A DNA stretch of 64,000 bases from Pseudonocardiaceae bacterium (lineage in GTDB: Bacteria > Actinomycetota > Actinomycetes > Mycobacteriales > Pseudonocardiaceae). The notes below the pieces were generated by a model. That model ran no database searches. It saw only the letters and a program-made list of their open reading frames with translations, and had not been told where the DNA came from. Shown here in pieces: positions 1 to 64,000 of this stretch (positions within the stretch are counted from its first letter, which is position 1; each line of letters begins with the position of its first letter). The position numbers and the translations under genes are program-made. The stretch is from positions 11,770 to 75,769 of the forward strand of contig JBOHGE010000020.1 of the NCBI GenBank assembly GCA_050700055.1. Direction: 5' to 3'.

Positions 1-11
1 ATCGTGCGCTG

Positions 12-437
12 GTGCGGCAGGTCTTGCGCCCCCGCTACGACGCCGCGCCAATAGTGCAAGAATCCTTCTTCACGCGTGCAGCGGCACTGGAGGGGCTCGA
101 CAAAGAGCAACACTGCGACGACATTCATCTGGCAAAACGTTATTTACGACTCGCTGAGAATGTGGCGCAACATTTCGAGACTTTGGTTGGACAAGAGGAT
201 GCCGCCAAGCGATGGTGTAAGCGCATGGTGGAGCTTCGCAACAACATCGGCCACGGCGATCCTGTGCCGCTGCATCAAAGCGCAGCCGAGCTGTTTGAGA
301 TGTCCGAGAGTGCCTACTGGCTGTTTGTCCTGAACCTGCTGGTCGAGGCCGAGGCGCCGCACGCGGCATACAACCATATAATCACCATGACACAACGGTT
401 CCTCTTCTTGAGCAAGCAAGTCGGTCAGCATTACTGA
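12..437 (+). CDS. HEPN-like domain protein, C-terminal part (frame stays open to window start)
   Basis: Translation contains an Rx4H motif (MVELRNNIGHG) in a helical context, as in HEPN RNase families. There is no stop between nt 3 and 12, so the gene may start before the window. The region is visibly AT-richer than the rest. Confidence 0.45.
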   Translation: MRQVLRPRYDAAPIVQESFFTRAAALEGLDKEQHCDDIHLAKRYLRLAENVAQHFETLVGQEDAAKRWCKRMVELRNNIGHGDPVPLHQSAAELFEMSESAYWLFVLNLLVEAEAPHAAYNHIITMTQRFLFLSKQVGQHY

Positions 438-714
438 TGCGAGCCGTTAGAAACTGGCTGTAGATGGCGAGCTACTGGTACCCATTTCCAGCGCATTCGG
501 CATGCACGAGAGGGCGATATCAGGCGTTGGCGAGGCGGGATGGTTGTGTCCGAAACTGCGCCAGTTCGCGGTAGGCCGACCGACTTCCAGGTTGTGGAAC
601 AGCCGTTCCGGGCTGCCCGTACCGTTCCATACGTTCGCTGCGCCCGGCCGGGTCTTTGCGCACCGGGCCGGGCCAGCGCTGTCCAAGAAGCGACGTACCC
701 TCTCCGGGAGTTGA

Positions 715-1068
715 GTGAGGCGGAGGACCCATGCCACGGGACGACAAGCCATCGAGAAGATGTTGAGGGACATCCAGCGGGAGTTCGACAGGCACCCGAT
801 CCGCGTCCCGCTGCGGACAGATGGGCACACCTTCGAGCGCGCTGGGCATATGTTGTACAGCCGCGGTAGTGGAGAACTGGGGACCACGGTCTACAACGGT
901 TTGGTGATCCAGGGCATTGCTGACGGCGCCCAGCTGGCGTGGGGCGATCAGACCGTGAACCAGACGATGACCCGGACCGAGCAGATCGCATCGGGCTTCG
1001 AGCCCATCGCTCAGGCGGTGGTGGGCACGCTCAAGAAGCTGCCCCGAGTGACGGGGCGGTGGATGTAG
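715..1068 (+). CDS. hypothetical protein
   Basis: 117-aa ORF with non-degenerate composition. No motif recognised. Start uncertain. Confidence 0.25.
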   Translation: MRRRTHATGRQAIEKMLRDIQREFDRHPIRVPLRTDGHTFERAGHMLYSRGSGELGTTVYNGLVIQGIADGAQLAWGDQTVNQTMTRTEQIASGFEPIAQAVVGTLKKLPRVTGRWM

Positions 1069-1199
1069 GAAGCCAGTGAGTAGCTTTGCTGAAAGCACGC
1101 AGGGTGCTCCATCTGGGGCCAGTGCAGCAGGTTGTGGCCGTAGGCACAGACAACGCATGCCGGTCGGAGGCGGATCAACATGTGCTGGTGGCGCGCCCG

Positions 1200-1324
1200 T
1201 GACACGGTTTGTGACGCGAACCCGGGTCGCCGGGTGTCGTGTGACGCGACCGCTGCGAACCTCTGGCACACGAAAGTCCCAGGTAGACGGCATAGTAAAC
1301 GCCGTCGAGCACTTTCCTAAACCG
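1200..1324 (+). repeat. copy A of an imperfect ~125-bp direct repeat (partner at 3954-4077)
   Basis: tgacacggtttgtgacgcgaaccc...tgacgcgaccgctgcg...caggtagacggcatagtaaacgccgtcgagcactttcctaaaccg aligns colinearly with 3954-4077. By eye roughly three quarters of the positions match. Confidence 0.6.
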
Positions 1325-1330
1325 TGTGTC

Positions 1331-1355
1331 GCAGGTTCGAATCCTGCCGAGGGCA
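1331..1355 (+). other. tRNA-like 3' fragment (T-arm plus acceptor-like tail), not a complete tRNA
   Basis: gcaggTTCGAATcctgc is a canonical T-stem/loop and is followed by cgagggc-a. No D-arm or anticodon arm of proper length can be folded upstream. Confidence 0.35.
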
Positions 1356-1520
1356 CAGGCATTGACCTGCGAGAACGCAGTCCGCAAACCGCCACTTAGC
1401 GATCGACGAACATCGAGTGTGGTGCGAGAGTCGACGAGCCGGTAGCTGTCATGAGCCACTTCCGAACACACCGCCGAGTTGAGGCAGACTGACAGGCACG
1501 CAGACGAAGGGATCAGCAGC

Positions 1521-1739
1521 ATGAGCGCGCAGCTGAGTGTCACCGTTGTGGTCAGCCGGGAGGGCGATCGCTTCGTCGCGCAGTGCCTCGAGGTCGACAT
1601 GTCCAGCTTCGGCGACACGCAAGCAGAGGCACTGGCGATGGTGACCGAGGCTCTGGAACTGTGGTTCGAGGACGCCCCTGTACCCGATCACTTCAGCCGG
1701 CCGGTGGTCACCACGGTCGATCTGCACCTCTCTGCATGA
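1521..1739 (+). CDS. hicB: HicB-family antitoxin
   Basis: MSAQLSVTVVVSREGDRFVAQCLEVDMSSFGDTQAEALAMVTEALELWFE matches the HicB/UPF0150 pattern. A purine-rich stretch lies upstream. The stop overlaps the hicA ATG (ATGA). Confidence 0.75.
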   Translation: MSAQLSVTVVVSREGDRFVAQCLEVDMSSFGDTQAEALAMVTEALELWFEDAPVPDHFSRPVVTTVDLHLSA

Positions 1740-1962
1740 GCCGGTCGCTTCCTGCCGTCACGGGCCGGGAGGTACTCAAGGCGCTGGTTGGCGTTGGGTT
1801 CGTCCACCTCTCGACCAAGGCTCCCACGCCAAAGTCGCGCATCCGGACGGACGCGTGGCGGTGGTGCCGATGCATGGTGGCCGAGACCTCCCACGGGGCA
1901 CACTGGGCTCGATTCTTCGTCAAACGAGGCTCACCATCGCGGAGTTCCGGGAACTCCTGTGA
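1736..1962 (+). pseudogene. hicA: HicA-family toxin, interrupted by a 1-nt frameshift
   Basis: The N-terminus LPAVTGREVLKALVGVGFVHLSTK reads in one frame. The rest, SHAKVAHPDGRVAVVPMHGGRDLPRGTLGSILRQTRLTIAEFRELL*, is readable only after a -1 shift at the short G run at 1819-1820 (accaagg|ctcccac). Restoring one G gives a 75-aa HicA. Confidence 0.7.
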
Positions 1963-2007
1963 GATCGGGAACTCGGGACTCGTCTACGCCAGCTCCGGAC
2001 GGACCGG

Positions 2008-2446
2008 TCACACCTCCGGCCCAGCGGTAGCGCAAATCTTGGTGCATGAAGAGAAATACCTGTCGGCGGCTGCCACCTCCCGACCGTGCGCCAGCGCCTT
2101 CGGCGTCGTGACGTTTTGCAGGTCGCGTCGGGTGAAATCAGGTGTCAACACGAACCACGCCACGATGCTGCCGCCCGGGAACGTCAGCGACATCAGGTCG
2201 ACATCGCCGGTTCTGCCTACCGCGGCGGCAAGTGGCCACCACCCCGGGTGCTCGGCCCGCACCGATGGTGATCACATCGACAGGTATGCCCAGAAAGACC
2301 GTTTCGAAAGGCACTAGGATCTCGTCCCCGAGCACTGTGCAGAAGGCCATCATGCACTCGTCTTTGTCGTGACAGTCCACAACGATCTCGGCGATCAGGT
2401 CATCGAGTTCCCTCACCGGATTCCTCGCTCGACCGGTTGGGATCAA
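2008..2446 (-). pseudogene. conserved actinobacterial small protein (family often annotated 'calcium-binding'), apparently frameshifted
   Basis: ORF 2138-2446 gives LIAEIVVDCHDKDECMMAFCTVLGDEILVPFETVFLGIPV...VVATCRRGRQ. The expected continuation (TGDVDLMSLTFPGGSIVAWF...) lies in ORF 2008-2262, one frame off, with the switch near 2225-2240. Confidence 0.4.
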
Positions 2447-3198
2447 GCTCTCCGGGTGGCCAGGTCGGTCTCAATCTCCTGGGCCGCGGCGGTCGCGCTA
2501 AGCAGGCCGCCGTGGTCATCGAGGGCGCGGACCTCCCCGAGGGCGCGCTGTTCCGGCCGTTGGACAACGCTCTGATGATTCCCGGCAGCTTCAACGGTGA
2601 GCGCATCTACTTCGTGGCCGGCGAGCCCGTCCCGCCGCCACCAGCGACTGCACGCGGTCCGGTCGCTCCAACCGAGGCTCTGCCCCCGACGCTGAGCTCA
2701 GAGTTGAACCGGGCGGGCTCGTTCAGCGGCCATCCGCTCGCCGCTGGCGGCACCAGCGCGGTGCTCGTCCTAGCCCTCGACACCGGCATCTACGTGCTTA
2801 CCCGCGGGGAGATGCCACCACCTGAACATGTGCTCCACGCCGCGGAGTCGGGTGGCGTGGCTGGCGCAGTCGCCGAGCAGGCAGCCGCGGGCGCTGACCC
2901 AAGCGCTCGGACAGGGTTCGGGGCGGCTTGTTGTCGTCCTTGGAGCGGGGCCGCTGGAGGTGTCGGTGGCGCCGTTGCCGGTCCCCTCGTCGAGACCATG
3001 ATGCTCGCCTTGGACGACCGACAACATACCCGCGGAGAATACGCCAGCGCCGCAGGCCGTGGCGCTGTTGCCGGCGCGGCCGGCGGCTTAGTCGGTGCCG
3101 CCCTCACCGGCGCGCTCGCCGGGTCCGTCGCGCCGGGCGTCGGCACCGCAATCGGCTTCGTGGCGAGCCCGGCCAGCGGCGGGTCACGCGCTCGCTAG
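2437..3198 (+). CDS. hypothetical protein with Gly/Ala-rich (glycine-zipper-like) C-terminus
   Basis: 253-aa ORF. The C-terminal GAVAGAAGGLVGAALTGALAGSVAPGVGTAIGFVA looks like a GxxxG membrane segment. The annotated start collides with the divergent gene, so the real start is probably further inside. Confidence 0.3.
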   Translation: MGSSSPGGQVGLNLLGRGGRAKQAAVVIEGADLPEGALFRPLDNALMIPGSFNGERIYFVAGEPVPPPPATARGPVAPTEALPPTLSSELNRAGSFSGHPLAAGGTSAVLVLALDTGIYVLTRGEMPPPEHVLHAAESGGVAGAVAEQAAAGADPSARTGFGAACCRPWSGAAGGVGGAVAGPLVETMMLALDDRQHTRGEYASAAGRGAVAGAAGGLVGAALTGALAGSVAPGVGTAIGFVASPASGGSRAR

Positions 3199-3268
3199 AT
3201 CAGCCGGCTTCCGCGGCGTTGAGCAAGCAGGAGTGGGAACCCGCCAGTGTGGTCCTTATGCTGGAGAC

Positions 3269-3568
3269 ATGACAGCGGCACACTCGTTTGAGCTACCTCC
3301 GCACAGTGGTGCCCCTGCGGAGGCGGTTGACACTGCGGTCGGTGGCCAGGTGGCGTACCTCATGCGCGATGGTCAGCCGGTCGCGGCGGTGGTCCCGGTG
3401 GATGTCGCCACCGCGGGGGCTGCCGCTGTCGAAGCACTGGAGGCTGCTGAGGACATCCGGGCTGCTCGTGCTGCGCTGGCTGACCGTACACCTCGTGTCC
3501 CGCTGTCCGAGGTTCTGGCCGAATACGCCGATGATGTCGCTGCATACCCTGACGTTGATGCGCGGTGA
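3269..3568 (+). CDS. Phd/YefM-type antitoxin
   Basis: QVAYLMRDGQPVAAVVPVDV...EALEAAEDIRAARAAL is the typical Phd/YefM N-terminal beta-strand followed by an acidic helix. The stop overlaps the start of the downstream toxin (ATGA-type overlap at 3565-3568). Confidence 0.65.
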   Translation: MTAAHSFELPPHSGAPAEAVDTAVGGQVAYLMRDGQPVAAVVPVDVATAGAAAVEALEAAEDIRAARAALADRTPRVPLSEVLAEYADDVAAYPDVDAR

Positions 3569-3833
3569 GCGATCGCTACGCAGTCGAATTCGGGCGCTCC
3601 GCGAAGAAGAATCTTGATCAGCTCGATGGCCCAATTCGTGCGCGTGTGCTGCGCAAAATGGCTGCGTTGGCGGATGATCCCCGGCCGCCTGGCGCCACTC
3701 GGCTGGTTAATGCTGATGATCTGTGGCGCATTCGGTCGGGGACTACCGCGTGGTCTACGCCATAGAAGACGACCGGCTCGTGGTGATCGTCGTTCGGGTT
3801 GCAGGACGTGGAAAGGTCTACCGCGACATCTGA
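3565..3833 (+). pseudogene. RelE/ParE-family toxin, interrupted by a 1-nt frameshift
   Basis: YAVEFGRSAKKNLDQLDGPIRARVLRKMAALADDPRPPGATRLVNADDLWRIR reads in frame 1. The conserved GDYRVVYAIEDDRLVVIVVRVAGRGKVYRDI* is readable only after a -1 shift near 3735-3737 (cgg|tcgggg). Confidence 0.7.
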
Positions 3834-3953
3834 CTCGGGGCTGCGGCCCGCAGTCCCTCAAGACAACCCCGCCCGTCGATCCACCAGCGAGCAACCGCTG
3901 CCACTCCTTTCCGTTCGACGTCGGGAGCGCGCCGGCACCCCATGCCACACCCA

Positions 3954-4077
3954 TGACACGGCTTGTGACACGACCCAGGGTCATCTAACTCGCATGACGC
4001 GACAGCTGCGTACTTCGGACACACCATAGTCGCAGGTAGACCACATAGTAGGCGGCGTCGAAGCTCTTCCTAAACCG
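3954..4077 (+). repeat. copy B of the imperfect ~125-bp direct repeat (partner at 1200-1324)
   Basis: tgacacggcttgtgacacgaccc...tgacgcgacagctgcg...caggtagaccacatagtaggcggcgtcgaagctcttcctaaaccg is colinear with copy A. Similarity stops where copy A continues into the tRNA-like T-arm. Confidence 0.6.
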
Positions 4078-4235
4078 CCCAATACTGACGTACGATTTTG
4101 CGACGTCCAGCAAGATCGCGTCATGGCGGACAGGTAGGGACATCCGCGCCGCACCCGACGTTATAAGGTGGGTACTACCCACTTGCCTACTTTGCCACAA
4201 GGGTGCAGACTGCTCAGCGAAGAAAAGAGGTCGCC

Positions 4236-4544
4236 ATGTCCGCCATGCCAGAAGGACCGCCCGTCCCCTTCGAGGTCATTACCGAAACCGAGGTAGACAG
4301 CCGCGGCAGAGTCAGCCTGGGTCGCGCCGGCGCCGAGCCAGGAGGGCGCTACCGGGTGGCCCGCAACATCGACGGCGTGCTGCTGCTCACTCCTGTGGTC
4401 TCCATCCCCGAGCGCGAGCTGATCGTCTGGGAGAAGCCTGCGCTGGCCGAGCGCATCCGCATCGGGGTTGCCGAGACCCAAACCGGACGCACCATCGATC
4501 TAGGTGACTTCACTGGTTACGCTAGCAGCACCGATGACGAGTAG
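4236..4544 (+). CDS. AbrB/MazE/SpoVT-type antitoxin
   Basis: EVDSRGRVSLGRAGAEPGGRYRVARNIDGVLLLTP is the swapped-hairpin AbrB-like motif. aaaagagg lies upstream of ATG 4236. Confidence 0.6.
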   Translation: MSAMPEGPPVPFEVITETEVDSRGRVSLGRAGAEPGGRYRVARNIDGVLLLTPVVSIPERELIVWEKPALAERIRIGVAETQTGRTIDLGDFTGYASSTDDE

Positions 4545-4548
4545 CCGG

Positions 4549-4868
4549 ATGGGCTTTTATCAGCTACGTTTTGCCACCCCGGCCCGGGAAACACTGGACT
4601 TACTTGATGACAGTCCCCAGTACGCGGCCAAACTGCGTAAGGTGCGCCGCGCCCTGGGTTGCTGCAAATCAACCCCCGTCACCCAGGGTTACACTCGCAT
4701 CAGTACGAGAATTTCCCCGGCGCCCCGAAGGCGAAGGTGTGGGACTCCTATGTGGAAAATCGCACGCCCGGGGCGTGGCGGATTTGGTGGATGTACGGGC
4801 CGGATGAGATCCGCGATAATCAAACCGTCGCGGTAATCACCGTGCTCGACATCGGCCCTCACCCCTGA
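4549..4868 (+). pseudogene. putative toxin partner (RelE/ParE-superfamily-like, tentative), interrupted by a 1-nt frameshift
   Basis: MGFYQLRFATPARETLDLLDDSPQYAAKLRKVRRALG continues sensibly only in ORF 4659-4868 (LLQINPRHPGLHSHQYENFPG...AWRIWWMYGPD...VITVLDIGPHP*). The shift is near 4656-4660 (ctggg|ttgctg). Confidence 0.55.
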
Positions 4869-5230
4869 TCCTTCGCGGAGCGATCTTGAGTAGGTTCGGA
4901 AATTTTGACAGCACACATCTTCGCGCTAGCCAAAGAATGATCTCGGTTGCGCAAGCCGCTCCGAGTCAGAACTCCGAGCGGCTGACCAGCCCAATGCTCG
5001 AATCGTCTCCATTCCTGACTCATTCGCATCCGTTCGCGAGCATCTGCCACTACCACATGGTTTTTCTGGCGCAGTTCAAGGACAATGGCGACTGAACACG
5101 TCTGCAACACCGGATCCTGAAAATCGGAAAAGCAACGGTTCGAACCCACCCTGGTCACCGCCGCCGCAGCGACGATGCGGCCAGCGGTAGTCGGCGTGGT
5201 GCGGATCGTGGTGCGAAATGCACGTGAAGC

Positions 5231-5527
5231 ATGCCTCAGAACAGTCTTGGTGCGACATTGGACGAACTGTAGTTACGCTTTTACCTGCAACTGCTCACCG
5301 AACACGGCAGCACCTTGGCCATGCCGTACGCCCGCAGCCTCGGGAACGGCCTACGCGAATTACTGTTTCATCTTCGCGATGAGCAACGACACATCACCTT
5401 CTGGATAGCATCCGACCGACGGATCATGCTACTCACGACGTTCCGAAAACAGCGCCAAAACGAACGTCACGAAGTCGAGCGCGCCCACGATGTTCTCAAA
5501 CAAGCGCAACAGGAGTTCCACAGATGA
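5231..5527 (+). pseudogene. HigB/Gp49-like (RelE superfamily) toxin, N-terminally degraded with an in-frame TAG
   Basis: RFYLQLLTEHGSTLAMPYARSLGNGLRELLFHLRDEQRHITFWIASDRRIMLLTTFRKQRQNERHEVERA matches the Gp49/HigB core. An in-frame TAG sits at 5270-5272 and the usual ~40-aa N-terminus is missing. Confidence 0.5.
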
Positions 5528-5850
5528 ACAGTCGACGAGACATAGAAGAAATCTACACCACACGAGACGACGCAGACGCTGACGAGTTTCACGACGCTTA
5601 TGAGGAAACCCGCCGTTCCTACGAATTCGGCGTACTTACCCACACGCTCCGCAAGGCCGCTGGTCTCACGCAGAAAGAACTCGCTACGCGCATGGGCACC
5701 ACCGCCTCAGCCATCGCTCGACTGGAAGCAGGAGGCACCTCCCCAACTTTTGCCACCCTCGAGCGTCTCGCGGACGCGCTTGGCGTGCAGCTGCGTCTGG
5801 AGGTAGCCGACGCCACCGACCTCCCCGCCGTGACCTTCGGTGCCGCCTGA
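5524..5850 (+). CDS. XRE-family HTH antitoxin (HigA-like)
   Basis: LRKAAGLTQKELATRMGTTASAIARLEAGGTSPTFATLERLADALGVQL is a classic XRE/Cro HTH. The start overlaps the stop of the upstream toxin remnant. Confidence 0.7.
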   Translation: MNSRRDIEEIYTTRDDADADEFHDAYEETRRSYEFGVLTHTLRKAAGLTQKELATRMGTTASAIARLEAGGTSPTFATLERLADALGVQLRLEVADATDLPAVTFGAA

Positions 5851-5859
5851 AGTAACGAC

Positions 5860-6325
5860 ACCCGTCCACGCCAACCACCTCACCGATCGCAGTAGGATGC
5901 CCTGGCGGGGCCAGCTCACCTTTGGGCAGCGTGTAGATCCAGGTGTAGATCGCCTCGTGGGACAACCAGCGAGCCTTCTGGTAGGGATGCTCATAGCGGC
6001 TCAGGCGTTCTCCTTCAACATCGCTTCGATCAGTGGAGCCGGGCGCGGTCACGCTTGGGCGCGGTGGGAAGGCCGGGCAGAAGCGGCGCAGCTTCTCGCA
6101 CCACAGCTCATCCGAAGCCCCCAAGGCGGCCTCTCGGCCGCCGCACAGCTGGTTGTCCGCACCAAGCGTCAGGTATGTGAGGTAGTCCGCGACGATCTCC
6201 CGGATGACGTGCTGACCAGATCGTGCTTCAATCAGTCCCTCGCCGGCCTTGGTGCGGGAAAAGTTCCACAGCAGGTCAACGCCATCGGTCGCAAGTGCGT
6301 CGTCATCCTCATCGGCGGCTGACAC
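5860..6325 (-). mobile_element. IS30-family transposase N-terminal remnant (no DDE domain present)
   Basis: ARWLSHEAIYTWIYTLPKGEL resembles the IS30 motif (V/I)SHETIY..(L/I)Y...GEL that precedes the catalytic domain. The frame then runs into the antisense of the HigA-like gene without any DDE region. Confidence 0.4.
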
Positions 6326-6373
6326 GGAGAATGCTGCATGCAGCGCACCAAGGCATTTCCCGATGAAACGCGG

Positions 6374-7654
6374 CTACGTGGCGGTGGCGAGTTCCCTCGG
6401 GGTGGGCGGAGTGGCCGGCATCTGCGCAGACGTACGGTAGATGTGCTGCTCGTAGTCGACAATCGACCACCGACCGACGCCGTGCACCCGAGTGTTCTTG
6501 GTCATGGTGGGATCGGCCTTCCTGACCCGCCTCCCATTCTCGACCAAGCGGACGTCGTTGGGATCCGGGTTCTGCATGAGATCCCTGCCCCTGCTCCGGC
6601 TGACGCCCTGCTCGCCGCTGCCCTGGTTGCCGCCGATCGTGACCAGGAACCGCCCGTCGAACGCGACCGCTGTGGTGATGTGATCCGGGTCGGTGCCATA
6701 GGCGTTGTCGATCAACACAAGGTCGCCCGGCTCGATACCCCGCGACGGGGGTGCCTTACGGATCGCCTCGTACCATCTGGTCGATCCCCGGCTTCCGTGG
6801 TACTCCCGCAACCGGACCCAGTGGTCGAAGGCCCAGATCCACGGGTCGGCCGCCACCCCCTGGTACGCCAGTGCGCCGCGAATCCCGCCTTCGCCCTGGC
6901 TCAGCGCGGCCCAGCGCGAGTCCATTCCAGATGCCTGGTGCTGTTGGGTGAAAGCAAAGGCACCACACCAGGCGTCGTTCCCGGGCAGCCGTCCGATGTC
7001 CCGCGCCTCCCGCTCGGCGTCGGCCCGGTGGCCGATCTTGCTCAGCGCCTCACGGGACGCCCGCAGCCGAAGCGCGGCGAAGACGTTCTGCTGGACGGTC
7101 TGGTTGAAATGCTCATACCGGAACTGCGGGTCGCCCTCCATCAGCACGTCCAGCCGGCCTTCAAGATCGGTGCTCAGCTGCGTCTGGGCCTGCTCGACAT
7201 CCCCGGTGTGGTCGGTGCCGTCCGACGCCTGGCCGCCGGTTGGTCGGCTGCGGACGTACAGGTCGGACACTTGGTCCATCATGGTGTGACGGATATCCGC
7301 CAGCGCACCCCGCAGGTCGGCCGACGGCGCAAGCTGATCCTCCGCGAGCCGGCGTCGAAAACGCTGATTGAGCACCTTGAGAGCGTTGAGGTCGCCGCCG
7401 GCCAACGCAGCGCGGGCCTCCTCCAGCGGGTTCGTCACGTCGCGCTGGATGACGGCGGTTACCGACGCTGAATTGGGCTGGGCGACCAGCATGCGCCCGA
7501 CAGCGCGATTGCCCACCGACCGCTGAGCGTTGAGGACTACCGCTGGTGACCAAGCCGTAACGGCCATATGAACAACGCGGCCCGCAACTCTGTTCGTGCT
7601 GGTCGCCGTCGAACCAGTGGATGCGACGCGCGGCGCGCCGGTCCGGTACCGCAT
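6374..7654 (-). CDS. CHAP/NlpC-P60-like amidase-domain protein with GNRAV-type N-terminal leader
   Basis: The C-terminal half has NDAWCGAFAF (Cys), GDLVLIDN..GTDPDHITTAV (His) and TIGGNQG, which is the CHAP pattern. The N-terminus has LNAQRSVGNRAVGRML...VIQRD. No signal peptide seen. Alternative start at ATG 7567. Confidence 0.65.
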   Translation of the reverse strand: MRYRTGAPRVASTGSTATSTNRVAGRVVHMAVTAWSPAVVLNAQRSVGNRAVGRMLVAQPNSASVTAVIQRDVTNPLEEARAALAGGDLNALKVLNQRFRRRLAEDQLAPSADLRGALADIRHTMMDQVSDLYVRSRPTGGQASDGTDHTGDVEQAQTQLSTDLEGRLDVLMEGDPQFRYEHFNQTVQQNVFAALRLRASREALSKIGHRADAEREARDIGRLPGNDAWCGAFAFTQQHQASGMDSRWAALSQGEGGIRGALAYQGVAADPWIWAFDHWVRLREYHGSRGSTRWYEAIRKAPPSRGIEPGDLVLIDNAYGTDPDHITTAVAFDGRFLVTIGGNQGSGEQGVSRSRGRDLMQNPDPNDVRLVENGRRVRKADPTMTKNTRVHGVGRWSIVDYEQHIYRTSAQMPATPPTPRELATAT

Positions 7655-7795
7655 CGTCAGTCACCTCGCAGTCGGCTAATTCTCCTCCCAAATATAACAG
7701 CATCCGACGGCGCCAGTCCTGCCCCTTCGGGCATCCTTCTGTTGGCGCGGATCTTTCCCTGCCGGGGGTCTGTGGCTGATGAAGTAGCTGGCGCG

Positions 7796-9229
7796 CTATT
7801 TCTTCTTGACGCGTGGAACGCCACCCTTGCGCCCGATGTCAAATGCGATGCGGTAGACATCCGGCAGATCCAGCTTCTTGTTGGTGCGGATGGTCATGAC
7901 CCCAAGGTCGATCAGCTCTGCGATGAGGCCTTCGTAGCTGGTGTTGAGCGGGCCGGTAGCGAACGGCTCCTGGTCTTCGGAATCGCCGTGAGGCAGCTCG
8001 CTGGTCTTCGACCGCTGTGTCGACAACTCAGTACTCAAGTCGACTTCTTTCCACCGCCGAATGACCTCGTCCTTCTCGATGGGGACCTGGGTGCCACGCA
8101 GTGGGCCGATCGCGTCGGACACCCAAGGCGTGTCCTCCTGGACCTCCTGCACGCGGATCTGGGAGGCACGTTGCACTCCTTGACGAATCGCGTCCCAGTG
8201 CAGTGCGTAAGTATGACCAGAGAAGCCTTCTTCGGTCCGTTGGGTCGCACGCCACAGTGCGCTCAGGAAACTTCGCGGGCTCACCTGTTGCCTGCCGTCG
8301 GCTAGGTGGTTAGGCAACCAGGTGTAGGTGAAACCCTTGCGGTGGTCGGTCCCCATGTACTTGCTGGCGATGAGTTCGAGGATGGCTCGCTGCTTGGTCT
8401 CGTCGCCACTGAAACTATCTGTCCAACCGGTCTCTGACGTGAACCTGTTGCTGTGTTCCGAGTCGGCGCCGCTCATGTAGTGGAACAGCAGCGCGTACAG
8501 GCTCCTCTCCGTCCAGCGCAGGTCGGTCATATTGGCGATCAACTTCGACGCGTCGGCGAAGTCGAGCCCGACGGTGTCGAACATGTCGTACCGGATGAAC
8601 AGCTTCACTCGCAGGTTTCGGGTGCTCGTGCGCAGGTTAAGGGCCAGCTCGAAGATTCCCCTCGCGAGCTGGTCCGCGATCCGGCGATCGCTGTGCAGGC
8701 GGTCCATCGCGTCGAACAAGAGTAGTGTGATCCGGTCGTCTCGGCCCGCCTGCTCGTCCACGGCCAGGATCGCGTCGTCGACCTTGCCGGGGTTGTCGAC
8801 AACCCATTGCACCCGATCCGGCCAGTCCTCGACCGCCACCAACTCTGCAATGCCGAATCCGAACAGTGCCACGGCGGTCCAGATGTCCGACGGCCGGAAC
8901 GTGTCCACCAGGGAGTGCAGCCTGCGGGGGTTGGGGTACTGCTTGCTCAGCTTTGCGCCGAAGCCCGCCAGGGTGTCGACGCGGTTCAACCGGTCCAGTT
9001 GGTAGGACTTCGCGGCGATCTCACGGAGTGAGTCATCTTGCAGTGCTGTGAACCACACGGTCTTACCGGCACCACGCCCACCGCGGACGATTGTCGTGTC
9101 AGGGTCGAGTGCGTTGCGGTGACCCGATGGGGTGAACAATGTCTTTGGATCAGGATCGAAGGTGTCCGCGTCGACGACCGCGGGCAGCGCCGCGCCGAGC
9201 AGTTCCCGGTATTCAACGGCCGTCAGCAT
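7796..9229 (-). CDS. P-loop NTPase of unknown function (third gene of the operon)
   Basis: Walker A is IVRGGRGAGKTVWF and Walker B is ITLLLFDAMD, followed by a ~330-aa uncharacterised C-terminal region. ATG 9229 lies 1 nt after the upstream stop (TGAtATG). Confidence 0.8.
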   Translation of the reverse strand: MLTAVEYRELLGAALPAVVDADTFDPDPKTLFTPSGHRNALDPDTTIVRGGRGAGKTVWFTALQDDSLREIAAKSYQLDRLNRVDTLAGFGAKLSKQYPNPRRLHSLVDTFRPSDIWTAVALFGFGIAELVAVEDWPDRVQWVVDNPGKVDDAILAVDEQAGRDDRITLLLFDAMDRLHSDRRIADQLARGIFELALNLRTSTRNLRVKLFIRYDMFDTVGLDFADASKLIANMTDLRWTERSLYALLFHYMSGADSEHSNRFTSETGWTDSFSGDETKQRAILELIASKYMGTDHRKGFTYTWLPNHLADGRQQVSPRSFLSALWRATQRTEEGFSGHTYALHWDAIRQGVQRASQIRVQEVQEDTPWVSDAIGPLRGTQVPIEKDEVIRRWKEVDLSTELSTQRSKTSELPHGDSEDQEPFATGPLNTSYEGLIAELIDLGVMTIRTNKKLDLPDVYRIAFDIGRKGGVPRVKKK

Positions 9230-9230
9230 A

Positions 9231-10547
9231 TCAGGCACCCTCCTCGAGCATGGCCGAGACCGTGTCGACAAATTCCCGGTACGCCGCTTCAACCAGGTCT
9301 GTGCTCATCCAGGAGTTGTTGCGGCTCGGGTCGAGGCCGACAAGGTCCAAGCTATGGGAGATGGACAGCGGGTAGTGGGGGGCTGACGGGTCATCTGGGG
9401 CGAAGTTGAATATCTCCAGTTCCGCAACACCCTCTTCGTTGTCGTAGAGCGTGGCGGCGAAGCATTCCTGGGAGTTGTCGGCGAAGCTGCGCAGGTATAC
9501 CTCAGCCTGGTTCGACGGGACCATAGCGGCGATCATCTTGATCCGGTTCCTGATGCGGTCCCGGGTCTCGGCGTCCAGCCTGGTCCGCCACTGGTCGAAC
9601 AGCGCTCGGTATCCCTGCCAGGTCTGCGGGTTGTCGGTCGCGAACAGCAGAGCCAGGGTGCTCAGCTGGGTGATGGCCACCGCGGCCACATCATGGATAC
9701 CCGCCCGGCTGTCCAGCAGGACGACGTCCGGTTGCCTGCTCCGCCTGGCGACTTGAGCTTCGCAGGCGGCGATGGCGTCGGCGAGCCTGCGGCCGAAAGT
9801 CACCGTTTCACCGCCCGGCGTAGGCGGCAGGTCGAAGTAGACACGGTTGAGCTTGTCAAGGTAGGAGTAGCCATCCCGCGGTCGCCCGCCCGCCGAGGCC
9901 AGCCACACCTCGCCGTTACCGTGCAGCTCACCGATGGAATCACTCCTCATGACCAGGTCGAGGTCGGCCTGGTTCCCGACTGCCGACTCGACCAGGTGAT
10001 CCACGATGCCATGGTCGGCGTACTGGAGGTCGGCATGGAGCAGCGAACTGACGCCCGGGGACTCCAGGTCAAGGTCGACCACCAGGACTGACTTGCCCTG
10101 GCGGGCCAGGTGACGCGCCAGGATGAAGGTGGCCGTGGAGCGGCCGACACCGCCCTTGAAGCCATACAGGGCCACCCGCCTGCCCGTCGGTTCCTGGGCA
10201 GGTCTGAGCCAGTCGGCCCCGACCGTGCCGCGCTCGATGACGCTCACGCGCCCGGAGTCGGCGATGAAGCTTGGGACCAGGTGCCGATCCGGCGATTCGA
10301 GGATCTGATCTGGTGCGAAAAGTGTGCTGACCACCAGGACGGGCTGCTGACCGACGAAAGGGCCACATGAGGCGTGTAGGCGTTCCTGCAGGCCCGGGAT
10401 CCTCGGGTCGTCGTCGGGGAGGTCGACCACCATCGACGACCGGCCGAGCAGGTCTCGGATGACGGTCACGTCGGTGTCGAGGTCCTGGGCGGCTGTGTTG
10501 GCGATCTTCAGCGCGCCACGCCACGCTTCGTCGAAGCGGATGGTCAC
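9231..10547 (-). CDS. ParA/MinD-like ATPase with variant Walker A KGGVGR
   Basis: RVALYGFKGGVGRSTATFILARHLA is a deviant Walker A with Arg in place of the P-loop Lys. Also present: VLVVDLDLESPG (A' box) and VVLLDSRAGIHD (Walker B). A ~110-aa N-terminal domain is unassigned. The GTG start at 10547 overlaps the upstream stop (GTGA). The Arg/Pro-rich upstream extension of the ORF was rejected. Confidence 0.8.
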   Translation of the reverse strand: MTIRFDEAWRGALKIANTAAQDLDTDVTVIRDLLGRSSMVVDLPDDDPRIPGLQERLHASCGPFVGQQPVLVVSTLFAPDQILESPDRHLVPSFIADSGRVSVIERGTVGADWLRPAQEPTGRRVALYGFKGGVGRSTATFILARHLARQGKSVLVVDLDLESPGVSSLLHADLQYADHGIVDHLVESAVGNQADLDLVMRSDSIGELHGNGEVWLASAGGRPRDGYSYLDKLNRVYFDLPPTPGGETVTFGRRLADAIAACEAQVARRSRQPDVVLLDSRAGIHDVAAVAITQLSTLALLFATDNPQTWQGYRALFDQWRTRLDAETRDRIRNRIKMIAAMVPSNQAEVYLRSFADNSQECFAATLYDNEEGVAELEIFNFAPDDPSAPHYPLSISHSLDLVGLDPSRNNSWMSTDLVEAAYREFVDTVSAMLEEGA

Positions 10548-10783
10548 GTCAGCATCCCGTCGAGGTGCGCCCGTTCGAGGATCCCGACCACGGTCCGCGC
10601 GGCGGAGATGTGGTTCTTGATTGCCTTGCCGGTGTCCGGATGCACGACGAGGTCGTCCTGGTTGACGTGACCCCCGAGGAAGCCCGCGATCAGGGCCTTG
10701 AGCGCGCACTCGGCGGCCATCCCCGCGAGGTGGTCCGCGTTGGCGGGCCGGGAGTGCGCGTGCAGCAGTTCCGTGTCGGCCAT
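10544..10783 (-). CDS. small helical protein, HEPN-like N-terminal helices, no Rx4-6H motif (first gene of the operon)
   Basis: MADTELLHAHSRPANADHLAGMAAECALKALIAGFLGG resembles the first helices of HEPN domains (A.E.ALKA). It is only 79 aa from ATG 10783. It is translationally coupled to the next gene. Confidence 0.5.
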   Translation of the reverse strand: MADTELLHAHSRPANADHLAGMAAECALKALIAGFLGGHVNQDDLVVHPDTGKAIKNHISAARTVVGILERAHLDGMLT

Positions 10784-11029
10784 GTGGCGTTTGGCCGAGG
10801 AGCCGAAGTCGGTTCGGGGGTGGTTGACACCGCGCCAGGGTACCGGCCGGTACCACTGATAACAGGCGATGAGGCCGTGCCGGGCGCGCCGTGATGAGCG
10901 TCTCGAAGCAGCAGGCCGCGGGCGCCCCAGAGGCAAGCGCACGCCCTGCTACCGCCGACGGTCGGCCGGCGTGCCGAACAGCTCCGCGGCCAGCTAGGGA
11001 TCGAGCACGCTCCTAGCAGGATAATGCTG

Positions 11030-11046
11030 TTGCAATCTAATTGCAA
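11030..11046. promoter_or_regulatory. perfect 7-3-7 palindrome TTGCAATctaATTGCAA in a divergent promoter region
   Basis: Lies in the AT-rich gap between the 10783 (-) operon and the 11118 (+) gene. Its right half doubles as a -35-like TTGCAA, 17 nt upstream of a -10-like TACTGT. A GATAAT lies just upstream. Confidence 0.45.
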
Positions 11047-11117
11047 ATTAGCTCTATCGTGCGTACTGTCCACTCCAAAGAGTGAATCTTTTCGATCATG
11101 AACCCCGAGGAGCGTAT

Positions 11118-12657
11118 ATGAGAGAGAGCCGTTCGAGTGATGAGCGCGTGCGATGGCGCCTGCGTCCGGCGCTGCACGTCATGCTCGCGATCGCCGTCGC
11201 GCTCGCGCTGTCCGCCACCACAGCCGGCCCGGCATCGGGGGCGGCAGCGCCCGGGCCGAGCTACCTGATGGTGTCCGACGGCGCCGCCGCGAAAGTCCAC
11301 TTTTACCCGGTCCCCGACATGACGTTGACCGGCACGCTGACCGGGGTCAAGCTCGGCGCCACTGGATCGCTTCCCTCCGGTGCCGACCCGGCCGCCAACA
11401 ACCCTATGCACGCAGGAGCCATCGTGCTGCCCGATGGCCGCATCCTCGTCAACGACGAGAGCCAGCAGCGGACGCTGGCTATCAAGCTCGACGGTGCCGG
11501 AGTACCCAGCATCGTCAACAGCACCAGCTCGCGGCTGGGCAACGAGGCGCCCTGGGCGGCGGTCGATCCGCTCTTCCGTTACTACGCCGTCGCGTCCAAC
11601 GGGGGAGGCCCCTCGCCTGACCGCGAGATTCTCAACCTCATCGACCTCCAGACGTTCGCGAACACCCAGCTCGAGATCCCGTTGGCAGGCACGACCGAGG
11701 ACCCTGACTCCGTTGTTCGGCGGGAACCCCTTGACGCTGTTCGCGGGCGTGGGCGGCAACGAGATGCGCGCCTACAACGTCAACGCGCTGCTGCAGGGCA
11801 CCGTCACGCCCACCGGCACCTTCCCGATGGGCCCGAACAGCCACGGCGGCTTCGCATCCCCGGCCACCGGGAGGATCGGTATCACGACCGGCCCGCAACC
11901 GCCCAACCTGGGCACGGGCGCCGGCCAGACGCCGAACCCTGACAACCTGGGCATGGACGTGCTCGATGTGGCCTGTGTCCCGAGGCGATGCAGCCCGCCG
12001 TCCAGTTTCGTGTTCCCGTGCAATGGCGCGCTGTGCCCGTCGCTGAGCAACCGCACCACGGTGCCCTGGAATGCGGAGGGTCTTACCCTCGCCAAGGGCA
12101 ACCGGGTGCGGGTGATGGCCGACGGCAAGCACGTCATGACGCCGCTCAACGTGGACCTGACCCCGGGCATCGCCACCGACTGGAAGGACGTCCGCCTCGA
12201 CGCCCATGTCACCGACCTGGTGACCAAGACCCCCCGGCGGGTCAACGTCGGGACCGGAGCGACCTCGCGAGGCTTCCCGGTGTCGCAGACCTACGCCGTC
12301 GAGCCGATCATCAGGCCGAAGGTCGCGGGCGGCAAGGACCAGCTGAAGATCATCGACGTGCGTCCGGGCTCACCGACCTACTTGCAGATCGTCCGCACGG
12401 TCGACCTGGAGCAGATGACCAAGGGACCGGAGGACGGCATCGCTCCGGCCTACCCGACCTACGAGCGACGGTTCGCGGCGATCACACCGGACGGGCGCTA
12501 CGCGTTCGTCACTCGGGGTGGTGATGGAAAGATCGACATGGTGGACACCGCCACCGGTGCGGTGACCACGGTCAACGCGCCGACCTCCCTCACCGGCGGT
12601 GGTCACATCACCGCCTTCCAGGTAGGCCGCACACCGTGGGATCTGTCTGGCCGGTAG
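11118..12657 (+). pseudogene. secreted YVTN/beta-propeller repeat protein, apparent frameshift
   Basis: GAGGAG RBS followed by ATG 11118. Signal peptide LHVMLAIAVALALSATTAGPASGAAA. The sensible sequence jumps from the frame of ORF 11082 to that of ORF 11380 near 11695-11705 (…AGTTEDP | LTPLFGGNPLTLFAGVGGNEMRAY…). The C-terminus has ITPDGRYAFVTRGGDGKIDMVD. Confidence 0.6.
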
Positions 12658-12684
12658 CACCATAATCGAGAAGGCGCTGGCCTT

Positions 12685-12714
12685 GGCCTCCCGGACCCCG
12701 GCGTCCGGGAGGCC
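12685..12714 (+). terminator. 12-bp perfect GC-rich hairpin downstream of the propeller gene
   Basis: ggcctcccggac-cccggc-gtccgggaggcc lies 28 nt after the stop at 12657. No U-tract follows. Confidence 0.5.
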
Positions 12715-12803
12715 GAGCGGCGTTTGTGCAATGCCGGCGGCCCGGGCACCGTCGCGCGCTCGTCGAGCCGTACGCTGCGGGGCCGGACCAGATCTGGGAG
12801 CGC

Positions 12804-13934
12804 GTGCTTGTGGCAAGCGACGACGAACGCATCGCCCTGTTCCTCGACTACGAGAACCTCGCGATCGGAGCGCGCGACGGGCTGGGGGTCGCCCCCTTCG
12901 ACTTCGGCCCGGTGGCCGACGCGCTCGCCGAGCGGGGGCGGGTGGTGGTGCGCCGGGCCTACGCCGACTGGTCGTATTTCGACGCCGACCGCCGGCTGCT
13001 CGCCCGGGCGCAGGTCGAGCTCATCGAGATCCCCCAGCGCATCGGTGGATCACGGAAGAATGCGGCTGACATCAAGATGGCTGTCGATGCCATCGAGCTC
13101 GCCTACGAGCGCGGCTTCATCACGACATTCGCCATCGGTACCGGTGACTCCGACTTCACCCCGCTCGTGCACAAGCTGCGCGAGCTCGACAAACGAGTCA
13201 TCGGCATCGGCGTGCAGTCGTCGACGTCGGCGCTGTTGCCGCCCGCCTGCGACGAGTTCCTGTTCTACGACCGCCTGCCCGGCGTCGAGCCGTCCCAAGA
13301 ACCGCGGCGCGGCAGGGGGCGCGGTCGCCATTCCAGCGCTGCGTCACCCGCGACGCCGTCGGGCTCGGTCCCGATCCCCTCGGGTGCCGGCAAAGCCGAC
13401 GGGGTGGTCGCCGACGTGCCGGTCGACGAGGAGGTGACGGCGGGAGAGGAGCACGACGTCGGCCTGCTCGTCGCGCGCACCCTCGCCGGCCTGCAACACC
13501 ACGCCGACGGACCGGTGCGCGCGTCGATGCTCAAGCGGGCGATCCTGCGCAAGGACCCCACCTTCGACGAGGCCGGTCAGGGATTCCGGGGGTTCGGCGA
13601 GCTGCTCCGCCACCTCGAGAGCCGGCGTGTCGTGGAGCTGCGCCGGGGATCGGCGCAGGGCGACCCCGAGGTGACGTTCCCCGAGGGCGACTCGGCCGAC
13701 GACGACGCCTTTCGGCTGCTCGTCAGCGTCGTCCGTGAGCTGCAGGCGTCGGGTTCACCACCCCAGCTGAGCGGGCTCAAGAACCAGCTGCGCAAGCGTT
13801 TACCCGACTTCAGCGAGAAACGCTACGGCTTCAACAGCTTCCTGTCCTTCGCCAAGGCGGCCCGCGCGCGTGACCTGATCGCCATGGAGTGGGACGACGC
13901 CGGCGGCGACTACCAACTGCACGTGCCCGGCTGA
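12804..13934 (+). CDS. NYN (LabA-like PIN) domain plus OST-HTH/LOTUS domain protein
   Basis: IALFLDYENL...RAYADW...GGSRKNAADIKMAVDAIEL...FAIGTGDSDFTPLVHKLRELDKRVIGIG is the NYN signature. The C-terminus shows LOTUS-like helices (LSGLKNQLRKRLPDFSEKRYGFNSFLSFAKAA). The start is a guess (GTG 12804). Confidence 0.75.
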   Translation: MLVASDDERIALFLDYENLAIGARDGLGVAPFDFGPVADALAERGRVVVRRAYADWSYFDADRRLLARAQVELIEIPQRIGGSRKNAADIKMAVDAIELAYERGFITTFAIGTGDSDFTPLVHKLRELDKRVIGIGVQSSTSALLPPACDEFLFYDRLPGVEPSQEPRRGRGRGRHSSAASPATPSGSVPIPSGAGKADGVVADVPVDEEVTAGEEHDVGLLVARTLAGLQHHADGPVRASMLKRAILRKDPTFDEAGQGFRGFGELLRHLESRRVVELRRGSAQGDPEVTFPEGDSADDDAFRLLVSVVRELQASGSPPQLSGLKNQLRKRLPDFSEKRYGFNSFLSFAKAARARDLIAMEWDDAGGDYQLHVPG

Positions 13935-13967
13935 GCCACCACGGCGGCCTGCCAGAACGCCCGCGTC

Positions 13968-15200
13968 TCAGGCCCGGCGGAAGACCCAACGGCGCAGCAG
14001 CAGGAACCGCATCAACGTGGCGGCGGCATTGGCGGCGACGAGCACCGCGACCTCGACCGACGCCGGCGGCGCGCTGTGCACCGAATGTGCCACGGCCAAG
14101 GTGGCACTGGTCAGGCCCAAAGCGAGCCCGAAAACGATCAGGCCTTGAAGTTGGTGGCGGGTCACCCGCTGTGGCCCGACGACACCGAAGGTGAACCGCC
14201 GGTTCAGCGCCGTGTTCGCGATCGCGGTGATCAGCAGGGTCAGGGCGTTGGCGCCCTGGGCGCCCAACGGATCGCGCAGCAGCAGGAACAGCAGCAGGTA
14301 GGCCACGGTGCTGAACACGCCGACGGCGGCGAACCGCACCAGCTGACGGGTCAGGCCCACCGGCACGCCCGGGGTGGCCGGCTCCAGTGGGGCTCGGCCC
14401 AGCTGCGCGCGGAGATCGTTCACCGGCAGCGCGCCGGTCGCGAACGCGCGGGTCAGCCGGGCTATCCCGCGGACGTCGGCCATCGCGGTGCTGACGATGT
14501 GCACGCGGCTGTCCGGGTCGTCGATCCAGTCGACCGGCACCTCGTGGATGCGCAGCCCGCTGCGCTCGGCCAGCACGAGCAGCTCGGTGTCGAAGAACCA
14601 TCCGTTGTCCTCGACGAGCGGCAGCAGGTGCACCGCAACCTCGCGCCGGATGGCCTTGAACCCGCACTGCGCGTCGGAGAAGCGGGCGGCCAGGGTGTGC
14701 CGCAGCATCAAGTTGTAGCTGCGGGAGATGAGCTCCCGCTTCGCCCCGCGGACCACCCGGGACCCGCGGTGCAGTCGAGTTCCGATGGCGAGATCGGAGT
14801 GCCCCGAGACCAGCGGTGCAATCAGCGGCAGCACCGCCGCGAGATCGGTCGACAAGTCGACGTCCATGTACGCCAGGACGGGCGCCTCCGACGTCGACCA
14901 GACCGCGCGTAGCGCGCGCCCGCGGCCCTTCTCCGGCATATGCACGACCCGGACCGACGGGAACTCCACGGCGAGCCGGTTCGCCACCGCGAGTGTGGTG
15001 TCCGTGCTCGCGTTGTCGGCGACCGTGATCTGGAACGGGTAGGGCATCCCAGCGGTCAGGTGCGCATGCAGCCGCCGAACGCACGGCTCGAGGTCGATTT
15101 CCTCGTTGTGCACCGGGATGACGACGTCGACGACGGGCGGGGGCGCAGGCGGCTGCGCGAGGCTGGGCGCGCCGGCCGGGGCGAGGTCTCCAAAGGTCAC
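13968..15200 (-). CDS. GT2 polyprenyl-phosphate glycosyltransferase fused to a GtrA-like membrane domain
   Basis: VVIPVHNEE, ADNASTD, YMDVDLSTD (DxD) and QCGFKA are GT2 motifs. The C-terminal 4-TM segment with NRRFTF is GtrA-like. Confidence 0.85.
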   Translation of the reverse strand: MTFGDLAPAGAPSLAQPPAPPPVVDVVIPVHNEEIDLEPCVRRLHAHLTAGMPYPFQITVADNASTDTTLAVANRLAVEFPSVRVVHMPEKGRGRALRAVWSTSEAPVLAYMDVDLSTDLAAVLPLIAPLVSGHSDLAIGTRLHRGSRVVRGAKRELISRSYNLMLRHTLAARFSDAQCGFKAIRREVAVHLLPLVEDNGWFFDTELLVLAERSGLRIHEVPVDWIDDPDSRVHIVSTAMADVRGIARLTRAFATGALPVNDLRAQLGRAPLEPATPGVPVGLTRQLVRFAAVGVFSTVAYLLLFLLLRDPLGAQGANALTLLITAIANTALNRRFTFGVVGPQRVTRHQLQGLIVFGLALGLTSATLAVAHSVHSAPPASVEVAVLVAANAAATLMRFLLLRRWVFRRA

Positions 15201-15337
15201 ACTCGAACAGTAAAGAAAATGTCAACGTGTTATCGGTCGCACTACGTGAATAACCGGTCGCCCACCGCGAAAAACCATGGGAGAAACGGTGCCACCAAGA
15301 CGGCGATGGTCTCGCATATACCGGAGATTCTCCTAGA

Positions 15338-15378
15338 GTTAATCTTCTCTTAACCCAGATCGTTAATCTTCCCTTAAC
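15338..15378. promoter_or_regulatory. two tandem copies of GTTAA-N7-TTAAC in a divergent promoter
   Basis: gttaatcttctcttaac (15338-15354) and gttaatcttcccttaac (15362-15378) sit 24 nt apart in the AT-rich gap between the GT2-GtrA (-) and PMT (+) genes. Confidence 0.5.
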
Positions 15379-15530
15379 ACGCGAGCCCATACTTTGAGAC
15401 TTGCCGTTCAGCTGGCGTTCATGTCCGTCTCGCAGAGTCCCTGCGGGTCGGCCGGTGCGCGCGACGTCGTGGGAGTGCAGTGCAGCAGCTGCGCCGGCTC
15501 TCATGCGAACCTACCCACCAACCGTACGGA

Positions 15531-17018
15531 ATGGAGAGTCGCGTGGCAGGTTCGGTCCGCTCTCGACTGCTCGACCGATCAGCCGACCCTGATCCGGGTG
15601 GCACCGGGGACCGGCCGGCCACGGCAGCCCGTTGGTGGCGCAGGGTGCTTCCGGAGCTCCTCGTTCTCGGGTTCCTCGCCGCGGTCACCCGCCTGACGAC
15701 GATCACCCACCCGCGGGCGATCGTCTTCGACGAGGTGTACTTCCGCGAGTACGCGCTGCGCTACCTGGACGGCTCGTACTACTTCGACCTGCACCCCCCG
15801 CTCGGGAAACTCCTGCTAGGCGGCTGGGCGAAGCTGTGGGCAGTCTCCGCCACGGCGCAGTCCACCGATCCCGCGGTGGCGCTGCGGCTGCTGCCGGCGC
15901 TGGCCGGCACGGTGCTGGTGGCGGTGTTCTACCAGCTGCTGCGCGAGCTGACCGCCAGCCGGAAGGTGGCGACGTTCGGGGCGGCGCTGCTGCTGCTGGA
16001 CAACGCGATCCTCGTCGAGTCCCGGCTCATCCTCATGGACAGCATGCTCCTGCTGTTCGGCATCGGTGCCATCACCTGCTACCTCGCATCGCGGCGCCAC
16101 ACCGGACCGGCGCACTGGATCCTGCTGACGGCCGGCGCTGTCCTGGCCGGCATGGCCGCCAGCACCAAGCTGACCGGCCTGGCGGCACTCGGCCTGATCG
16201 GGCTGGTGTGGCTGGCCCAGACACTGCGGCACCGGGTCAGCTGGCGGCTCGCACTGCCGCAGGCGGCCATCCTCATTCTCGTCCCGGCCTTTCTTTACGT
16301 CACCGTCTTCGCCGTCCATTTCCAGCTGCTGCCCCACAGCGGCCCGGGCGACGCATTCATGTCCCAGCGCTTCCAGTCCACCCTGGTCGGCAACACCAAC
16401 TACGACCCGGCCGCCCGCATGCCGTTCCCGGACCGCTTCATCGAGATCAACAAGGCGATCCCCCGGTATGAGCTCTCACTCAACGACAGCAACCACCCGT
16501 ACAGCTCCAGCTGGCTGAGCTGGCCGGTGCTGAAGCGCCCCATCTATTACTGGACCGACGCCACCAAGACCGGCGGCAAGCAGGAATACATCTACCTGCA
16601 GGGCAACCCGGTGATCTGGTGGGGCCTGCTGGCGGGGGTGGTCGTGATCGCGCTGGGCTGGGCGCGCCGTCCGGAGCGCTTCGATCGACATCGCGGGACA
16701 ATGGCCCTGCTGGGCGTCGCGTGGGCCGGCAACTTCCTGCCGTTCGCCACCATCGAACGGCCGATGTTCCTCTACCACTACTTCTTCTCGTTGCTGTTCT
16801 GCATCGCCGCGGTCAGCATCGGGCTGGGACTGCTGGCCGGGTGGATGACCGACGGCGACAAACCGTGGCGCTTCGGCTCCCGGGGTTCGGCAATCCTGTA
16901 CTGGGGCCTCCTCGGGGTCGTGCTGGTGAGCTTCGTGTACTTCGCTCCGCTGTCCTACGGGCTGCCGCTCAGCGATGGCGGCCTCGACGCCCGCGTCTGG
17001 CTGGATTCATGGCGCTGA
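15531..17018 (+). CDS. PMT-family (GT39) protein O-mannosyltransferase
   Basis: AIVFDEVYFREYALRYL and YFDLHPPLGKLL are PMT loop-1 motifs. The remainder is polytopic membrane. Confidence 0.85.
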   Translation: MESRVAGSVRSRLLDRSADPDPGGTGDRPATAARWWRRVLPELLVLGFLAAVTRLTTITHPRAIVFDEVYFREYALRYLDGSYYFDLHPPLGKLLLGGWAKLWAVSATAQSTDPAVALRLLPALAGTVLVAVFYQLLRELTASRKVATFGAALLLLDNAILVESRLILMDSMLLLFGIGAITCYLASRRHTGPAHWILLTAGAVLAGMAASTKLTGLAALGLIGLVWLAQTLRHRVSWRLALPQAAILILVPAFLYVTVFAVHFQLLPHSGPGDAFMSQRFQSTLVGNTNYDPAARMPFPDRFIEINKAIPRYELSLNDSNHPYSSSWLSWPVLKRPIYYWTDATKTGGKQEYIYLQGNPVIWWGLLAGVVVIALGWARRPERFDRHRGTMALLGVAWAGNFLPFATIERPMFLYHYFFSLLFCIAAVSIGLGLLAGWMTDGDKPWRFGSRGSAILYWGLLGVVLVSFVYFAPLSYGLPLSDGGLDARVWLDSWR

Positions 17019-18931
17019 TCCTGCTCGGCAGCGCTCTGCTGCTGGGTGCAGCCACCGTCTGGTGGCTGCGACTGCCGCTGTACCTCTTCGAGGCCGCGGC
17101 ACTGGCCGTCGTGATCGGCCTGTTCGGCTGGACCTGGCTGGCGTTTCTCGCCGCGCTGGTGGCGCCCTACGCCCTCGCCGTCCCGCTCACCGTCGGCGCC
17201 AGCGTTGTCACCGGTATCGCGTTGTGGTACCCGCACCGGCGCATCCGGCCCGCATGGCGACCGCTGGAGGGTGGGCGATCCGGCTGGATCCTGTGGAGCG
17301 TGGCCACCGTGGCCACCACGGCCCTGCTCGGCCGGCTGTTCTGGACGCACAGCCTGGTACCGGACCCCACCGGGGTGTACTCCGCCGGGTCGACCTGGGC
17401 CGACTTCGGGCTGCACGCGGCCATCATCAGCCACCTCGCGGAGTTCGACCGGATGCCGCTGGACCTGCCGGTCGCCAGCGGGGCGAGCATGACCTACCCG
17501 TTCCTCGTCGACCTGCTGTCGGCCCTGTACCTGCGCGACGGCGCGAGCCTGCACCTCAGTCTCTTCCTACCCGGTGTCCTGCTGGCACTGGCCATCTGCC
17601 AACTGGTGCTGTCGTTGAGCCTGCGGTTGTTCGGCCACATCGGCGCCGCCGTCACCGGCCTCACCTTGGTCCTGCTGACCGGGTCGGCCGCCGGGCTGCG
17701 AGTCGCCTACGCCGACTGGCAGGGCAGCGACCGCAGCCTGCTGGACTTCCTCGCCGACCTCCCGCGGGACTACACCACGCTCAACGCCGGCAACGGCAAC
17801 GTCACCAACCTCGTCGCGCATGCCCTGCTGCCGCAGCGCGCGATCTTGTTCGGTCTCGGCATCGGCCTGGCCGTGCTGATCCTGCTGCACACCGGCCGGC
17901 GACGATACCTGCTCGCCGGCGGCGTGCTGATCGGTCTGTTGCCGATGGCCCACCCGCACTCGTTCATCGCGTGCGGGGTCGTGCTGGCCGCCCTCACCGT
18001 GGCGGCCGCTGCCCGGCTGCGCCGGCCGCCCTGGGCGCACCTCACCGCGGGCGGGCTCGCCCTCGTGCTGGCCGCGCCGCAGCTGGCCTGGCAACAGCTG
18101 GCCAACGGCGGCGGCACCGGAGGGCGATGGCGGCTGGGATGGGAGCTGCGCGCCGGCGAGTCGATCTGGGCCTACTGGTGGGCCAACTTCGGCCTGATGG
18201 GCATCTTCTTCGTCACCTTGCCGGTGCTACTGCTGCGCCGGGACTGGCGCCGGTATCTGGTGTGGTACCTGCCCTTTCTGGTGATCCTCGCCGGCACCCA
18301 GGTGTATGCCTTCCAGCCGTTCGAGTACGACAACCTCAAGCTGATCTACTACGGCTATCTGATGGCCGGCCTGTTCGCCGGCTTCCTCGCTGTGCAGGCG
18401 TACCGGGCGAGCCGCTGGAGCCTCGCACTGCTGCTGCCGGTCGCGCTGATCGTGGCGATCCCCGGCCTGCTGTCGCTGACCCGCGAGTTCCAGCTGCGTG
18501 AACAGTTCGCCAGCAGCTCCGACGTGGCGCTGGCCGGCTGGGTCCGCGCCAACACCGCCCCCGACGACGTGTTCATCAGCACCGACCGGCCCAACCAGCC
18601 GGTCGCGACACTGGGCGGGCGGGCGATCGTGATGGGCTACCGGGGCTGGCTGTACAACTTCAACCTGCCGTACGCGCAGCGGGAGGCCGCGGTCAAGGCA
18701 GCTCTGCAGGGACGTATCGACGATCCGATGGTGCGCCGGTTCGAGCCCGATTATCTCGTCGTCGCCGCGAACGAAGGCAGCTCCTGGGCGGTCGACCGCG
18801 ACTCGCTCGCCAGCCTGCCGATCGCCTACCAGAACGCGGAGTGGATGGTCTACCGGCTGACCGGCGCCGGTGCCTGGTCTCAGCCGGTCGCCATGACCGT
18901 GCCGGCCGGGCAGGACCCGTTGACGTCATAG
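17009..18931 (+). CDS. large polytopic membrane protein, GT-C-like (putative glycosyltransferase), paralog 1
   Basis: The ATG overlaps the PMT gene end. It has about 14 hydrophobic segments. WADFGLHAAIISHLAEFDRMPLDLPVASGASMTYPFLVDLL aligns with the paralog at 18880-21057. Confidence 0.7.
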   Translation: MALILLGSALLLGAATVWWLRLPLYLFEAAALAVVIGLFGWTWLAFLAALVAPYALAVPLTVGASVVTGIALWYPHRRIRPAWRPLEGGRSGWILWSVATVATTALLGRLFWTHSLVPDPTGVYSAGSTWADFGLHAAIISHLAEFDRMPLDLPVASGASMTYPFLVDLLSALYLRDGASLHLSLFLPGVLLALAICQLVLSLSLRLFGHIGAAVTGLTLVLLTGSAAGLRVAYADWQGSDRSLLDFLADLPRDYTTLNAGNGNVTNLVAHALLPQRAILFGLGIGLAVLILLHTGRRRYLLAGGVLIGLLPMAHPHSFIACGVVLAALTVAAAARLRRPPWAHLTAGGLALVLAAPQLAWQQLANGGGTGGRWRLGWELRAGESIWAYWWANFGLMGIFFVTLPVLLLRRDWRRYLVWYLPFLVILAGTQVYAFQPFEYDNLKLIYYGYLMAGLFAGFLAVQAYRASRWSLALLLPVALIVAIPGLLSLTREFQLREQFASSSDVALAGWVRANTAPDDVFISTDRPNQPVATLGGRAIVMGYRGWLYNFNLPYAQREAAVKAALQGRIDDPMVRRFEPDYLVVAANEGSSWAVDRDSLASLPIAYQNAEWMVYRLTGAGAWSQPVAMTVPAGQDPLTS

Positions 18932-21057
18932 TAGGAGACCCGGGAATCTGCGTAGACGCGGACGAAGTCCCCGGGGAACAGGTCCGGGTTGCGCTGCGGA
19001 AAACGCTCGCTCGACGTCTCCGTCGCGCCGACCTGGAGATAGTCGACGCCCATCCCGCGTAGCCGCGCGCAGGCCGTCACCCGGTCCGGTGCGGCATAGA
19101 CGCTCGCGATCTTGCGCTCTCGCGACACGTTGTCGTACCCCATGATCGCGGTCCAGGTCGAGAAGCCGCTGAGGTAGACCGACCGGCCGGCCAGGGTGGG
19201 AACCGGGTAGACCTCCCCGGGCGCGGTGAGGAACACCGAGTCACGGCTGGTGTTGTCCTCGATCCAGCTGATGGCGGGCTGCGCGTCACCGAAGACCGCA
19301 TATCGGGGGTCGTTCTTGAGCGTCATGAAATCGAGCAGCCCGGACAGCACCAGGACGGTGCAGGCCACCGGGACCACCGCGACGGCGATGCCGCGTCCGA
19401 TGCGGGTGCCCAGCCGGCGGTTGCGCAGCGGGAGGCCACGCCAGAGTGCGCGCGCGGTGCAGACCAGGGCGTAGGCGGCGAAGAGATTGACCAGGACCTC
19501 CCACAGGTTGAAGATCTTGTGGTTGTGCCCGCCGAGCTCCAGGCCCAGCGCCACCACATTGCCGAAGGCGAAGATCGCCATGACGGCCACCAGCAGCTTG
19601 CGGTCGGCGCTACGCCCGATGATCGCTGCCAGAATGACGAGCGGGACGACGAGACCGAGGTTGAGCCACCAGTAGCCGGCGAAGTCCAGATAGGACCCGG
19701 GGTCGGCGAAATGGAAGTTCTCGACGAGGTAGCCGTTGTGGAAATGCAGCGAGTTCTGCGTTCCGAGACCGCCGTTGAGCCAGATCATCTGGGGCAGTGC
19801 GACGGCACCCGCGGTGGCGAAGAACGGTAGCGACTCGCGGATCGGCCCCAGCAGCACGAGACCGCCGATCAGCAGCGCCAACGCCACCTTGCGGATCTCG
19901 TCGCTACTCAGGAACGCACCCACGACGAACAGCGTCACCGTGGCGACGACCAGCACGGTACTGGGCACCGCCACCCTGCGCAGGCGCCCGCGGTAAACAA
20001 AGAGCAGCACGCAGAAGAAGATCATGGATATCAGGAACAGGATCCCGTTGAGCCAGAAGGCTGCTCCGGAGAGCAGGCCGAGAGCCACGGCGCGCTGTCT
20101 CGGCAGGGGCCGGCGCCGGTTCTCGTCGGCATACACCTGCGGCGGATCTCCGGGAAGACCACCGGGCCCGCGCAGATGCCGGAGCAGGGCGTAGCCGCCA
20201 AACAGCATGAGGGCCATCGACACGATGAGATGGGTCTGGGTGAGGTAAGGATTCAGCGTCCAGAAAATCGATATCCGCTCGCCGTCCTGGTAGGGGGCGA
20301 TCGCCAGGTACTTGTCGTGATTCCACCAGTTCTGCGGCTGCAGCGCCGCGGTCACCGAGGGGTAACTGTCGAAGTAGCGAAGGAAGGCGAGCGAGCCGTT
20401 GGTGACGAACAGGACCACGGCGATGACACCGATGGAAACCCGCCGCCACAGGTAGTGGGCCAGCTCGAACACCAGCACCATGATCGCGACGAACCCCAGC
20501 GTGCCAGGCAGGTTGAACGCCCACTCGATCGGCAGTCCCATCCGCTCCAGCGCGCCGGCATAGAAGTCGAGCCCGAAGTGGTAGCGGATCGTCTCACCGG
20601 TGAAGATCGGGAGCACCGGCGGGAAATTATCACCTTGGGAGAACGACCGCGCGATGCCGATGTGCAGTGCGGTGTCACCCCAGGTATTGAGCGAGACCAT
20701 GAGCGGATCGCCGGCCAGGCGCATATGCATGACCCAGCTCGACAGCGCCACGGCGGCACCCACGCCGAGAATCGCCGGCGGCCGTACCCGGAATGACTGC
20801 CGCCGTAACTCGCGCCACCCCACCCCGATGATCATCGCGTTGGCTCCCATGGCGACGAAGGCGCCGTAGAAGGTCGCGTCGCTGTGACCGAGGCTGTGCA
20901 GCAACCAACCCGCGGCGAAGTTCATCCAGCCGGTGAGCACGATGCTGACCAGGAACGCCGCGACGAGCCGCACGAGCACGGGAAACTCGCGAAAGACGCG
21001 TTGGACGATGACCAGCGCCGCCAGAAACGACAGCAGAAGATACGGGATCGCCAGCAT
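18880..21057 (-). CDS. large polytopic membrane protein, GT-C-like, paralog 2
   Basis: WGDTALHIGIARSFSQGDNFPPVLPIFTGETIRYHFGLDFY aligns with paralog 1. Start chosen at MLAIPYLLL. Its 3' end overlaps the convergent paralog by 52 nt. Confidence 0.7.
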   Translation of the reverse strand: MLAIPYLLLSFLAALVIVQRVFREFPVLVRLVAAFLVSIVLTGWMNFAAGWLLHSLGHSDATFYGAFVAMGANAMIIGVGWRELRRQSFRVRPPAILGVGAAVALSSWVMHMRLAGDPLMVSLNTWGDTALHIGIARSFSQGDNFPPVLPIFTGETIRYHFGLDFYAGALERMGLPIEWAFNLPGTLGFVAIMVLVFELAHYLWRRVSIGVIAVVLFVTNGSLAFLRYFDSYPSVTAALQPQNWWNHDKYLAIAPYQDGERISIFWTLNPYLTQTHLIVSMALMLFGGYALLRHLRGPGGLPGDPPQVYADENRRRPLPRQRAVALGLLSGAAFWLNGILFLISMIFFCVLLFVYRGRLRRVAVPSTVLVVATVTLFVVGAFLSSDEIRKVALALLIGGLVLLGPIRESLPFFATAGAVALPQMIWLNGGLGTQNSLHFHNGYLVENFHFADPGSYLDFAGYWWLNLGLVVPLVILAAIIGRSADRKLLVAVMAIFAFGNVVALGLELGGHNHKIFNLWEVLVNLFAAYALVCTARALWRGLPLRNRRLGTRIGRGIAVAVVPVACTVLVLSGLLDFMTLKNDPRYAVFGDAQPAISWIEDNTSRDSVFLTAPGEVYPVPTLAGRSVYLSGFSTWTAIMGYDNVSRERKIASVYAAPDRVTACARLRGMGVDYLQVGATETSSERFPQRNPDLFPGDFVRVYADSRVSYYDVNGSCPAGTVMATG

Positions 21058-21252
21058 TGGAGGACCACCGTGCTTTCGAGAACAGCCGGCACTGACGTCG
21101 TGTCTCTCCCCGAACGAGGGTACCTCCACCGGGGATGCGGAAAGCAGAACCACGGATACCGAGCTTTACCGGCGCCGGTCCCCGCACATGAACTGGAGCT
21201 GGGGTGTCTGGTGTGGCGACGGTCTGATCGATCCCAGCTGCCGCCAGCAGTG

Positions 21253-22551
21253 TCAAAGGTCCGTCGCCCGGTCGCGGGACGGCGTGGGCGTGGGCTCCGG
21301 CGGCGACGGCGTGGGCTCCGGTGATGGCGGCGTGGGCTCCGGCGACAACGGCGACGGCGTGGGCGTGGACCCCGATGGCGACGGCGTGGGCTCCGGCGTA
21401 GGCCCCGGCGGCGTGGGCGTGGGTGACAGCGTGGGCGTGGGTGACAGCGTGGGCGTGGGTGACAGCGTGGGCGTGGGTGACAGCGTGGGCGTGGGTGACA
21501 GCGACGGCGTGGGCGTCGGCCCCGGCGGCGACGGCGTGGGCGTGGGCTCAGGCGGCGTTGGGGTGGGCGTGGGCTCCGTCGGCGAAGGCGTTGGCGTGGG
21601 TGATGGAAACGGTGTGGGCGACGGAGACGGTGGTGGTGAAATGAGTGGTTGTGGCGCAGGCGTGACGCCGGATAGATACGCTTGTGCCCAGCTCAAGACG
21701 GTGGTGACGTAGGCGGTCGAGTGGTTGTAGCGAAAGACGGCGGCTTGCAGTTGGCCCAGGTTTGACAAGTCACCGCCGCCGGCGCACAGATAGCCGGCTG
21801 CGGCGGTGGTGGCATCGTAGATGTTGTGTGGATCAGCTACCCGGTCATCGTTGGCGTCGAGGCCGTAGCTTTTCCAGCTGGTCGGGATGAATTGCATGGG
21901 GCCTACCGCGCGATCCCATACCGTGTCGTTGTCGAGTGATCCGCGGTCGGTGTCGGCTATAACGGCCACCCCGGGGGATCCGTTCAATGGGGGACCCAGA
22001 ATAGGTGAAAGGGTGTTACCGATGGTGTCGAGTCGTCCACCGCGGGCGTGGCCGGATTCGATACGACCAATACCGGCCAGCACCGACCAAGACAAGTGAC
22101 AACCCGGTCGAGAAGACCGCAGAGTCTGTTCAGCACGGTAGTAGGCGTTGAGCACGGCGCCTGGAATACCCAGCGGTCCCTGCGGCTGGATCAGCCCGAT
22201 GTCGCCGAGATCCCCTGGTATCCCGCCCTTCGGCCCGATATCGAGCAGCCCGTCAGCCGGCACCCCGATGCTCGGTGCCGGATCGCTGAGCAGTGCTGTG
22301 CCGGGTAGTGCTCCGGTGATGCCAAGGCCGGAAGAGTCCGCGAGGGCGGGACTGGTGGGGCGGTCGTCGCCGGTGAGCCCGGGGCTGCCCCACACCACGA
22401 CCGGTGTTCCGACGCCGAGCAGGGCGCTGATGAGGGCGGCGATGACGCGGGTGCGGCGGGCGTGCACGACCAGCCGCAGTCTATGCCAGTGATCAGCGTG
22501 CGAGGCTCGATGAGCCATGCCGTGGTCCTCCGAAGTACTGCGGGTTGGCAA
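21253..22551 (-). CDS. lytic transglycosylase (SLT/MltB-like) with a long Pro/Thr/Ser-rich C-terminal tail
   Basis: [15 protein letters not shown] and [14 protein letters not shown] are lytic transglycosylase motifs. The last ~130 aa are PT/PS repeats. Start uncertain (22551 or 22518). Confidence 0.8.
21413..21502. repeat. five exact tandem 18-nt units (gtgggcgtgggtgacagc) inside the PT-rich coding tail
   Basis: Units at 21413, 21431, 21449, 21467 and 21485 encode the (TLSPTP)n stretch (printed as [12 protein letters not shown]...) on the minus strand. Confidence 0.9.
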
Positions 22552-22553
22552 GG

Positions 22554-23414
22554 TCAGCCGAAGCGGCCGTTGACGTAGTCGGCAGTGCGGGGGTCTTCGG
22601 GAGAACCGAAGACCTTGTCGGTGGGTCCGGCTTCGACGATCACTCCGGGAGTGCCGGCCTCGGCCAGGAAGAACGCGCTGTGCTGAGAGACTCGGGCAGC
22701 TTGTTGCATATTGTGGGTGACGATCACGATGGTCACTTCGTGGGCGAGCTCGGCGATAGTTTGTTCAATGCGCCTCGTGGAAGTGGGGTCCAAGGCTGAG
22801 CAGGGCTCATCCATCAGCAGCACTCGGGGGCGCACTGCCAGGGATCGTGCGATGCACAATCGCTGTTGCTGGCCGCCGGACAGGGCGCCGCCGGGTTGGC
22901 GGAGCCGGTCTTTGACCTCGTTCCACAACCCGGATTTGGTCAGGCATTCCTCGATGAGGTCGTCGCGTTCGTCGGCAGTCACCTTGGTGCCGGTGAGTTT
23001 GAGCCCGGCGGTGACGTTGTCGACGATGGACATCGCGGGGAACGGGTTGGGTTTTTGAAAGACCATCCCGATCGCCCGGCGAGCGTCGGTGAGCTTCCAG
23101 TGAGTGTCATAGATATCCGAGCCCGACAGCAGCACCTCGCCGGCCAGGGTGGCGGTCGGGATCAGCTCGTGCATCCGGTTGAGAATCCGCAGAAATGTCG
23201 ACTTGCCGCAGCCCGAGGGGCCGATCAACGCGGTGACCGATCCGGCTGGCATGAACAACGACACCCGGTCGAGTACTTTACGATCACCGAACCACGCAGA
23301 GATCGACCGCGCCTCTAACGCGGCCAGCTCACCACTGGGCCGCACAGCCGCCAGTGCCGCGGTGGGCATGATCATGGTCATTACCTCAACACTTCCTCGA
23401 ATCTCTCGGGTCAC
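22554..23414 (-). CDS. pstB: phosphate ABC transporter ATP-binding protein
   Basis: [33 protein letters not shown] and [12 protein letters not shown], with full-length PstB-like collinearity. The GTG start overlaps the stop of the sortase-like gene (GTGA). Confidence 0.9.
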
Positions 23415-24460
23415 AACAGATTCGGCAACATGGTCGCCATCTCGTCAGCCACGATCAGGCCCAGCGTGATGAGCACCGGCGTCCCCACCACCCATGCCTG
23501 CCCCGGCCCGGTCCGGAAACGAACCCACACCGTCGCGATGGCCGCCGCAACCAGCAGCGCTGACCACCCGACCACGCCGAGCAGTGCGGAACGATCACCA
23601 ACCAGCAGCGCCTCGGCAGGGCGCAGGGCCTGGGCGGGCAGCTGGGCGGGCCGGGGTTGAACCGCGCTGGTCAGCGCCGCGTCCACGCGCAGCACATCGG
23701 TGGGCCGAAACGCCGGCCCATCCGTGGTCACCAACGTCAACCGGCCCTGGCCCGGGGCCAGGGCCGGCGGCAGCGCGTCACCCGCCCGCCGCACCCCGAT
23801 CACCGCAAAGGAGTGCCGGCCCTGCCCGGTGGTCACAGTGATCTCATCATCAGCGCGTAGCTGGTTGATCAAGTGAAACGGTCCGCCATACGTCGCTCGC
23901 CGCCCAGCAATCACACTGGTTCCGGCCTGACCCGGCAGCGGAGTGTCCCGCCGATGACCCGGCCCCGACATCAACGGACCTGACGACGTGCCCTCCACCA
24001 CCACCTCCCGCACACCCAGTCGCGGGATCTCCAGCAGGGCCACCGGCGTTCCCAACGTCAACGCAACGTTCACCTCATCGACCGGACCCACCGGCGCAAG
24101 CTGCTCAGCCAGCTCGATGCGGAGCTGCTCAGCCAGCTGGGCCTGGTCCCGATCATGACGCAGACCGCCTAAAAACGTTAATTCGACCAAAAAAGACAAT
24201 AGTAGCACTGCGACAATTGCCAGCACCTGTCCCACCAGCCGGTATCCGAGTGTGGTGCTCGCATCAACGGCCGGTGACTGGATTTGCTGCCCGCGTTGCA
24301 CCGGCCGCTCGCTCTCCCGGTACGTCGTCGCCGGCGGCAGCGGCGCAGCGTCCCGGCTGCCGGTGCGATCGACCGTCACCCGCTGGTAGGAGCCGTCCGG
24401 CGACTCGGGGCGCAACCCGCCCACCGGAGCCTTTCCTCGGATAGTCACCAGGCGCACCAT
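23411..24460 (-). CDS. class E sortase-like membrane protein lacking catalytic His and Cys (pseudo-sortase)
   Basis: LEIPRLGVREVVVEGTS..GPGH...LPGQAGTSVIAGRRATYGGPF...RLTLVTTDGP. The sortase AGHR reads AGRR, and TLTTC reads TLVTT. The whole protein contains no Cys. TM segments are present at both ends. Confidence 0.75.
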   Translation of the reverse strand: MVRLVTIRGKAPVGGLRPESPDGSYQRVTVDRTGSRDAAPLPPATTYRESERPVQRGQQIQSPAVDASTTLGYRLVGQVLAIVAVLLLSFLVELTFLGGLRHDRDQAQLAEQLRIELAEQLAPVGPVDEVNVALTLGTPVALLEIPRLGVREVVVEGTSSGPLMSGPGHRRDTPLPGQAGTSVIAGRRATYGGPFHLINQLRADDEITVTTGQGRHSFAVIGVRRAGDALPPALAPGQGRLTLVTTDGPAFRPTDVLRVDAALTSAVQPRPAQLPAQALRPAEALLVGDRSALLGVVGWSALLVAAAIATVWVRFRTGPGQAWVVGTPVLITLGLIVADEMATMLPNLL

Positions 24461-24868
24461 TTACGCGCCCTGGTCTGTGCCGTGACGGCGACCAGGGCGA
24501 AAGTCATAACGAACGCGGGGATCACAATGAGGCCATTGCCGAAACCCGGGCGCCACCGACACACCCGTGACTCCGACGGCAACGCGGAATGGTCGGTTCA
24601 TGAAACTCCTTCACCACTCGTAAACGGTTCTCGGATAGTTATCCCGCGGACTTGCCGAATAACTCGAACATGACCGGCCGGACCGGCACACTCAGCTCCC
24701 GAACTCACAACACCAGAGCTGCCCGATCACTCCTAAAAATCCCCAACGTTAAGTTCGGCGCTTAAAGCGCCAACCACACTCGCACCCGCCGGTGCCGCAC
24801 CCCGTGAACTCAACGCCAGCGACGTCTGGCTGAACTGAGATGTCGCTGGCGTCTAGTTCATGGACAGC

Positions 24869-24911
24869 GCCCGGGCAGCCGGGACCGGGAACACGCCCCG
24901 GCTGCCCGGGC
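24869..24911 (-). terminator. 15-bp perfect hairpin 14 nt downstream of the 24925 stop
   Basis: gcccgggcagccggg-13 nt-cccggctgcccgggc. A second 9-bp hairpin (gccagcgac/gtcgctggc) lies at about 24813-24849. Confidence 0.55.
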
Positions 24912-24924
24912 AAAGCCGGGTTGG

Positions 24925-25836
24925 TTAGAAGGTGAACGCCACGGTGTTCGACGTTGACGGCTGGAAAGCTGCCGGGTTGGTGGGGGTGAACACCGCAGTC
25001 AACGAGTGCGGTCCCACCGGAAGGGCCACCAGACCACCGAAGGCGAAACCACCGGCGACCGGCACCGGAGCGCCGAGGTTGGTAGCCCCGTCCTTGAACT
25101 GGACGGTTCCGACCGCATTAGTCGGTGCCACGTTCGCGAAGGGGATCGCAAAGCCCCCCAACCCGAACGGGAGGGGAATCTGGGTCACCGACAGCGTGGT
25201 CGTCGTGGCCACCGCCCCAGGTGCCGGCGTCGGGGTCGGCGTCGGGGTCGGCGTCGGGGTCGGAGTCGAGGTCGGAGTCGGGGTCGGAGTCGAGGTTGGG
25301 GTCGGAGTCGGAGTCGAGGTCGGAGTCGGCGTCGGCGTCGGGGTCGGACCGTTGGGGTCGGTAGTGGTGTAGGGCGCATCGGTGCCGGTGCCGGTGAAGT
25401 ACATCGCAGTCGAGAAGATGCGGGGCACCTGCTCATCGAAGTTGGTGCAGGAGAGGAATATGTCATACTCTCCGGCCACGACCGGTTTGCTTTCATCCCG
25501 GCTGAACTGCGCTATGCTCCGGCCGAACTCGGTTGCGAACGCATCGGTGGTGGAGAAGTTGGCGGCCCCGTTACCCGTGAGGAGCCCGTCGAAGTCACCC
25601 GGCCCGTCCACGGTCACGAAATAACTGTCCGTACCCTCTGGGCAGGGACCCGGGGTCAGCAGTCTGGCATTGGTCTCAGCCGTTCCAGTTGCCGGCGTCA
25701 GTGTCAAGGGGCCGTCCTTCGGCGGCGGAGCCGCGTTGGCCGCCAGATTGCTGAACACCACCGCTGCGCCACTTACGGCCAGAACGGCCACACCTGCCGT
25801 GAGTCGGTTGAAGAGTAGACTAGTATGCACGATCAA
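24925..25836 (-). CDS. secreted protein with a PT linker and a C-terminal Ig-like domain
   Basis: Signal peptide LTAGVAVLAVSGAAVVFSNLAANA, a (PTPT/STPT) linker, and a beta-rich C-terminus (GTVQFKDGATNLG...HSLTAVFTP). No LPXTG/LAXTG motif seen. Confidence 0.7.
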   Translation of the reverse strand: MIVHTSLLFNRLTAGVAVLAVSGAAVVFSNLAANAAPPPKDGPLTLTPATGTAETNARLLTPGPCPEGTDSYFVTVDGPGDFDGLLTGNGAANFSTTDAFATEFGRSIAQFSRDESKPVVAGEYDIFLSCTNFDEQVPRIFSTAMYFTGTGTDAPYTTTDPNGPTPTPTPTPTSTPTPTPTSTPTPTPTSTPTPTPTPTPTPTPAPGAVATTTTLSVTQIPLPFGLGGFAIPFANVAPTNAVGTVQFKDGATNLGAPVPVAGGFAFGGLVALPVGPHSLTAVFTPTNPAAFQPSTSNTVAFTF

Positions 25837-25869
25837 ACTCTCACTTTCACTTTCAAGGAAGGATGCTGA

Positions 25870-26877
25870 TCAGGGAGTTTGGATGGCAGTCGAGCCGCAA
25901 TCGGAAATCGGCGTCATTCCGTATGCCTCGAGGACCTCAGGATGCGAGCAGATCGCTGAGCCCGCTCCGACGAACGTCGTGTTGTACGGCGCGACACCGA
26001 TATCGGCGTTGCGCAGGACGTTGTAGAGCTTGCGCGCGCCCGGGAAGTCGCTCAAGTCGAAAGGCGACTCACCGTTTATCGCTCGGAGCACGCTGTTGCC
26101 GTGCCGATCGAGCACCGATGGCTGCGTAGTCTGAACGATCCACTGCGCGACCGAGTAGGGCACGAGCTGATTCGGATTTGTCAGCACGCGGCCGTCATTC
26201 TCCTCGACCGACCCCGCAGGAACAGTCGCCTTGACACAATCCCCCAGGGTGGCCTCAGTGAGCCCCAGAAGTGTCAACCAGGCCGACCGAGTGCCCGAGC
26301 CGGCTTGCGGAATGAGCGGCTGCCGGGTGCCGCAGCCGCCGGCATCCGTCGTTTTCTTGGCGTAGATAGATGTCAACTGCGCGAGTGTCAGGTTCCTGGG
26401 GATACTGCTCACACTGGCAGTCGCGTAGGTGAGCCCGTCCAAAGCGAATGGGATGAAGGTCAGGTTCTGTCCGGTACGTGACGCAGCACTGTTCGCCGAT
26501 GATCGTGCGAACTCCGCACAGTCGGCGGGGAACCCGGGTTTGAGTCCTGCCAGTGCGTTGACGCCGTCGGTCGAGCCGTTGGGTCGAGGGATATTCGTGC
26601 ACTCTGGTGTGTTCTTGGTGGTGATTGTCGCGGTACCAGTAGCGTCGTAGGACGCCACGATCTTGGTACCGCCAACAATGACACCGGCGTACGGCGGCAC
26701 GCTGAAGGTCACGCCGTTGGCGTACCCGTTCATGACATCTTCGGTGGTGTTCGAGCCGACACCGGGCAGTTGCCGAGGCCCCGTGGGACTGGTGGGATCG
26801 GCAATGGCCGATCCCACGGTGAGTGAGAGAGTCGCCAGGCAGGCGCCGGCAACCAGGAGCAAGCTCCTCTTTCGCAT
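25870..26877 (-). CDS. secreted PBP-superfamily (PstS-like) substrate-binding protein
   Basis: Signal peptide MRKRSLLLVAGACLATLSL. The PQAGSGTRSAW motif resembles the PstS-family SGT loop. Confidence 0.65.
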   Translation of the reverse strand: MRKRSLLLVAGACLATLSLTVGSAIADPTSPTGPRQLPGVGSNTTEDVMNGYANGVTFSVPPYAGVIVGGTKIVASYDATGTATITTKNTPECTNIPRPNGSTDGVNALAGLKPGFPADCAEFARSSANSAASRTGQNLTFIPFALDGLTYATASVSSIPRNLTLAQLTSIYAKKTTDAGGCGTRQPLIPQAGSGTRSAWLTLLGLTEATLGDCVKATVPAGSVEENDGRVLTNPNQLVPYSVAQWIVQTTQPSVLDRHGNSVLRAINGESPFDLSDFPGARKLYNVLRNADIGVAPYNTTFVGAGSAICSHPEVLEAYGMTPISDCGSTAIQTP

Positions 26878-27028
26878 GTGCTGCTATCCTTTGCAACGCA
26901 GGAGTGCGCGGACTGTTGTCCGGGCACGCGTCAGTGCCGTGCGAGCAGTGGCAGACACACCACGCGGTCACTGAGATCTTGCTTGCAGAGAGTTGGCCGA
27001 GCCGGTGGCCGGGAACGGAGACTCCCGG

Positions 27029-29506
27029 TCATCGCTCGGTCGGCGTCACCCCCTTTCGCGCGCGACGTCGTACCGCGGCGCCGACCAGGTGCATGACCGG
27101 CGAGGACGTCGCCGCCAGGGCACCGCAGATCAGGATCGCCACCAGTAAGCCGCCCACCGCAGGGGCGGGCAGTGATGGGGTACGCCGCAGCGCGGCGACC
27201 GGCTGCGGGGTCACGCTCGGCGACTTGGCGGCCGAACCACCAGCGCCCTGGCCGCTGGCGCCCGGAGTCGGCGTGGGAGTTCCCGTGCGCGCGCCCGTTG
27301 TGGTCCCGCCAGCGTCCGATGTCCTTTTTGAGCCACCGGGCGGTGCGCCTGAGCTGGTCGGTTTCGGTGCCGGCGTCGGCGTCGGCGTGCCCCCGGCGGT
27401 CTTGCCCGCCTGCGCCTCGATGGTCGCGGCCGCAGCTGTGGTCTGTGCCTTGAGCGTGTCGGGAAGCGGCGCCATGCCGAACGGGAGCTGGCCGGGTCCA
27501 ACACCCGGCTGCTGGCCCGGGCCGGCCACGAAACGCAGCAACGCGGCATATTCCTTACCGGCCGCCGCGTCCAGGGCGGCCGGTGCGGTGACCGCATAGC
27601 TCAGCGCAGTCAGCGGGTAAGCCGCCGGGTCAGCAGCGCTGGGATCAGGCGTCAGCACACCCGGCACCGCGCTGGGCTTCATGGCCGCCGCCCCGGCCAG
27701 CAGGCTTGCGGTGCTGGGAGCGACGAACTGACCGGCTGAATTGCGCAGCTCCGCGGTCGGCAAGCCGTACCGTTGGGCCGTCGCCGCGTCCACCACCGCG
27801 AGCAGCGCCCGCTGGGCGGGCAACTGCCGGTCAACCTTCTTCAGGACCCCCAACCCATCGGGAAGCCGACCTTGGCTGTCACCGCGGCTGGCTGACCGCC
27901 CCGCGTCGTGCATGTCGTTGGTGAACGGGTGAATATCGAGTGTGCACGTTCTCCCTGTGACGCCGGTGCCGACGGCGACATCAGCGCAGCTCTGGTCGTT
28001 GCGGGGGAAGCCCGATGCCGGCAGCGTGAGCCCCTTGTTGTTGACGTTGACCACCATTCCGTGCGCATCGGGGGTGCCGGCGATGAACTCACTCGCGTCC
28101 CGGTCGGCCTTCACCCAGCTCCACAGCAACGACGTGAGGTCCGAGCCGCCGAGCTCCACCAGCGCGTCCGGCGGTGTCGTGAAGAACGCGAAGTCCCGGT
28201 ACTCCGGGTTTAGGTCCAGGAACTCGGGATCGCCGGTCAGACCCAAGGGGTTGTCCTTCAGGTATTCCGGCGTGACGCTCGGGTAGCCGGCCACGGCTTG
28301 CCGGTAGGACTGGGTGAGCAGCTTGGCCACCAACCGTGGGGTCAGCTTCATGGACGTGAACCGCTGCCCGTCGAGCTGCCGTTTGTCTGCAGGCGCAACC
28401 GGCGAGGGCTGGTGTTCGATGTTGAAGGCGATGGCCAGCCCGGACAACCCGACCGGCGCGTAGACCAGCGGGCGCTGCGGCGGCGCCTGGTCAGGTGGGA
28501 TCGGATTGGTCATCAGCGCCAAGCCAGGCGAGCTGCCGTCCAGCACCTGGTTGCGGGTCACGCCGTCGGGCAGTTGGGTGTAGCTGTACAGCGCACCACC
28601 ACCCGCGCACAGCGCCGGCTGCCAGCGGCTGACTGCCTCGACCGCGAGCTCGTGGCCGACCACCCGGCGCTCCGACGCTCCGAGCGGGCAGGCCTGACCC
28701 ACCGGCAGGAACTCCAGCGGGAAAAAGATGCGATCGTCCCAGTTGGACTGGCTCAGCGCCGAGGATTCCAGAAAGCCGCCGGCGCCGGGAGTACCGGCTT
28801 TGGGCGAGCCATCCACCTCTGTGCTGCCCCGCGGCACGACCACCAACCAGCACGTACGCCCGGTGGCCCGGCCGGTGGTGACCGGGGCACCACAACCGAG
28901 ACCGGCCGCCTGCAGCACAGTCTGGATCTCGAAATACTCCAGGCCGGTGCCGTCGCCGCGGGTGCGGGCCAGCGGGACCTCGTTGGTGATCTGGGAGTTG
29001 AAGAAGTCGTTGCGGCCGGACGTGACCGCGCTGGTCGGCTTGTCCCCACCGACCGGCCAGAACGGCACGAAGGCGTTACTGCCGGCCGGCAGCTGCAGCG
29101 TCTCCTGCGGGTCGACGAAAGGGTAGGTGAGCTGCCGGGACCGCGTCCAAGCGCCGGTTTGGAGATTGGGGGCGACCCCGCCACCGAACTGGCACTGGGT
29201 GCGGTCCGGGCCATCCGGCCCATCGCCCCAGCACTGCATGATCTGCAGGAAGTTGGTCGAGAACCCGCCGAGCGGCAGCGTGGGGAGGCCACCGGTCCAG
29301 GAGACGGTGACCGTCTGGTTGATCAGGTTCTTGGTCTGGCTGACGGTCACCTTCAGGCCGGCGAACTCGCCGCGGCCGGACACCGTGACCGCCGAGTCGG
29401 TCAGCGCTGCGTCTTCGGGAGCAGCCGACGCCGGCGGAGCGCCGATCAGCATACCGATCACGGACGCACCCAGCAGCAGCATGAGTAGCGCGCGGAGCCC
29501 GCTCAT
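27029..29506 (-). CDS. large secreted, C-terminally membrane-anchored protein with a PstS-like C-terminal module
   Basis: Has a signal peptide. The PBP-like end reads AAYPLTALSYAVT...EYAALLRFVAG...LPFGMAPLPDTL. A PT-rich spacer is followed by a TM segment plus RRRARK. The ATG overlaps the upstream stop (ATGA). Confidence 0.75.
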   Translation of the reverse strand: MSGLRALLMLLLGASVIGMLIGAPPASAAPEDAALTDSAVTVSGRGEFAGLKVTVSQTKNLINQTVTVSWTGGLPTLPLGGFSTNFLQIMQCWGDGPDGPDRTQCQFGGGVAPNLQTGAWTRSRQLTYPFVDPQETLQLPAGSNAFVPFWPVGGDKPTSAVTSGRNDFFNSQITNEVPLARTRGDGTGLEYFEIQTVLQAAGLGCGAPVTTGRATGRTCWLVVVPRGSTEVDGSPKAGTPGAGGFLESSALSQSNWDDRIFFPLEFLPVGQACPLGASERRVVGHELAVEAVSRWQPALCAGGGALYSYTQLPDGVTRNQVLDGSSPGLALMTNPIPPDQAPPQRPLVYAPVGLSGLAIAFNIEHQPSPVAPADKRQLDGQRFTSMKLTPRLVAKLLTQSYRQAVAGYPSVTPEYLKDNPLGLTGDPEFLDLNPEYRDFAFFTTPPDALVELGGSDLTSLLWSWVKADRDASEFIAGTPDAHGMVVNVNNKGLTLPASGFPRNDQSCADVAVGTGVTGRTCTLDIHPFTNDMHDAGRSASRGDSQGRLPDGLGVLKKVDRQLPAQRALLAVVDAATAQRYGLPTAELRNSAGQFVAPSTASLLAGAAAMKPSAVPGVLTPDPSAADPAAYPLTALSYAVTAPAALDAAAGKEYAALLRFVAGPGQQPGVGPGQLPFGMAPLPDTLKAQTTAAAATIEAQAGKTAGGTPTPTPAPKPTSSGAPPGGSKRTSDAGGTTTGARTGTPTPTPGASGQGAGGSAAKSPSVTPQPVAALRRTPSLPAPAVGGLLVAILICGALAATSSPVMHLVGAAVRRRARKGVTPTER

Positions 29507-31191
29507 GACCGCGGCCCCGCTCGGCTGCGCATCGTCTGCGCGACCAGGGGCGGACCGAGCACCAACCCCAGCAGCAAGACGATGGCGAGCATCGCCAGCA
29601 GCGTCTGCCGCCGGTTGTCGGCGGCGTCGACGGCCACCGATACGGCGGCGACAGTGGAGTCGCCAGAACCACTCGCCGCAGCGCCGCCACCGCTCACCTG
29701 CCCGGTGTCCGGGTCGATCTGGGTGGTGGCCTGGCCCCCACCCTGGCCTGTCCCATTACCGGTGGCTCCACCACCGGTAGCTCCACCACCGGTAGCTCCA
29801 CCGCCGGAGCCCCCACCGCCAGATCCACCACCACCGGCGCCCCCACCACCGCCACCCCCAGATCCCCCACCACCACCACCGGATCCGCCACCCCCACCGG
29901 CGCCACACTGAGCCGACGCTCCTTTGCGATCACACGGGTCGGGCTGTGGCGCCGTCTCGGCCAGCAGGTTCTTGCCGTCCGGGGAGAACGTCGGGTTGTT
30001 GCACTTGGTCAGGTCATTGCGGTTGAGCTTGTTGGTCGTACCCGGGATCTGACCCACCTGGTCGACGGCGGCCTGCACCAGGTTGACCGGCAATGGCGAG
30101 TAACCCAACGCGTCAGCTTGCCGCTGGCCCTCGCAGAGGAAGTAGTACGCGAATTCCGAGAGTGTGCGGCCCTTCTGGTCGGTGAAGTTCTGGTTGTTGT
30201 TCTTGGGAATGATCATGTAGCTGTAACTGGACAGCGGGTAGGCCCGCGGATCGTCGTCGACATAAACCCCGCTGAGGTCCTGGGTGAGGTCGGGATTGAG
30301 CCGCGCCTTGAGCAATGCCACCGCGACGTTGCCCGCCTTGGGCTCGACGTAGTAGTCCGCCTTGTTGAGCACCTTCACCACCGGAAAACTCGCGTTGCGC
30401 GCGTAGGAGTACTCGACGTAGGTGATCGCTCCTTCGCTGGTGTCCTGCGCGACGTAGCCGGCCACGCCTTGCGAGCCCGGCTTGGCCTCCATGCCATTGG
30501 TGAGCGGGTAGAAGGAGGTGAACCCGCAGGGCTGCACCTTCCGGCCGGCCCGGTCGCAGTAGGCATCCCACGGCGCGGCGTACTGGCCGGCCATCCAGCG
30601 AGTGAACTGGGCGGTGGTGCCCGAGCCGTCGGAGCGGACCACCGGCACGATCTTGCGGGCCGGCAGGCCGAGGCTGGGGTTGTCGGCTTTGATGGCCGGG
30701 TCGTCCCAGCTGGTGATCTGCTGGGTGAAGATCTTGCTGATCACCTCGCCGGACAGCCGCAGGTTCGTCACCCGCTTGTTCGCGATCTTGAGGTTGTACA
30801 TGAACGCGGTGCCACCGGCGACGATCGGCAGGTAGCCGAAGTTGCGGTTGGTCGGCGGTTGGTCGACGACCCCGCCGTCGGTCAGGCCGTACTCGATCTC
30901 CGAGACCGCGAAGTCGACGGTGCCCGCCCGGAACTGGTTACGGCCGTCGGAGGAACCGGTCGCGGCGAACTGGACCGAGATGCCATACAGGCCGTCGACG
31001 TTGCGCCGCCACTGGTCCAGCGCGTTGAAGCTCCACGTCGAGCCGGCGCCACTGACCGGGACGAAACCCTGCGCAGCGCCGGCACTCGACGCGAACAGCA
31101 ACTGTGGTCCCGCCATGGTGGCCAACACCGCCAGTAGCGCCAGCAGGCGCCGGCGGCGCGGAGTACTGCCGTCAACTGTCATGGTCATCAC
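29503..31191 (-). CDS. pstS: phosphate-binding protein PstS with a Gly-rich spacer and a C-terminal TM anchor
   Basis: RRRRLLALLAVLA signal, then SGAGSTW, ATGSSDG, VVRSDGSGTT and AYPLSSYSYMI (PstS motifs). These are followed by a poly-Gly/Ser tract (~29745-29905) and the TM segment LLAMLAIVLLLGLVLGPPL. Confidence 0.8.
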   Translation of the reverse strand: MMTMTVDGSTPRRRRLLALLAVLATMAGPQLLFASSAGAAQGFVPVSGAGSTWSFNALDQWRRNVDGLYGISVQFAATGSSDGRNQFRAGTVDFAVSEIEYGLTDGGVVDQPPTNRNFGYLPIVAGGTAFMYNLKIANKRVTNLRLSGEVISKIFTQQITSWDDPAIKADNPSLGLPARKIVPVVRSDGSGTTAQFTRWMAGQYAAPWDAYCDRAGRKVQPCGFTSFYPLTNGMEAKPGSQGVAGYVAQDTSEGAITYVEYSYARNASFPVVKVLNKADYYVEPKAGNVAVALLKARLNPDLTQDLSGVYVDDDPRAYPLSSYSYMIIPKNNNQNFTDQKGRTLSEFAYYFLCEGQRQADALGYSPLPVNLVQAAVDQVGQIPGTTNKLNRNDLTKCNNPTFSPDGKNLLAETAPQPDPCDRKGASAQCGAGGGGGSGGGGGGSGGGGGGGAGGGGSGGGGSGGGATGGGATGGGATGNGTGQGGGQATTQIDPDTGQVSGGGAAASGSGDSTVAAVSVAVDAADNRRQTLLAMLAIVLLLGLVLGPPLVAQTMRSRAGPRS

Positions 31192-32407
31192 CTGTCTGCA
31201 CGTCGACGTGGCTACGGGAGGTGAAGCGGGCGAGATCGCGCTGGGACTCGCGCGCGCGGTGGCGTTGTGCCCGGGCGGACAACTCGCCGGCCTGGCGCCC
31301 CCCGAGCACCCGAGCCAGCGCGAAGAGCACCAGGACGATCATCATCAGGGTGACGGCGGCACCGAAGCCCCGGGCGAGCATGGTGAGCTCTGGCGACTTG
31401 GAGAAGTCGAAGGTGACCAGCGGCAACGAGACCATCGGGTTCTTGGTCGGGTCGAGGTTGAAGCCGGCCCCGAAACCCGCGGTGATCAGCACCGGCGACG
31501 TCTCGCCGATTCCCCGCGCCGTGCCCAGCAACACGGCCGTGGTCAGGCCGGAGCGGGCGGTCGGCAAGACCACATGCCACACCGTCCGCCACTGCGGTGC
31601 GCCCATCGCCAGCGACGCCTCCCGCAGCGAGCCGGGCACCAGCCGGATCACCACGTCAGCGGCCCGGATGATGATCGGCAGCATCATCACGCTGATCGCC
31701 AAGCCGGCGGCGAACCCGGACTTCGGCACTCCGAGCGCGAGGATCAGCGACGCGAAGATGAACAGCCCGGCCACAATGGACGGCAGCGCCGTCATCGCCT
31801 CGACCACGGTGCGCACGAACCGGGGTAACGCTTCCCTGGCCTCGCTGAGGTACACCGCGCAGGCCAACCCCAGCGGCACGGTGACCAGCAACGCGATCGC
31901 GATCTCGAGGAGCGTGCCGACCGCGGCATGCAGGATGCCGCCGACCGTGAGCGGGTCCAGCGGGCCGGCCTTTCGCATGTCGGTGGTGAAGAAGTTCAGG
32001 TGAACCAGCGCCTCGCGGCCACGCCAGAACGTGAAGCCCACCACGACCAGCAGCGCGAACAGCGCGAACACAGCCAGGCTGTGCACGGCGACGGAGGCGA
32101 GCCGATCCCGAACCGTGCGACCGTCGTGCTCGAGTGACACCAGCACCCCGTACAGCACGAGGAACAACAGGTAGGCGAGCCCCGCGAAGATGCCCACGTT
32201 GGCCGTCACGTGCAGTTTCTGGTGGGTTTCCGGGGGTATCACCCGGGCGCTCACCAGGGCTGCCAGGCTCACCGCGGCCACCCCCGCGCCGATGAGCAGG
32301 ATGACATCGGCGCGACTACGGGTCGACGTCGAGCGGCGGACCTCCACAGCCGGCGAGGTGACCGTGGCGTCTCGGTCCGCGGTGCGCGGGGGGATCGTCG
32401 TGGTCAT
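31172..32407 (-). CDS. pstA: phosphate ABC transporter permease PstA (long N-terminal extension)
   Basis: LREASLAMGAPQWRTVWHVVLPTARSGLTTAVLLGTARGIGETSPVL is the PstA EAA-loop region. The ATG overlaps the pstC stop (ATGA). Confidence 0.85.
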   Translation of the reverse strand: MTTTIPPRTADRDATVTSPAVEVRRSTSTRSRADVILLIGAGVAAVSLAALVSARVIPPETHQKLHVTANVGIFAGLAYLLFLVLYGVLVSLEHDGRTVRDRLASVAVHSLAVFALFALLVVVGFTFWRGREALVHLNFFTTDMRKAGPLDPLTVGGILHAAVGTLLEIAIALLVTVPLGLACAVYLSEAREALPRFVRTVVEAMTALPSIVAGLFIFASLILALGVPKSGFAAGLAISVMMLPIIIRAADVVIRLVPGSLREASLAMGAPQWRTVWHVVLPTARSGLTTAVLLGTARGIGETSPVLITAGFGAGFNLDPTKNPMVSLPLVTFDFSKSPELTMLARGFGAAVTLMMIVLVLFALARVLGGRQAGELSARAQRHRARESQRDLARFTSRSHVDVQTGDDHDS

Positions 32408-33426
32408 CAGGCGTCACTCAGCTGCCCGGAGCGGGTCCGCACGATAATGGCTGACGCGCCGAAGTTGACCACCAGCGTCAGGGTGAACAGCGCCAGGCCG
32501 GCAGCGAACAAAGCCGAGAGCTCGAACGGGCCGGCTGCTCCGTACCGACCCGCGATCAGCGCCGCGATCGAGTTCGTGCCGCTGCGCAGGATCTCCGGCT
32601 GGATCTCGAAGACCGGAGTTATGATCATGAATACGGCGATCGTCTCGCCCATCGCCCGGCCCAGCCCGAGCATCGTGGCGCCGATCATCCCGCCGCGGGC
32701 GAACGGGAGCACGACGCTACGGATCATCCCCCACCGGGTGGCGCCCAGCGCATAAGCGCCCTCACGTTCACCGACCGGCGCCTGGGAGAAGGATTCCCGC
32801 ATCACCGAGCAGATGAACGGCATGATCATCAGCGCCACCACGATCCCGGCCAGGAACGCCGAGGACTTGTAGACCGTCAGATCCTCGAACGGGCTACCGG
32901 GCGAGTCCGCGTCGCGGATGCCCAGCAACGGGATCCAGCCGAGGGTCGACGAGACAAACCTGGCCAATGGGATGATCTGCTCCTGGAGCAGGATGGCGCC
33001 GCACAGCCCGTAGACCACGCTGGGCACCGCAGCCATGAAGTCGACCACGTTGATGGCCACCCGGCGCAGCCGCCCTGGGGCGTACTCGGAGATGTAGAGC
33101 GCCACCCCGGTGGCCAGCGGCACAGCGAGCGTGACAGCCACCGCGGCGATCAGCAGCGTGCCGGTGAGCACCGTCGCGATCCCGAAGTTGTGCGCGTCCG
33201 GTTCCCATGCCTGGGTGGTGAGGAACTTCGGGCCGGCGTCGGCGAGCGCGGGCCACGCCCGGTAGAGCAGGAACAGCCCGATCGTGCCCATGATGACGAG
33301 CACCGCCAGGCCGGCGCCCCGCAGCGAGAGCCGGAATACCCGGTCGGCACCACCGGAGACGGATATCACCCGCCGCACCGACTCCGGTGACACCGCGGAC
33401 TCAGGCGCTGCCGTGCTGGCGGTCAT
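32407..33426 (-). CDS. pstC: phosphate ABC transporter permease PstC
   Basis: GIATVLTGTLLIA...ALYISEYAP and EGAYALGATRWGMIRSVVLPFARGGMIGATMLGLGRAMGETIAV are PstC signatures. Confidence 0.85.
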   Translation of the reverse strand: MTASTAAPESAVSPESVRRVISVSGGADRVFRLSLRGAGLAVLVIMGTIGLFLLYRAWPALADAGPKFLTTQAWEPDAHNFGIATVLTGTLLIAAVAVTLAVPLATGVALYISEYAPGRLRRVAINVVDFMAAVPSVVYGLCGAILLQEQIIPLARFVSSTLGWIPLLGIRDADSPGSPFEDLTVYKSSAFLAGIVVALMIMPFICSVMRESFSQAPVGEREGAYALGATRWGMIRSVVLPFARGGMIGATMLGLGRAMGETIAVFMIITPVFEIQPEILRSGTNSIAALIAGRYGAAGPFELSALFAAGLALFTLTLVVNFGASAIIVRTRSGQLSDA

Positions 33427-33836
33427 CGATAAATCACCTGCACCGGGGCCGAGGGCGCCACCTCGGCGACCAGTTCCAGGAAGGAGTCACACGTCAGCCG
33501 GGCGCGCACGTGGCGTTGGTAAGTGCGGGTGGCGGTCGCCACGACTTCGCCGGCCACTCGCACTCGCCACACCCACTGGCCGTTGCCATTTCGGGACGTC
33601 TCTCCGACGGCGTCTGGCAGGCGCTTTTGCAGGATGCGGATTGTCTCCAAGCAGGACTCGACATCGGGTGCGATCCGCGTCGACCTCGCGAGGCTGCGGT
33701 TGTTGGCGGCCATGAATCGCCAGGCGAACCCGGTTGCCAGCCGGGCCGCCACACCGCCATTCGGATCCGGCCCGGACGACGCCGAAAGATGCACATAACG
33801 TGCAGCCGGCATCACCTGGAACCGAGCCACAGCCAT
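33423..33836 (-). CDS. tandem YegP/DUF1508-like small protein (tentative), first gene of the pst operon
   Basis: GGAGG lies 5 nt before ATG 33836. Two repeats, FAWRFMAANNRSLARSTRIAPDVESCLETI and WVWRVRVAGEVVATATRTYQRHVRARLTCDSFL, resemble YegP repeats. The stop overlaps the pstC start. Confidence 0.5.
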   Translation of the reverse strand: MAVARFQVMPAARYVHLSASSGPDPNGGVAARLATGFAWRFMAANNRSLARSTRIAPDVESCLETIRILQKRLPDAVGETSRNGNGQWVWRVRVAGEVVATATRTYQRHVRARLTCDSFLELVAEVAPSAPVQVIYR

Positions 33837-33954
33837 TACGCCTCCTGCACACGTCGATTTCACGGGGGCGACGCTGCCCCCCGGAGGTGAACGGGAGCGG
33901 TCCAGCAGCCGACGAAGGGATTGCAGCCAACCCCACAAGGGATAGACACCCAAA

Positions 33955-33976
33955 GTTATCAATTCGTTATCAAAAG
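33955..33976. promoter_or_regulatory. two 11-nt-phased direct repeats GTTATCAattc GTTATCAaaag (PHO-box-like)
   Basis: Located about 120-140 nt upstream of the first gene of the pst operon, in an AT-rich gap. The 11-nt periodicity is typical of OmpR/PhoP-family sites. Confidence 0.4.
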
Positions 33977-34507
33977 AACCACTCGATGCAAAATTGATCT
34001 CCCGGTTGGGAGTTTTTGATTACTCTGGGTGATCTCACTCCGCCAAGCTGCCTACTAGCGGGTTACTCGATCGAGTTCCAGGAACGAATCACTGAAGCGC
34101 GGTCCCCAGTCCGACCGCCGGTTTCGCGTTGTTCTCTTAGTAACCCCGAGTTCGTCTTCGCCGACACGGCACTGTGCGCTGGAAGTGGCTGCGGGTTGCC
34201 GGAGGCCCCTGCCAGCACCGTCCAGCAACTGCTCGCAGCGCCAGGGTTCAATGCCGCGAAAATAGAAGTATCTCCTGCTGGCAGAGCTGTGCGAGCACAC
34301 CAGGTAGCACAGCCGCCAGACTGATCAAGAGCAGCCATCCCCGGCGTTCCCCGCTGCCCCGACCCCCATGATCACCTTGCCGTACCACGGCCGACCCGTA
34401 GGCCACGACATGCCTACCATCACTGGACTGAGCATTAGGCCAGGGTTGAACTGCGCCGATTCGGGGTATCCGAGGCTCGCCCAGCGCACCCGTCGAATGG
34501 AGCCGTC

Positions 34508-34993
34508 ATGACCGCCGCCAAGGGTCTGGAGACCTACCTCAACGATCATCTGGCTGGTTCCGTCGTGGGTAGCGAACTCGCGAACAAGCTCAGCGCCGAG
34601 TACGCGGATACCCCTTACGGTCCCTTCCTGACAGAGCTGGCGCACGAGATCGAACAGGATAAAGCGACGTTGGAAGGGCTGATGGAGCGGCTCGGAATTC
34701 ACCGCAGCCCGATCAAGCAGGCCGCCGGCTGGATCACCGAGAAGGCCACCAGGCTGAAGTTGAGCGAGATGATGACCGGTGATCAGGATCTGAAGCGCCT
34801 GCTGGAGTTCGAGACGCTGTCCCTGGGTATCGAAGGTAAGCTTTCGATGTGGCGCACATTGATCGAGGTGAGTGGTTCGCGCACCGAGCTTGCGGCGATC
34901 GATCTGCCCAGGCTCGCCAAGCGCGCCGAAGTCCAACGGGCCACCCTCGAGGATCACCGCCTTCGGGTCGCCCGGGCAGCTTTGATTCTCTGA
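34508..34993 (+). CDS. hypothetical helical protein
   Basis: 161-aa ORF with balanced composition. No motif recognised. Confidence 0.45.
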   Translation: MTAAKGLETYLNDHLAGSVVGSELANKLSAEYADTPYGPFLTELAHEIEQDKATLEGLMERLGIHRSPIKQAAGWITEKATRLKLSEMMTGDQDLKRLLEFETLSLGIEGKLSMWRTLIEVSGSRTELAAIDLPRLAKRAEVQRATLEDHRLRVARAALIL

Positions 34994-34995
34994 CT

Positions 34996-36534
34996 TCAGC
35001 CAAACCAGCGTCGCCTCTTACTGCCCCTGAGACGACGCCAGGCCGGCGGCAGCTTTTCTTCCACAGTGTTGATCCGGGCACCCTGTTGGCCGTGCAGCAA
35101 ACCGAAGGTGTAACCGTTCTCGCCATCCAGGTGAGCTTGCATGCCAATCTTACGCAATACTGGGCGGGTCACCACAGCGTCGTGATGCTCACCCAGTAGC
35201 CGTTGGAGTGTCTTGACGCGTTTGCGGAAACGGTTGGCCGGTTTGCCGAATACCGGACGTGCCGCTTCAGTGGCGTAACGAAGACGCTTGGCTGCCTTGC
35301 GCACCTCGTGTAGAGCGGTGTCTCGACTCGCTCCTGGCCGTTGCTGATCGGCGTGTTGCATACGGCGGGCGACCTTGCCGTCGACACGACGGATCAGGCG
35401 CGGCAGCTCGCGCCGGGCTGAGCGACGGCCACGAGATGTCAGGGAGGGGGTGGTAAGGACCGCTTCTATATCGTTGAGCAGGGCGAAGTAGCGTCGGCTA
35501 GCCAAGGCAGCCCGTACCTCGTCGGCTGCGGCAGCTTCCGGCCGGGCAAAGTAGCGGGTGAATCGCTGCTGGACCGGTCCTACCACCTCCTCGGTCGGCA
35601 GCGCCGCCGTGGCCTGCGCAAACCGTTCCTGTAACACCTCTAAGTCCCGGGCGGGTCCGAGTACCCCGGCAAGCCATTTGAGTTCTGCGGCAAGCCTGCG
35701 GGCCTGATCTCGCTCGATGACCTTGCTGAACACCTGCACTGCACTGCGCATCCGCCGGGTTGCCACTCGCATCTGGTGCACGGCGTCGGGAACCTGCTGG
35801 CGCACTAACGGGTCGTATCGGATGATCTCATCAGCTTGGCGGCCTAAGTAAGCCAGCACAACGCAGCCGGCCGAAGACCTGGCATCCACCGCGGGGGGCA
35901 CGGTCCGGACCGGTAACCGGTCTCCCAACAGCCGGGCGAGCTTGGAGGCGGAATTCGACCGGCGTATCCCGGCCGCACCCAGCCGCCGCTCGAGGCGATC
36001 AAGCAGCTTGGGCTTACCGTGGCCGATGAGTTCCACCTCGATCTCCCGCCACGACTCAGCGGTGGTCTGCGAGCCCAAGGTATGCGCGGTAACGTGATCG
36101 TCAACCACCTCGACCACCGGCTCGCCAGTGCCGTCGGCCAACCGCCAGCTGCACCGTCTGGTCGTTATCAAGGCGACCGGTCGAAGTTTGGCTCCCCGGG
36201 ACCGAGCCCGAACCAGCTCCTCGAGCTCGGTCGGCACGCCCCGGGCGGTCGCACCGTCATCCAGCGGCACCCGCAGCTCGTCGCGGTTGTCGTCCCCGCG
36301 CGGTAGTTTCAGGTGCCAACCGGCATCATCGCCACCGCTGCGCCGGCGCAAGGTGATCCCGCCTCGCGCCAGCCGCAGATCACGGGTGTCGTAGTAGGTC
36401 GCCTCAAGAACTTGCTGCTGCGGTCCGATCTGGTCGCCCAGGCCCGGCATCCCTCGCAAGACCGGCAGCAGGTCACCCGCGCCTGCCTCGAACTTGCGCT
36501 CGGTCTCACAACCAGATCTCAGCATGCCCGACAC
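34996..36534 (-). CDS. CYTH plus CHAD domain protein
   Basis: The N-terminal ETERKFE motif marks CYTH. The C-terminal His/Arg-rich helical repeats (VHQMRVATRRMRSAVQVF, VRKAAKRLRYATE) mark CHAD. Confidence 0.85.
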   Translation of the reverse strand: MSGMLRSGCETERKFEAGAGDLLPVLRGMPGLGDQIGPQQQVLEATYYDTRDLRLARGGITLRRRSGGDDAGWHLKLPRGDDNRDELRVPLDDGATARGVPTELEELVRARSRGAKLRPVALITTRRCSWRLADGTGEPVVEVVDDHVTAHTLGSQTTAESWREIEVELIGHGKPKLLDRLERRLGAAGIRRSNSASKLARLLGDRLPVRTVPPAVDARSSAGCVVLAYLGRQADEIIRYDPLVRQQVPDAVHQMRVATRRMRSAVQVFSKVIERDQARRLAAELKWLAGVLGPARDLEVLQERFAQATAALPTEEVVGPVQQRFTRYFARPEAAAADEVRAALASRRYFALLNDIEAVLTTPSLTSRGRRSARRELPRLIRRVDGKVARRMQHADQQRPGASRDTALHEVRKAAKRLRYATEAARPVFGKPANRFRKRVKTLQRLLGEHHDAVVTRPVLRKIGMQAHLDGENGYTFGLLHGQQGARINTVEEKLPPAWRRLRGSKRRRWFG

Positions 36535-36554
36535 ATACCCCCACCAGTCATCCT

Positions 36555-36650
36555 CTAACCGCCCCAGCCCCGCATTCAGCGGGCTCAGCGGGGTAATTCG
36601 GCACCCGATAACCCCGCTGAGCCCGCTGAATGCGGGGCTGGGGCGGTTAG
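36555..36650. repeat. 40-bp perfect inverted repeat with a 16-nt loop
   Basis: ctaaccgccccagccccgcattcagcgggctcagcggggt (36555-36594) is the exact reverse complement of 36611-36650. It lies between the sigma gene stop (which it overlaps) and the CYTH-CHAD start. Confidence 0.95.
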
Positions 36651-37438
36651 TCCACCGGGGACATGCGGGTGCGGAGATGGGTCAGGGTTTGCCGCAGGAC
36701 GCGCGATACGTGCATCTGCGAGATACCGACCTGCTCTGCGATCTCGGTCTGGGTCATCTGACGGAAGAACCGCAGGGTAAGGATCGTTCGCTCGCGGGGC
36801 GCCAACTCGGCCAGTAACGGGCGTAGTGTCTCACGGTCGTCGATGAGCGCCAGGTCGCTGTCCAAGCCACCCACGATGTCACCGAGCGTCGTGCTGCTCT
36901 CACCGGAACCGAGCATCTCATCCAGCGATGAGCTCCGGTAGGCATCACCGGCCCGTAACCCTTCGACCACCTCCGCAACCGGCAGATTCAGCCGGGCCGC
37001 GATCTCGCTGGGCCGGGGCGCCCTGCCGAGCTGCTGGGACAGCTCGGCAAGCGTGCCCCGGATAGCGATGTGCAGATCTTTCAGCCGGCGCGGCACCCGC
37101 GTCGACCAGCCGTGATCACGAAAGTAGCGGCGTACTTCCCCGGTGATCGTGGGCACGGCAAAAGAGAAGAAGTCGCAACCGCGGTCCGGCTCGAAGCGAT
37201 CCACGGCGTTGATCAATCCCATGGTGGCGACCTGGATGAGGTCATCCAGCGGCTCGCCCCGGCCGGCGAAGCGACGGGCGATGTGCTGCGCTATCGGCCG
37301 GTAACCATTGATCAGTTGCTCGCGCAGCTGCCGACGCTCAGGATCATCGGCCGCCAGCTGGGCGTAGCGCAGCTGCAGGGCAACCAGATGCGCGTATTCA
37401 CCGTCGCGGGTGGCAGCTGCCGGTCCGGATGACGTCAC
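36647..37438 (-). CDS. SigB/SigF/SigG-family RNA polymerase sigma factor
   Basis: DDLIQVATMGLINAVDRFEP, GEVRRYFRDHGW and MTQTEIAEQVGISQMHVSRVL are present. The GTG start overlaps the anti-sigma stop (GTGA). Confidence 0.85.
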   Translation of the reverse strand: MTSSGPAAATRDGEYAHLVALQLRYAQLAADDPERRQLREQLINGYRPIAQHIARRFAGRGEPLDDLIQVATMGLINAVDRFEPDRGCDFFSFAVPTITGEVRRYFRDHGWSTRVPRRLKDLHIAIRGTLAELSQQLGRAPRPSEIAARLNLPVAEVVEGLRAGDAYRSSSLDEMLGSGESSTTLGDIVGGLDSDLALIDDRETLRPLLAELAPRERTILTLRFFRQMTQTEIAEQVGISQMHVSRVLRQTLTHLRTRMSPVD

Positions 37439-37833
37439 GGCCGTGGGGCGATCCCCGCGCCTTTGGCCAGGGTGATGCACACCCTGCGATCCTCGCCTTG
37501 GGCATCGGGCAGGTATCGGGCGCTGACCTCGTCTGCCAACGCCTCCAGCACATGCCAACGGAAAGAGGTCGTGGACAGCGGACCAGCCGAGTCGGCCACC
37601 TCAACCTCCGCGGCCAGCTCGATCCGGTCCGTATCGACGGTGAACCGGCAACTCAGCGTGGCGTTCACCGCGGCAACCTGAACCAGCATGGCGCAGGCGT
37701 CATCCGCTGCCATCCGCAAGTCGTCGATGGAGTCGAGGTCGAAATCCGCCCGGGCGGCGAGATCGGCGGCAACCGTGCGGATCGTGGGGATGGCAAGGGC
37801 TTGGGCTGCGGTATGCAGCTCGATCGATATCAT
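37435..37833 (-). CDS. anti-sigma factor (RsbW/SpoIIAB-like HATPase_c)
   Basis: Size, position upstream of and coupled to the sigma gene, and the pattern IPTIRTVAADLAARADFDLDSIDDLRMAADDACAML. Confidence 0.7.
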   Translation of the reverse strand: MISIELHTAAQALAIPTIRTVAADLAARADFDLDSIDDLRMAADDACAMLVQVAAVNATLSCRFTVDTDRIELAAEVEVADSAGPLSTTSFRWHVLEALADEVSARYLPDAQGEDRRVCITLAKGAGIAPRP

Positions 37834-38024
37834 GGAACTTCCCCGCTACCGAGATCGACGACATTGGGCGGTCAGGAGAGGCCGGGCGACCTTCCACTTC
37901 CCATGGCTTCGAGCTCGGGTGGACCTGAAAGGGCGGGTGCGCCGGCCAGAAGTCACGGCGCACCCGCCCTGGGAGGTGGCCTGACCTTGCATTTTCCCTC
38001 CACATGAGGCCGGTAAACCACTTG

Positions 38025-38384
38025 TTAGAGTGAACCCTCGAGGGCGTTCGGCACGGTATCGGCAAAGATGAAGTGCTCTTTGAGCTCGGTAGCCTCCAAC
38101 GCCCGGTTGGCGATCCGGGAGTTGCACACCAGCCGCAAGGTACAGCCTTGCTGGCCGGCCCGCTCATTCGCCTCGAACAGCACGGACAGCCCGGCAGAGC
38201 CCAGAAACTGCACCCCGTCGAGATCCACCACCACCACCCGGGCAGCAGCCAGCTGCGCGGTCAGGAAAACGTCCAATTCCGGTGCGGTCAGCGCATCGAC
38301 CTCGCCCACAACAGTGACGACACGCGCGTCCGGACCGTGCTGGGCCATCTTCAGGCCCATGATGTCGGCGAAGTCACTGCTCAC
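38025..38384 (-). CDS. STAS-domain anti-anti-sigma factor
   Basis: VVTVVGEVDALTAPELDVFL...VVVDLDGVQFLGSAGLSVL matches the SpoIIAA/RsbV pattern, including the phosphorylatable Ser context (LGSAG). Confidence 0.85.
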   Translation of the reverse strand: MSSDFADIMGLKMAQHGPDARVVTVVGEVDALTAPELDVFLTAQLAAARVVVVDLDGVQFLGSAGLSVLFEANERAGQQGCTLRLVCNSRIANRALEATELKEHFIFADTVPNALEGSL

Positions 38385-38444
38385 ACCCGCACGATATCGG
38401 GCACGTCTCGGCAGGCGCCATGCGGGCCGAGCCGGCGACGCCCT

Positions 38445-39986
38445 TCACCTGCCCGGTGACACGGGCACCGCCTGGATGGCCAGCACCGCTAGATCGTCGC
38501 CATCATTGTGGCCCAGCCAGGCGGTGACAGTGTCGCGGATCCGGTCGGCCACCGCCTGCGCGGTCATTCCGGCGCAGCCACGCAGGCAGTCCCCCAGCCG
38601 CGACGACCCGAACTGCTCCTCGTGGTCTCCCGTGCGGCGGATGGCCTCGGTGACGCCGTCGCTGTACAGCAGGCAGGTGTCCCCCGGCTGCAAGGTGATC
38701 GAGGTGCGACCGAAGCGGGCATCGGGGAGAATACCCACTACCGTGCCGGGGACCTTGATCTCCTCGACCTGGCCGCCGGCTCGCAACACCATCGGATCCG
38801 GATGGCCGCCACCGGCAAGCGTCAGCATCAGCCCCAGCCGGGCGGGCCGCAGGGTGCCGAGCACCAGGGTGGTGAAGACCGTCCGTCCCCCGGCCAGCAG
38901 CGCCCGGTTGAGCAGGTCCAGCAATCGGGCCGGTGCCTGCTCGACGACCATCAACGCGGCCAGTGAATGTTGCACCCGGCCGCTCTCGGCCAGCGCCTCA
39001 GCACCTTTGCCGCACACATCACCGAGAGCGAACAGAGTGTTCCCGTCCGGGGCTGAGCGGACCAGGTAGAAGTCGCCGCCCACGGCCAGCTCCCCCGCGG
39101 CGGGTCGGTGCGCCACGCCCCACTGCACCCCGGGCAGTTCCGGCAGCGCGTCCAGTCGCGGCGGTATCAGTGGAGCCTGCAGCTGGCTCAGCGCAGTGGC
39201 CCGGTCTTGCCGCCGCCGCCCGGCCTCCAGCGCCGGTCCGGCCAGCGCAGCCAATGATGCGAGCAGATCGGCCGCGACCGGCCGGACCACCACCAGCAGC
39301 CCCTCGGTGCGTTGCGGCCCCCGCAGCGGCGCCGCCACAACCGGTTGCCGCTCGATGACGTCGGATCCCAGCGCCGGAGCCAATGCGGCCAGCTCGCCGG
39401 GCGGCACGGTGGCCGTAGTGCCCGTTGCCCCACGCAGGGCGCCGGCCAGCACCGGGGCCGCGCGAGCAGCGGGTGCCCGGGCGATACCGCTGGCCGGTCG
39501 CGCCTCACCGTTACTGCATCGCCACCACGACACCCGAGCCCGCGGCACCGGCAGCAGCACCGCGGCCCGCTCACCCAGCACCGGGACGGCCATCCGGGCC
39601 AGCGCCGCGGCCGCCTTGTCCTGGCCCACCGCAGCTGCCAGCTCGCGGCCGGCGGCCAGCATGAAGTCGTGCTGGTCCACGGTCCGGTCGGCCGCGACTT
39701 CATGCTGGTCACCGATTTCGCCGACCACCCACGCGTGCCAACCGTCGCGGAGCTGTTGCTGCCGTCCACTGATCCGGCGTCCGTCGCGCTCGGCGACGAA
39801 GAACTCACCGCTGCCCAGGAACTCGTCCCCGGGCTCCAGGTCGGGGAATACTTGCCGGGCGGCCACGTTGAGCAGCCGGATCCGTCCGGACGCATCCTGC
39901 ACGATCACCGCTTGGCACAGGCCGTCGAGCAGCCGGGGCAGCCCGGGTACCAGCAGATCGGCAACGGGGTCCACGTCGGATGCCAC
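38445..39986 (-). CDS. PAS/GAF-containing PP2C (SpoIIE/RsbU-type) phosphatase
   Basis: VGGDFYLV...LGDVCGKGAEAL...TLAGGGHP...LLYSDGVTE are PP2C motifs in the C-terminal half. Confidence 0.85.
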   Translation of the reverse strand: MASDVDPVADLLVPGLPRLLDGLCQAVIVQDASGRIRLLNVAARQVFPDLEPGDEFLGSGEFFVAERDGRRISGRQQQLRDGWHAWVVGEIGDQHEVAADRTVDQHDFMLAAGRELAAAVGQDKAAAALARMAVPVLGERAAVLLPVPRARVSWWRCSNGEARPASGIARAPAARAAPVLAGALRGATGTTATVPPGELAALAPALGSDVIERQPVVAAPLRGPQRTEGLLVVVRPVAADLLASLAALAGPALEAGRRRQDRATALSQLQAPLIPPRLDALPELPGVQWGVAHRPAAGELAVGGDFYLVRSAPDGNTLFALGDVCGKGAEALAESGRVQHSLAALMVVEQAPARLLDLLNRALLAGGRTVFTTLVLGTLRPARLGLMLTLAGGGHPDPMVLRAGGQVEEIKVPGTVVGILPDARFGRTSITLQPGDTCLLYSDGVTEAIRRTGDHEEQFGSSRLGDCLRGCAGMTAQAVADRIRDTVTAWLGHNDGDDLAVLAIQAVPVSPGR

Positions 39987-40147
39987 GGCATCTCCTCACC
40001 CGGATCTCCGGTTTCCGAACGCGCTCGCGACGAGGGTATCGCCGGGCTGGTGTGCTCGGAGTCGAATCCGGCGGCCAATCGTGGCACTCTGCGGGTTTTA
40101 CAGGCTCTGCAAGTCTCAGCGAACCGTGACGTCGTGGGAGGCTCATC

Positions 40148-44023
<3,876 letters not shown>

Positions 44024-44218
44024 CCGACCGGTGTCTCGCAGGCTCAGCGCTCGATCTCGTCTGGGCGATTGCGGTGGCAGCCCTGCGAGGGGATCTGGAC
44101 ACACGCCGTACCCTAGGCGTGTGATCACGCACGGCGACCCCGCGGCGGCGCTCAGCGACGTCCGCCACGTCCACGGGCGAATTGTCCGATTGAACCGCCT
44201 GCACAGGGAGGAAATCTA

Positions 44219-44428
44219 ATGGTAGACGCGGTTATGAAAGTACTGACCGTCGTTGTGGTTGTGCTTTTGATCCTCGTTCTCATACCCTTGCTCGGACCGT
44301 TCGTCACGAACCAGATGCCGGAATTCGCCGAGTCGGTCAGCAGGATCCTCAACGCAACCTGGGATGGCATCCAGCGGCTCCTGCACAGTGCCGGCTTCTC
44401 TTACGGAAGTGGCTATTCGGGACACTGA
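44219..44428 (+). CDS. small membrane protein
   Basis: One strong TM segment (VLTVVVVVLLILVLIPLLGPF). gggagga lies upstream of the ATG. The patch is AT-richer. Confidence 0.45.
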   Translation: MVDAVMKVLTVVVVVLLILVLIPLLGPFVTNQMPEFAESVSRILNATWDGIQRLLHSAGFSYGSGYSGH

Positions 44429-44445
44429 TACCGGGGCACCGGGGG

Positions 44446-45594
44446 ATGACGATGACAGCCACCCACGGGATCCAGCGGGTGAGCGACACCCAAGGCCGGC
44501 CGGTCTGGCTCGTGTCGGGGCACGAGCGGGTCCGGGAGCTGCTCGCCGACTCACGCTTGTCCCGCTCACACCCCAACCCCGGTCACCTGATCCGCCTCAC
44601 CCAGCCGGGCCTGTTCGGCGGGGCGATCCCCGATCCGGCTCAGGAGCAGGCTGACCTGCACCGGATGCGCAGGCTGTTGACGCCTTCGCTGGCGCCGAAC
44701 CGCGTGGAAAGCCTGCGACCCAGCGTCGAGGCGATCGTCGACGGGTTGCTCGACGACCTCGGTCGCAGCGGTCCCCCGGCCGACTTCCACACCATCGTCG
44801 CCTTCCCGTTACCGGCACTGGTGGTCTGCGAGTTGCTCGGGGTGCCCGCCGAGGACCGCGAGGACTTCCGCCGGTGGCAGATCGAGGCGAAGCAGGTGAG
44901 CAAGCCCGCCGTGGCCCGGGCAGGCTTGCAGTCGCTGTGGCGCTACCTGGGTACCCTGATCGAACGCAAGCGCTGGATTACCGGCGACGACGTCATCTCC
45001 GACCTGCTGCACGCAGCCCGCCGAGACTCGATGCTGACGGATGACGGGATCGCTCATCTGGCCGCCGGGCTGGTGTTCGCCGGGCATGCTCCGGTCGTCG
45101 CCATCATCGATCGGGGCATGCTGCTGCTGCTGACGCATCCCGAGCAGCGAGCGGCGCTGCAGCGTGACCCGACCCTGGCGGCGCCGGCCCTTGAGGAGAT
45201 CTTTCGCTTTGCCAGCCCGATCGAGCAGCGACCACGGACCGCCCGCCGTGGCGCCTTGACCCGGTACGCCGCCGTTGCCGTCGAGGTCGACGGCGTCACG
45301 ATCGGCGCGGGGGACACCGTGATGTTCGCGGTGCAGGACGCCAACGAGGACGAGACCGTCTTCCCCGACCCGGCACGCTTCGACATCACCCGTCAGCGAA
45401 ACCCGCACCTGTCACTGAGTCACGGGGCACATTTCTGCCTTGGCGCCCACCTGGCCCGGTTGGAGCTGCGGTACCTCTTCGTGCGCCTGCTCGAACGTTT
45501 CCCCACCCTCCGGCTCGCCGTCGAGCTGGCCGAGATACCACCCGTCCGCGACGCCGTAGCCGGCGCCGTCAGCCAACTGCCCGTTACCTGGTAG
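44446..45594 (+). CDS. cytochrome P450
   Basis: ExxR (EEIFRF) and the heme loop HGAHFCLGAHLAR are present. The length is typical. Confidence 0.85.
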   Translation: MTMTATHGIQRVSDTQGRPVWLVSGHERVRELLADSRLSRSHPNPGHLIRLTQPGLFGGAIPDPAQEQADLHRMRRLLTPSLAPNRVESLRPSVEAIVDGLLDDLGRSGPPADFHTIVAFPLPALVVCELLGVPAEDREDFRRWQIEAKQVSKPAVARAGLQSLWRYLGTLIERKRWITGDDVISDLLHAARRDSMLTDDGIAHLAAGLVFAGHAPVVAIIDRGMLLLLTHPEQRAALQRDPTLAAPALEEIFRFASPIEQRPRTARRGALTRYAAVAVEVDGVTIGAGDTVMFAVQDANEDETVFPDPARFDITRQRNPHLSLSHGAHFCLGAHLARLELRYLFVRLLERFPTLRLAVELAEIPPVRDAVAGAVSQLPVTW

Positions 45595-45605
45595 CGCCCC
45601 TTGGG

Positions 45606-46082
45606 CTAGTCCTTGCCGAGGGTGCCGTCCGGACAGACCCGATCACCGGTCGTCGACCACCTCGAAAGGTCCTCCATCATAGTGATCGTGTGGCAGAAAG
45701 TATCGACCGAGACCTCTTTGTCACCTAGCCGCTCAAGCCACTGCACGGTTAGCGGATCCCGCAGTGAGATGCCCAACTCCTTGGCCCAGCTCGCCGCTGA
45801 CCGAGAGTCAGTCATACTGGCCATCATCTGGGCCCGCTCGCTCTCGGTACGAGCCGCCTTCACCGCGGCTTGGGCTGCCCGAACCTGAGCCGGTAAGCGG
45901 AATTCATCAACGATGCGGAGTTTATCCGAATCAGTCTCGAGCCACCGAGCGAGCGCGTCCCGAATGCCCTCTCGCGCCTGGGCCAGGCTAGCGCCCCGGC
46001 TGTGCACACGAGGCTCCTCGGCGAGCTCCACCACCCAGGCTTCGCCGTCTCGTTCGTATACCGCGGTGTAAGTCTCGCTCAC
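45606..46082 (-). CDS. HicB-like antitoxin with a C-terminal extension; no intact HicA partner seen
   Basis: VSETYTAVYERDGEAWVVELAEEPRVHSRGASLAQAREGIRDALARWLE is a HicB-like N-domain. Start taken at GTG 46082. The upstream 320 nt of the long ORF is Arg/Gly-rich and was rejected. Confidence 0.6.
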   Translation of the reverse strand: MSETYTAVYERDGEAWVVELAEEPRVHSRGASLAQAREGIRDALARWLETDSDKLRIVDEFRLPAQVRAAQAAVKAARTESERAQMMASMTDSRSAASWAKELGISLRDPLTVQWLERLGDKEVSVDTFCHTITMMEDLSRWSTTGDRVCPDGTLGKD

Positions 46083-46421
46083 TCCAACCAACCCTCCCGC
46101 TATCCGGACCACGCCAGATGACCAGCACCGCGTCCGAGTGTAGGTGTTACCACGGATGCGACGTAGCCCCGTGCCGTACAGACCGGGGCGCACGCTCGTC
46201 CGGCTGGTCAACCCGATCGGACCACCGATCGAACCTATCCCGACCCCCCTACGTATGTTCAGCAGGCGTGCTGCTGGGCCACGATTTATGCTGGTCTCGC
46301 GTTCGTCGGGATGATCACCGCGTCCGGCTGTCGCGGTCTGCGCGGAGTCCGCCATACCGCTTTTCCGTGTACGATGGGCAACTCCGGGCCAGCCGGTAGT
46401 CCCGAGTTCAGGAAGGGGCCT

Positions 46422-47048
46422 ATGACCGCCTACCGCCTTCCCGATCTGCCGTACGGTTACGACGCGCTCGAGCCGCACTTCGACTCGCGGACCATGGAGA
46501 TCCACCACGGCCAGCAGCACCGCTACTACGTCGATCGCTTGAACGCGGTACTGGCTTCTTCGGACGAGTTGCGCGCCATCGGCGAGCAGTCCATCGATGA
46601 CTTGCTGTGGAACATCGGCAAGCTCCCGGAAGGGCCTCGCAACGCAGTACGCAACTACGGGGGCGGACACGCGAACCACTCTCTGTTCTGGACGCTCCTG
46701 AGCGCGGACGGTGGCGGCGAGCCCTCCGGTCAACTCTGCGACGCTCTCGGGGAAGAGTTCGGCTCGTTCGCGGCGTTCAAGAAACGGTTCGCCGGGGTGG
46801 CCACGGCACACGTCGGCAGTGGCTGGGCGTGGATGGTCCGGACCCGCAACCGATTGGTGGTCTACAGCCTCCCCAATGAGGACTCGCCGCTCACCGCCGG
46901 AGAGACTCCCATCCTCGGGCTTGATCTATGGGAGCACGCTTACTACCTGAAGTACCTGAACGCAAGAACCGACTACGTGGACGCCTTCTGGAACGTGGTG
47001 AACTGGGAAGAAGTAAACCGGCGGTTCGAGGAGGCAGCACGGCCATAG
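46422..47048 (+). CDS. sodA: Fe/Mn superoxide dismutase
   Basis: LPDLPYGYDALEPHFDSRTMEIHHGQQH, NHSLFW and GLDLWEHAYYLKY. Confidence 0.95.
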   Translation: MTAYRLPDLPYGYDALEPHFDSRTMEIHHGQQHRYYVDRLNAVLASSDELRAIGEQSIDDLLWNIGKLPEGPRNAVRNYGGGHANHSLFWTLLSADGGGEPSGQLCDALGEEFGSFAAFKKRFAGVATAHVGSGWAWMVRTRNRLVVYSLPNEDSPLTAGETPILGLDLWEHAYYLKYLNARTDYVDAFWNVVNWEEVNRRFEEAARP

Positions 47049-47154
47049 TCCAGCTGGATTGCTGCCGATGCGCCGGCCTTCGCTTGGACAGGCCGGGCGA
47101 GGTACGGTTTCCCTACATATTCGCCGACGATGTGCCTCGAGAGGGTGCGTGAAC

Positions 47155-47478
47155 ATGAGCCAAGAGCAGGAGCCCGCAAAGCTGACCGAGGAGGGCACGG
47201 AGGCGCTTTCTGCGTTGCGCGGCATCTGGCAAGCCCAGGGGCAGAACAGCGCTGATCTCGAAGAGGCATGCGGCAACACGAAGGCGTGCAAGAGCATGGA
47301 GTCGGTCGGCTTCCAGGGCCTGACTGACGACGCCGACCACACGGCCAAGCCGAGCCCATCAGTCAGTAACAATCTTCGCTCCGCCTGGAAGACGAAACTC
47401 GAGCGCGAGGGCAAGCTGAGCACTGAAGCCGGCAGTGTGCGGGACCTCGTCTTCGGCACGACCGAGCCCAAAGAGTAG
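47155..47478 (+). CDS. hypothetical acidic protein
   Basis: ORF with plausible composition starting at MSQEQEPAKL. No motif recognised. Confidence 0.3.
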   Translation: MSQEQEPAKLTEEGTEALSALRGIWQAQGQNSADLEEACGNTKACKSMESVGFQGLTDDADHTAKPSPSVSNNLRSAWKTKLEREGKLSTEAGSVRDLVFGTTEPKE

Positions 47479-47854
47479 TGAGCTGCCGCTCGCCGAGCGG
47501 CGGTCGGATGTCATGGGAGGACACGGCGATGTTCGGACGCAAGATACCAAAGGCCACTGACGCGAAAACCGGTGCGCCCGCGACACCCACCGATTCGGGT
47601 CGCACCACCTCATACCGGATCGATCAAGACGCCGCACCCCCGGTGACCGGGGTACAGAAAACGACATCTTACGTAAACGCCATGCAGTTCGATGCCCGAG
47701 GGTACGAAACACTCAACTGACATCCCGGTGGGGGATCCCGGCATACCGGATCCCCCACCCACCGATCGTCGCCAGAATCTTCGGCGCGGTCTGACCCCCA
47801 GCTCGATAGACCTTGCCGCTCAGCGGCCGCCCCCGTTGTCAAGGAGACCGCTCA

Positions 47855-48730
47855 ATGAACTATCCGAGTACCGTCAGAGAACTTACCGAAACGTTGCGAC
47901 GGGGCGATTACCTGGCGGACCGGGGCTTGGCAACGGCGGTATTCGTGGCGATGTCGCTGCAGCGACCGATTCTGCTCGAGGGGGAGGTCGGCGTCGGCAA
48001 GACCCAGATCGCCAAGGTGCTGGCCTCGGTGTTCGGCCGTAAGTTGATCCGTCTGCAATGCTACGAAGGCATCGACACCAACCAAGCTCTCTACGAGTGG
48101 GACTACGCCCGCCAGCTGCTCTACATCCGGGCACTGTCCGACCGTGGCATCGCCGAGGAGGAGGCGATCGAGAAGCTGTTCGGCCCACGATTCCTCCTTG
48201 AGCGTCCCCTGATGCAGGCCGTGCAGGCCGGTGATCAAGCCGTCCTGCTGATCGATGAGGTCGACCGCGCCGATGACGAGTTCGAGGCATTCCTGCTCGA
48301 GGTGTTGTCCGACTTCCAGATCAGTATCCCCGAGATCGGCACCATCAAGGCGGAGCGCCCACCGCTGGTGGTACTGACCTCCAACCGCACCCGCGATCTG
48401 CACGACGCGCTGAAGCGGCGGTGCATGTACCACTGGATCGGCTACCCGGAACCGGACCGCGAGGTCGAGATCGTCACCGTGCAGGCGCCCGAGGTCTCCC
48501 AGGTCCTTGCTCGCAAGGTGGTAGCAGCGGTCAACCGGCTCCGTGAGATGGACCTTGCAAAACCACCGGGTGTCGCCGAGACCATTGACTGGTCGCGCAC
48601 CCTTGCGTTCCTCGGGGAGACCGGGCTGAGCCCGGCCGTCGCCGACGTCACTCTCGGCGCAATCGTGAAGGACCGCGACGATCTCGCCCTCGTGCGGGAC
48701 AACCTCGAGGAAGTGACGTCCAATGTCTGA
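47855..48730 (+). CDS. coxD: MoxR-class AAA+ ATPase (CoxD-like)
   Basis: An AAGGAG RBS precedes the start. Walker A LEGEVGVGKT and Walker B VLLIDEVDRAD are present. The context is a cox cluster. Confidence 0.8.
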   Translation: MNYPSTVRELTETLRRGDYLADRGLATAVFVAMSLQRPILLEGEVGVGKTQIAKVLASVFGRKLIRLQCYEGIDTNQALYEWDYARQLLYIRALSDRGIAEEEAIEKLFGPRFLLERPLMQAVQAGDQAVLLIDEVDRADDEFEAFLLEVLSDFQISIPEIGTIKAERPPLVVLTSNRTRDLHDALKRRCMYHWIGYPEPDREVEIVTVQAPEVSQVLARKVVAAVNRLREMDLAKPPGVAETIDWSRTLAFLGETGLSPAVADVTLGAIVKDRDDLALVRDNLEEVTSNV

Positions 48731-48757
48731 GACGCCGCACGGATCCGTCTGACCGCA

Positions 48758-49903
48758 ATGTCTCATAACCACAGCGGGTTCACATCGGTTCTCGTCGACT
48801 TCGGGCGCGCGCTGCGCTCGAAAGGTTTAGCTGTCGGCTCGGGTGACATTCTCACCTACTGCCGGGCGATGGCACCGTTGGATCCGACCGATCTTCTTGA
48901 TCTGTACTGGGCCGGGCGGACCACCCTCATCATGCGCCGCGAGGATCTGCCGGTCTACGACGAGGTGTTCAAGTCGTTCTTCCTAGCCTCCGACAGCCCG
49001 GTACAGAAGCTCCTGAAGATCAAGGCCCAGTCCGCCGCCGACGCCGAAGCACCTTTCGAGATCCCCGCCACCGAGCCATCGGGCAAGAACCAGGAGGAGG
49101 AGGCCCTTCTCGGCCTGATGGCCTCCAACGTCGAGACACTCAAGCACCGATCTTTCGGCGAGTGCACCAAAGAAGAGCTCGACGCGATCCGGCGCATCAT
49201 GGCACGGGTCAAGCTGACCCCACCCAAACGTCGCACTCGCCGCACCAGGACGGCCTCCGACGGGCGCAAGCCGGACATGCGCCGGACCATCCGTGAGTCA
49301 CTGCGCACAAATGGCGAGATGGTCGGGCTGTACTGGCGGCGACGCCGCATGCGTCTGCGCCCGCTGATCCTCATCCTTGATGTGTCCGGATCCATGTCGG
49401 ACTACTCCCGAGCTTTACTGCAGTTCGCCTACTCGGCTAAGCGGGGAGCTTCCCAGCGCACCGCCCAGCGGGTTGAGGTTTTCTGCTTCGGAACGCGGCT
49501 GACCTGTGTCACGAAGAGCCTGCAGACCCGTAAACCTGACGAGGCACTGGAACGCGCCGCAAAGCTTGTCGTCGACTGGGAAGGCGGAACGCGTATCGGT
49601 GATTCGCTCGACCACTTCGTCCGCAAGTGGGCACGTAGAGGTATGACCCGCGGTGGAGTCGTGGTGATCTGCTCTGATGGGCTCGACCGAGGTGACCCGG
49701 AGCTTCTCTCCGACTCCATGGAACGACTCTCCCGATTGTGCCACAATATCGTGTGGATGAACCCGCACAAAGGCAACAACCCCAACTATCAACCTCAGAC
49801 GGTCGGCATGATCGTCGCGGAACCATACATCGATGTGCTTCTGTCCGGCCACGATCTGAGCAGCCTTGAAGAACTTGCCACGCTGCTTCCCCGACTCGGC
49901 TAG
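48758..49903 (+). CDS. coxE: VWA-domain protein (CoxE-like)
   Basis: MIDAS motif LILDVSGSMSDY. It immediately follows the MoxR ATPase gene. Confidence 0.8.
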   Translation: MSHNHSGFTSVLVDFGRALRSKGLAVGSGDILTYCRAMAPLDPTDLLDLYWAGRTTLIMRREDLPVYDEVFKSFFLASDSPVQKLLKIKAQSAADAEAPFEIPATEPSGKNQEEEALLGLMASNVETLKHRSFGECTKEELDAIRRIMARVKLTPPKRRTRRTRTASDGRKPDMRRTIRESLRTNGEMVGLYWRRRRMRLRPLILILDVSGSMSDYSRALLQFAYSAKRGASQRTAQRVEVFCFGTRLTCVTKSLQTRKPDEALERAAKLVVDWEGGTRIGDSLDHFVRKWARRGMTRGGVVVICSDGLDRGDPELLSDSMERLSRLCHNIVWMNPHKGNNPNYQPQTVGMIVAEPYIDVLLSGHDLSSLEELATLLPRLG

Positions 49904-49918
49904 GGAGGCCGAATAATC

Positions 49919-50212
49919 ATGTTCATGAGATGGAGCGTCGGAATCGAGGCCGAGGGAGATCGGATCATCAAGCGCGAAGAAGTCGTTGAGCTTGCCGATG
50001 CCGTCGCCACGAGCGACGGCATCGCAACCGGTATCGGGACCAACCGTTACGGCGCACAAGTCGTCGTGTTCGCAGACTCCCGCGAAGACGCGATCAAGAA
50101 GGGCAAGGAATGCTTCGCTGACGCAGTGCACAAAGCCGGACTGCCCATATACCCAATTGTGCGCATCGAGGCGACCAGCGAAGACGACGACGGTTCGGAC
50201 ATGGACGACTAA
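49919..50212 (+). CDS. small hypothetical protein with an acidic tail
   Basis: 97-aa ORF lying 15 nt after coxE. Composition is plausible. Confidence 0.4.
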   Translation: MFMRWSVGIEAEGDRIIKREEVVELADAVATSDGIATGIGTNRYGAQVVVFADSREDAIKKGKECFADAVHKAGLPIYPIVRIEATSEDDDGSDMDD

Positions 50213-50278
50213 TCCTGAAACGCTGACGCAGCAGCCGCTCATGACACTAGGACACTTTATGAACATGCAGGTCGGGTC

Positions 50279-50719
50279 ATGATTCGCCTCGGGTCGCTCG
50301 CTGGATACTCATTTGAAGGGCCGCGGATTCTGGGCGGCTGGACCGCGCCGTCCAGACCGGCTGTCTTCGCTATCATGTACAAGCCGGATCCCGACACCAA
50401 ACCCGATCGTTATGCGGTCATTTACGTCGGTCACGCCGACAACATGGCCGAGGCCGGCTTGCCGTTCAAGCATGCGCGGTCCAACTGTTGGATCCACCGG
50501 GCCGGCTCACGCTGGAAGCTTCATATCTGCACCTACGAGGTTGCCGGGTGGGCCCGATCTCATCGCGAAGAGATAGTTCAAGAGCTTGCCGCCATCTATA
50601 ACCCGCACTGCAACGAGGTGAAGTACGACAAGGCATGGGATGACCACTGGATCGGGTCATATGACTCCGAGCTGACTGGACCCCTCGCCAAACGCGGCCC
50701 AGACGACTCCCCCAAATAA
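50279..50719 (+). CDS. GIY-YIG-like domain protein (tentative)
   Basis: PAVFAIMYK...RYAVIYVGHADNMAE...KHAR...REEIVQELAAIYNPHCN follows the GIY...YIG...R...E...N spacing of GIY-YIG nucleases. The first motif is degenerate. Confidence 0.4.
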   Translation: MIRLGSLAGYSFEGPRILGGWTAPSRPAVFAIMYKPDPDTKPDRYAVIYVGHADNMAEAGLPFKHARSNCWIHRAGSRWKLHICTYEVAGWARSHREEIVQELAAIYNPHCNEVKYDKAWDDHWIGSYDSELTGPLAKRGPDDSPK

Positions 50720-50733
50720 CAACATAACAACAC

Positions 50734-50769
50734 AGTGGGCAGCGACCATGCACTTGGTCGCTGCCCACT
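50734..50769. terminator. 14-bp perfect hairpin between convergent genes (bidirectional terminator candidate)
   Basis: agtgggcagcgacc-atgcactt-ggtcgctgcccact. Confidence 0.6.
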
Positions 50770-50816
50770 TGAATAAGTTGCTACCGACGGAGGACTTGAG
50801 GAAACCACGGAGTGTA

Positions 50817-51176
50817 TCAGTGACGAGCGTCTCGGAAACCCACCGTGTCCATCAGACGAGAACGCCGCCGCCCGGAGGCCGGCACATTGGTGTGACCATT
50901 AACCGGAGCAGGTACCGGAGGAGCCAACTTGGCTGCGATACGCTCTGCACCTCCGTAGAGCAGCGGCAGTGCTCCTGCCACCACACCACCAGTCCGGTTG
51001 ATATGCTCAACGGCAGGCACAATCACCTCAGCATGCTTGACGATCGTCTTAACACTTCCACAGCAATCGTCGAGATTGTCTGCGATACGGCTGAGCATCA
51101 CGCCGATCACCAAGAGGAATATCGCCAACACGGCGATCAACGTGGCGATCAACACTACCGTCAGGACGATTAGCAT
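50817..51176 (-). CDS. small single-pass membrane protein, paralog 5 of a tandem array
   Basis: N-terminal TM LIVLTVVLIATLIAVLAIFLLVIGV followed by a helical segment. There is a 2-nt gap to the upstream paralog. Confidence 0.55.
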   Translation of the reverse strand: MLIVLTVVLIATLIAVLAIFLLVIGVMLSRIADNLDDCCGSVKTIVKHAEVIVPAVEHINRTGGVVAGALPLLYGGAERIAAKLAPPVPAPVNGHTNVPASGRRRSRLMDTVGFRDARH

Positions 51177-51178
51177 CT

Positions 51179-51481
51179 CTAGCCCTTTCCGCCGGTCGGC
51201 GTCCCGGAACCAGTCAGAACCCTGGTCAGGAACAGGTGATGCTGCAGGCCCTCAGCCAGTACCGCGTCGACCCTATCAGCCGTGATGGGAATAAGTGACG
51301 CATTCGCGGTGTTCTGCGGGATGGCCCGCAGAGTCTCCCGGACGTTCACCACATTCTTGTCGATGACACGTATCATCGACACCAGGGTGCCGAGCAGAAG
51401 GATAACCACGAGGACCACGCCGAAGCCGAACAGGACCGCAACCCACCAGAAAGCGATCTCTTCAGGTGCATATCCAGACAT
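51179..51481 (-). CDS. small single-pass membrane protein, paralog 4
   Basis: TM FWWVAVLFGFGVVLVVILLLGTLV followed by a helical segment. There is a 2-nt gap to the upstream paralog. Confidence 0.55.
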   Translation of the reverse strand: MSGYAPEEIAFWWVAVLFGFGVVLVVILLLGTLVSMIRVIDKNVVNVRETLRAIPQNTANASLIPITADRVDAVLAEGLQHHLFLTRVLTGSGTPTGGKG

Positions 51482-51483
51482 CG

Positions 51484-51768
51484 CTAACCTCCCAGCCGAG
51501 CTCGGCCACGTTCCAGACCTCCGATAATGACCTCAGCGTGGTCAATCGTCTGTCGCAGATCCGCCAACGCGAGCGTGTTCCGGTATGACTGCTGAAGAGC
51601 CTCGTTGATCTGGGGTGCCTGACGACCGATCCGCCCGGCCAGAACCAGGATTGGAGCAACCAATGCCACCACAACCGTGATGACGACGATAGCAATGGCA
51701 AAACCCAGGTACCAACCGAACAGATGCGCCTCCGCGGGCCCGGGCGCCTGTTCCGCAAGCCACATCAT
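51484..51768 (-). CDS. small single-pass membrane protein, paralog 3
   Basis: TM FGWYLGFAIAIVVITVVVALVAPILVL followed by a helical segment. Confidence 0.55.
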   Translation of the reverse strand: MMWLAEQAPGPAEAHLFGWYLGFAIAIVVITVVVALVAPILVLAGRIGRQAPQINEALQQSYRNTLALADLRQTIDHAEVIIGGLERGRARLGG

Positions 51769-51814
51769 CCCGCAGCCCTCCTTTCGGTAGCCGTTGTTAC
51801 AGGGTCGAAAAAGC

Positions 51815-51994
51815 CTAGCGGTCGGGTGTCGTCGTCACACAGGTTGTCTCGAGGTAACCCAGGACCGTCTGCGTAGCCGTCTGCAGATTGTGGTACTTCT
51901 TGACGTGCTGCGCAACCTGCTCCATCAGAGCGTCCTTGTTAGACGAACTGAACTGCGAGCTGCACTCCTGGTGCCCACAAGTGAATTCATGCAT
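51815..51994 (-). CDS. DUF1059-like small metal-binding protein (59 aa, below the ORF-track cutoff)
   Basis: My own translation of the minus strand gives MHEFTCGHQECSSQFSSSNKDALMEQVAQHVKKYHNLQTATQTVLGYLETTCVTTTPDR*. The C..C...H...H pattern and the size match DUF1059. Confidence 0.55.
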   Translation of the reverse strand: MHEFTCGHQECSSQFSSSNKDALMEQVAQHVKKYHNLQTATQTVLGYLETTCVTTTPDR

Positions 51995-52052
51995 GTGAAT
52001 AACTCCTTCTATCCCGACCGGCGGAATCCGACATGGAAACCGCCGAAACCAA

Positions 52053-52310
52053 CTAGACTTGCTCCGCCATTGACCTCACGGGTGCGAGGTTGGCATTCAC
52101 CGAAGGGATAACCTCCGGCACAGTCCTGGTCTGGTAGGCGATCGCTTTCACGCCCACAATGATTGTACCAAGCGTCCACGAAACGTGCTTGAGCTGAGAA
52201 ATCACCTTCAACAGCGAGATCCCAACCACAGCCACGACCAACGCGGTCGCCAGCAACGTGACCCACGCGGCTGCAGGCATGGCTTTCTCCTTTTCTCGAT
52301 CGTCTCTCAA
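52053..52310 (-). CDS. small single-pass membrane protein, paralog 2
   Basis: TM AAWVTLLATALVVAVVGISLL followed by a helical segment. The likely start is MPAAAW at 52280. Confidence 0.5.
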   Translation of the reverse strand: MRDDREKEKAMPAAAWVTLLATALVVAVVGISLLKVISQLKHVSWTLGTIIVGVKAIAYQTRTVPEVIPSVNANLAPVRSMAEQV

Positions 52311-52322
52311 GTTCTTCGCATG

Positions 52323-52589
52323 CTAGACACCCAGCGCACCCAGCAGATGCCCGACACGCTTCACGTAGCGAGTCGCACCGATGGAGACCTCCTTGACCGT
52401 GCTATCCGTTTCGGCCAACAGTGCCGGAACGTTGTCAAGCTCCCCGGTCAGGATCACGCCGTTATACAGAATGTCATCGCAGGTCGCCCGGATTCGATCT
52501 ATCGGCGTGACGATGCGGTTCATCAACACCACAACGATGGGAAACACGACGAAGATTAAAACCAGGTTACCAATCCACCACAAGATCAT
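52323..52589 (-). CDS. small single-pass membrane protein, paralog 1
   Basis: TM ILWWIGNLVLIFVVFPIVVVL followed by a helical segment. It lies 28 nt downstream of coxG. Confidence 0.55.
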   Translation of the reverse strand: MILWWIGNLVLIFVVFPIVVVLMNRIVTPIDRIRATCDDILYNGVILTGELDNVPALLAETDSTVKEVSIGATRYVKRVGHLLGALGV

Positions 52590-52617
52590 ATCCGGCCTCC
52601 CTTTCGCGCAAGGACTC

Positions 52618-53187
52618 TCATCGCGATTTCCGACCGAAGATGCGGCCGAAGAAACGCTTGAGAGCAGTCATCGTCGCCTGCATGGCGATGCTGAAACCCT
52701 TCACCGGAACAGCGTCGCGCCGCGCGGGAGCCTCACCCCGAGCAGCCCGTCCGATATCATCCGCGATACACTTCGCGAAACTCCGCATGATCACGCTCGT
52801 GACATCCTGAACCATGCCTCTACCGAATTGAGCCGCTGCGCCGGAGAGTTGAAGGTCTTGGGCCACCTTGACGCGCGTCCCTGTTCCGGACGGCACCATC
52901 GTCGACGTCACCGACATCGTGGCCTGGCCCTTACCTTTCTCCTCGGACCCGGAAGCGTTCATCACGATCCGCTTCGCGGCCTCATCGCGCAACACAATCT
53001 GTGCTGTACCGGAGAATTTGAGTGACACCGGACCCATCTTGGTGGTCACCCGGCCCTTGTACACGTCGCCGTTGACATCGGTGAGCTCGGCACCCGGCAG
53101 GCAGGGTGCTATCCGCGGCACGTCTTGCATGTGCTTCCACACCTGCTCGAGCGGCGCAGCAACCTCGAACTCGTTCTCGATCAGCAT
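52618..53187 (-). CDS. coxG: SRPBCC-fold CO dehydrogenase subunit G-like protein
   Basis: MLIENEFEVAAPLEQVWKHMQDVPRIAPCLPGAELT...KGRVTTKMGPVSLKFSG is the CoxG family pattern. Confidence 0.8.
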   Translation of the reverse strand: MLIENEFEVAAPLEQVWKHMQDVPRIAPCLPGAELTDVNGDVYKGRVTTKMGPVSLKFSGTAQIVLRDEAAKRIVMNASGSEEKGKGQATMSVTSTMVPSGTGTRVKVAQDLQLSGAAAQFGRGMVQDVTSVIMRSFAKCIADDIGRAARGEAPARRDAVPVKGFSIAMQATMTALKRFFGRIFGRKSR

Positions 53188-53190
53188 CGA

Positions 53191-54228
53191 CTACTCGCTC
53201 TCCTTACAACACGCTCGGTCCGCAACTTCCGATTCACAGCCTGTCCCCGACCCAATAAAAGCGACTGGGTCCTCCTCGAATGATTTGCGACACCCTGCAC
53301 AGCAGAAGTAGTACATGGTCCCGTCATGATCCGTCTTGTGACGCGCCGAACCTACCTCGACTGTCATGCCGCATACGGGATCGAGCGCTTCCTGGATCTC
53401 GACGATCTCTACCGGCGAACCCTTGACGAGCTGACCCGCCGCTCTCAGTTTCACCAACTCAGCCAGCACACCCACCGCAATCTCGCGGTGCGAGACTCTC
53501 CCCAGATCAAGGCCAGCCGGCACCTTGACCCGGTCCAGCGTCTCCTTGGGCACGCCTCGACTCGCCACGTAGCCCAGAACCGACTCGGCCCGCGGACGAG
53601 AGCCCACCAAACCGATATAGGCCGGACCCGCGGTAATCGCATGCTCTACCGCTTCTTCGTCGTGATGCCCCTGAGTCGCCACGACCACCAACGAGCGCTC
53701 ATCGACGCCGGCCAGCTTGAAATCCAGTTCGCTGACCACGCACTCCGCCGAGGGAAAATTCTCGGCAGAGCCCCCGTCGGCATCCATCAGCACGGTCCGC
53801 CATCCGAGGGCCTGAGCCATCTGCACCAGGGCTTGCGCCATCGGCGACCGTCCCACGACAACGAGATGGGGCTTGGGCTCCACGGGCTCGATGTAGATCT
53901 CCAAAGCCCCCTCGCTCTGGCACGACATCGGCACATAGCTGATGCCATCCCGCACTGCCACGGACTCAAGCTCATCAGGGGTCCCGAGGAAGACGAGGCG
54001 CGGCACACCCTCGGCGAGGATACGCCGCGCCTCGCGAACGACCACCGGTTCTGCGCAGGCGCCACCAATCCAACCGAAAATCTGTCCGGATGGTGTGATG
54101 ACGGCCCGGCACCCTTCTTTGCCCGACGATGGACCGCGCCGCCACACAACCGTCGCCAGCGCGAACGCCTCGCCCCGCGTCGACAGCTCGCGGGCATGCT
54201 CGAGGACTTCCCATCCGTCCATGGTCAT
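53191..54228 (-). CDS. XdhC/CoxF-type maturation factor fused to a C-terminal YHS/TRASH metal-binding domain
   Basis: The XdhC N- and Rossmann-like parts are present (FALATVVWRRGPSSGKEG, HLVVVGRSPMAQAL). The C-terminus reads DPVCGMTVEVGSARHKTDHDGTMYYFCCAGCRKSFEEDP. Confidence 0.8.
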   Translation of the reverse strand: MTMDGWEVLEHARELSTRGEAFALATVVWRRGPSSGKEGCRAVITPSGQIFGWIGGACAEPVVVREARRILAEGVPRLVFLGTPDELESVAVRDGISYVPMSCQSEGALEIYIEPVEPKPHLVVVGRSPMAQALVQMAQALGWRTVLMDADGGSAENFPSAECVVSELDFKLAGVDERSLVVVATQGHHDEEAVEHAITAGPAYIGLVGSRPRAESVLGYVASRGVPKETLDRVKVPAGLDLGRVSHREIAVGVLAELVKLRAAGQLVKGSPVEIVEIQEALDPVCGMTVEVGSARHKTDHDGTMYYFCCAGCRKSFEEDPVAFIGSGTGCESEVADRACCKESE

Positions 54229-54237
54229 CGGCTCTAC

Positions 54238-56625
54238 CTATCCATCGGACTTGACGGGAGGCATACCGGATATGTCACGCTTGTACTTCAATGCCTCCCA
54301 CACACGGTCGGGTAGCAGCGGCATGTCGATGTTACGTACACCCGTGTCATCAATAGCGTCCATGACTGCGTTCACGAATGCCGCCGGGCCACCGACAGCG
54401 GCACACTCGCCAACGCCTTTGGCACCGATCGGGTGGTGCGGTGACGGCGTGACGACTTCGTGGAGCTCGAAACCCGGAGTCTCCCATGCCGTCGGCAGGA
54501 GGTAGTCCATGTAGTTCGAGCCCACGCAGTTCCCGTCGGCGTCGTAGGTGATGAACTGCATGTTGGCCATGGCATATGCCTCGGTCATGCCGCCCATGAT
54601 CTGAGCCTCGACGATCATCGGGTTGATGCGCACACCGCAGTCATCGACTGCGACCATCCGCAACACGTCCCATACGCCGGTCTCCGGATCGACCTCGACC
54701 GTCACGATGTACGCCGCGAACGGCCACGTCATGTTGGGCGGGTCGTAGTAGGCGTTGTTCTCCAGCCCCGGCTCCATGCCATCGGGCATGTTTCCGTAGG
54801 CCGCCATGGCGCACTCCTGGATGCTCACGCCATTGTTCGGCGCACCCCGCACGTAGAAACGCCCGAGCTCCCACTCCACGTCCTCTTCGGACACCTCCAG
54901 GAGATGCGCCGCCAGCTTCCTCGCCTTGGCCCGGACCTTGCGGGCCACCATGGCGGTCGCCGCGCCGGCCACCGGAGTGCTGCGGGACGCGTAGGTCCCC
55001 ATACCGAACGGTGTGTTGTCGGTATCACCGTGCTGGACGAGAATATCTGCGGCCGGTATCCCGAGCTCGTGGGTGACGATCTGCGCGAACGTCGTCTCGT
55101 GGCCCTGGCCCTGGGTCTGCGATCCGATCTTCAGAATCGCCTTCCCACTCGGGTGCACCCGCAGCTCCGCGGCGTCGAACATCTTGATGCCGAGAATGTC
55201 GTACTCGCGGCTGTTACCAGCCCCGAGCGGCTCGGTCATGGTGGAGATACCGATTCCGAGCCGCCGGCCCTGCGCCCGAGCCTGCTCCTTCTCGCGCAAG
55301 AAATCATCATACCCGATGGCGTTCAATCCGACGTCCAGGCACTTCTCGAACTGTCCCGAGTCAAGCAAGAAACCGTAGGGCGTGCGGAACGGGAACTGAT
55401 GGTCCTTCACCAGGTTGATCCGCCGGAACTCTGCCTGGTCCATGCCCAGATCGTAGGCCGCGGCCTGGATCGCGCGTTCTTGGAAGAACATCGCCTCGGT
55501 GACCCGGAAGGAACATCGATAGGCGACGCCGCCGGGCGCCTTGTTCGTGTACGTGCCCTGCGCGGTCATGTACGCGTACGGGATGTTGTAAGCGGCGAAC
55601 GCGGAATGAATCAGGCCGATCTTGAACTTCGTAGGCTGGGCGTCGGAGAAGAAGGCCCCGTTGTCGCTATCACAGTGGAACCGCACGGCCAGGATCTTGC
55701 CGTCCTTACGGAGCGCGATCTCACCCTTGTAGTAGATATCGCGCGCGTAGTGGGTGGAGATGAGGTTACCGGTCTTGTCCTCGATCCACTTGACTGGCCG
55801 GGTGAGGAGAATCGAGCAGAGGATGGAGCAGACGTACCCCGGGTACACGGGGACTTTGTTGCCGAACCCTCCGCCGATGTCCGGAGAGATGATCCGGATC
55901 ATGTGCTCGGGAAGTTCCGCGACGATCGCCACCGCCGCCCGAATGATATGGGGGGCCTGGGTCGTCATGTAGACGGTCAGCTTCGTGGTCGCCGAGTTGT
56001 AATCCGCGATCGACCCGCAGCACTCGATCGGCGAAGGGTGCGATCGCGGGTAGTGCAACTCGAGCTTCGAGACGAGATCGGCCTGAGCAAAGGCGCGTTC
56101 GGTACCGTCCCGGTCACCGACGTCCCAGCGGTAACAGACGTTGTCCGTCTGCCCCTCTTTGTCGTCCCGGATGAGCGGAGCGCCCTCTGCCACGGCTTGG
56201 TAGGGGTTGACAATCGGCGGAAGCGGCTCGTACTCGACGACGATCGCCTCGCAACCGTCTTTCGCTATATAGGGGTCGTCAGCGACCACACACGCGACTT
56301 CCTGACCCTGGAACCGCACTTTGTCGGTGGCGAGCACCGCCTGGGTGTCGTAGGACAGCGTCGGCATCCACGCCAAGTTGTGCTGGGCGGCCATCTCGCC
56401 GGTGAGCACCATGTGCACACCCGGCATCTGCCACGCCTTGCTCGTGTCGATCGACTTGATCCGAGCATGCGCCAACGGACTCCGGAGGATCTCCATGTGC
56501 AGCATGCCGGGCAACTTGAAGTCGTCGGTATAGTTACCCTTGCCGCGAAGGAAGCGTTCATCCTCCACCCGCTTGCGACTTGAACCCAAGCCACCGATCT
56601 TGATCTCGTCTAATGCCTGCGCCAC
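54238..56625 (-). CDS. coxL: form I aerobic CO dehydrogenase large (Mo-Cu) subunit
   Basis: Full-length molybdopterin hydroxylase large subunit containing the form-I active-site loop GGVAYRCSFR. Confidence 0.9.
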   Translation of the reverse strand: MAQALDEIKIGGLGSSRKRVEDERFLRGKGNYTDDFKLPGMLHMEILRSPLAHARIKSIDTSKAWQMPGVHMVLTGEMAAQHNLAWMPTLSYDTQAVLATDKVRFQGQEVACVVADDPYIAKDGCEAIVVEYEPLPPIVNPYQAVAEGAPLIRDDKEGQTDNVCYRWDVGDRDGTERAFAQADLVSKLELHYPRSHPSPIECCGSIADYNSATTKLTVYMTTQAPHIIRAAVAIVAELPEHMIRIISPDIGGGFGNKVPVYPGYVCSILCSILLTRPVKWIEDKTGNLISTHYARDIYYKGEIALRKDGKILAVRFHCDSDNGAFFSDAQPTKFKIGLIHSAFAAYNIPYAYMTAQGTYTNKAPGGVAYRCSFRVTEAMFFQERAIQAAAYDLGMDQAEFRRINLVKDHQFPFRTPYGFLLDSGQFEKCLDVGLNAIGYDDFLREKEQARAQGRRLGIGISTMTEPLGAGNSREYDILGIKMFDAAELRVHPSGKAILKIGSQTQGQGHETTFAQIVTHELGIPAADILVQHGDTDNTPFGMGTYASRSTPVAGAATAMVARKVRAKARKLAAHLLEVSEEDVEWELGRFYVRGAPNNGVSIQECAMAAYGNMPDGMEPGLENNAYYDPPNMTWPFAAYIVTVEVDPETGVWDVLRMVAVDDCGVRINPMIVEAQIMGGMTEAYAMANMQFITYDADGNCVGSNYMDYLLPTAWETPGFELHEVVTPSPHHPIGAKGVGECAAVGGPAAFVNAVMDAIDDTGVRNIDMPLLPDRVWEALKYKRDISGMPPVKSDG

Positions 56626-56657
56626 GTCACATCTCCCTATGTCGTCGACCCTAGCCG

Positions 56658-57152
56658 TCAGCGACTAAACGCGCCTGTCTCGGACCGCAGCTTCTCCGCA
56701 GCCCACAGCACCGACTTCACGATGTTCTGGTAACCGGTGCAACGACAGAGGTTGCCGGCCAGTGCCCAACGTATGTCTTCCTCCGTCGGGTTGAGGTTCT
56801 CGTCGAGCAGTGCTTTACATGCCAACATCATTCCGGGCGTGCAGAAACCACACTGCAGTCCGTGCTCCTCCCGGAAACCCTCCTGAATGGGGTGGAGCTC
56901 ACTGGGCAAGCCGAGACCTTCGACGGTCATCACCTCGTGCCCGTCCGCCATGACAGCGAACATCGTGCACGACTTCGCAGGCAGGCCGTCGAACAGCACG
57001 GTGCACACACCACAGTTCGTCGTGTCGCAGCCGATGTGCGAGCCGGTCAGCCCCAGTATCTCGCGAAGGAAGTGGACCAACAGTATGCGAGGCTCGACGT
57101 CGACAGTTCGGGGTTCCCCGTTAACAATGACCGTTATCCGCCGCTCTTCCAC
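56658..57152 (-). CDS. coxS: CO dehydrogenase small [2Fe-2S] subunit
   Basis: GCDTTNCGVCTV and CGFCTPGM...LCRCTGY are the two Fe-S cluster motifs. Confidence 0.9.
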   Translation of the reverse strand: MEERRITVIVNGEPRTVDVEPRILLVHFLREILGLTGSHIGCDTTNCGVCTVLFDGLPAKSCTMFAVMADGHEVMTVEGLGLPSELHPIQEGFREEHGLQCGFCTPGMMLACKALLDENLNPTEEDIRWALAGNLCRCTGYQNIVKSVLWAAEKLRSETGAFSR

Positions 57153-57207
57153 GCCGCCTCCTTGACGTCGCCAATGCTCTAGGACCTAATGATCTGGATG
57201 TCAAGGC

Positions 57208-58080
57208 TCAGGCCGCCATGGCCGACCGGTTGCTCAACGCACGCGTGACGAAAGTGTGTACGACGTGCCGCTTGTACTCCGCGCTACCGCGAACGTCGGT
57301 CTTGGGTTTGGATGCCTCAGCAGCCAACCGGGCCGCCTGCTCGATCGTGCTGGCGTTCAGCGTCTTACCGGTGAGCGCCTGCTCGGCCGCCGTGCACTGG
57401 ATGTTGCTCGACCCGACACCGGTGAGCGCGAGCCCGGCCCGATTGATCGTGCCACCGGACATCTCCAGAGCGACCGCCAAGCCGACCGTCGCGAAGTCCC
57501 CCACCCTGCGCTCGAGCTTGAGATAGGTGCCGACCCGGGTGCCTCTCGCTGCCGGCACTCGCGCCTCGACGGCGATCTCGTCTGGCTGTAGCGAGTTCTG
57601 GAACGTCCCGACCACGAACTGGGATACCGGGATGACCCGCTCACCCTTGGCGCTCCGCGCAACGATCTCCCCGCCCATGGCCAACATCACCGAGGCCCAG
57701 TCGCCCTGCGGATCCGCGTGGCACAGCGAGCCGACCAGAGTTCCACGGCTACGGACCATCGGGTCGGAGATGAGTGGCGCACAGACCGTCATGGTGGGGT
57801 ACTTGCTTCTGAGCAGCTGAGACCGCTCCAGCGACCGGTGCCGGCACAGCGCACCGATGCGCAGTGAACCGTCCGCATCCTCCTCGTGGTAGCCGAGCCC
57901 GGGGATATTATTCATATCGATAATGACCGCCGGCGCCGCGAAGCGGAGCTTGATCAGTGGAATGAGGCTCTGCCCACCTGCGAGCAGCTTCGCCTCGTCA
58001 CCGTATGTCTGCAGAAGGCTGAACGCTTCATCAAGCGAACGTGGCGCCTCATAATGGAAACGAGACGGATACATCCACAT
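57208..58080 (-). CDS. coxM: CO dehydrogenase medium FAD-binding subunit
   Basis: AKLLAGGQSLIPLIKLR is the FAD-binding motif. The M-S-L gene order is present. Confidence 0.9.
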   Translation of the reverse strand: MWMYPSRFHYEAPRSLDEAFSLLQTYGDEAKLLAGGQSLIPLIKLRFAAPAVIIDMNNIPGLGYHEEDADGSLRIGALCRHRSLERSQLLRSKYPTMTVCAPLISDPMVRSRGTLVGSLCHADPQGDWASVMLAMGGEIVARSAKGERVIPVSQFVVGTFQNSLQPDEIAVEARVPAARGTRVGTYLKLERRVGDFATVGLAVALEMSGGTINRAGLALTGVGSSNIQCTAAEQALTGKTLNASTIEQAARLAAEASKPKTDVRGSAEYKRHVVHTFVTRALSNRSAMAA

Positions 58081-58198
58081 CCTCCTAGTCCTGAACGGTC
58101 ACGGAAAATTTGCGCGAGAGAGTAACCGCTCCGCGGAATCCGTTATCCGGACCCGCGAAGAACGATTGAGTGGGATAAGTGGTCGAGCGTCTTCGGTA

Positions 58199-58552
58199 CT
58201 AGGAGTCGAGCAGCCCAAGACCTTGACGCGGAGAGGGGGAGTCGTCCACCGGAGCGTCCGGCCACGTGCGGTCCTGGGTCGGGGGGGTGGGCCTGGTCTG
58301 CGGCTGGGGACGTTGCGGCTCTGGGCGCTGGGGCTCGACCACCGCCACCGGAAGGCTCTCTTCCTCGGGGTTCGGTCGCGGTCGCTGATGCGGCGGCCAC
58401 GGACCGGGTACCGGTTGACCAGCCACTCTCAGCCAGTCCACCACCTCCGGCCAAGCCCAGATCGTTGGACTCTTGCCAACCTTGGGAGCGTTCTCGATCA
58501 GCTCATAGATCCGGGGGTTGCCTCGACTGTGGCCGTCGGACTCGATCGCCAT
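58199..58552 (-). CDS. hypothetical Pro-rich protein
   Basis: 117-aa ORF upstream of coxM. The first ~45 aa look globular and the rest is Pro/Gln/Arg-rich. Confidence 0.3.
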   Translation of the reverse strand: MAIESDGHSRGNPRIYELIENAPKVGKSPTIWAWPEVVDWLRVAGQPVPGPWPPHQRPRPNPEEESLPVAVVEPQRPEPQRPQPQTRPTPPTQDRTWPDAPVDDSPSPRQGLGLLDS

Positions 58553-58772
58553 CGTGTGCCCCTCTCGCTCCGGTGCCGGCTTCGGTCATGTCTTAGGGTT
58601 GCCTGAGCAAAGCGTCCGTTACCTGTGACGCGGAGCACTAGTCCACACGGATGAGCAGGACGTGTCAAGAGGATCTACGCGCCCCGAAAGTGCGAGTGAT
58701 CGAGCAGAAGAGTCACAGCGTGTGGCCCGTGTCGATAGTTGTTTAACAGTCCGAGTTGCGAGACCATGAGGC

Positions 58773-59714
58773 ATGGCTGTGGCACCTCCGTTGGTCCTGC
58801 GCGAGGGAGACCGCGGTCGCCTGGAGGCGTTGGCGCGGTCTACGTCGGTGCGGGCGAGCGTGGCGCTGCGAGCACGGATCGTGCTGATGTCCGCGGAGGG
58901 TCTGACGAACACGGAGATCGCCCGCCGGACCGGTTCCACTCGGCCCACGGTGATCAACTGGCGCAACCGGTATACCGCCGGGGGAATCAGCGCACTCGGA
59001 GATCTGCCTCGGCCGGGCCGACCAGTTGTGGTCGACGAGCTCGCCGTGGTGGCCACCACGCTCGCCGACGGCGGGCGGCCACCAGCGCACCTGGGCGTGG
59101 AGCACTGGTCGTCCCGCCTGCTGGGCGAGCATCTCGGTATCTCGTTCGGCACTGTTGCCCGGATCTGGCGTAAGTGGGGCATCGAGCCTGAGCACGTCGG
59201 AACGTTCACGTTCGCAACCGACCTCACGCGACAGGCCCAGGTCCGCGACCTCAGCGGGCTGTACCGCAACCTGTCCAGACGAGCTGCGGCGTTACCTCGA
59301 CCAGCCGCCGGCAGCGCCACCGAGGGACAATCCGCAGATCACGCCGACCCCTGGCACAAGCTGGTTGAGGTCTCCCTCGGCATCATCACGCATCAGGCCA
59401 TCCGCCGGGGAACTTTTGCCTCGGTACGCAATCTCCTCGACGCCTTGGGCGCCCTCACCGACGGGTGGCAGGACCGCCACGAACCTTCCCTGCGACCGGG
59501 AGCCGGTACAACTGTCGTCACCCAGGGCAACCGTCAAACTACTTCTTACACGACCGATGAGCAGGCCGAGAGAGATTCCTCCGTGGTGAAAAGTGGTCTC
59601 GAACGGGTTACCGGCCCACCGTCCGGCCGGCACCGGGACTCGATGGCCGTACGCGCGGAGTTCCACGGGCGTCGCGGACGTCGGTCCGGACCGACGAACG
59701 GAGCGGGCGGCTAG
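58773..59714 (+). mobile_element. IS630-family transposase remnant with an internal deletion of the DDE core
   Basis: The N-terminal HTH part is intact (RARIVLMSAEGLTNTEIARRTGSTRPTVINWRNRY...LPRPGRP...HWSSRLL...VARIWRKWGIEP). The sequence jumps after GLYRN to the C-terminal WHKLVEVSLGIITHQAIRRGTFASV. About 170 aa of catalytic domain are absent. Confidence 0.7.
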
Positions 59715-59793
59715 GCCCGGATCGACCCGATCCCCGACGGTTCCACACCGCCGAGGGAGGCCGGCTCCCGGCGGGGCGGCCTAACCTTTCGCC

Positions 59794-60591
59794 ATGTCGA
59801 TCCCTGCGCCAGCCACCGAGCCCGACCCACCTCAGCCGCACCCTGTGGACCCGCTGCGAGCGGTCATCTTCGACGTGGACGGCACCCTGGCCGACACCGA
59901 ACGAGACGGTCATCGGGTGGCATTCAACGATGCTTTCGCGGCAGCCGGACTGAATTACCGCTGGAGCGTCACAGAATACGGCGAACTGCTCGCCACCACC
60001 GGCGGTCGCCGTCGCATCGAACGCTATCTCCGAGCCAAGGGACATTCTCCCACCGAGGCTACTGTGCTGGCGGCCGAACTGCACCAGGATAAAACCCGCC
60101 GCTTTACCGCACTGGTCCGCACCGGCGCAATGAAACCCCGACCCGGAGCGTCGGAGTTGATCAGTGCGCTGCGGGCCGAAGACGTGGTCACCGCGGTCGC
60201 CACCACCGGAACCAGCGACTGGGTGCTGCCGTTGCTCGACATACTTTTCGGGCTCGATGCATTCGACATCGTGGTCACCGGGTCGGACGTTACCGAGCTC
60301 AAGCCGGATCCCGCCGTCTACCGGGAGGCGTTGGCCCGGTTGGGGCTCGGCCCCGCCGGCACGATAGCGGTGGAGGACTCGGCCAACGGAGTGCAGGCCG
60401 CGATCGCCGCCGGGCTGCGGTGCGTGGCGGTGATCAACGGTTACACCCGCGACCACGACCTGTCCGGTGCCGTGGCGGTACTCGACGACCTGGCCCGCCC
60501 GGGTGGGGTAGCGGTGCTGCACGGCGACCCTCAGCTGGCCGGCGGGCTGACCGTCGCGGCGCTGCGCAGGCTTGTCAGGGTGGTGGCGTAA
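59794..60591 (+). CDS. HAD-IA family hydrolase (CbbY-like)
   Basis: VIFDVDGTLADTE, the later VATTGTS, and the C-terminal VEDSANGVQAA. Confidence 0.8.
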   Translation: MSIPAPATEPDPPQPHPVDPLRAVIFDVDGTLADTERDGHRVAFNDAFAAAGLNYRWSVTEYGELLATTGGRRRIERYLRAKGHSPTEATVLAAELHQDKTRRFTALVRTGAMKPRPGASELISALRAEDVVTAVATTGTSDWVLPLLDILFGLDAFDIVVTGSDVTELKPDPAVYREALARLGLGPAGTIAVEDSANGVQAAIAAGLRCVAVINGYTRDHDLSGAVAVLDDLARPGGVAVLHGDPQLAGGLTVAALRRLVRVVA

Positions 60592-60612
60592 CGTCGGATT
60601 CGCGATCGACCA

Positions 60613-61992
60613 ATGCGCTTTCGAGGAGGTGCGTGCGCCGTGTCCGGACCGGTTCGGGTGGCGGTGATCGGATCCGGCCCTTCCGGGCTGTACGCCGCCG
60701 ATGAGCTGAGCAAGCACGACGGGGTGTCGGTGGATGTCCTGGATCGGCTGCCGTGCCCGTACGGGCTGCTGCGCTACGGCGTGGCGCCGGACCACCTGAA
60801 GATGAAATCACTGGAGATCACCCTGCGCAAGATCCTGGAGCGGCCCGGGGTCCGGTTCCTGGGTGGGATCGAACTGGGTGTCGGGGTAAGCGTGGCGCAG
60901 CTGCGCGAGCATTACGACGCAGTGGTCTATGCGACCGGGGCATCGGTGGATCGCCGGCTGTGCATCCCTGGTGAGGACCTGCCCGGCAGCTTCTCCGCAA
61001 CCCAGTTCGTGGCCTGGTACTGCGGGCACCCGGATGCCGAGGTGGACGCATTCACACTGGACAGCCGCAGCGCGGTGATAGTCGGGGTAGGCAACGTCGC
61101 CGTGGACGTGGCCCGGGTCCTGGCCAAGACCGCTGAAGAGCTGCATGCCACGGATATGCCCGAGCATGTGCTGAAGGTCTTGGACGCCAGCGCCGTGCAC
61201 GACATCCACATTGTGGGCCGGCGCGGGCCGGCCCAAGCCAAGTTCACCACCAAAGAGCTGCGTGAGCTGGGCGAGCTGGCCAATGCCGACGTGGTGGTCG
61301 ATCCTGCCGAGCTGCTGCTCGATGCGGCCGGTGAGCAGGCCAGGCAGACCAACAAGACGGTGCGGCGCAATCTCGAGACGCTGCAGGAGTGGTCCACCCG
61401 GCCGGTGCAGGGTCGGCCGCGGCGGATCCATCTGCGTTTCCTGCTCGCCCCGATAGCCGTGCAGGGAGTTGGGCACGTGCAAGGGGTGGTGTGCGAGCGC
61501 AACGCGCTGGACGGCTGCGGCGGTGTCATCGGCACCGGTGCGACGGTGATCCTGGAAGCGCAGCTGCTACTGCGCTCGGTCGGGTATCGCGGTCTGCCCC
61601 TGCCCGGCGTTCCGTTCGAGGAGCGATCTGGAGTGATCCCGCACGTGGCCGGCCGGGTACAACGCGCCGGCTCGGTGGCCACCGGCGAGTACGTGGTCGG
61701 CTGGATCAAGCGCGGTCCTACCGGGGTGATCGGCACCAACAAGGGCGATGCCAAAGAGACCGTCGAGCACCTCCTCGCCGACCTTGACACCCTGCCCCGG
61801 GCTCGCCACCGTGATCCGGACGCAATCATCGCCGAACTCGCTCAGGGTGATGTCGACGTGGTCACCTGGGCTGGCTGGGAAGCCATCGACGCTGCCGAGC
61901 AAGCGCTTGGAGTCACGGCAGGGCGCACCCGCATCAAGATCGCCGATCGCGAGGCTCTGCGCACCGCCGCCGCTAAGACCCTGCTGTACTGA
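60613..61992 (+). CDS. fprA: FprA-type ferredoxin-NADP(+) reductase (adrenodoxin-reductase-like)
   Basis: VAVIGSGPSGLYAA, LLRYGVAPDH and VIVGVGNVAVDVARVL. The exact start is uncertain. Confidence 0.8.
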   Translation: MRFRGGACAVSGPVRVAVIGSGPSGLYAADELSKHDGVSVDVLDRLPCPYGLLRYGVAPDHLKMKSLEITLRKILERPGVRFLGGIELGVGVSVAQLREHYDAVVYATGASVDRRLCIPGEDLPGSFSATQFVAWYCGHPDAEVDAFTLDSRSAVIVGVGNVAVDVARVLAKTAEELHATDMPEHVLKVLDASAVHDIHIVGRRGPAQAKFTTKELRELGELANADVVVDPAELLLDAAGEQARQTNKTVRRNLETLQEWSTRPVQGRPRRIHLRFLLAPIAVQGVGHVQGVVCERNALDGCGGVIGTGATVILEAQLLLRSVGYRGLPLPGVPFEERSGVIPHVAGRVQRAGSVATGEYVVGWIKRGPTGVIGTNKGDAKETVEHLLADLDTLPRARHRDPDAIIAELAQGDVDVVTWAGWEAIDAAEQALGVTAGRTRIKIADREALRTAAAKTLLY

Positions 61993-62176
61993 CTCACCAC
62001 CAGACCAGTACGAGTCATCGGAACACCCCCACCTGGTGATCGTCATCGAATACCCCAACCTGGTGATCGGCAAACGCGCGACTGACCCGGATGGGTGGCT
62101 TCAGCCGCGCCACGCCGCCGGGGGACTACGGTGCGAAAACGAAGCGTTCGGAGAAGACCGCGGAAAGGAGCCCACT

Positions 62177-62614
62177 GTGTTGCGTCGCATTGCCCGTCCA
62201 CTGCTCGCCGCTGTGTCCGTCGCCGACGGGGTGGAAACCCTGATCAACCCGAAGCCGAGGATCGAGGCGGCTACCCCACTGCTGGCAAAAAGCCAGGGGA
62301 TACTGCCTACGGGGCAGCCCGTCGATCCAGGTTTGATCGTACAAGCCGGGGCTGCGGTGAAGGTCGGTGCCGGGCTGATGATGGCGCTCGGGTGGGCGCC
62401 TCGGATCGCTGCGACGGTCCTGGCTGTGGAGTTGATCCCCAGCACGCTGGCCCAGCACCCCTTCTGGTCCGGCGGCTACCCCGACGCCCGTAAGGCCCAT
62501 CAGCAGCACTTCCTCAAAAATGCCGGCCTGCTGGGAGGACTGCTGCTGGCGATCACCGCCGGCAAGCCCGCTTCGGGCAAGCGCCGCAAGAAGAAGGCAC
62601 GCAAGCGCCGCTGA
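62177..62614 (+). CDS. DoxX-family membrane protein with a Lys/Arg-rich tail
   Basis: AAGGAG lies 6 nt before GTG 62177. The remainder of the long ORF upstream is non-coding-like. Confidence 0.6.
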   Translation: MLRRIARPLLAAVSVADGVETLINPKPRIEAATPLLAKSQGILPTGQPVDPGLIVQAGAAVKVGAGLMMALGWAPRIAATVLAVELIPSTLAQHPFWSGGYPDARKAHQQHFLKNAGLLGGLLLAITAGKPASGKRRKKKARKRR

Positions 62615-62640
62615 GCGCAAGTCCGTAGTCGCGACACCAG

Positions 62641-62685
62641 CACCTGTTCCGGTACGTCCAGGGGGCGCTAGTACCGGAACAGGTG
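62641..62685 (+). terminator. 15-bp perfect hairpin after the DoxX gene
   Basis: cacctgttccggtac-15 nt-gtaccggaacaggtg. Confidence 0.55.
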
Positions 62686-62887
62686 GCGCGCGCTGCCCGG
62701 CAGGCTGAAGCCGTATGGCGTATGGTGTTACTACCCGCGTGACCGCTAGACGGCGCCCCGCTACTGCTGTACAATAATGCCCCGCTGCTGCTATACATGA
62801 AGTGACTTCTGGTGCACTGATAGCCCCGGCGTGGGTCTGCCGGGCCTATATGAGATTCTCCGCGCGAAGCCAGCACTGGGAGGATCT

Positions 62888-63457
62888 GTGTCCAGCAACG
62901 TCCGTCGCCACCGCAAGCCGTCCCAAGGTCCCTGGCGTCAGGTCCTTGTGCCCGCATTGCTGGGAGTCACGATCGGAGCGGGCACTGTGGCGATCGCCAC
63001 GTCCGCGTTCGGCGCACCGAATCCGCCAGCCGCCACACAGCCTGCCCCATCGGCCGCTGCTCCGGTTAACCCCCCGGTGGCCAACCCTCCGGTGCAACCC
63101 GCCGAGACCGTGCCCTCGATCGAGCCGATCGCATTCGCCGGCCCGGCCACCGACACCTCTGGCCTGTCCCTGACGGTGCTACGGCCAGAGAAGATCCCGG
63201 GCGGAGTGCGACTCACCATCGCGCTGACCAACCCCACCGACGCCCCGATCGTCGTGAACACCACCGAGTTGGGGCCACACAACCCGACTTTCGACGGCGC
63301 AACGGTGCCGATGACTATGAGCCCGGCGCGGAAGCGGCTGGTGCCGGGTGAGGGTTACACCTATCAGTGCGTGATCAAGCTGCCGACGATGGACGTCGGG
63401 CAGCTCGAGTTCGTCGTCGGCCCGGTCACCGTCACCGGTCAGGCCGCTGGCGACTGA
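62888..63457 (+). CDS. membrane-anchored/secreted hypothetical protein
   Basis: gggagga lies before GTG 62888. It has an N-terminal TM or signal segment VLVPALLGVTIGAGTVAIATSAFGA, a Pro-rich linker and a beta-rich domain. Confidence 0.55.
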   Translation: MSSNVRRHRKPSQGPWRQVLVPALLGVTIGAGTVAIATSAFGAPNPPAATQPAPSAAAPVNPPVANPPVQPAETVPSIEPIAFAGPATDTSGLSLTVLRPEKIPGGVRLTIALTNPTDAPIVVNTTELGPHNPTFDGATVPMTMSPARKRLVPGEGYTYQCVIKLPTMDVGQLEFVVGPVTVTGQAAGD

Positions 63458-63472
63458 GCCAGGCCAAGCAGG

Positions 63473-64000
63473 TCAGTGCCGAACTGCGCGATTCGCTGAG
63501 GCCGTTCGCATCGCGGGGACCTTGACCACCTGCTCCAGGCTGGTCTTCGGCTCGATCACCCGAGACTCCGTGACGATCGCGGTGACCAGATCGGCCGGGG
63601 TGACGTCGAAAGCGGGGTTCAGCGCGGTGGACTCGGTCGGCGTCATCCGCCAGCCACCCACCAGCAGCACCTCGTCGGGGTCCCGGTACTCGATGGTCAC
63701 CGCGGCGCCAGTAGGCATATCCGGATCAAGCGTGGCAGCCGGGGCCGCTACCACGAAGGGGATACCTGCCCGGGCCGCAGCCAGCGCCAGCGGGTAGGTA
63801 CCCACCTTGTTCACCACGTCGTAGTTGGCGGCGACCCGATCCGCTCCGACGATGACCGCGTCCACTCGCCCGCTGGCGATGAGCCCCGGGCCAGCAGCGT
63901 CGACCACAACCTGGTGCGGCACCCCTAGCCGGGCCAGCTCGAACGCGGTGATCCGCGAACCCTGCAGCAGCGGGCGGGTCTCGCCGACCACCACCATCCG
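63473..64000 (-). CDS. mtnA: S-methyl-5-thioribose-1-phosphate isomerase, 3' part (gene runs off the window)
   Basis: VIVGADRVAANYDVVNKVGTYPLALAA...PFVVAAP...NPAFDVTP is the eIF2B-like MtnA signature. Confidence 0.85.
   Translation of the reverse strand, partial: RMVVVGETRPLLQGSRITAFELARLGVPHQVVVDAAGPGLIASGRVDAVIVGADRVAANYDVVNKVGTYPLALAAARAGIPFVVAAPAATLDPDMPTGAAVTIEYRDPDEVLLVGGWRMTPTESTALNPAFDVTPADLVTAIVTESRVIEPKTSLEQVVKVPAMRTASANRAVRH

What the first reader, a model, noticed from the sequence alone, without database searches (positions are those of the whole stretch)
7796..10783. Tightly coupled three-gene operon as a candidate uncharacterised NTPase-based conflict system
Three minus-strand genes are linked by GTGA and TGAtATG junctions, which suggests fixed stoichiometry. 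They are a 79-aa helical protein with HEPN-like N-terminal helices, a ParA/MinD-like KGGVGR ATPase, and a second P-loop NTPase. The NTPase has a canonical Walker A (GGRGAGKT) and Walker B (LLLFDAMD) and an unassigned ~330-aa C-terminal region. The operon sits in an AT-richer island with four TA modules, an IS30 remnant, a HEPN-like ORF and a CHAP toxin-like gene, which is typical defence-island context. None of the three proteins carries a nuclease, TIR, SIR2, protease or pore domain that I can recognise, so the effector logic is unexplained. I cannot match this architecture to any named defence system I know. From memory, KGGVGR-variant ATPases are often annotated next to 'Sll1717-family' P-loop ATPases. 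That would make this a conserved but functionally unstudied pair. I cannot verify that recollection here.
Basis: partly seen in the sequence, partly recalled or inferred. Interest (0 to 1): 0.85.

Follow-up and report, generated by a model that had tools for sequence, protein, structure and literature searches.

The report
Catalogued candidate defence cassette, broken effector
This three-gene operon belongs to a widespread mobile cassette already listed, but never tested, as candidate phage-defence system PDC-M28, and this copy has lost the core of its probable RNase effector through a 156-bp in-frame deletion.

Summary
The three coupled minus-strand genes are real. A is 10544-10783, B is 9231-10547 and C is 7796-9229. 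They are not unclassifiable: PADLOC-DB models PDC-M28A/B/C match them. B and C match full length (E 2e-124 and 1e-148). A matches only its first 43 residues. PDC-M28 is one of 145 untested candidates from Payne et al. 2024.

New here:
- A belongs to an AbiV-type HEPN-like family.
- C folds like ORC/Cdc6/BrxC AAA+ proteins with NACHT-like sequence signals.
- Natural B-C fusions exist.
- A-B-C is adjacent in 78 of 80 genome loci. It also occurs on proteobacterial plasmids, and as A plus a B-C fusion on a cyanobacterial plasmid.
- About 20 of 80 loci lie inside or beside BREX-2/Pgl (pglW-pglX).
- The window's A carries an in-frame 52-codon deletion that removes the invariant W..RY core. The same allele appears in three assemblies.

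Most likely this is an NTPase-controlled HEPN abortive-infection cassette that is effector-dead in this genome. It is a new member of a catalogued kind, of moderate interest.

The parts
10544..10783 (-). Gene A: truncated AbiV-type HEPN-like protein (79 aa as annotated). It matches PDC-M28A over aa 1-43 only. The ORF may start upstream at TTG 10936 or GTG 10942.
   Evidence: (P0291 = this 79-aa protein)
10604..10618 (-). Junction of the 156-bp (52-codon) in-frame deletion in A (...IKNH|ISAAR...), with short CAC-type microhomology. The deletion removes family-invariant W63, P86, W90, R95 and Y96.
   Evidence: The same allele is present in three assemblies.
10784..10942 (-). Possible 5' extension of A. 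It encodes the conserved first helix of the family (TDFGSSAKRH) in frame. It also holds the putative promoter region, although no sigma-70-like site was found.
9231..10547 (-). Gene B: KGGVGR-variant ParA/MinD-class (SIMIBI) ATPase, 438 aa, full-length PDC-M28B. P-loop at 10134-10157, DLDLESPG at 10053-10082, LLDSRAG at 9699-9725. The N-terminal ~120 aa and C-terminal ~115 aa are unassigned.
7796..9229 (-). Gene C: ORC/Cdc6/BrxC-like AAA+ NTPase with NACHT/AAA_16-like sequence signals, 477 aa, full-length PDC-M28C. Walker A at 9059-9082, Walker B at 8702-8725, invariant Arg213 strand at 8585-8605, WLPNHLADG at 8294-8320, conserved C-terminal PDVYR..GRKGGVP at 7814-7864.

Best explanation
The locus is a member of the mobile three-gene cassette that PADLOC catalogues as phage-defence candidate PDC-M28.

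Shown here:
- A family: a small all-helical protein with AbiV-type HEPN features. These are an invariant Glu in helix 2, an invariant His after the helix-2/3 insert, and an invariant Arg-Tyr where the classical Rx4-6H motif sits.
- B: a ParA/MinD-fold ATPase in which the canonical P-loop Lys is replaced by Arg (KGGVGR[ST]).
- C: an ORC/Cdc6/BrxC-like AAA+ NTPase with canonical Walker A and NACHT-like signatures.
- The three genes are translationally coupled and almost always adjacent.
- B and C occur as a single fused polypeptide in some lineages.

Inferred mechanism: C, working in a complex with B, is a nucleotide-dependent sensor or switch. It holds the HEPN protein A inactive and releases or activates it on infection or on entry of foreign DNA. 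A then cleaves or sequesters RNA, giving an abortive-infection outcome.

In this window A has an in-frame 52-codon deletion that removes helix 3 and the Arg-Tyr core. This copy most likely has intact NTPases and a dead effector, so it is decaying or disarmed.
For: Family identity: PADLOC hits are B 2.3e-124 (1-435 against 1-433/438), C 1.1e-148 (4-474 against 6-479/480) and A 2e-14. The cassette order FAM_01482>>FAM_02546>>FAM_01036 is assigned as PDC-M28 with a count of 121.

Synteny: B lies directly upstream of C in 78 of 80 species-level genome loci. An A homologue lies upstream of B in all 78. The same triplet is on Enterobacter, Paraburkholderia, Burkholderia, Sphaerotilus and Agrobacterium plasmids. 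A Nostoc plasmid carries an A homologue followed by a single fused B-C gene.

Coupling of B and C: fusion proteins P0147 (935 aa) and P0229 (929 aa), and the Nostoc 890-aa 'ParA family protein'.

A as HEPN: 38 of 62 members hit Pfam HEPN_AbiV and 23 of 62 hit HEPN, and no other family recurs. The AlphaFold2 model has pLDDT 94. Its best-TM PDB neighbour is 2q00 (TM 0.57/0.62), which is a HEPN-T protein according to PMC3710099. The invariant residues E25, H58 and R95-Y96 match the AbiV/AF0298-type alternative active site described in that paper. The same paper predicts HEPN plus ParA/Soj gene pairs to be toxin-antitoxin-like modules.

C fold: pLDDT 94.5 and pTM 0.92. Foldseek finds ORC2/Cdc6 at E 7.5e-6 to 3e-4, and BrxC at 1.6e-4. 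Of 86 members, 46 hit NACHT, 41 hit AAA_16 and 26 hit ORC-CDC6-like.

Conflict context: the cassette lies between pglW and pglX in at least 13 genome loci and one Streptomyces plasmid, and 2-3 kb from pglX-pglW in 4 more. It lies between pglX and DUF6079/pglZ/brxD in Sphaerotilus. It is next to hsdR in Nostoc and next to integrases in three plasmids. Its distribution is sporadic: 168 matching stretches in one genome for each of 185,579 species.

Deletion: it is exactly 156 bp relative to L006, and the 79-aa allele is found in NCBI GCA_973940655.1 and in two Logan run assemblies.
Against: No member of PDC-M28 has been tested, and I found no paper on it.

Every single A-to-HEPN match is below Pfam's gathering score. 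Foldseek E-values for A are not significant (best 0.64; 1.4 for 2q00). The His of Rx4-6H is not conserved, so catalysis is unproven.

Six sampled actinobacterial chromosomal loci have no recognisable defence neighbours. Eight Pseudonocardiaceae loci share a site between sdhB and a SCO4848-family gene.

The roles assigned to B and C (sensor or antitoxin) are inference only. I could not model B or the complex.

A is disrupted in about 7 of 78 loci while B and C usually stay intact. This could also mean that B and C have a function that does not need A.
Confidence: 0.6

Rival explanations
1. The cassette is not autonomous. It is an accessory or regulatory module of BREX type 2 (Pgl), for example an extra ATPase sensor or a second-line abortive arm that only works together with PglW/X/Y/Z.
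For: About 20 of 80 genome loci are inside or beside pglW-pglX, plus two plasmid cases. C structurally resembles the BREX ATPase BrxC.
Against: About 60 of 80 loci, including the window, have no PglW or PglX within 10 kb. The cassette also occurs beside type I HsdR, beside integrases and alone among metabolic genes. It is inserted in both orientations relative to pglWX, which is typical of independent cargo in a hotspot.
Confidence: 0.12
2. It is an addiction or stability (toxin-antitoxin-like) module of mobile elements. The HEPN toxin A is neutralised by the ParA-like ATPase B, with C as co-regulator, and there is no dedicated anti-phage role.
For: HEPN plus ParA/Soj gene pairs were predicted as toxin-antitoxin modules in PMC3710099. 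Integrases sit next to the cassette on three plasmids, and toxin-antitoxin genes lie nearby. A is repeatedly lost or frameshifted.
Against: A 477-aa STAND/ORC-like NTPase is always present, and in one locus it pairs with A without B (L059). That is unusual for a plain toxin-antitoxin module and typical of sensor-effector defence systems. The BREX-2 embedding also argues against it. The two readings overlap mechanistically.
Confidence: 0.15
3. It is a DNA-partition or other housekeeping NTPase pair, a ParA-like ATPase with a DNA-binding ORC-like partner, unrelated to conflict.
For: B has the ParA/MinD fold. C aligns with ORC/Cdc6 across their full length, which in those proteins includes the winged-helix domain. 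Several chromosomal copies sit among core genes, and eight share one locus.
Against: B scores 31 bits against NCBIfam ParA_partition (cut-off 180). It carries Arg instead of the P-loop Lys in 90 of 92 homologues. No ParB-like gene accompanies it. Plasmid pOLGA3 has its own canonical ParA next to the replication gene. The distribution is sporadic. The cassette is embedded in BREX-2. It is absent from 5,426 complete E. coli genomes and from phage records.
Confidence: 0.05

Closest known systems
PADLOC phage-defence candidate PDC-M28 (Payne, Hughes, Fineran & Jackson, bioRxiv 10.1101/2024.01.29.577857)
   Same: All three proteins hit the PDC-M28A/B/C models, in the catalogued order A>>B>>C. B and C match full length.
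   Different: The window's A covers only profile positions 13-55 of 138 because of a 52-codon deletion. PDC-M28 is a prediction by 'guilt-by-embedding', not a characterised system.
AbiV / AF0298-type HEPN domains (Anantharaman et al. 2013, PMC3710099)
   Same: A small helical protein with a conserved acidic residue in helix 2, a conserved Arg at the Rx4-6H position without the His, and a conserved His N-terminal to it. Sub-threshold HEPN_AbiV hits occur in 38 of 62 family members.
   Different: No member reaches Pfam's cut-off. AbiV is a stand-alone lactococcal Abi protein, whereas A is always paired with one or two NTPases. The window copy lacks the Arg-containing half.
Predicted HEPN (MAE_18760 family) + ParA/Soj toxin-antitoxin-like gene pairs, and MNT-HEPN (HepT/MntA) modules
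   Same: A HEPN gene is coupled to a nucleotide-binding partner that is proposed to control it.
   Different: The HEPN family is different. The ATPase is the KGGVGR variant. A third ORC/NACHT-like NTPase is present. Gene order is HEPN first.
STAND/Avs-type and BrxC/PglY-type defence NTPases; archaeal ORC/Cdc6
   Same: C has Walker A and a DxxD-type Walker B, an Arg at the sensor-1 position and an overall ORC/Cdc6-like three-part architecture. Foldseek matches ORC2/Cdc6 and BrxC.
   Different: C has no long C-terminal repeat sensor and no fused effector. TM-scores are only 0.3-0.48. It has no sequence-level PDB relative. It is related to NCBIfam Sll1717 but scores below the cut-off.
ParA/MinD/Soj partition and positioning ATPases
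   Same: SIMIBI fold, signature Lys of the deviant Walker A, and DxD and DSxAG switch motifs.
   Different: The P-loop Lys is replaced by Arg. B has extra N- and C-terminal domains (438 aa). It has no ParB partner and scores far below the ParA/MinD equivalog cut-offs.

Membership tests
PADLOC PDC-M28 (candidate system) | Protein B matches a PDC-M28B HMM | tested here: met
   PDLC04559, E 2.3e-124, aa 1-435 against profile 1-433/438
PADLOC PDC-M28 (candidate system) | Protein C matches the PDC-M28C HMM | tested here: met
   PDLC04561, E 1.1e-148, aa 4-474 against profile 6-479/480
PADLOC PDC-M28 (candidate system) | Protein A matches a PDC-M28A HMM over most of its length | tested here: inconclusive
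   PDLC04558, E 2e-14, but only aa 1-43 against profile 13-55/138. The rest is deleted. PADLOC's own coverage rule could not be run.
PADLOC PDC-M28 (candidate system) | Genes adjacent, co-directional, in the order A>>B>>C | tested here: met
   cassette string in Table S8
PADLOC PDC-M28 (candidate system) | Demonstrated anti-phage activity | not testable with these tools
   The paper lists the 145 PDCs as untested. No other literature was found.
NCBIfam NF047398 KGGVGR-motif variant AAA ATPase | Score above the curated cut-off, with the KGGVGR P-loop | tested here: met
   193.1 bits against cut-off 90. KGGVGRST at aa 131-138. The motif is present in 90 of 92 homologues.
NCBIfam NF047389 P-loop ATPase, Sll1717 family | Score above the curated cut-off (75 bits) | tested here: not met
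   62.1 bits, aa 150-452 only. Still, 85 of 86 C-family members hit this model and no other (best 2.8e-24). C is a relative, not a member by NCBI's threshold.
HEPN superfamily (AbiV-like branch) | All-alpha four-helix core resembling solved HEPN domains | tested here: inconclusive
   The full-length relative P0270 models as helices with pLDDT 94. Its best-TM PDB match is the HEPN-T protein 2q00 (TM 0.57/0.62, prob 0.72), but with E = 1.4.
HEPN superfamily (AbiV-like branch) | Sequence match to HEPN profiles | tested here: inconclusive
   38 of 62 members hit HEPN_AbiV (best 9.6e-5) and 23 of 62 hit HEPN (best 6.7e-4). In the ten homologues where scores were listed, every hit was below the gathering score; per-member scores were not shown for the 62.
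HEPN superfamily (AbiV-like branch) | Rx4-6H motif, or the AbiV-type alternative (Arg kept, upstream His, acidic residue in helix 2) | tested here: met
   This holds for the family: E25, H58 and R95-Y96 are invariant in 62 sequences, and R-Y is kept in Proteobacteria. It does not hold for the window copy, where R95-Y96 are deleted.
ParA/MinD partition or positioning ATPases | Deviant Walker A KGGxxK[ST] and equivalog-level score | tested here: not met
   KGGVGR[ST] replaces the Lys. ParA_partition scores 31 bits against 180, and MinD 21 against 213.
ParA/MinD partition or positioning ATPases | ParB-like or centromere-binding partner, and placement as the replicon's par locus | tested here: not met
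   The neighbours are A and C. pOLGA3 carries a separate canonical ParA beside its replication gene.
ORC/Cdc6-type / STAND-related AAA+ NTPases | AAA+ core with Walker A and B, plus lid and C-terminal helical or winged-helix region | tested here: met
   Foldseek matches 1w5t, 1w5s, 2qby and 1fnn at E 7.5e-6 to 4e-5, prob 1.0, with alignments spanning the whole targets. Walker A G.RG.GK[ST] was found in all 92 C homologues, and the Walker B F-D pair (F172, D173) is invariant in the 86-sequence alignment. Member-wise hits: NACHT 46 of 86, ORC-CDC6-like 26 of 86.
ORC/Cdc6-type / STAND-related AAA+ NTPases | Replication-initiator role, or STAND tripartite architecture with repeat sensor and effector domain | tested here: not met
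   C is 477 aa with no repeat or effector domain. Its distribution is sporadic and accessory.
BREX type 2 (Pgl) component | Co-location with pglW/X/Y/Z | tested here: not met
   No PglW or PglX in the 64-kb window. This is met in about 20 of 80 relatives.

The most novel reading that the evidence does not exclude
PDC-M28 is a genuine, mechanistically new abortive-infection system. A minimal ORC/NACHT-like NTPase and a Lys-to-Arg 'KGGVGR' ParA-fold ATPase form one complex, fused in some lineages, that gates an AbiV-type HEPN RNase. The system has a preferred niche between pglW and pglX of actinobacterial BREX-2, where it would act as a second layer behind Pgl. The window would then show a natural 'disarmed' allele, with the effector core deleted and both NTPases intact.
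Probability: 0.3. Interest if true: 0.65.

Novelty: new member of a known kind. Interest (0 to 1): 0.4.

Why it matters
If PDC-M28 is a real defence system, it would add a new regulatory logic to HEPN-based immunity. Two different P-loop NTPases, one a ParA-fold protein with an Arg-substituted P-loop, would control a very small AbiV-like effector. It would also help explain what sits inside many Streptomyces Pgl/BREX-2 loci.

For this particular window the practical message is sobering. The family is already catalogued, so the locus is not a discovery of a new architecture. This copy is also a poor choice for cloning, because its probable effector is internally deleted. The useful outputs are:
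- the domain assignments (HEPN-like A, ORC/NACHT-like C);
- the B-C fusions and the A-C variant without B;
- the high rate of BREX-2 embedding;
- a list of intact relatives better suited to experiments.

Tried and rejected
Literature. Full-text searches for 'PDC-M28', 'KGGVGR' and 'Sll1717' found nothing relevant. A broader ParA-like/HEPN/anti-phage search and the 2026 STAND survey contain nothing on this cassette.

A protein. Single-sequence Pfam and NCBIfam scans of the window A gave nothing. A profile-against-PDB sequence search gave only spurious spectrin and trichodiene-synthase hits. Foldseek of the A model against PDB and BFVD gave no significant E-values. The HEPN call therefore rests on convergent weak evidence.

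C protein. A profile-against-PDB sequence search found nothing.

B protein. Only P-loop-local similarity to Mrp, Soj, NifH and MinD structures was found.

Rejected ideas.
- Plasmid partition system: pOLGA3 has its own ParA.
- Assembly artefact as the cause of the A deletion: the same allele is in three assemblies.
- Shared flanks meaning core-genome vertical inheritance: the largest shared-flank group turned out to be pglW/pglX.

Other negatives. There is no homologue in phage records or in complete E. coli genomes. My first GC3-based gene caller missed B and was replaced by a codon log-odds caller, which I checked against three reference gene calls. The promoter and terminator scan gave nothing above shuffles.


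Full report
OBSERVATION. The three minus-strand genes exist as described. A is 10544-10783 (79 aa, ATG). B is 9231-10547 (438 aa, GTG). C is 7796-9229 (477 aa, ATG). The B start codon overlaps the A stop (GTGA), and one base separates the B stop from the C start (TGAtATG). The quoted motifs are present: KGGVGRST in B at aa 131-138, and GGRGAGKT at aa 50-57 and LLLFDAMD at aa 169-176 in C. The same overlap and spacing recur in close relatives, so the coupling is a conserved property and not a chance feature. The window is 100% identical to contigs of a Pseudonocardiaceae metagenome-assembled genome.

CLASSIFICATION. Pfam sees only the P-loop region of B (CbiA, AAA_31, ParA) and nothing in A or C. 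NCBIfam places B in NF047398, 'KGGVGR-motif variant AAA ATPase' (193 bits, cut-off 90). It relates C to NF047389, 'P-loop ATPase, Sll1717 family', at 62 bits, below the cut-off of 75. Of 86 diverse C homologues, 85 hit that model and no other.

PADLOC-DB v2 is decisive. B matches PDC-M28B at 2.3e-124 and C matches PDC-M28C at 1.1e-148, both end to end. A matches PDC-M28A at 2e-14, but only through its first 43 residues. PDC-M28 is cassette CAS_00115 (FAM_01482>>FAM_02546>>FAM_01036, count 121) in Table S8 of Payne et al. (bioRxiv 10.1101/2024.01.29.577857). It is one of 145 phage-defence candidates predicted because their genes are embedded in BREX, DISARM or type I RM systems, and the authors state these candidates are untested. 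I found no other literature on it.

CONSERVATION. C has more than 900 homologues, all annotated as hypothetical. It has 956 representatives of 50%-identity clusters at E <= 1e-3. A scan of one genome for each of 185,579 species found 168 confirmed matches with actinobacterial peptide patterns, and 80 loci were fetched. B lies directly upstream of C in 78 of 80 loci. A profile search of the upstream DNA finds an A homologue in all 78: intact in 71, frameshifted in 4 (L003, L004, L025, L029) and partial in 3.

The same triplet occurs on plasmids of Enterobacter, Paraburkholderia, Burkholderia, Sphaerotilus and Agrobacterium. For the Enterobacter and Paraburkholderia copies, hhalign confirms that the small first gene is an A homologue (prob 99%). 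There are no matches in phage records or in 5,426 complete E. coli genomes.

Rosetta-stone fusions of B and C exist: P0147 (935 aa), P0229 (929 aa), and an 890-aa 'ParA family protein' on a Nostoc plasmid that follows a distant A homologue. One Kitasatospora locus (L059) has full-length A and C with no B. One representative (P0251) fuses a C-like module to a metallophosphatase and a NACHT-like NTPase.

WHAT THE PROTEINS ARE.

A. Full-length relatives are 131-160 aa. An AlphaFold2 model of P0270, built with 62 sequences, has pLDDT 94 and is all-helical, with a short hairpin insert between helices 2 and 3. Foldseek finds no significant match. The only hit with a substantial TM-score is PDB 2q00 (TM 0.57/0.62, prob 0.72). 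Anantharaman et al. 2013 (PMC3710099) list 2q00 as a HEPN-T (Parep1/8) domain. Member-wise Pfam scans give HEPN_AbiV in 38 of 62 members (best 9.6e-5) and HEPN in 23 of 62, with no other recurrent family. Where scores were listed (ten homologues), each hit was below the gathering score.

The family's invariant residues are E25 in helix 2, H58 just after the helix-2/3 insert, and R95-Y96. The His of the classical Rx4-6H motif is not conserved. This is the pattern the HEPN paper describes for AbiV and AF0298-like domains: the Arg is kept, the His is replaced by a conserved His from the insert, and an acidic residue sits in helix 2. I rate 'A family = AbiV-type HEPN-like' at about 0.7, and 'catalytically active RNase' lower.

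B. The P-loop reads KGGVGR[ST] in 90 of 92 homologues, including the proteobacterial ones. The MinD-like DLDLESPG and LLDSRAG motifs are conserved. Sequence similarity to solved SIMIBI ATPases (Mrp/NBP35, Soj, NifH, MinD) is confined to the P-loop region. The canonical phosphate-binding Lys is replaced by Arg. What this does to nucleotide binding or hydrolysis is unknown.

C. The AlphaFold2 model (86 sequences) has pLDDT 94.5 and pTM 0.92. Foldseek returns archaeal ORC2/Cdc6 (1w5t, 1w5s, 2qby, 1fnn; E 7.5e-6 to 4e-5), eukaryotic ORC/Cdc6, the BREX ATPase BrxC (9zll, 9zdx) and TnsC. The alignments span the whole targets at TM 0.3-0.48. Member-wise Pfam hits are NACHT (46 of 86), AAA_16 (41), AAA_22 (32) and ORC-CDC6-like (26). 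The invariant columns G53/G55/K56 and F172/D173 lie in Walker A and Walker B, which have the forms G.RG.GK[ST] and hhhFDxxD. R213 at the end of the next strand is also invariant, which is a STAND-like feature.

THE WINDOW'S A IS INTERNALLY DELETED. Alignment with the closest intact relatives shows that the 79-aa protein equals the 131-aa protein minus residues 59-110. At the DNA level this is an exact 156-bp gap in otherwise nearly identical sequence, with CAC-type microhomology at the junction, at window ~10604-10618. The deletion removes helix 3, the short helices and the start of the last helix. With them go the invariant W63, P86, W90, R95 and Y96. The identical 79-aa gene is present in an NCBI assembly and in two independent Logan run assemblies, so it is not a one-off assembly error. 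B and C are full length. The conserved first helix of the family is encoded in frame upstream of the annotated ATG. The only in-frame starts there are TTG 10936 and GTG 10942, so the true 5' end may lie outside the reported interval.

CONTEXT. In the window the cassette is slightly AT-richer than its right-hand neighbours. GC is 0.641 against 0.681, and GC3 is 0.80-0.83 for B and C against 0.89-0.92. To the right lie a NYN/OST-HTH protein, a GT2/GtrA glycosyltransferase and a PMT-family protein. To the left is an islet of small ORFs. It includes a Gp49/HigB-like plus XRE pair (21.3 bits, just below the cut-off), a HicB-like ORF (sub-threshold), other pairs with no Pfam hit, and a 426-aa ORF with no hit. 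An ApeA_NTD1 protein with an RNNIGH HEPN motif is cut by the window start. The 'defence island' description is therefore only partly supported for the window.

Across the family the picture is mixed. Six sampled chromosomal loci are flanked by ordinary genes such as sdhCDAB, trpS, purNH, sucCD and sugar metabolism genes. Eight Pseudonocardiaceae loci share a site downstream of sdhB.

The largest shared-flank groups turned out to be BREX-2/Pgl. A PADLOC scan of 150 nearest neighbours from 45 non-redundant contexts hit PglW and PglX at E = 0. It also hit mad3 and mad8 (twice each), PDC-S07 (twice), MzaC, TmtA and a type IIG enzyme. tblastn then placed the cassette as follows:
- between pglW and pglX on the same strand in 10 loci, plus 2 partial cases;
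- between them in the opposite orientation in 3 loci;
- 2-3 kb from pglX-pglW in 4 loci.

Annotated plasmids show pglW-A-B-C-pglX in Streptomyces sp. NBC_01334 and pglX-A-B-C-DUF6079-pglZ-brxD in Sphaerotilus. Integrases abut the cassette in three plasmids, and hsdR abuts it in Nostoc. Plasmid pOLGA3 carries a separate canonical ParA beside its replication gene, which argues against a partition role.

MECHANISM (inference). C is an ORC/NACHT-like NTPase of the kind that acts as a switch or sensor in STAND and BREX systems. B is a dimerising ParA-fold NTPase that is physically tied to C, as the fusions show. A is the only component with a plausible effector fold. The HEPN paper had already proposed that ParA/Soj-like ATPases neutralise HEPN toxins in two-gene modules. 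I therefore favour a model in which the B-C complex holds A inactive and releases or activates it on infection, leading to RNA damage and abortive infection.

Supporting but not proving this, the A gene is the component that is recurrently disrupted (about 7 of 78 loci), as expected for a costly toxin. The alternative reading, that B and C work without A, cannot be excluded.

My confidence in each step:
- membership of the PDC-M28 family: about 0.95;
- the family is a conflict or defence system: about 0.6-0.65;
- HEPN effector gated by the NTPases: about 0.4;
- the window copy is effector-dead: about 0.7.

VERDICT. This copy carries a crippled first gene. It is a new member of a known, untested kind. 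Interest is moderate (0.4), resting on the family-level findings rather than on this locus.

Noticed in passing
window 1-437 (+), continuing beyond the window start (L081:18793-20064): The 3' end of a 423-aa gene. It has an ApeA_NTD1 domain, a C-terminal classical HEPN motif (ELRNNIGH) and a weak PADLOC PDC-S58 match (3.5e-11).
   Followed up: partly
window 6374-7654 (-): A 426-aa ORF 142 nt downstream of C on the same strand. It has Cys/His motifs reminiscent of CHAP/NlpC-P60 (NDAWCGAFAF ... DPDHITTAV) but no Pfam or PADLOC hit. It is not conserved next to the cassette in relatives.
   Followed up: partly
window 1521-5850 (+): Four small-gene pairs that look like toxin-antitoxin modules: 1521-1739/1736-2317 (HicB-like DUF7387, sub-threshold), 3362-3568 (Phd-like), 4236-4544/4549-4836, and 5321-5527/5524-5850 (Gp49/HigB-like at 21.3 bits, plus an XRE HTH). 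Only the last pair has near-threshold support.
   Followed up: partly
window 12726-13934 (+): A NYN (LabA-like) nuclease-fold protein with a faint OST-HTH hit, immediately beyond the 314-aa ORF upstream of the cassette. It has a weak PADLOC NYN hit (0.0034).
   Followed up: no
L059:9487-11452: Kitasatospora sp. NPDC001527 carries a two-gene variant: full-length A (161 aa) directly followed by C (487 aa), with no B gene.
   Followed up: partly
P0251 (1328 aa, metagenomic representative): A C-like module fused to a calcineurin-like metallophosphatase and a NACHT-like NTPase. This is a different architecture built on the same NTPase.
   Followed up: no
L003, L010, L014, L020, L021, L028, L029, L043 (site seen downstream of sdhB in L091 = L003 and in L086): Eight Pseudonocardiaceae genera or species carry the cassette at the same chromosomal site, although the cassettes belong to divergent clades (81% against about 50-56% identity to the window's C). 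This suggests an insertion hotspot. In L029, B is interrupted by about 4.3 kb.
   Followed up: partly
L035 and L036, ~11455-13888: In two Streptomyces loci about 2.4 kb of extra sequence lies between C and pglX. This may be a further embedded gene.
   Followed up: no
L009 (JANNON010000107.1): A complete A-B-C cassette with 58% identity to the window's C sits on a 4.4-kb contig binned as Blastocatellia (Acidobacteriota). It is either horizontal transfer or a binning error.
   Followed up: no
window 47000-59000: A second stretch of lower GC (0.58-0.65) with strongly negative GC skew around 52-54 kb. It may be another acquired region.
   Followed up: no

Follow-up and report, generated by a model that had tools for sequence, protein, structure and literature searches.

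A conserved sortase-fold protein without the catalytic triad in a Pst-type phosphate-uptake cluster of actinomycetes

We report a gene (named srtX here; 23411..24460, minus strand) that encodes a sortase-fold membrane protein with no Cys and, as judged from the ORF, Pfam, an AF2 model and Foldseek, with none of the catalytic residues His, Cys and Arg. Positions refer to the window, i.e., the whole stretch of DNA that was analysed, 64,000 nucleotides in length. The gene is a repurposed dead enzyme and a fixed part of a phosphate-uptake gene cluster, not a broken gene; it is a core accessory gene of this specialised actinomycete cluster of the Pst type. We propose that srtX descends from a class-E-like sortase, whose fold and membrane topology it has kept while losing the His-Cys-Arg triad, and that it serves as a non-catalytic receptor for sorting signals or anchors in a specialised Pst system; to this reading as a whole we give even chances.

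Sortases are textbook cysteine transpeptidases, and the srtX clade would be the first pseudo-sortase family known to us. Our literature search for pseudo-sortases and for links between sortases and pst genes returned nothing relevant and no paper describing the srtX system. The clade is large and old, and it keeps the fold, the topology and often an LPxTG neighbour without any catalytic residue, which offers a way to ask what a sortase groove does without chemistry. The label “class E sortase”, which members from cultured Streptomycetaceae and Micromonospora carry in public databases, is functionally misleading for this family and inflates sortase counts in actinomycete genomes. The observation also suggests that there is a second, elaborate Pst system, whose three PstS-fold proteins stand on long glycosylatable stalks; this may be an adaptation of soil and cold-desert actinomycetes to phosphate capture through a thick wall. 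Since the family has cultured carriers (Peterkaempfera bronchialis, Wenjunlia tyrosinilytica, Micromonospora and several Streptomyces), these ideas are open to experimental test.

Fold, topology and former active site

The ORF is intact from its ATG start to its TGA stop and has a coding-like GC3 of 0.78. The ORF check and a residue count agree with the earlier note, which described an intact frame over 349 codons and no cysteine anywhere. The lack of Cys among 349 residues is not in itself rare; the telling point is that there is none at the catalytic position.

The protein was said to be collinear with class E sortases, and it is. Pfam PF04203 (Sortase) matches residues 143-250 with 55.1 bits (gathering cut-off 26.6), phmmer aligns the protein to the SrtE structure 5go5 with E 5e-12, and a profile of the srtX family matches the 5go5 chain with E 2e-20. 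The predicted structure (pLDDT 88.9, pTM 0.79) has a sortase fold, and all 50 PDB matches listed by Foldseek are sortases. They include solved sortases of classes D, E, F and C; among the matches listed, the SrtE structures give TMt 0.63-0.72 and the best match is 4d70 (E 3.5e-10, TMt 0.80, rmsd 3.2). The possibility of a shifted register, with the catalytic residues elsewhere, was checked by sequence-profile and fold comparisons, and the alignment register holds.

The N-terminal tail (residues 1-74; 24239..24460, minus strand, as are all features of srtX) is Pro/Arg-rich, variable across the alignments and poorly conserved, with pLDDT 48-59; it contains 11 K/R against 7 D/E and is presumed to be cytoplasmic. 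It is followed by TM1 (residues 75-99; 24164..24238), identified by hydropathy and modelled as a helix over 67-118, with a polar mid-membrane position that is Glu93 here and Y, N, F, Q, D or H in the relatives by column counts. The sortase beta-barrel occupies residues 137-264 (23669..24052), with strands over 139-263 in the model in agreement with the Pfam and Foldseek matches. Hydropathy, the charge distribution and the model helices predict that the barrel is extracytoplasmic, i.e., that the protein is anchored in the membrane with this domain outside. The C-terminal helical hairpin consists of TM2 (residues 291-313; 23522..23590; hydropathy, model helix 292-317) and TM3 (residues 320-343; 23432..23503; hydropathy, model helix 319-343). 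TM3, by the same evidence together with the basic loop RFRTGPGQ, is predicted to bring the chain back to the outer face. Thus, the statement that both TM anchors remain is correct as to the presence of hydrophobic segments; their number is three rather than two. Conserved Trp, Pro and polar positions are found in the helices of the family alignment. The pentapeptide Leu-Pro-Asn-Leu-Leu (23414..23428; pLDDT about 95) always forms the final five residues, with conservation of 0.94 for P346, 0.87 for N347 and 0.87 for L345 in 151 family sequences; hydropathy and the model predict that it lies on the barrel side of the membrane.

Two of the three statements made earlier on the catalytic residues stand. 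Both phmmer and the profile align the SrtE motif AGHR with AGRR of srtX, so that Arg187 (codon CGG, 23900..23902) sits at the catalytic His; 149 of the 151 family sequences have Arg at this position, and the other 2 have Lys. The profile pairs LTLTTCE with LTLVTTD, which puts Thr246 (codon ACG, 23723..23725) at the Cys of TLxTC. Position 246 varies in the family (Ala 105, Ser 22, Thr 9, Gly 6 and Val 6 of the 151), and no Cys occurs at positions 244-248 in any of these sequences. A weak and non-significant phmmer stretch puts Asp247 at the Cys position instead; neither Thr246 nor Asp247 is Cys. The third statement, that the conserved Arg region (LRVDAAL) remains, was not upheld. In the stretch Val256-Leu257-Arg258-Val259-Asp260 (23681..23695) the profile alignment puts Val256 at the catalytic Arg, and judging by this alignment there is no catalytic Arg at that position. 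Arg258, two residues further, belongs to a column of Arg or Tyr (54 and 53 of the 151). In addition, the SrtE motif GHY aligns with GHR, i.e., Arg170 stands where SrtE1 has Tyr229. Without the His-Cys-Arg triad, transpeptidation by a thiol is not possible.

The region of the former active site is nonetheless the best-conserved part of the protein in the 151 sequences: conservation reaches 0.99 for Arg187, 0.97 for Arg224, 0.91 for Asp260, 0.97 for Ala261, 0.93 for Gln178 and 0.91 for His169, and several Arg residues of the barrel are invariant. Position 245 also changes little: 148 of the 151 sequences have Thr or Ser there. This conservation, together with Thr/Ser245, argues for a working site rather than a drifting relic.

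About 295 clusters (50% identity) match srtX at E<=1e-30. Our family alignment contains 150 representatives at 38-62% identity, and the column counts given here use 151 sequences. The carriers belong to Pseudonocardiaceae, Streptomycetaceae, Micromonospora and Nanopelagicales, their taxonomy being taken from source names. The relatives do not retain His or Cys at the catalytic positions (187 is Arg or Lys in 151/151; no Cys at 244-248), therefore srtX is an ancient and conserved pseudo-sortase rather than a gene that was inactivated in this strain. The number of matching clusters and their taxonomic spread speak for purifying selection across a deep family.

These data also bear on the possibility of a class E sortase gene in decay, or of one that lost its activity in this strain alone. 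Its best sequence class is NCBIfam NF033747 (class_E_sortase), but the score of 81.1 bits does not reach the cut-off of 160, and this could be taken as a sign of decay. However, the frame is intact with a coding-like GC3, the same substitutions are present in all 150 representatives, and the conservation is strong from end to end, the C-terminal pentapeptide included. The decay reading is refuted by these observations, and we consider it next to impossible; the earlier view of a conserved pseudoenzyme rather than a decaying gene is supported.

The pst cluster and the sorting-signal genes

A genome-contig search with the single srtX protein found one true relative and one spurious match. Metagenome loci were collected with a 21-sequence alignment, and the pattern GPGHRRDT[PV] skews these loci to one part of the family.

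The cluster encodes PstC, PstA, PstB and three PstS-fold surface proteins in the conserved order pstC-pstA-PstS-(825-aa PstS-fold protein)-(335-aa PstS-like protein)-...-srtX-pstB. This order is kept down to 41% identity and is present also in cultured Peterkaempfera and Micromonospora; pstB, the tightest conserved neighbour, directly follows srtX in 35 of 44 lineages. The linkage with pst genes, suggested earlier as a check for Cys-less orthologs, holds to the same depth.

In the window, the genes of the cluster lie on the minus strand. The permease genes are pstC (32407..33426; TIGR02138 249.6 bits, above the cut-off of 196.45) and pstA (31172..32407; TIGR00974 196.2 bits, above 193.45). PstS (29503..31191; 562 aa; PF12849 1.5e-39) has a Gly-rich linker, a C-terminal membrane helix with a basic tail and no lipobox; it scores 198.4 bits against TIGR00975, just below the cut-off of 205. 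Its motif RSDGSGTT is similar to the loop by which E. coli PstS binds phosphate. The 825-aa protein (27029..29506) consists of a signal peptide, a beta domain, a PstS fold, a Pro/Thr linker and a C-terminal membrane helix with a basic tail, and its AF2 model matches PstS structures in Foldseek with TMt 0.72-0.77. It is followed by a secreted 335-aa divergent PstS-like binding protein (25870..26877; phmmer to 1twy with E 1.5e-4, and to 4q8r) and by a secreted 303-aa protein (24925..25836) with a signal peptide, a small domain, a Pro/Thr linker and an Ig-like C-terminus. Downstream of pstB there is a gene for an SLT_2-like lytic transglycosylase with a Pro/Thr repeat tail (21253..22551), which was found mainly in close Pseudonocardiaceae-type loci and once beyond them (locus L064). 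A scan of 21000-27100 for promoters and terminators gave nothing above shuffles, and the search for a PHO box upstream of pstC gave one GTTCACC unit and no repeat.

The longest ORF of pstB (22554..23414) encodes the ATPase, with TIGR00972 330.4 bits, just below the cut-off of 343.2. Its GTG (23414-23412) overlaps the TGA of srtX (23413-23411) in the DNA, as the GTGA noted earlier. The use of this GTG is doubtful: close relatives begin pstB at an ATG about 30 nt past the srtX stop, and in the window codons 12, 14 and 16 are ATG (23381, 23375 and 23369), with GAGG ahead of them. The start is more likely an ATG 33-45 nt downstream of the GTG than the GTG itself. Translational coupling to pstB had been claimed earlier; in its strict form through GTGA, the comparison of start sites does not support it as a conserved feature.

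Two of the three PstS-fold proteins have a C-terminal membrane helix and a basic tail as their anchor, the same topology that a sortase substrate shows before it is cleaved. Nearly all orthologues of PstS and of the 825-aa protein that are readable to their ends finish in the same way. The motifs preceding these anchors are loosely conserved (A[VL]P[VT][ST][VL] and R[YF]A[VL]P), and the window PstS has AVSVAV there.

In 14 of 45 lineages, srtX is immediately preceded by a gene whose product carries a typical sorting signal at its C-terminus, consisting of LPxTG, IPxTG or LAxTG followed by a membrane helix and a basic tail; two thirds of the lineages have no such gene directly upstream. A strict-motif scan of 715 kb of related loci found 12 ORFs, ten of which adjoin srtX on the upstream side. 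The C-terminal 40 residues of the sorting-signal proteins of one subclade are usually conserved at least as well as the protein body and have a conserved mid-helix GR. Pfam gave no informative domain for nine LPxTG-type neighbours of srtX. No further match to the sortase profile, i.e., no second or active sortase, was found in the window or in related loci.

In the window cluster no sorting-signal gene was found, in line with the statement that the neighbouring secreted proteins show no LPXTG or LAXTG. The earlier note could not have seen the upstream LPxTG-type gene of the relatives because the window's lineage is without it. Where relatives encode a protein with a C-terminal anchor or an LPxTG-type signal, the window has a 464-bp gap (24461..24924, minus strand). 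Two small ORFs there were considered as genes, for a SafA-like partner or otherwise, and rejected: 24461..24601 has a non-coding GC3 of 0.57, and 24445..24582 (45 aa, membrane helix and basic tail, GC3 0.76) lacks an FPW motif and found no homologue when compared with 84 loci. Both are possibly a relic. Paralogues of the 303-aa protein bear sorting signals in relatives; a continuation of the window's 303-aa gene into such a signal was rejected, as four stop codons lie between and there is no similarity to the gene of locus L008 there.

An alternative is that srtX is still an enzyme, with a nucleophile other than a thiol: the hydroxyl of Thr/Ser245, for example, activated by Arg187, Asp260 or His169, would cleave or transfer the LPxTG-type signals of the neighbours. 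The sorting-signal genes directly upstream, the lack of an active sortase nearby, the Thr/Ser at position 245 and the near invariance of Arg187, Asp260 and Arg224 are all consistent with this. However, Thr before Cys is already conserved in ordinary sortases (TLxTC) and may be inherited rather than a new nucleophile, the position equivalent to Cys is mostly Ala, and many lineages, including that of the window, have no LPxTG partner. We also considered a Ser or Cys nucleophile confined to the LPxTG-linked lineages and rejected it: the active-site replacements are the same with or without the signal gene. We know of no precedent for a hydroxyl-based sortase and believe that such an enzyme is quite improbable; processing of LPxTG signals by a Cys-free mechanism may be mentioned as the still more novel alternative.

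Possible role of the protein

Under the receptor reading, the former substrate groove and the three membrane helices of srtX would bind C-terminal anchor or sorting-signal segments without cleavage. The partners would be proteins of the cluster, including the LPxTG-type ones encoded directly upstream in many lineages, and the binding would retain or organise them beside the PstCA permease. The binding of peptides or anchors, as well as the role in phosphate uptake, is what we infer from these data. The peptide-binding scaffold or anchor suggested earlier has the same standing, and it gains support from the conservation of the active site and from the LPxTG-type genes upstream in relatives. In its more specific form, the proposal is that this widespread actinomycete family with a sortase fold has exchanged covalent catalysis for the non-covalent binding of sorting signals and C-terminal anchors, tethering PstS-type and LPxTG-type proteins to a dedicated Pst permease in a surface phosphate-harvesting complex, with the LPNLL tail possibly acting as a pseudo-substrate gate; this form is tentative, and we regard it as possible rather than probable. 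Against a receptor speak the lack of an LPxTG gene in the window cluster and, directly upstream of srtX, in two thirds of the lineages, the loose anchor motifs and the equal replacements with or without a signal gene. The synteny would be equally well explained if srtX acted solely by its membrane helices, or if it were a module for the binding of anions.

The latter can be stated as a different explanation: srtX would be a subunit of PstCAB for assembly, regulation or sensing, with a function unrelated to its descent from a sortase. Its three helices would act on PstC/PstA, or an Arg-rich pocket (Arg170, 171, 187, 224 and 240 with His169) would bind phosphate or a phosphorylated polymer of the wall. 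The position of pstB as the tightest neighbour, the conserved Trp, Pro and polar positions in the helices, the invariant Arg residues of the barrel and the phosphate-related surroundings (CYTH-CHAD in the window, PhoU genes in locus L004) agree with such a subunit; it leaves unexplained both the recurrence of sorting-signal genes exactly upstream and the substrate-like C-terminal anchors of the PstS-type partners. We consider it unlikely, and prefer the receptor for sorting signals or anchors.

Comparison with known systems

A membrane enzyme fold kept as a client-binding factor without catalytic residues is known from the rhomboid family, where pseudoproteases such as iRhoms and derlins still recognise substrates. 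This is an analogy only: fold, organisms and clients are unrelated, and there is no sequence or structural relationship.

The class E sortases compared were S. coelicolor SrtE1 (5cuw), S. avermitilis SrtE (5go5) and T. fusca SrtE (9iok). They share with srtX the beta-barrel fold, the collinear motifs GxGH...PGxxG...G(H/R)R..YGxPF and LTL.T, and the N-terminal membrane helix with the domain outside; many srtX relatives also have a sorting-signal protein encoded alongside. The catalytic residues of SrtE1 are His251 (directly after strand beta4), Cys320 (at the end of beta7) and Arg329 (in beta8), and Tyr229 in its beta3/beta4 loop contacts the LAXTG signal (PMC5148588). In srtX these correspond to Arg187, Thr246 (Ala in most members), Val256 and Arg170, respectively. 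Unlike class E sortases, srtX has an extra C-terminal two-helix hairpin, the nearly invariant LPNLL end and a place inside a pst operon. The class D sortase of C. perfringens (4d70), the best structural match among those listed, is also matched by the profile (E 2.9e-19); its sequence identity to srtX is 23%, and, unlike srtX, it is an active Cys transpeptidase of a Firmicute with no pst context.

SafA, a small membrane partner (52 aa, FPW motif) of the actinobacterial housekeeping sortase that is encoded downstream of the active sortase, is a precedent for a non-enzymatic membrane protein working with a class E sortase by helix-helix contact (PMC9282373). Nothing equivalent to SafA is conserved beside srtX.

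Among Pst systems, the comparison included E. coli PstSCAB (9k3x) and M. tuberculosis PstS-1 and PstS-3. We know of no described Pst system with a sortase-fold subunit. Like PstSCAB transporters, the srtX cluster encodes PstC and PstA, which pass the equivalog cut-offs of NCBIfam, together with PstS and PstB, which narrowly miss theirs. Unlike PstSCAB, it has four to six extra genes between pstA and pstB and three PstS-fold proteins, anchored by a C-terminal helix rather than by a lipid, together with the sortase-fold subunit described here.

Sortase fold and loss of the triad

The frame at 23411..24460 (minus strand), here named srtX, is unbroken over 349 codons from ATG to TGA, as the earlier note had described it, and its GC content by codon position (0.75/0.52/0.78) is the coding pattern of the window. 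The translated protein has four histidines (102, 169, 196 and 216) and indeed no cysteine; zero cysteines in 349 residues is by itself not rare, and it is the residues at the catalytic positions that matter. Pfam Sortase (PF04203) covers residues 143-250 with 55.1 bits, its gathering threshold being 26.6, and the top NCBIfam model is class_E_sortase at 81.1 bits, far under its cut-off of 160. Among PDB sequences, phmmer matches srtX to SrtE of Streptomyces avermitilis (5go5, E 5e-12); the 121-member family profile also matches this chain (E 2e-20; profile positions 102-243). An AF2 model built from the alignment of these 121 members (mean pLDDT 88.9, pTM 0.79, pLDDT at least 90 at 275 residues) consists of a long helix (67-118), a beta-barrel (139-263) and two further helices (292-317 and 319-343). 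Its best 50 Foldseek matches in the PDB are sortases only, with TMt 0.80 for class D 4d70 and 0.61-0.72 for class E SrtE enzymes. By fold and by Pfam domain, srtX is a member of the sortase superfamily.

The triad of SrtE1 is His251, Cys320 and Arg329, and its Tyr229, following 'GH' in the beta3/beta4 loop, contacts the sorting signal (PMC5148588). In the phmmer and profile alignments SrtE 'VAGHRRTYGDPF' pairs with srtX 'IAGRRATYGGPF', so that Arg187 occupies the position of the catalytic His; in the profile alignment 'LTLTTCE' pairs with 'LTLVTTD', which assigns the Cys position to Thr246. Both replacements had been read from the sequence alone and are borne out. A second phmmer stretch, weak and non-significant, would set Asp247 at the Cys position; either residue is non-thiol. 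Retention of the conserved Arg (LRVDAAL region) is not borne out: in the profile alignment the catalytic Arg of SrtE 'SHRLIV' falls on Val256, with Arg258 two residues later. The signal-contacting Tyr corresponds to Arg170. Judging by these alignments, the catalytic triad is absent from srtX.

The replacements extend to the family. Cys is missing altogether from 109 of 120 close homologues (61-100% identity) and occurs once in each of the other 11. When 1.84 billion representatives were searched, 5709 clusters matched at E<=0.001, 295 of them at E<=1e-30; the 150 top-ranking of the 5709 are 38-62% identical to srtX, and nearly all align to its last residue. In these 150 together with srtX, position 187 is Arg (149 of 151) or Lys (2), and 148 carry Thr or Ser at 245; the residue at 246 is Ala in 105, Ser in 22, Thr in 9, Gly in 6 and Val in 6. 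Position 247 varies, position 256 is hydrophobic or small, and position 258 is Arg in 54 and Tyr in 53; none of the 151 has Cys at 244-248. The most conserved residues (Pro176, Gly177, Gln178, Gly180, Arg187, Gly192, Phe195, Arg224, Asp260, Ala261, His169 and Arg171) surround the former active site. From the family-wide substitutions and this conservation we infer that the triad was lost once, long ago, with purifying selection since. Decay of the gene is practically out of the question, given the 295 clusters and the same replacements in 150 representatives, and the idea of a conserved pseudoenzyme stands. A new, non-thiol catalytic mechanism is also conceivable, but we regard it as quite improbable.

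Carriers comprise Pseudonocardiaceae MAGs, one Nanopelagicales MAG and, in culture, Peterkaempfera bronchialis, Wenjunlia tyrosinilytica, Streptomyces hainanensis, other Streptomyces and Micromonospora. Their homologues are all annotated 'sortase' or 'class E sortase'; NCBIfam and Pfam hold no srtX-specific curated model, and full-text literature searches turned up neither a Cys-less sortase family nor a pst operon that includes a sortase gene.

By hydropathy the protein has three membrane segments (75-99, 291-313 and 320-343), and not the two anchors first proposed. The N-terminal 74 residues are disordered and basic, and loop 314-321 (RFRTGPGQ) is also basic; the model and hydropathy therefore favour a likely topology with the N-terminus inside, the barrel outside and a helical hairpin returning the C-terminus to the outer face. 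The first segment has a polar residue at its middle, Glu93 in srtX and Y, N, Q, D or H in relatives. The final Leu-Pro-Asn-Leu-Leu is nearly invariant (Leu345 0.87, Pro346 0.94, Asn347 0.87), forms the extreme C-terminus in the members displayed and is modelled with pLDDT of about 95. Since this LPxxx end has a fixed length and shares the side of the sortase groove, it suggests a putative built-in pseudo-substrate or docking peptide.

The Pst cluster and its junctions

The cluster occupies the minus strand in the order pstC (32407-33426) and pstA (31172-32407), both above the NCBIfam equivalog cut-off; PstS of 562 aa (29503-31191; TIGR00975 198 vs 205), with a Gly-rich linker and a C-terminal helix and basic tail; an 825-aa protein (27029-29506); a 335-aa PstS-like protein (25870-26877); a secreted 303-aa protein (24925-25836); a gap of 464 bp; srtX; pstB (22554-23414; TIGR00972 330 vs 343); and, directly after it, an SLT_2-like lytic transglycosylase gene (21253-22551) whose product ends in a Pro/Thr/Ser repeat of ~150 aa. 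For the 825-aa protein the model comprises a beta domain and a PstS fold, with TMt 0.72-0.77 against PstS structures; the C-terminus of the protein is a helix with a basic tail. The Pst-type cluster to which srtX is linked encodes three PstS-fold proteins.

By tblastn this order recurs down to 41% srtX identity in 84 related loci, a biased sample, as they were gathered from metagenomes by one peptide pattern, and with approximate gene starts; the Peterkaempfera and Micromonospora genomes show it too. Collapsed at 95% identity, the loci form 63 lineages, and in 35 of the 44 whose flanks are long enough pstB starts no further than 1.5 kb downstream of srtX. In the others the cluster is of a rearranged Pseudonocardiaceae type, with pst genes still present. 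Linkage to pst genes is conserved. The SLT_2-like gene is found mainly in close Pseudonocardiaceae-type loci and beyond them once (L064). A role of srtX in transporter assembly or anion sensing, unrelated to peptide binding, is a further putative explanation of low probability.

The claim of translational coupling to pstB holds only in part: the GTGA overlap of the srtX stop and the pstB GTG exists in the window, but the 4-nt overlap is not conserved in relatives. The 'V-T' reading of pstB is forced by the conserved ...Leu-Leu-stop codons of srtX. In close relatives the called pstB begins with an ATG ~30 nt past the end of srtX, and within the window's pstB frame codons 12, 14 and 16 are ATGs with GAGG ahead. 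In distant loci the frame opens only after the srtX stop, with the ATG a few to a few tens of nt past it in several and larger gaps in others. On this comparison, what is conserved is adjacency together with co-orientation; close spacing is common.

Some observations concern the surroundings. An ORF of ~137 aa (33423-33836, minus strand; weak DUF1508/YegP match, 19.8 bits vs cut-off 22) overlaps the pstC start with its stop; the operon may begin with it, because L004 and L086 (Micromonospora) carry a small gene at this position. About 50 nt upstream of it lies a lone PHO-box-like unit, GTTCACC (33886-33892, minus strand), with no second direct repeat beside it. Just upstream of the cluster are genes for a CYTH-CHAD protein (34996-36534, minus strand), whose family is associated with the metabolism of polyphosphate and triphosphate, and for a sigma-70 family factor (36647-37558, minus strand); in L004 the corresponding place is taken by two PhoU genes. 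A protein O-mannosyltransferase (PMT and PMT_4TMC) adjoins the cluster, among ORFs 15480-17018 (+), 16619-18931 (+) and 18880-21153 (-), beside two ~760-aa membrane proteins with weak DUF6798 matches. The cluster's secreted proteins are rich in Pro/Thr linkers, which are likely O-glycosylation targets. L046 has a second pstB-pstA-pstC set (18510-20753, minus strand; 42-58% identical to the window's proteins) on the opposite strand, 8 kb from the srtX cluster, which is therefore an additional Pst system there and not the sole one.

Sorting signals and C-terminal anchors

The window's cluster encodes no LPXTG or LAXTG protein, in agreement with the earlier note. In many relatives, the same-strand ORF ending just before srtX terminates in a full sorting signal: LPKTG (L028, L041), LPVTG (L033, L086), LPSTG (L043/44, L076), LPNTG (L042), LAHTG (L023), LASTG (L050), IPSTG (L036, L053/55), IPATG (L047, L065/66, L071, L081, L084), IVSTG (L077), LTATG (L067) or IVAAG (L069/72/73/78), each followed by a hydrophobic stretch and a basic tail. 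Such a gene directly precedes srtX in 14 of the 45 lineages with enough upstream sequence, and a strict-pattern scan of 715 kb of related loci found 12 signal ORFs, 10 of them directly upstream of srtX. Neither these loci nor the window have a second sortase-profile match. In one subclade the last 40 residues of the signal proteins are usually at least as conserved as the body (for example 79% vs 60% and 77% vs 54%) and share a 'GR' in mid-helix, which a generic anchor would not usually show.

Where the window has its gap, the close relative L008 carries a gene for a 305-aa protein, paralogous to the 303-aa one and ending in '...NDVTG...helix...RKRRSS'; the window appears to have lost this gene. 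A 45-aa ORF (MPSESRVCRWRPGFGNGLIVIPAFVMTFALVAVTAQTRARKWCAW; 24445-24582, minus strand; GC3 0.76) shares 16 nt with the start of srtX and encodes a membrane helix followed by a basic tail; it lacks conservation among the 84 loci and may be what is left of the gene for a sorting-signal or anchor protein found there in relatives. In L086 the called genes 9474-9974 and 12160-13149, flanking srtX-pstB, have identical first 60 residues, which suggests that the 5' part of the gene for the LPVTG protein was duplicated locally.

Nearly all PstS and 825-aa orthologues readable to the end terminate in a helix and basic tail. Before the helix there is a loose A[VLI]P[VTI][STE][VL] in PstS (AVSVAV in the window) and R[YF]A[VL]P or SLPAPAVG in the 825-aa protein; both motifs are weak and can be taken as hints only. 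The N-terminal domain of the 303-aa protein, with no Pfam match, belongs to a paralogous family of 2-4 copies per cluster (L008 8186-9067, 9090-10007 and 13415-13753; L003; L013; L023) with variable C-termini: an Ig-like domain, a plain membrane anchor or an LPxTG-type signal.

Proposed role and comparison with class E sortases

Considering that the former active-site region is the most conserved and that the candidate partners are topologically equivalent to uncleaved sortase substrates, the most likely function of srtX is to bind, and not cleave, C-terminal anchor or signal segments, by which it would organise the bound proteins at the permease. It is plausible that phosphate-binding proteins were once attached to the wall by an ancestral dedicated sortase, which later lost catalysis and kept recognition. 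At every catalytic position srtX departs from the class E sortases, and it therefore should not be filed as one of them.
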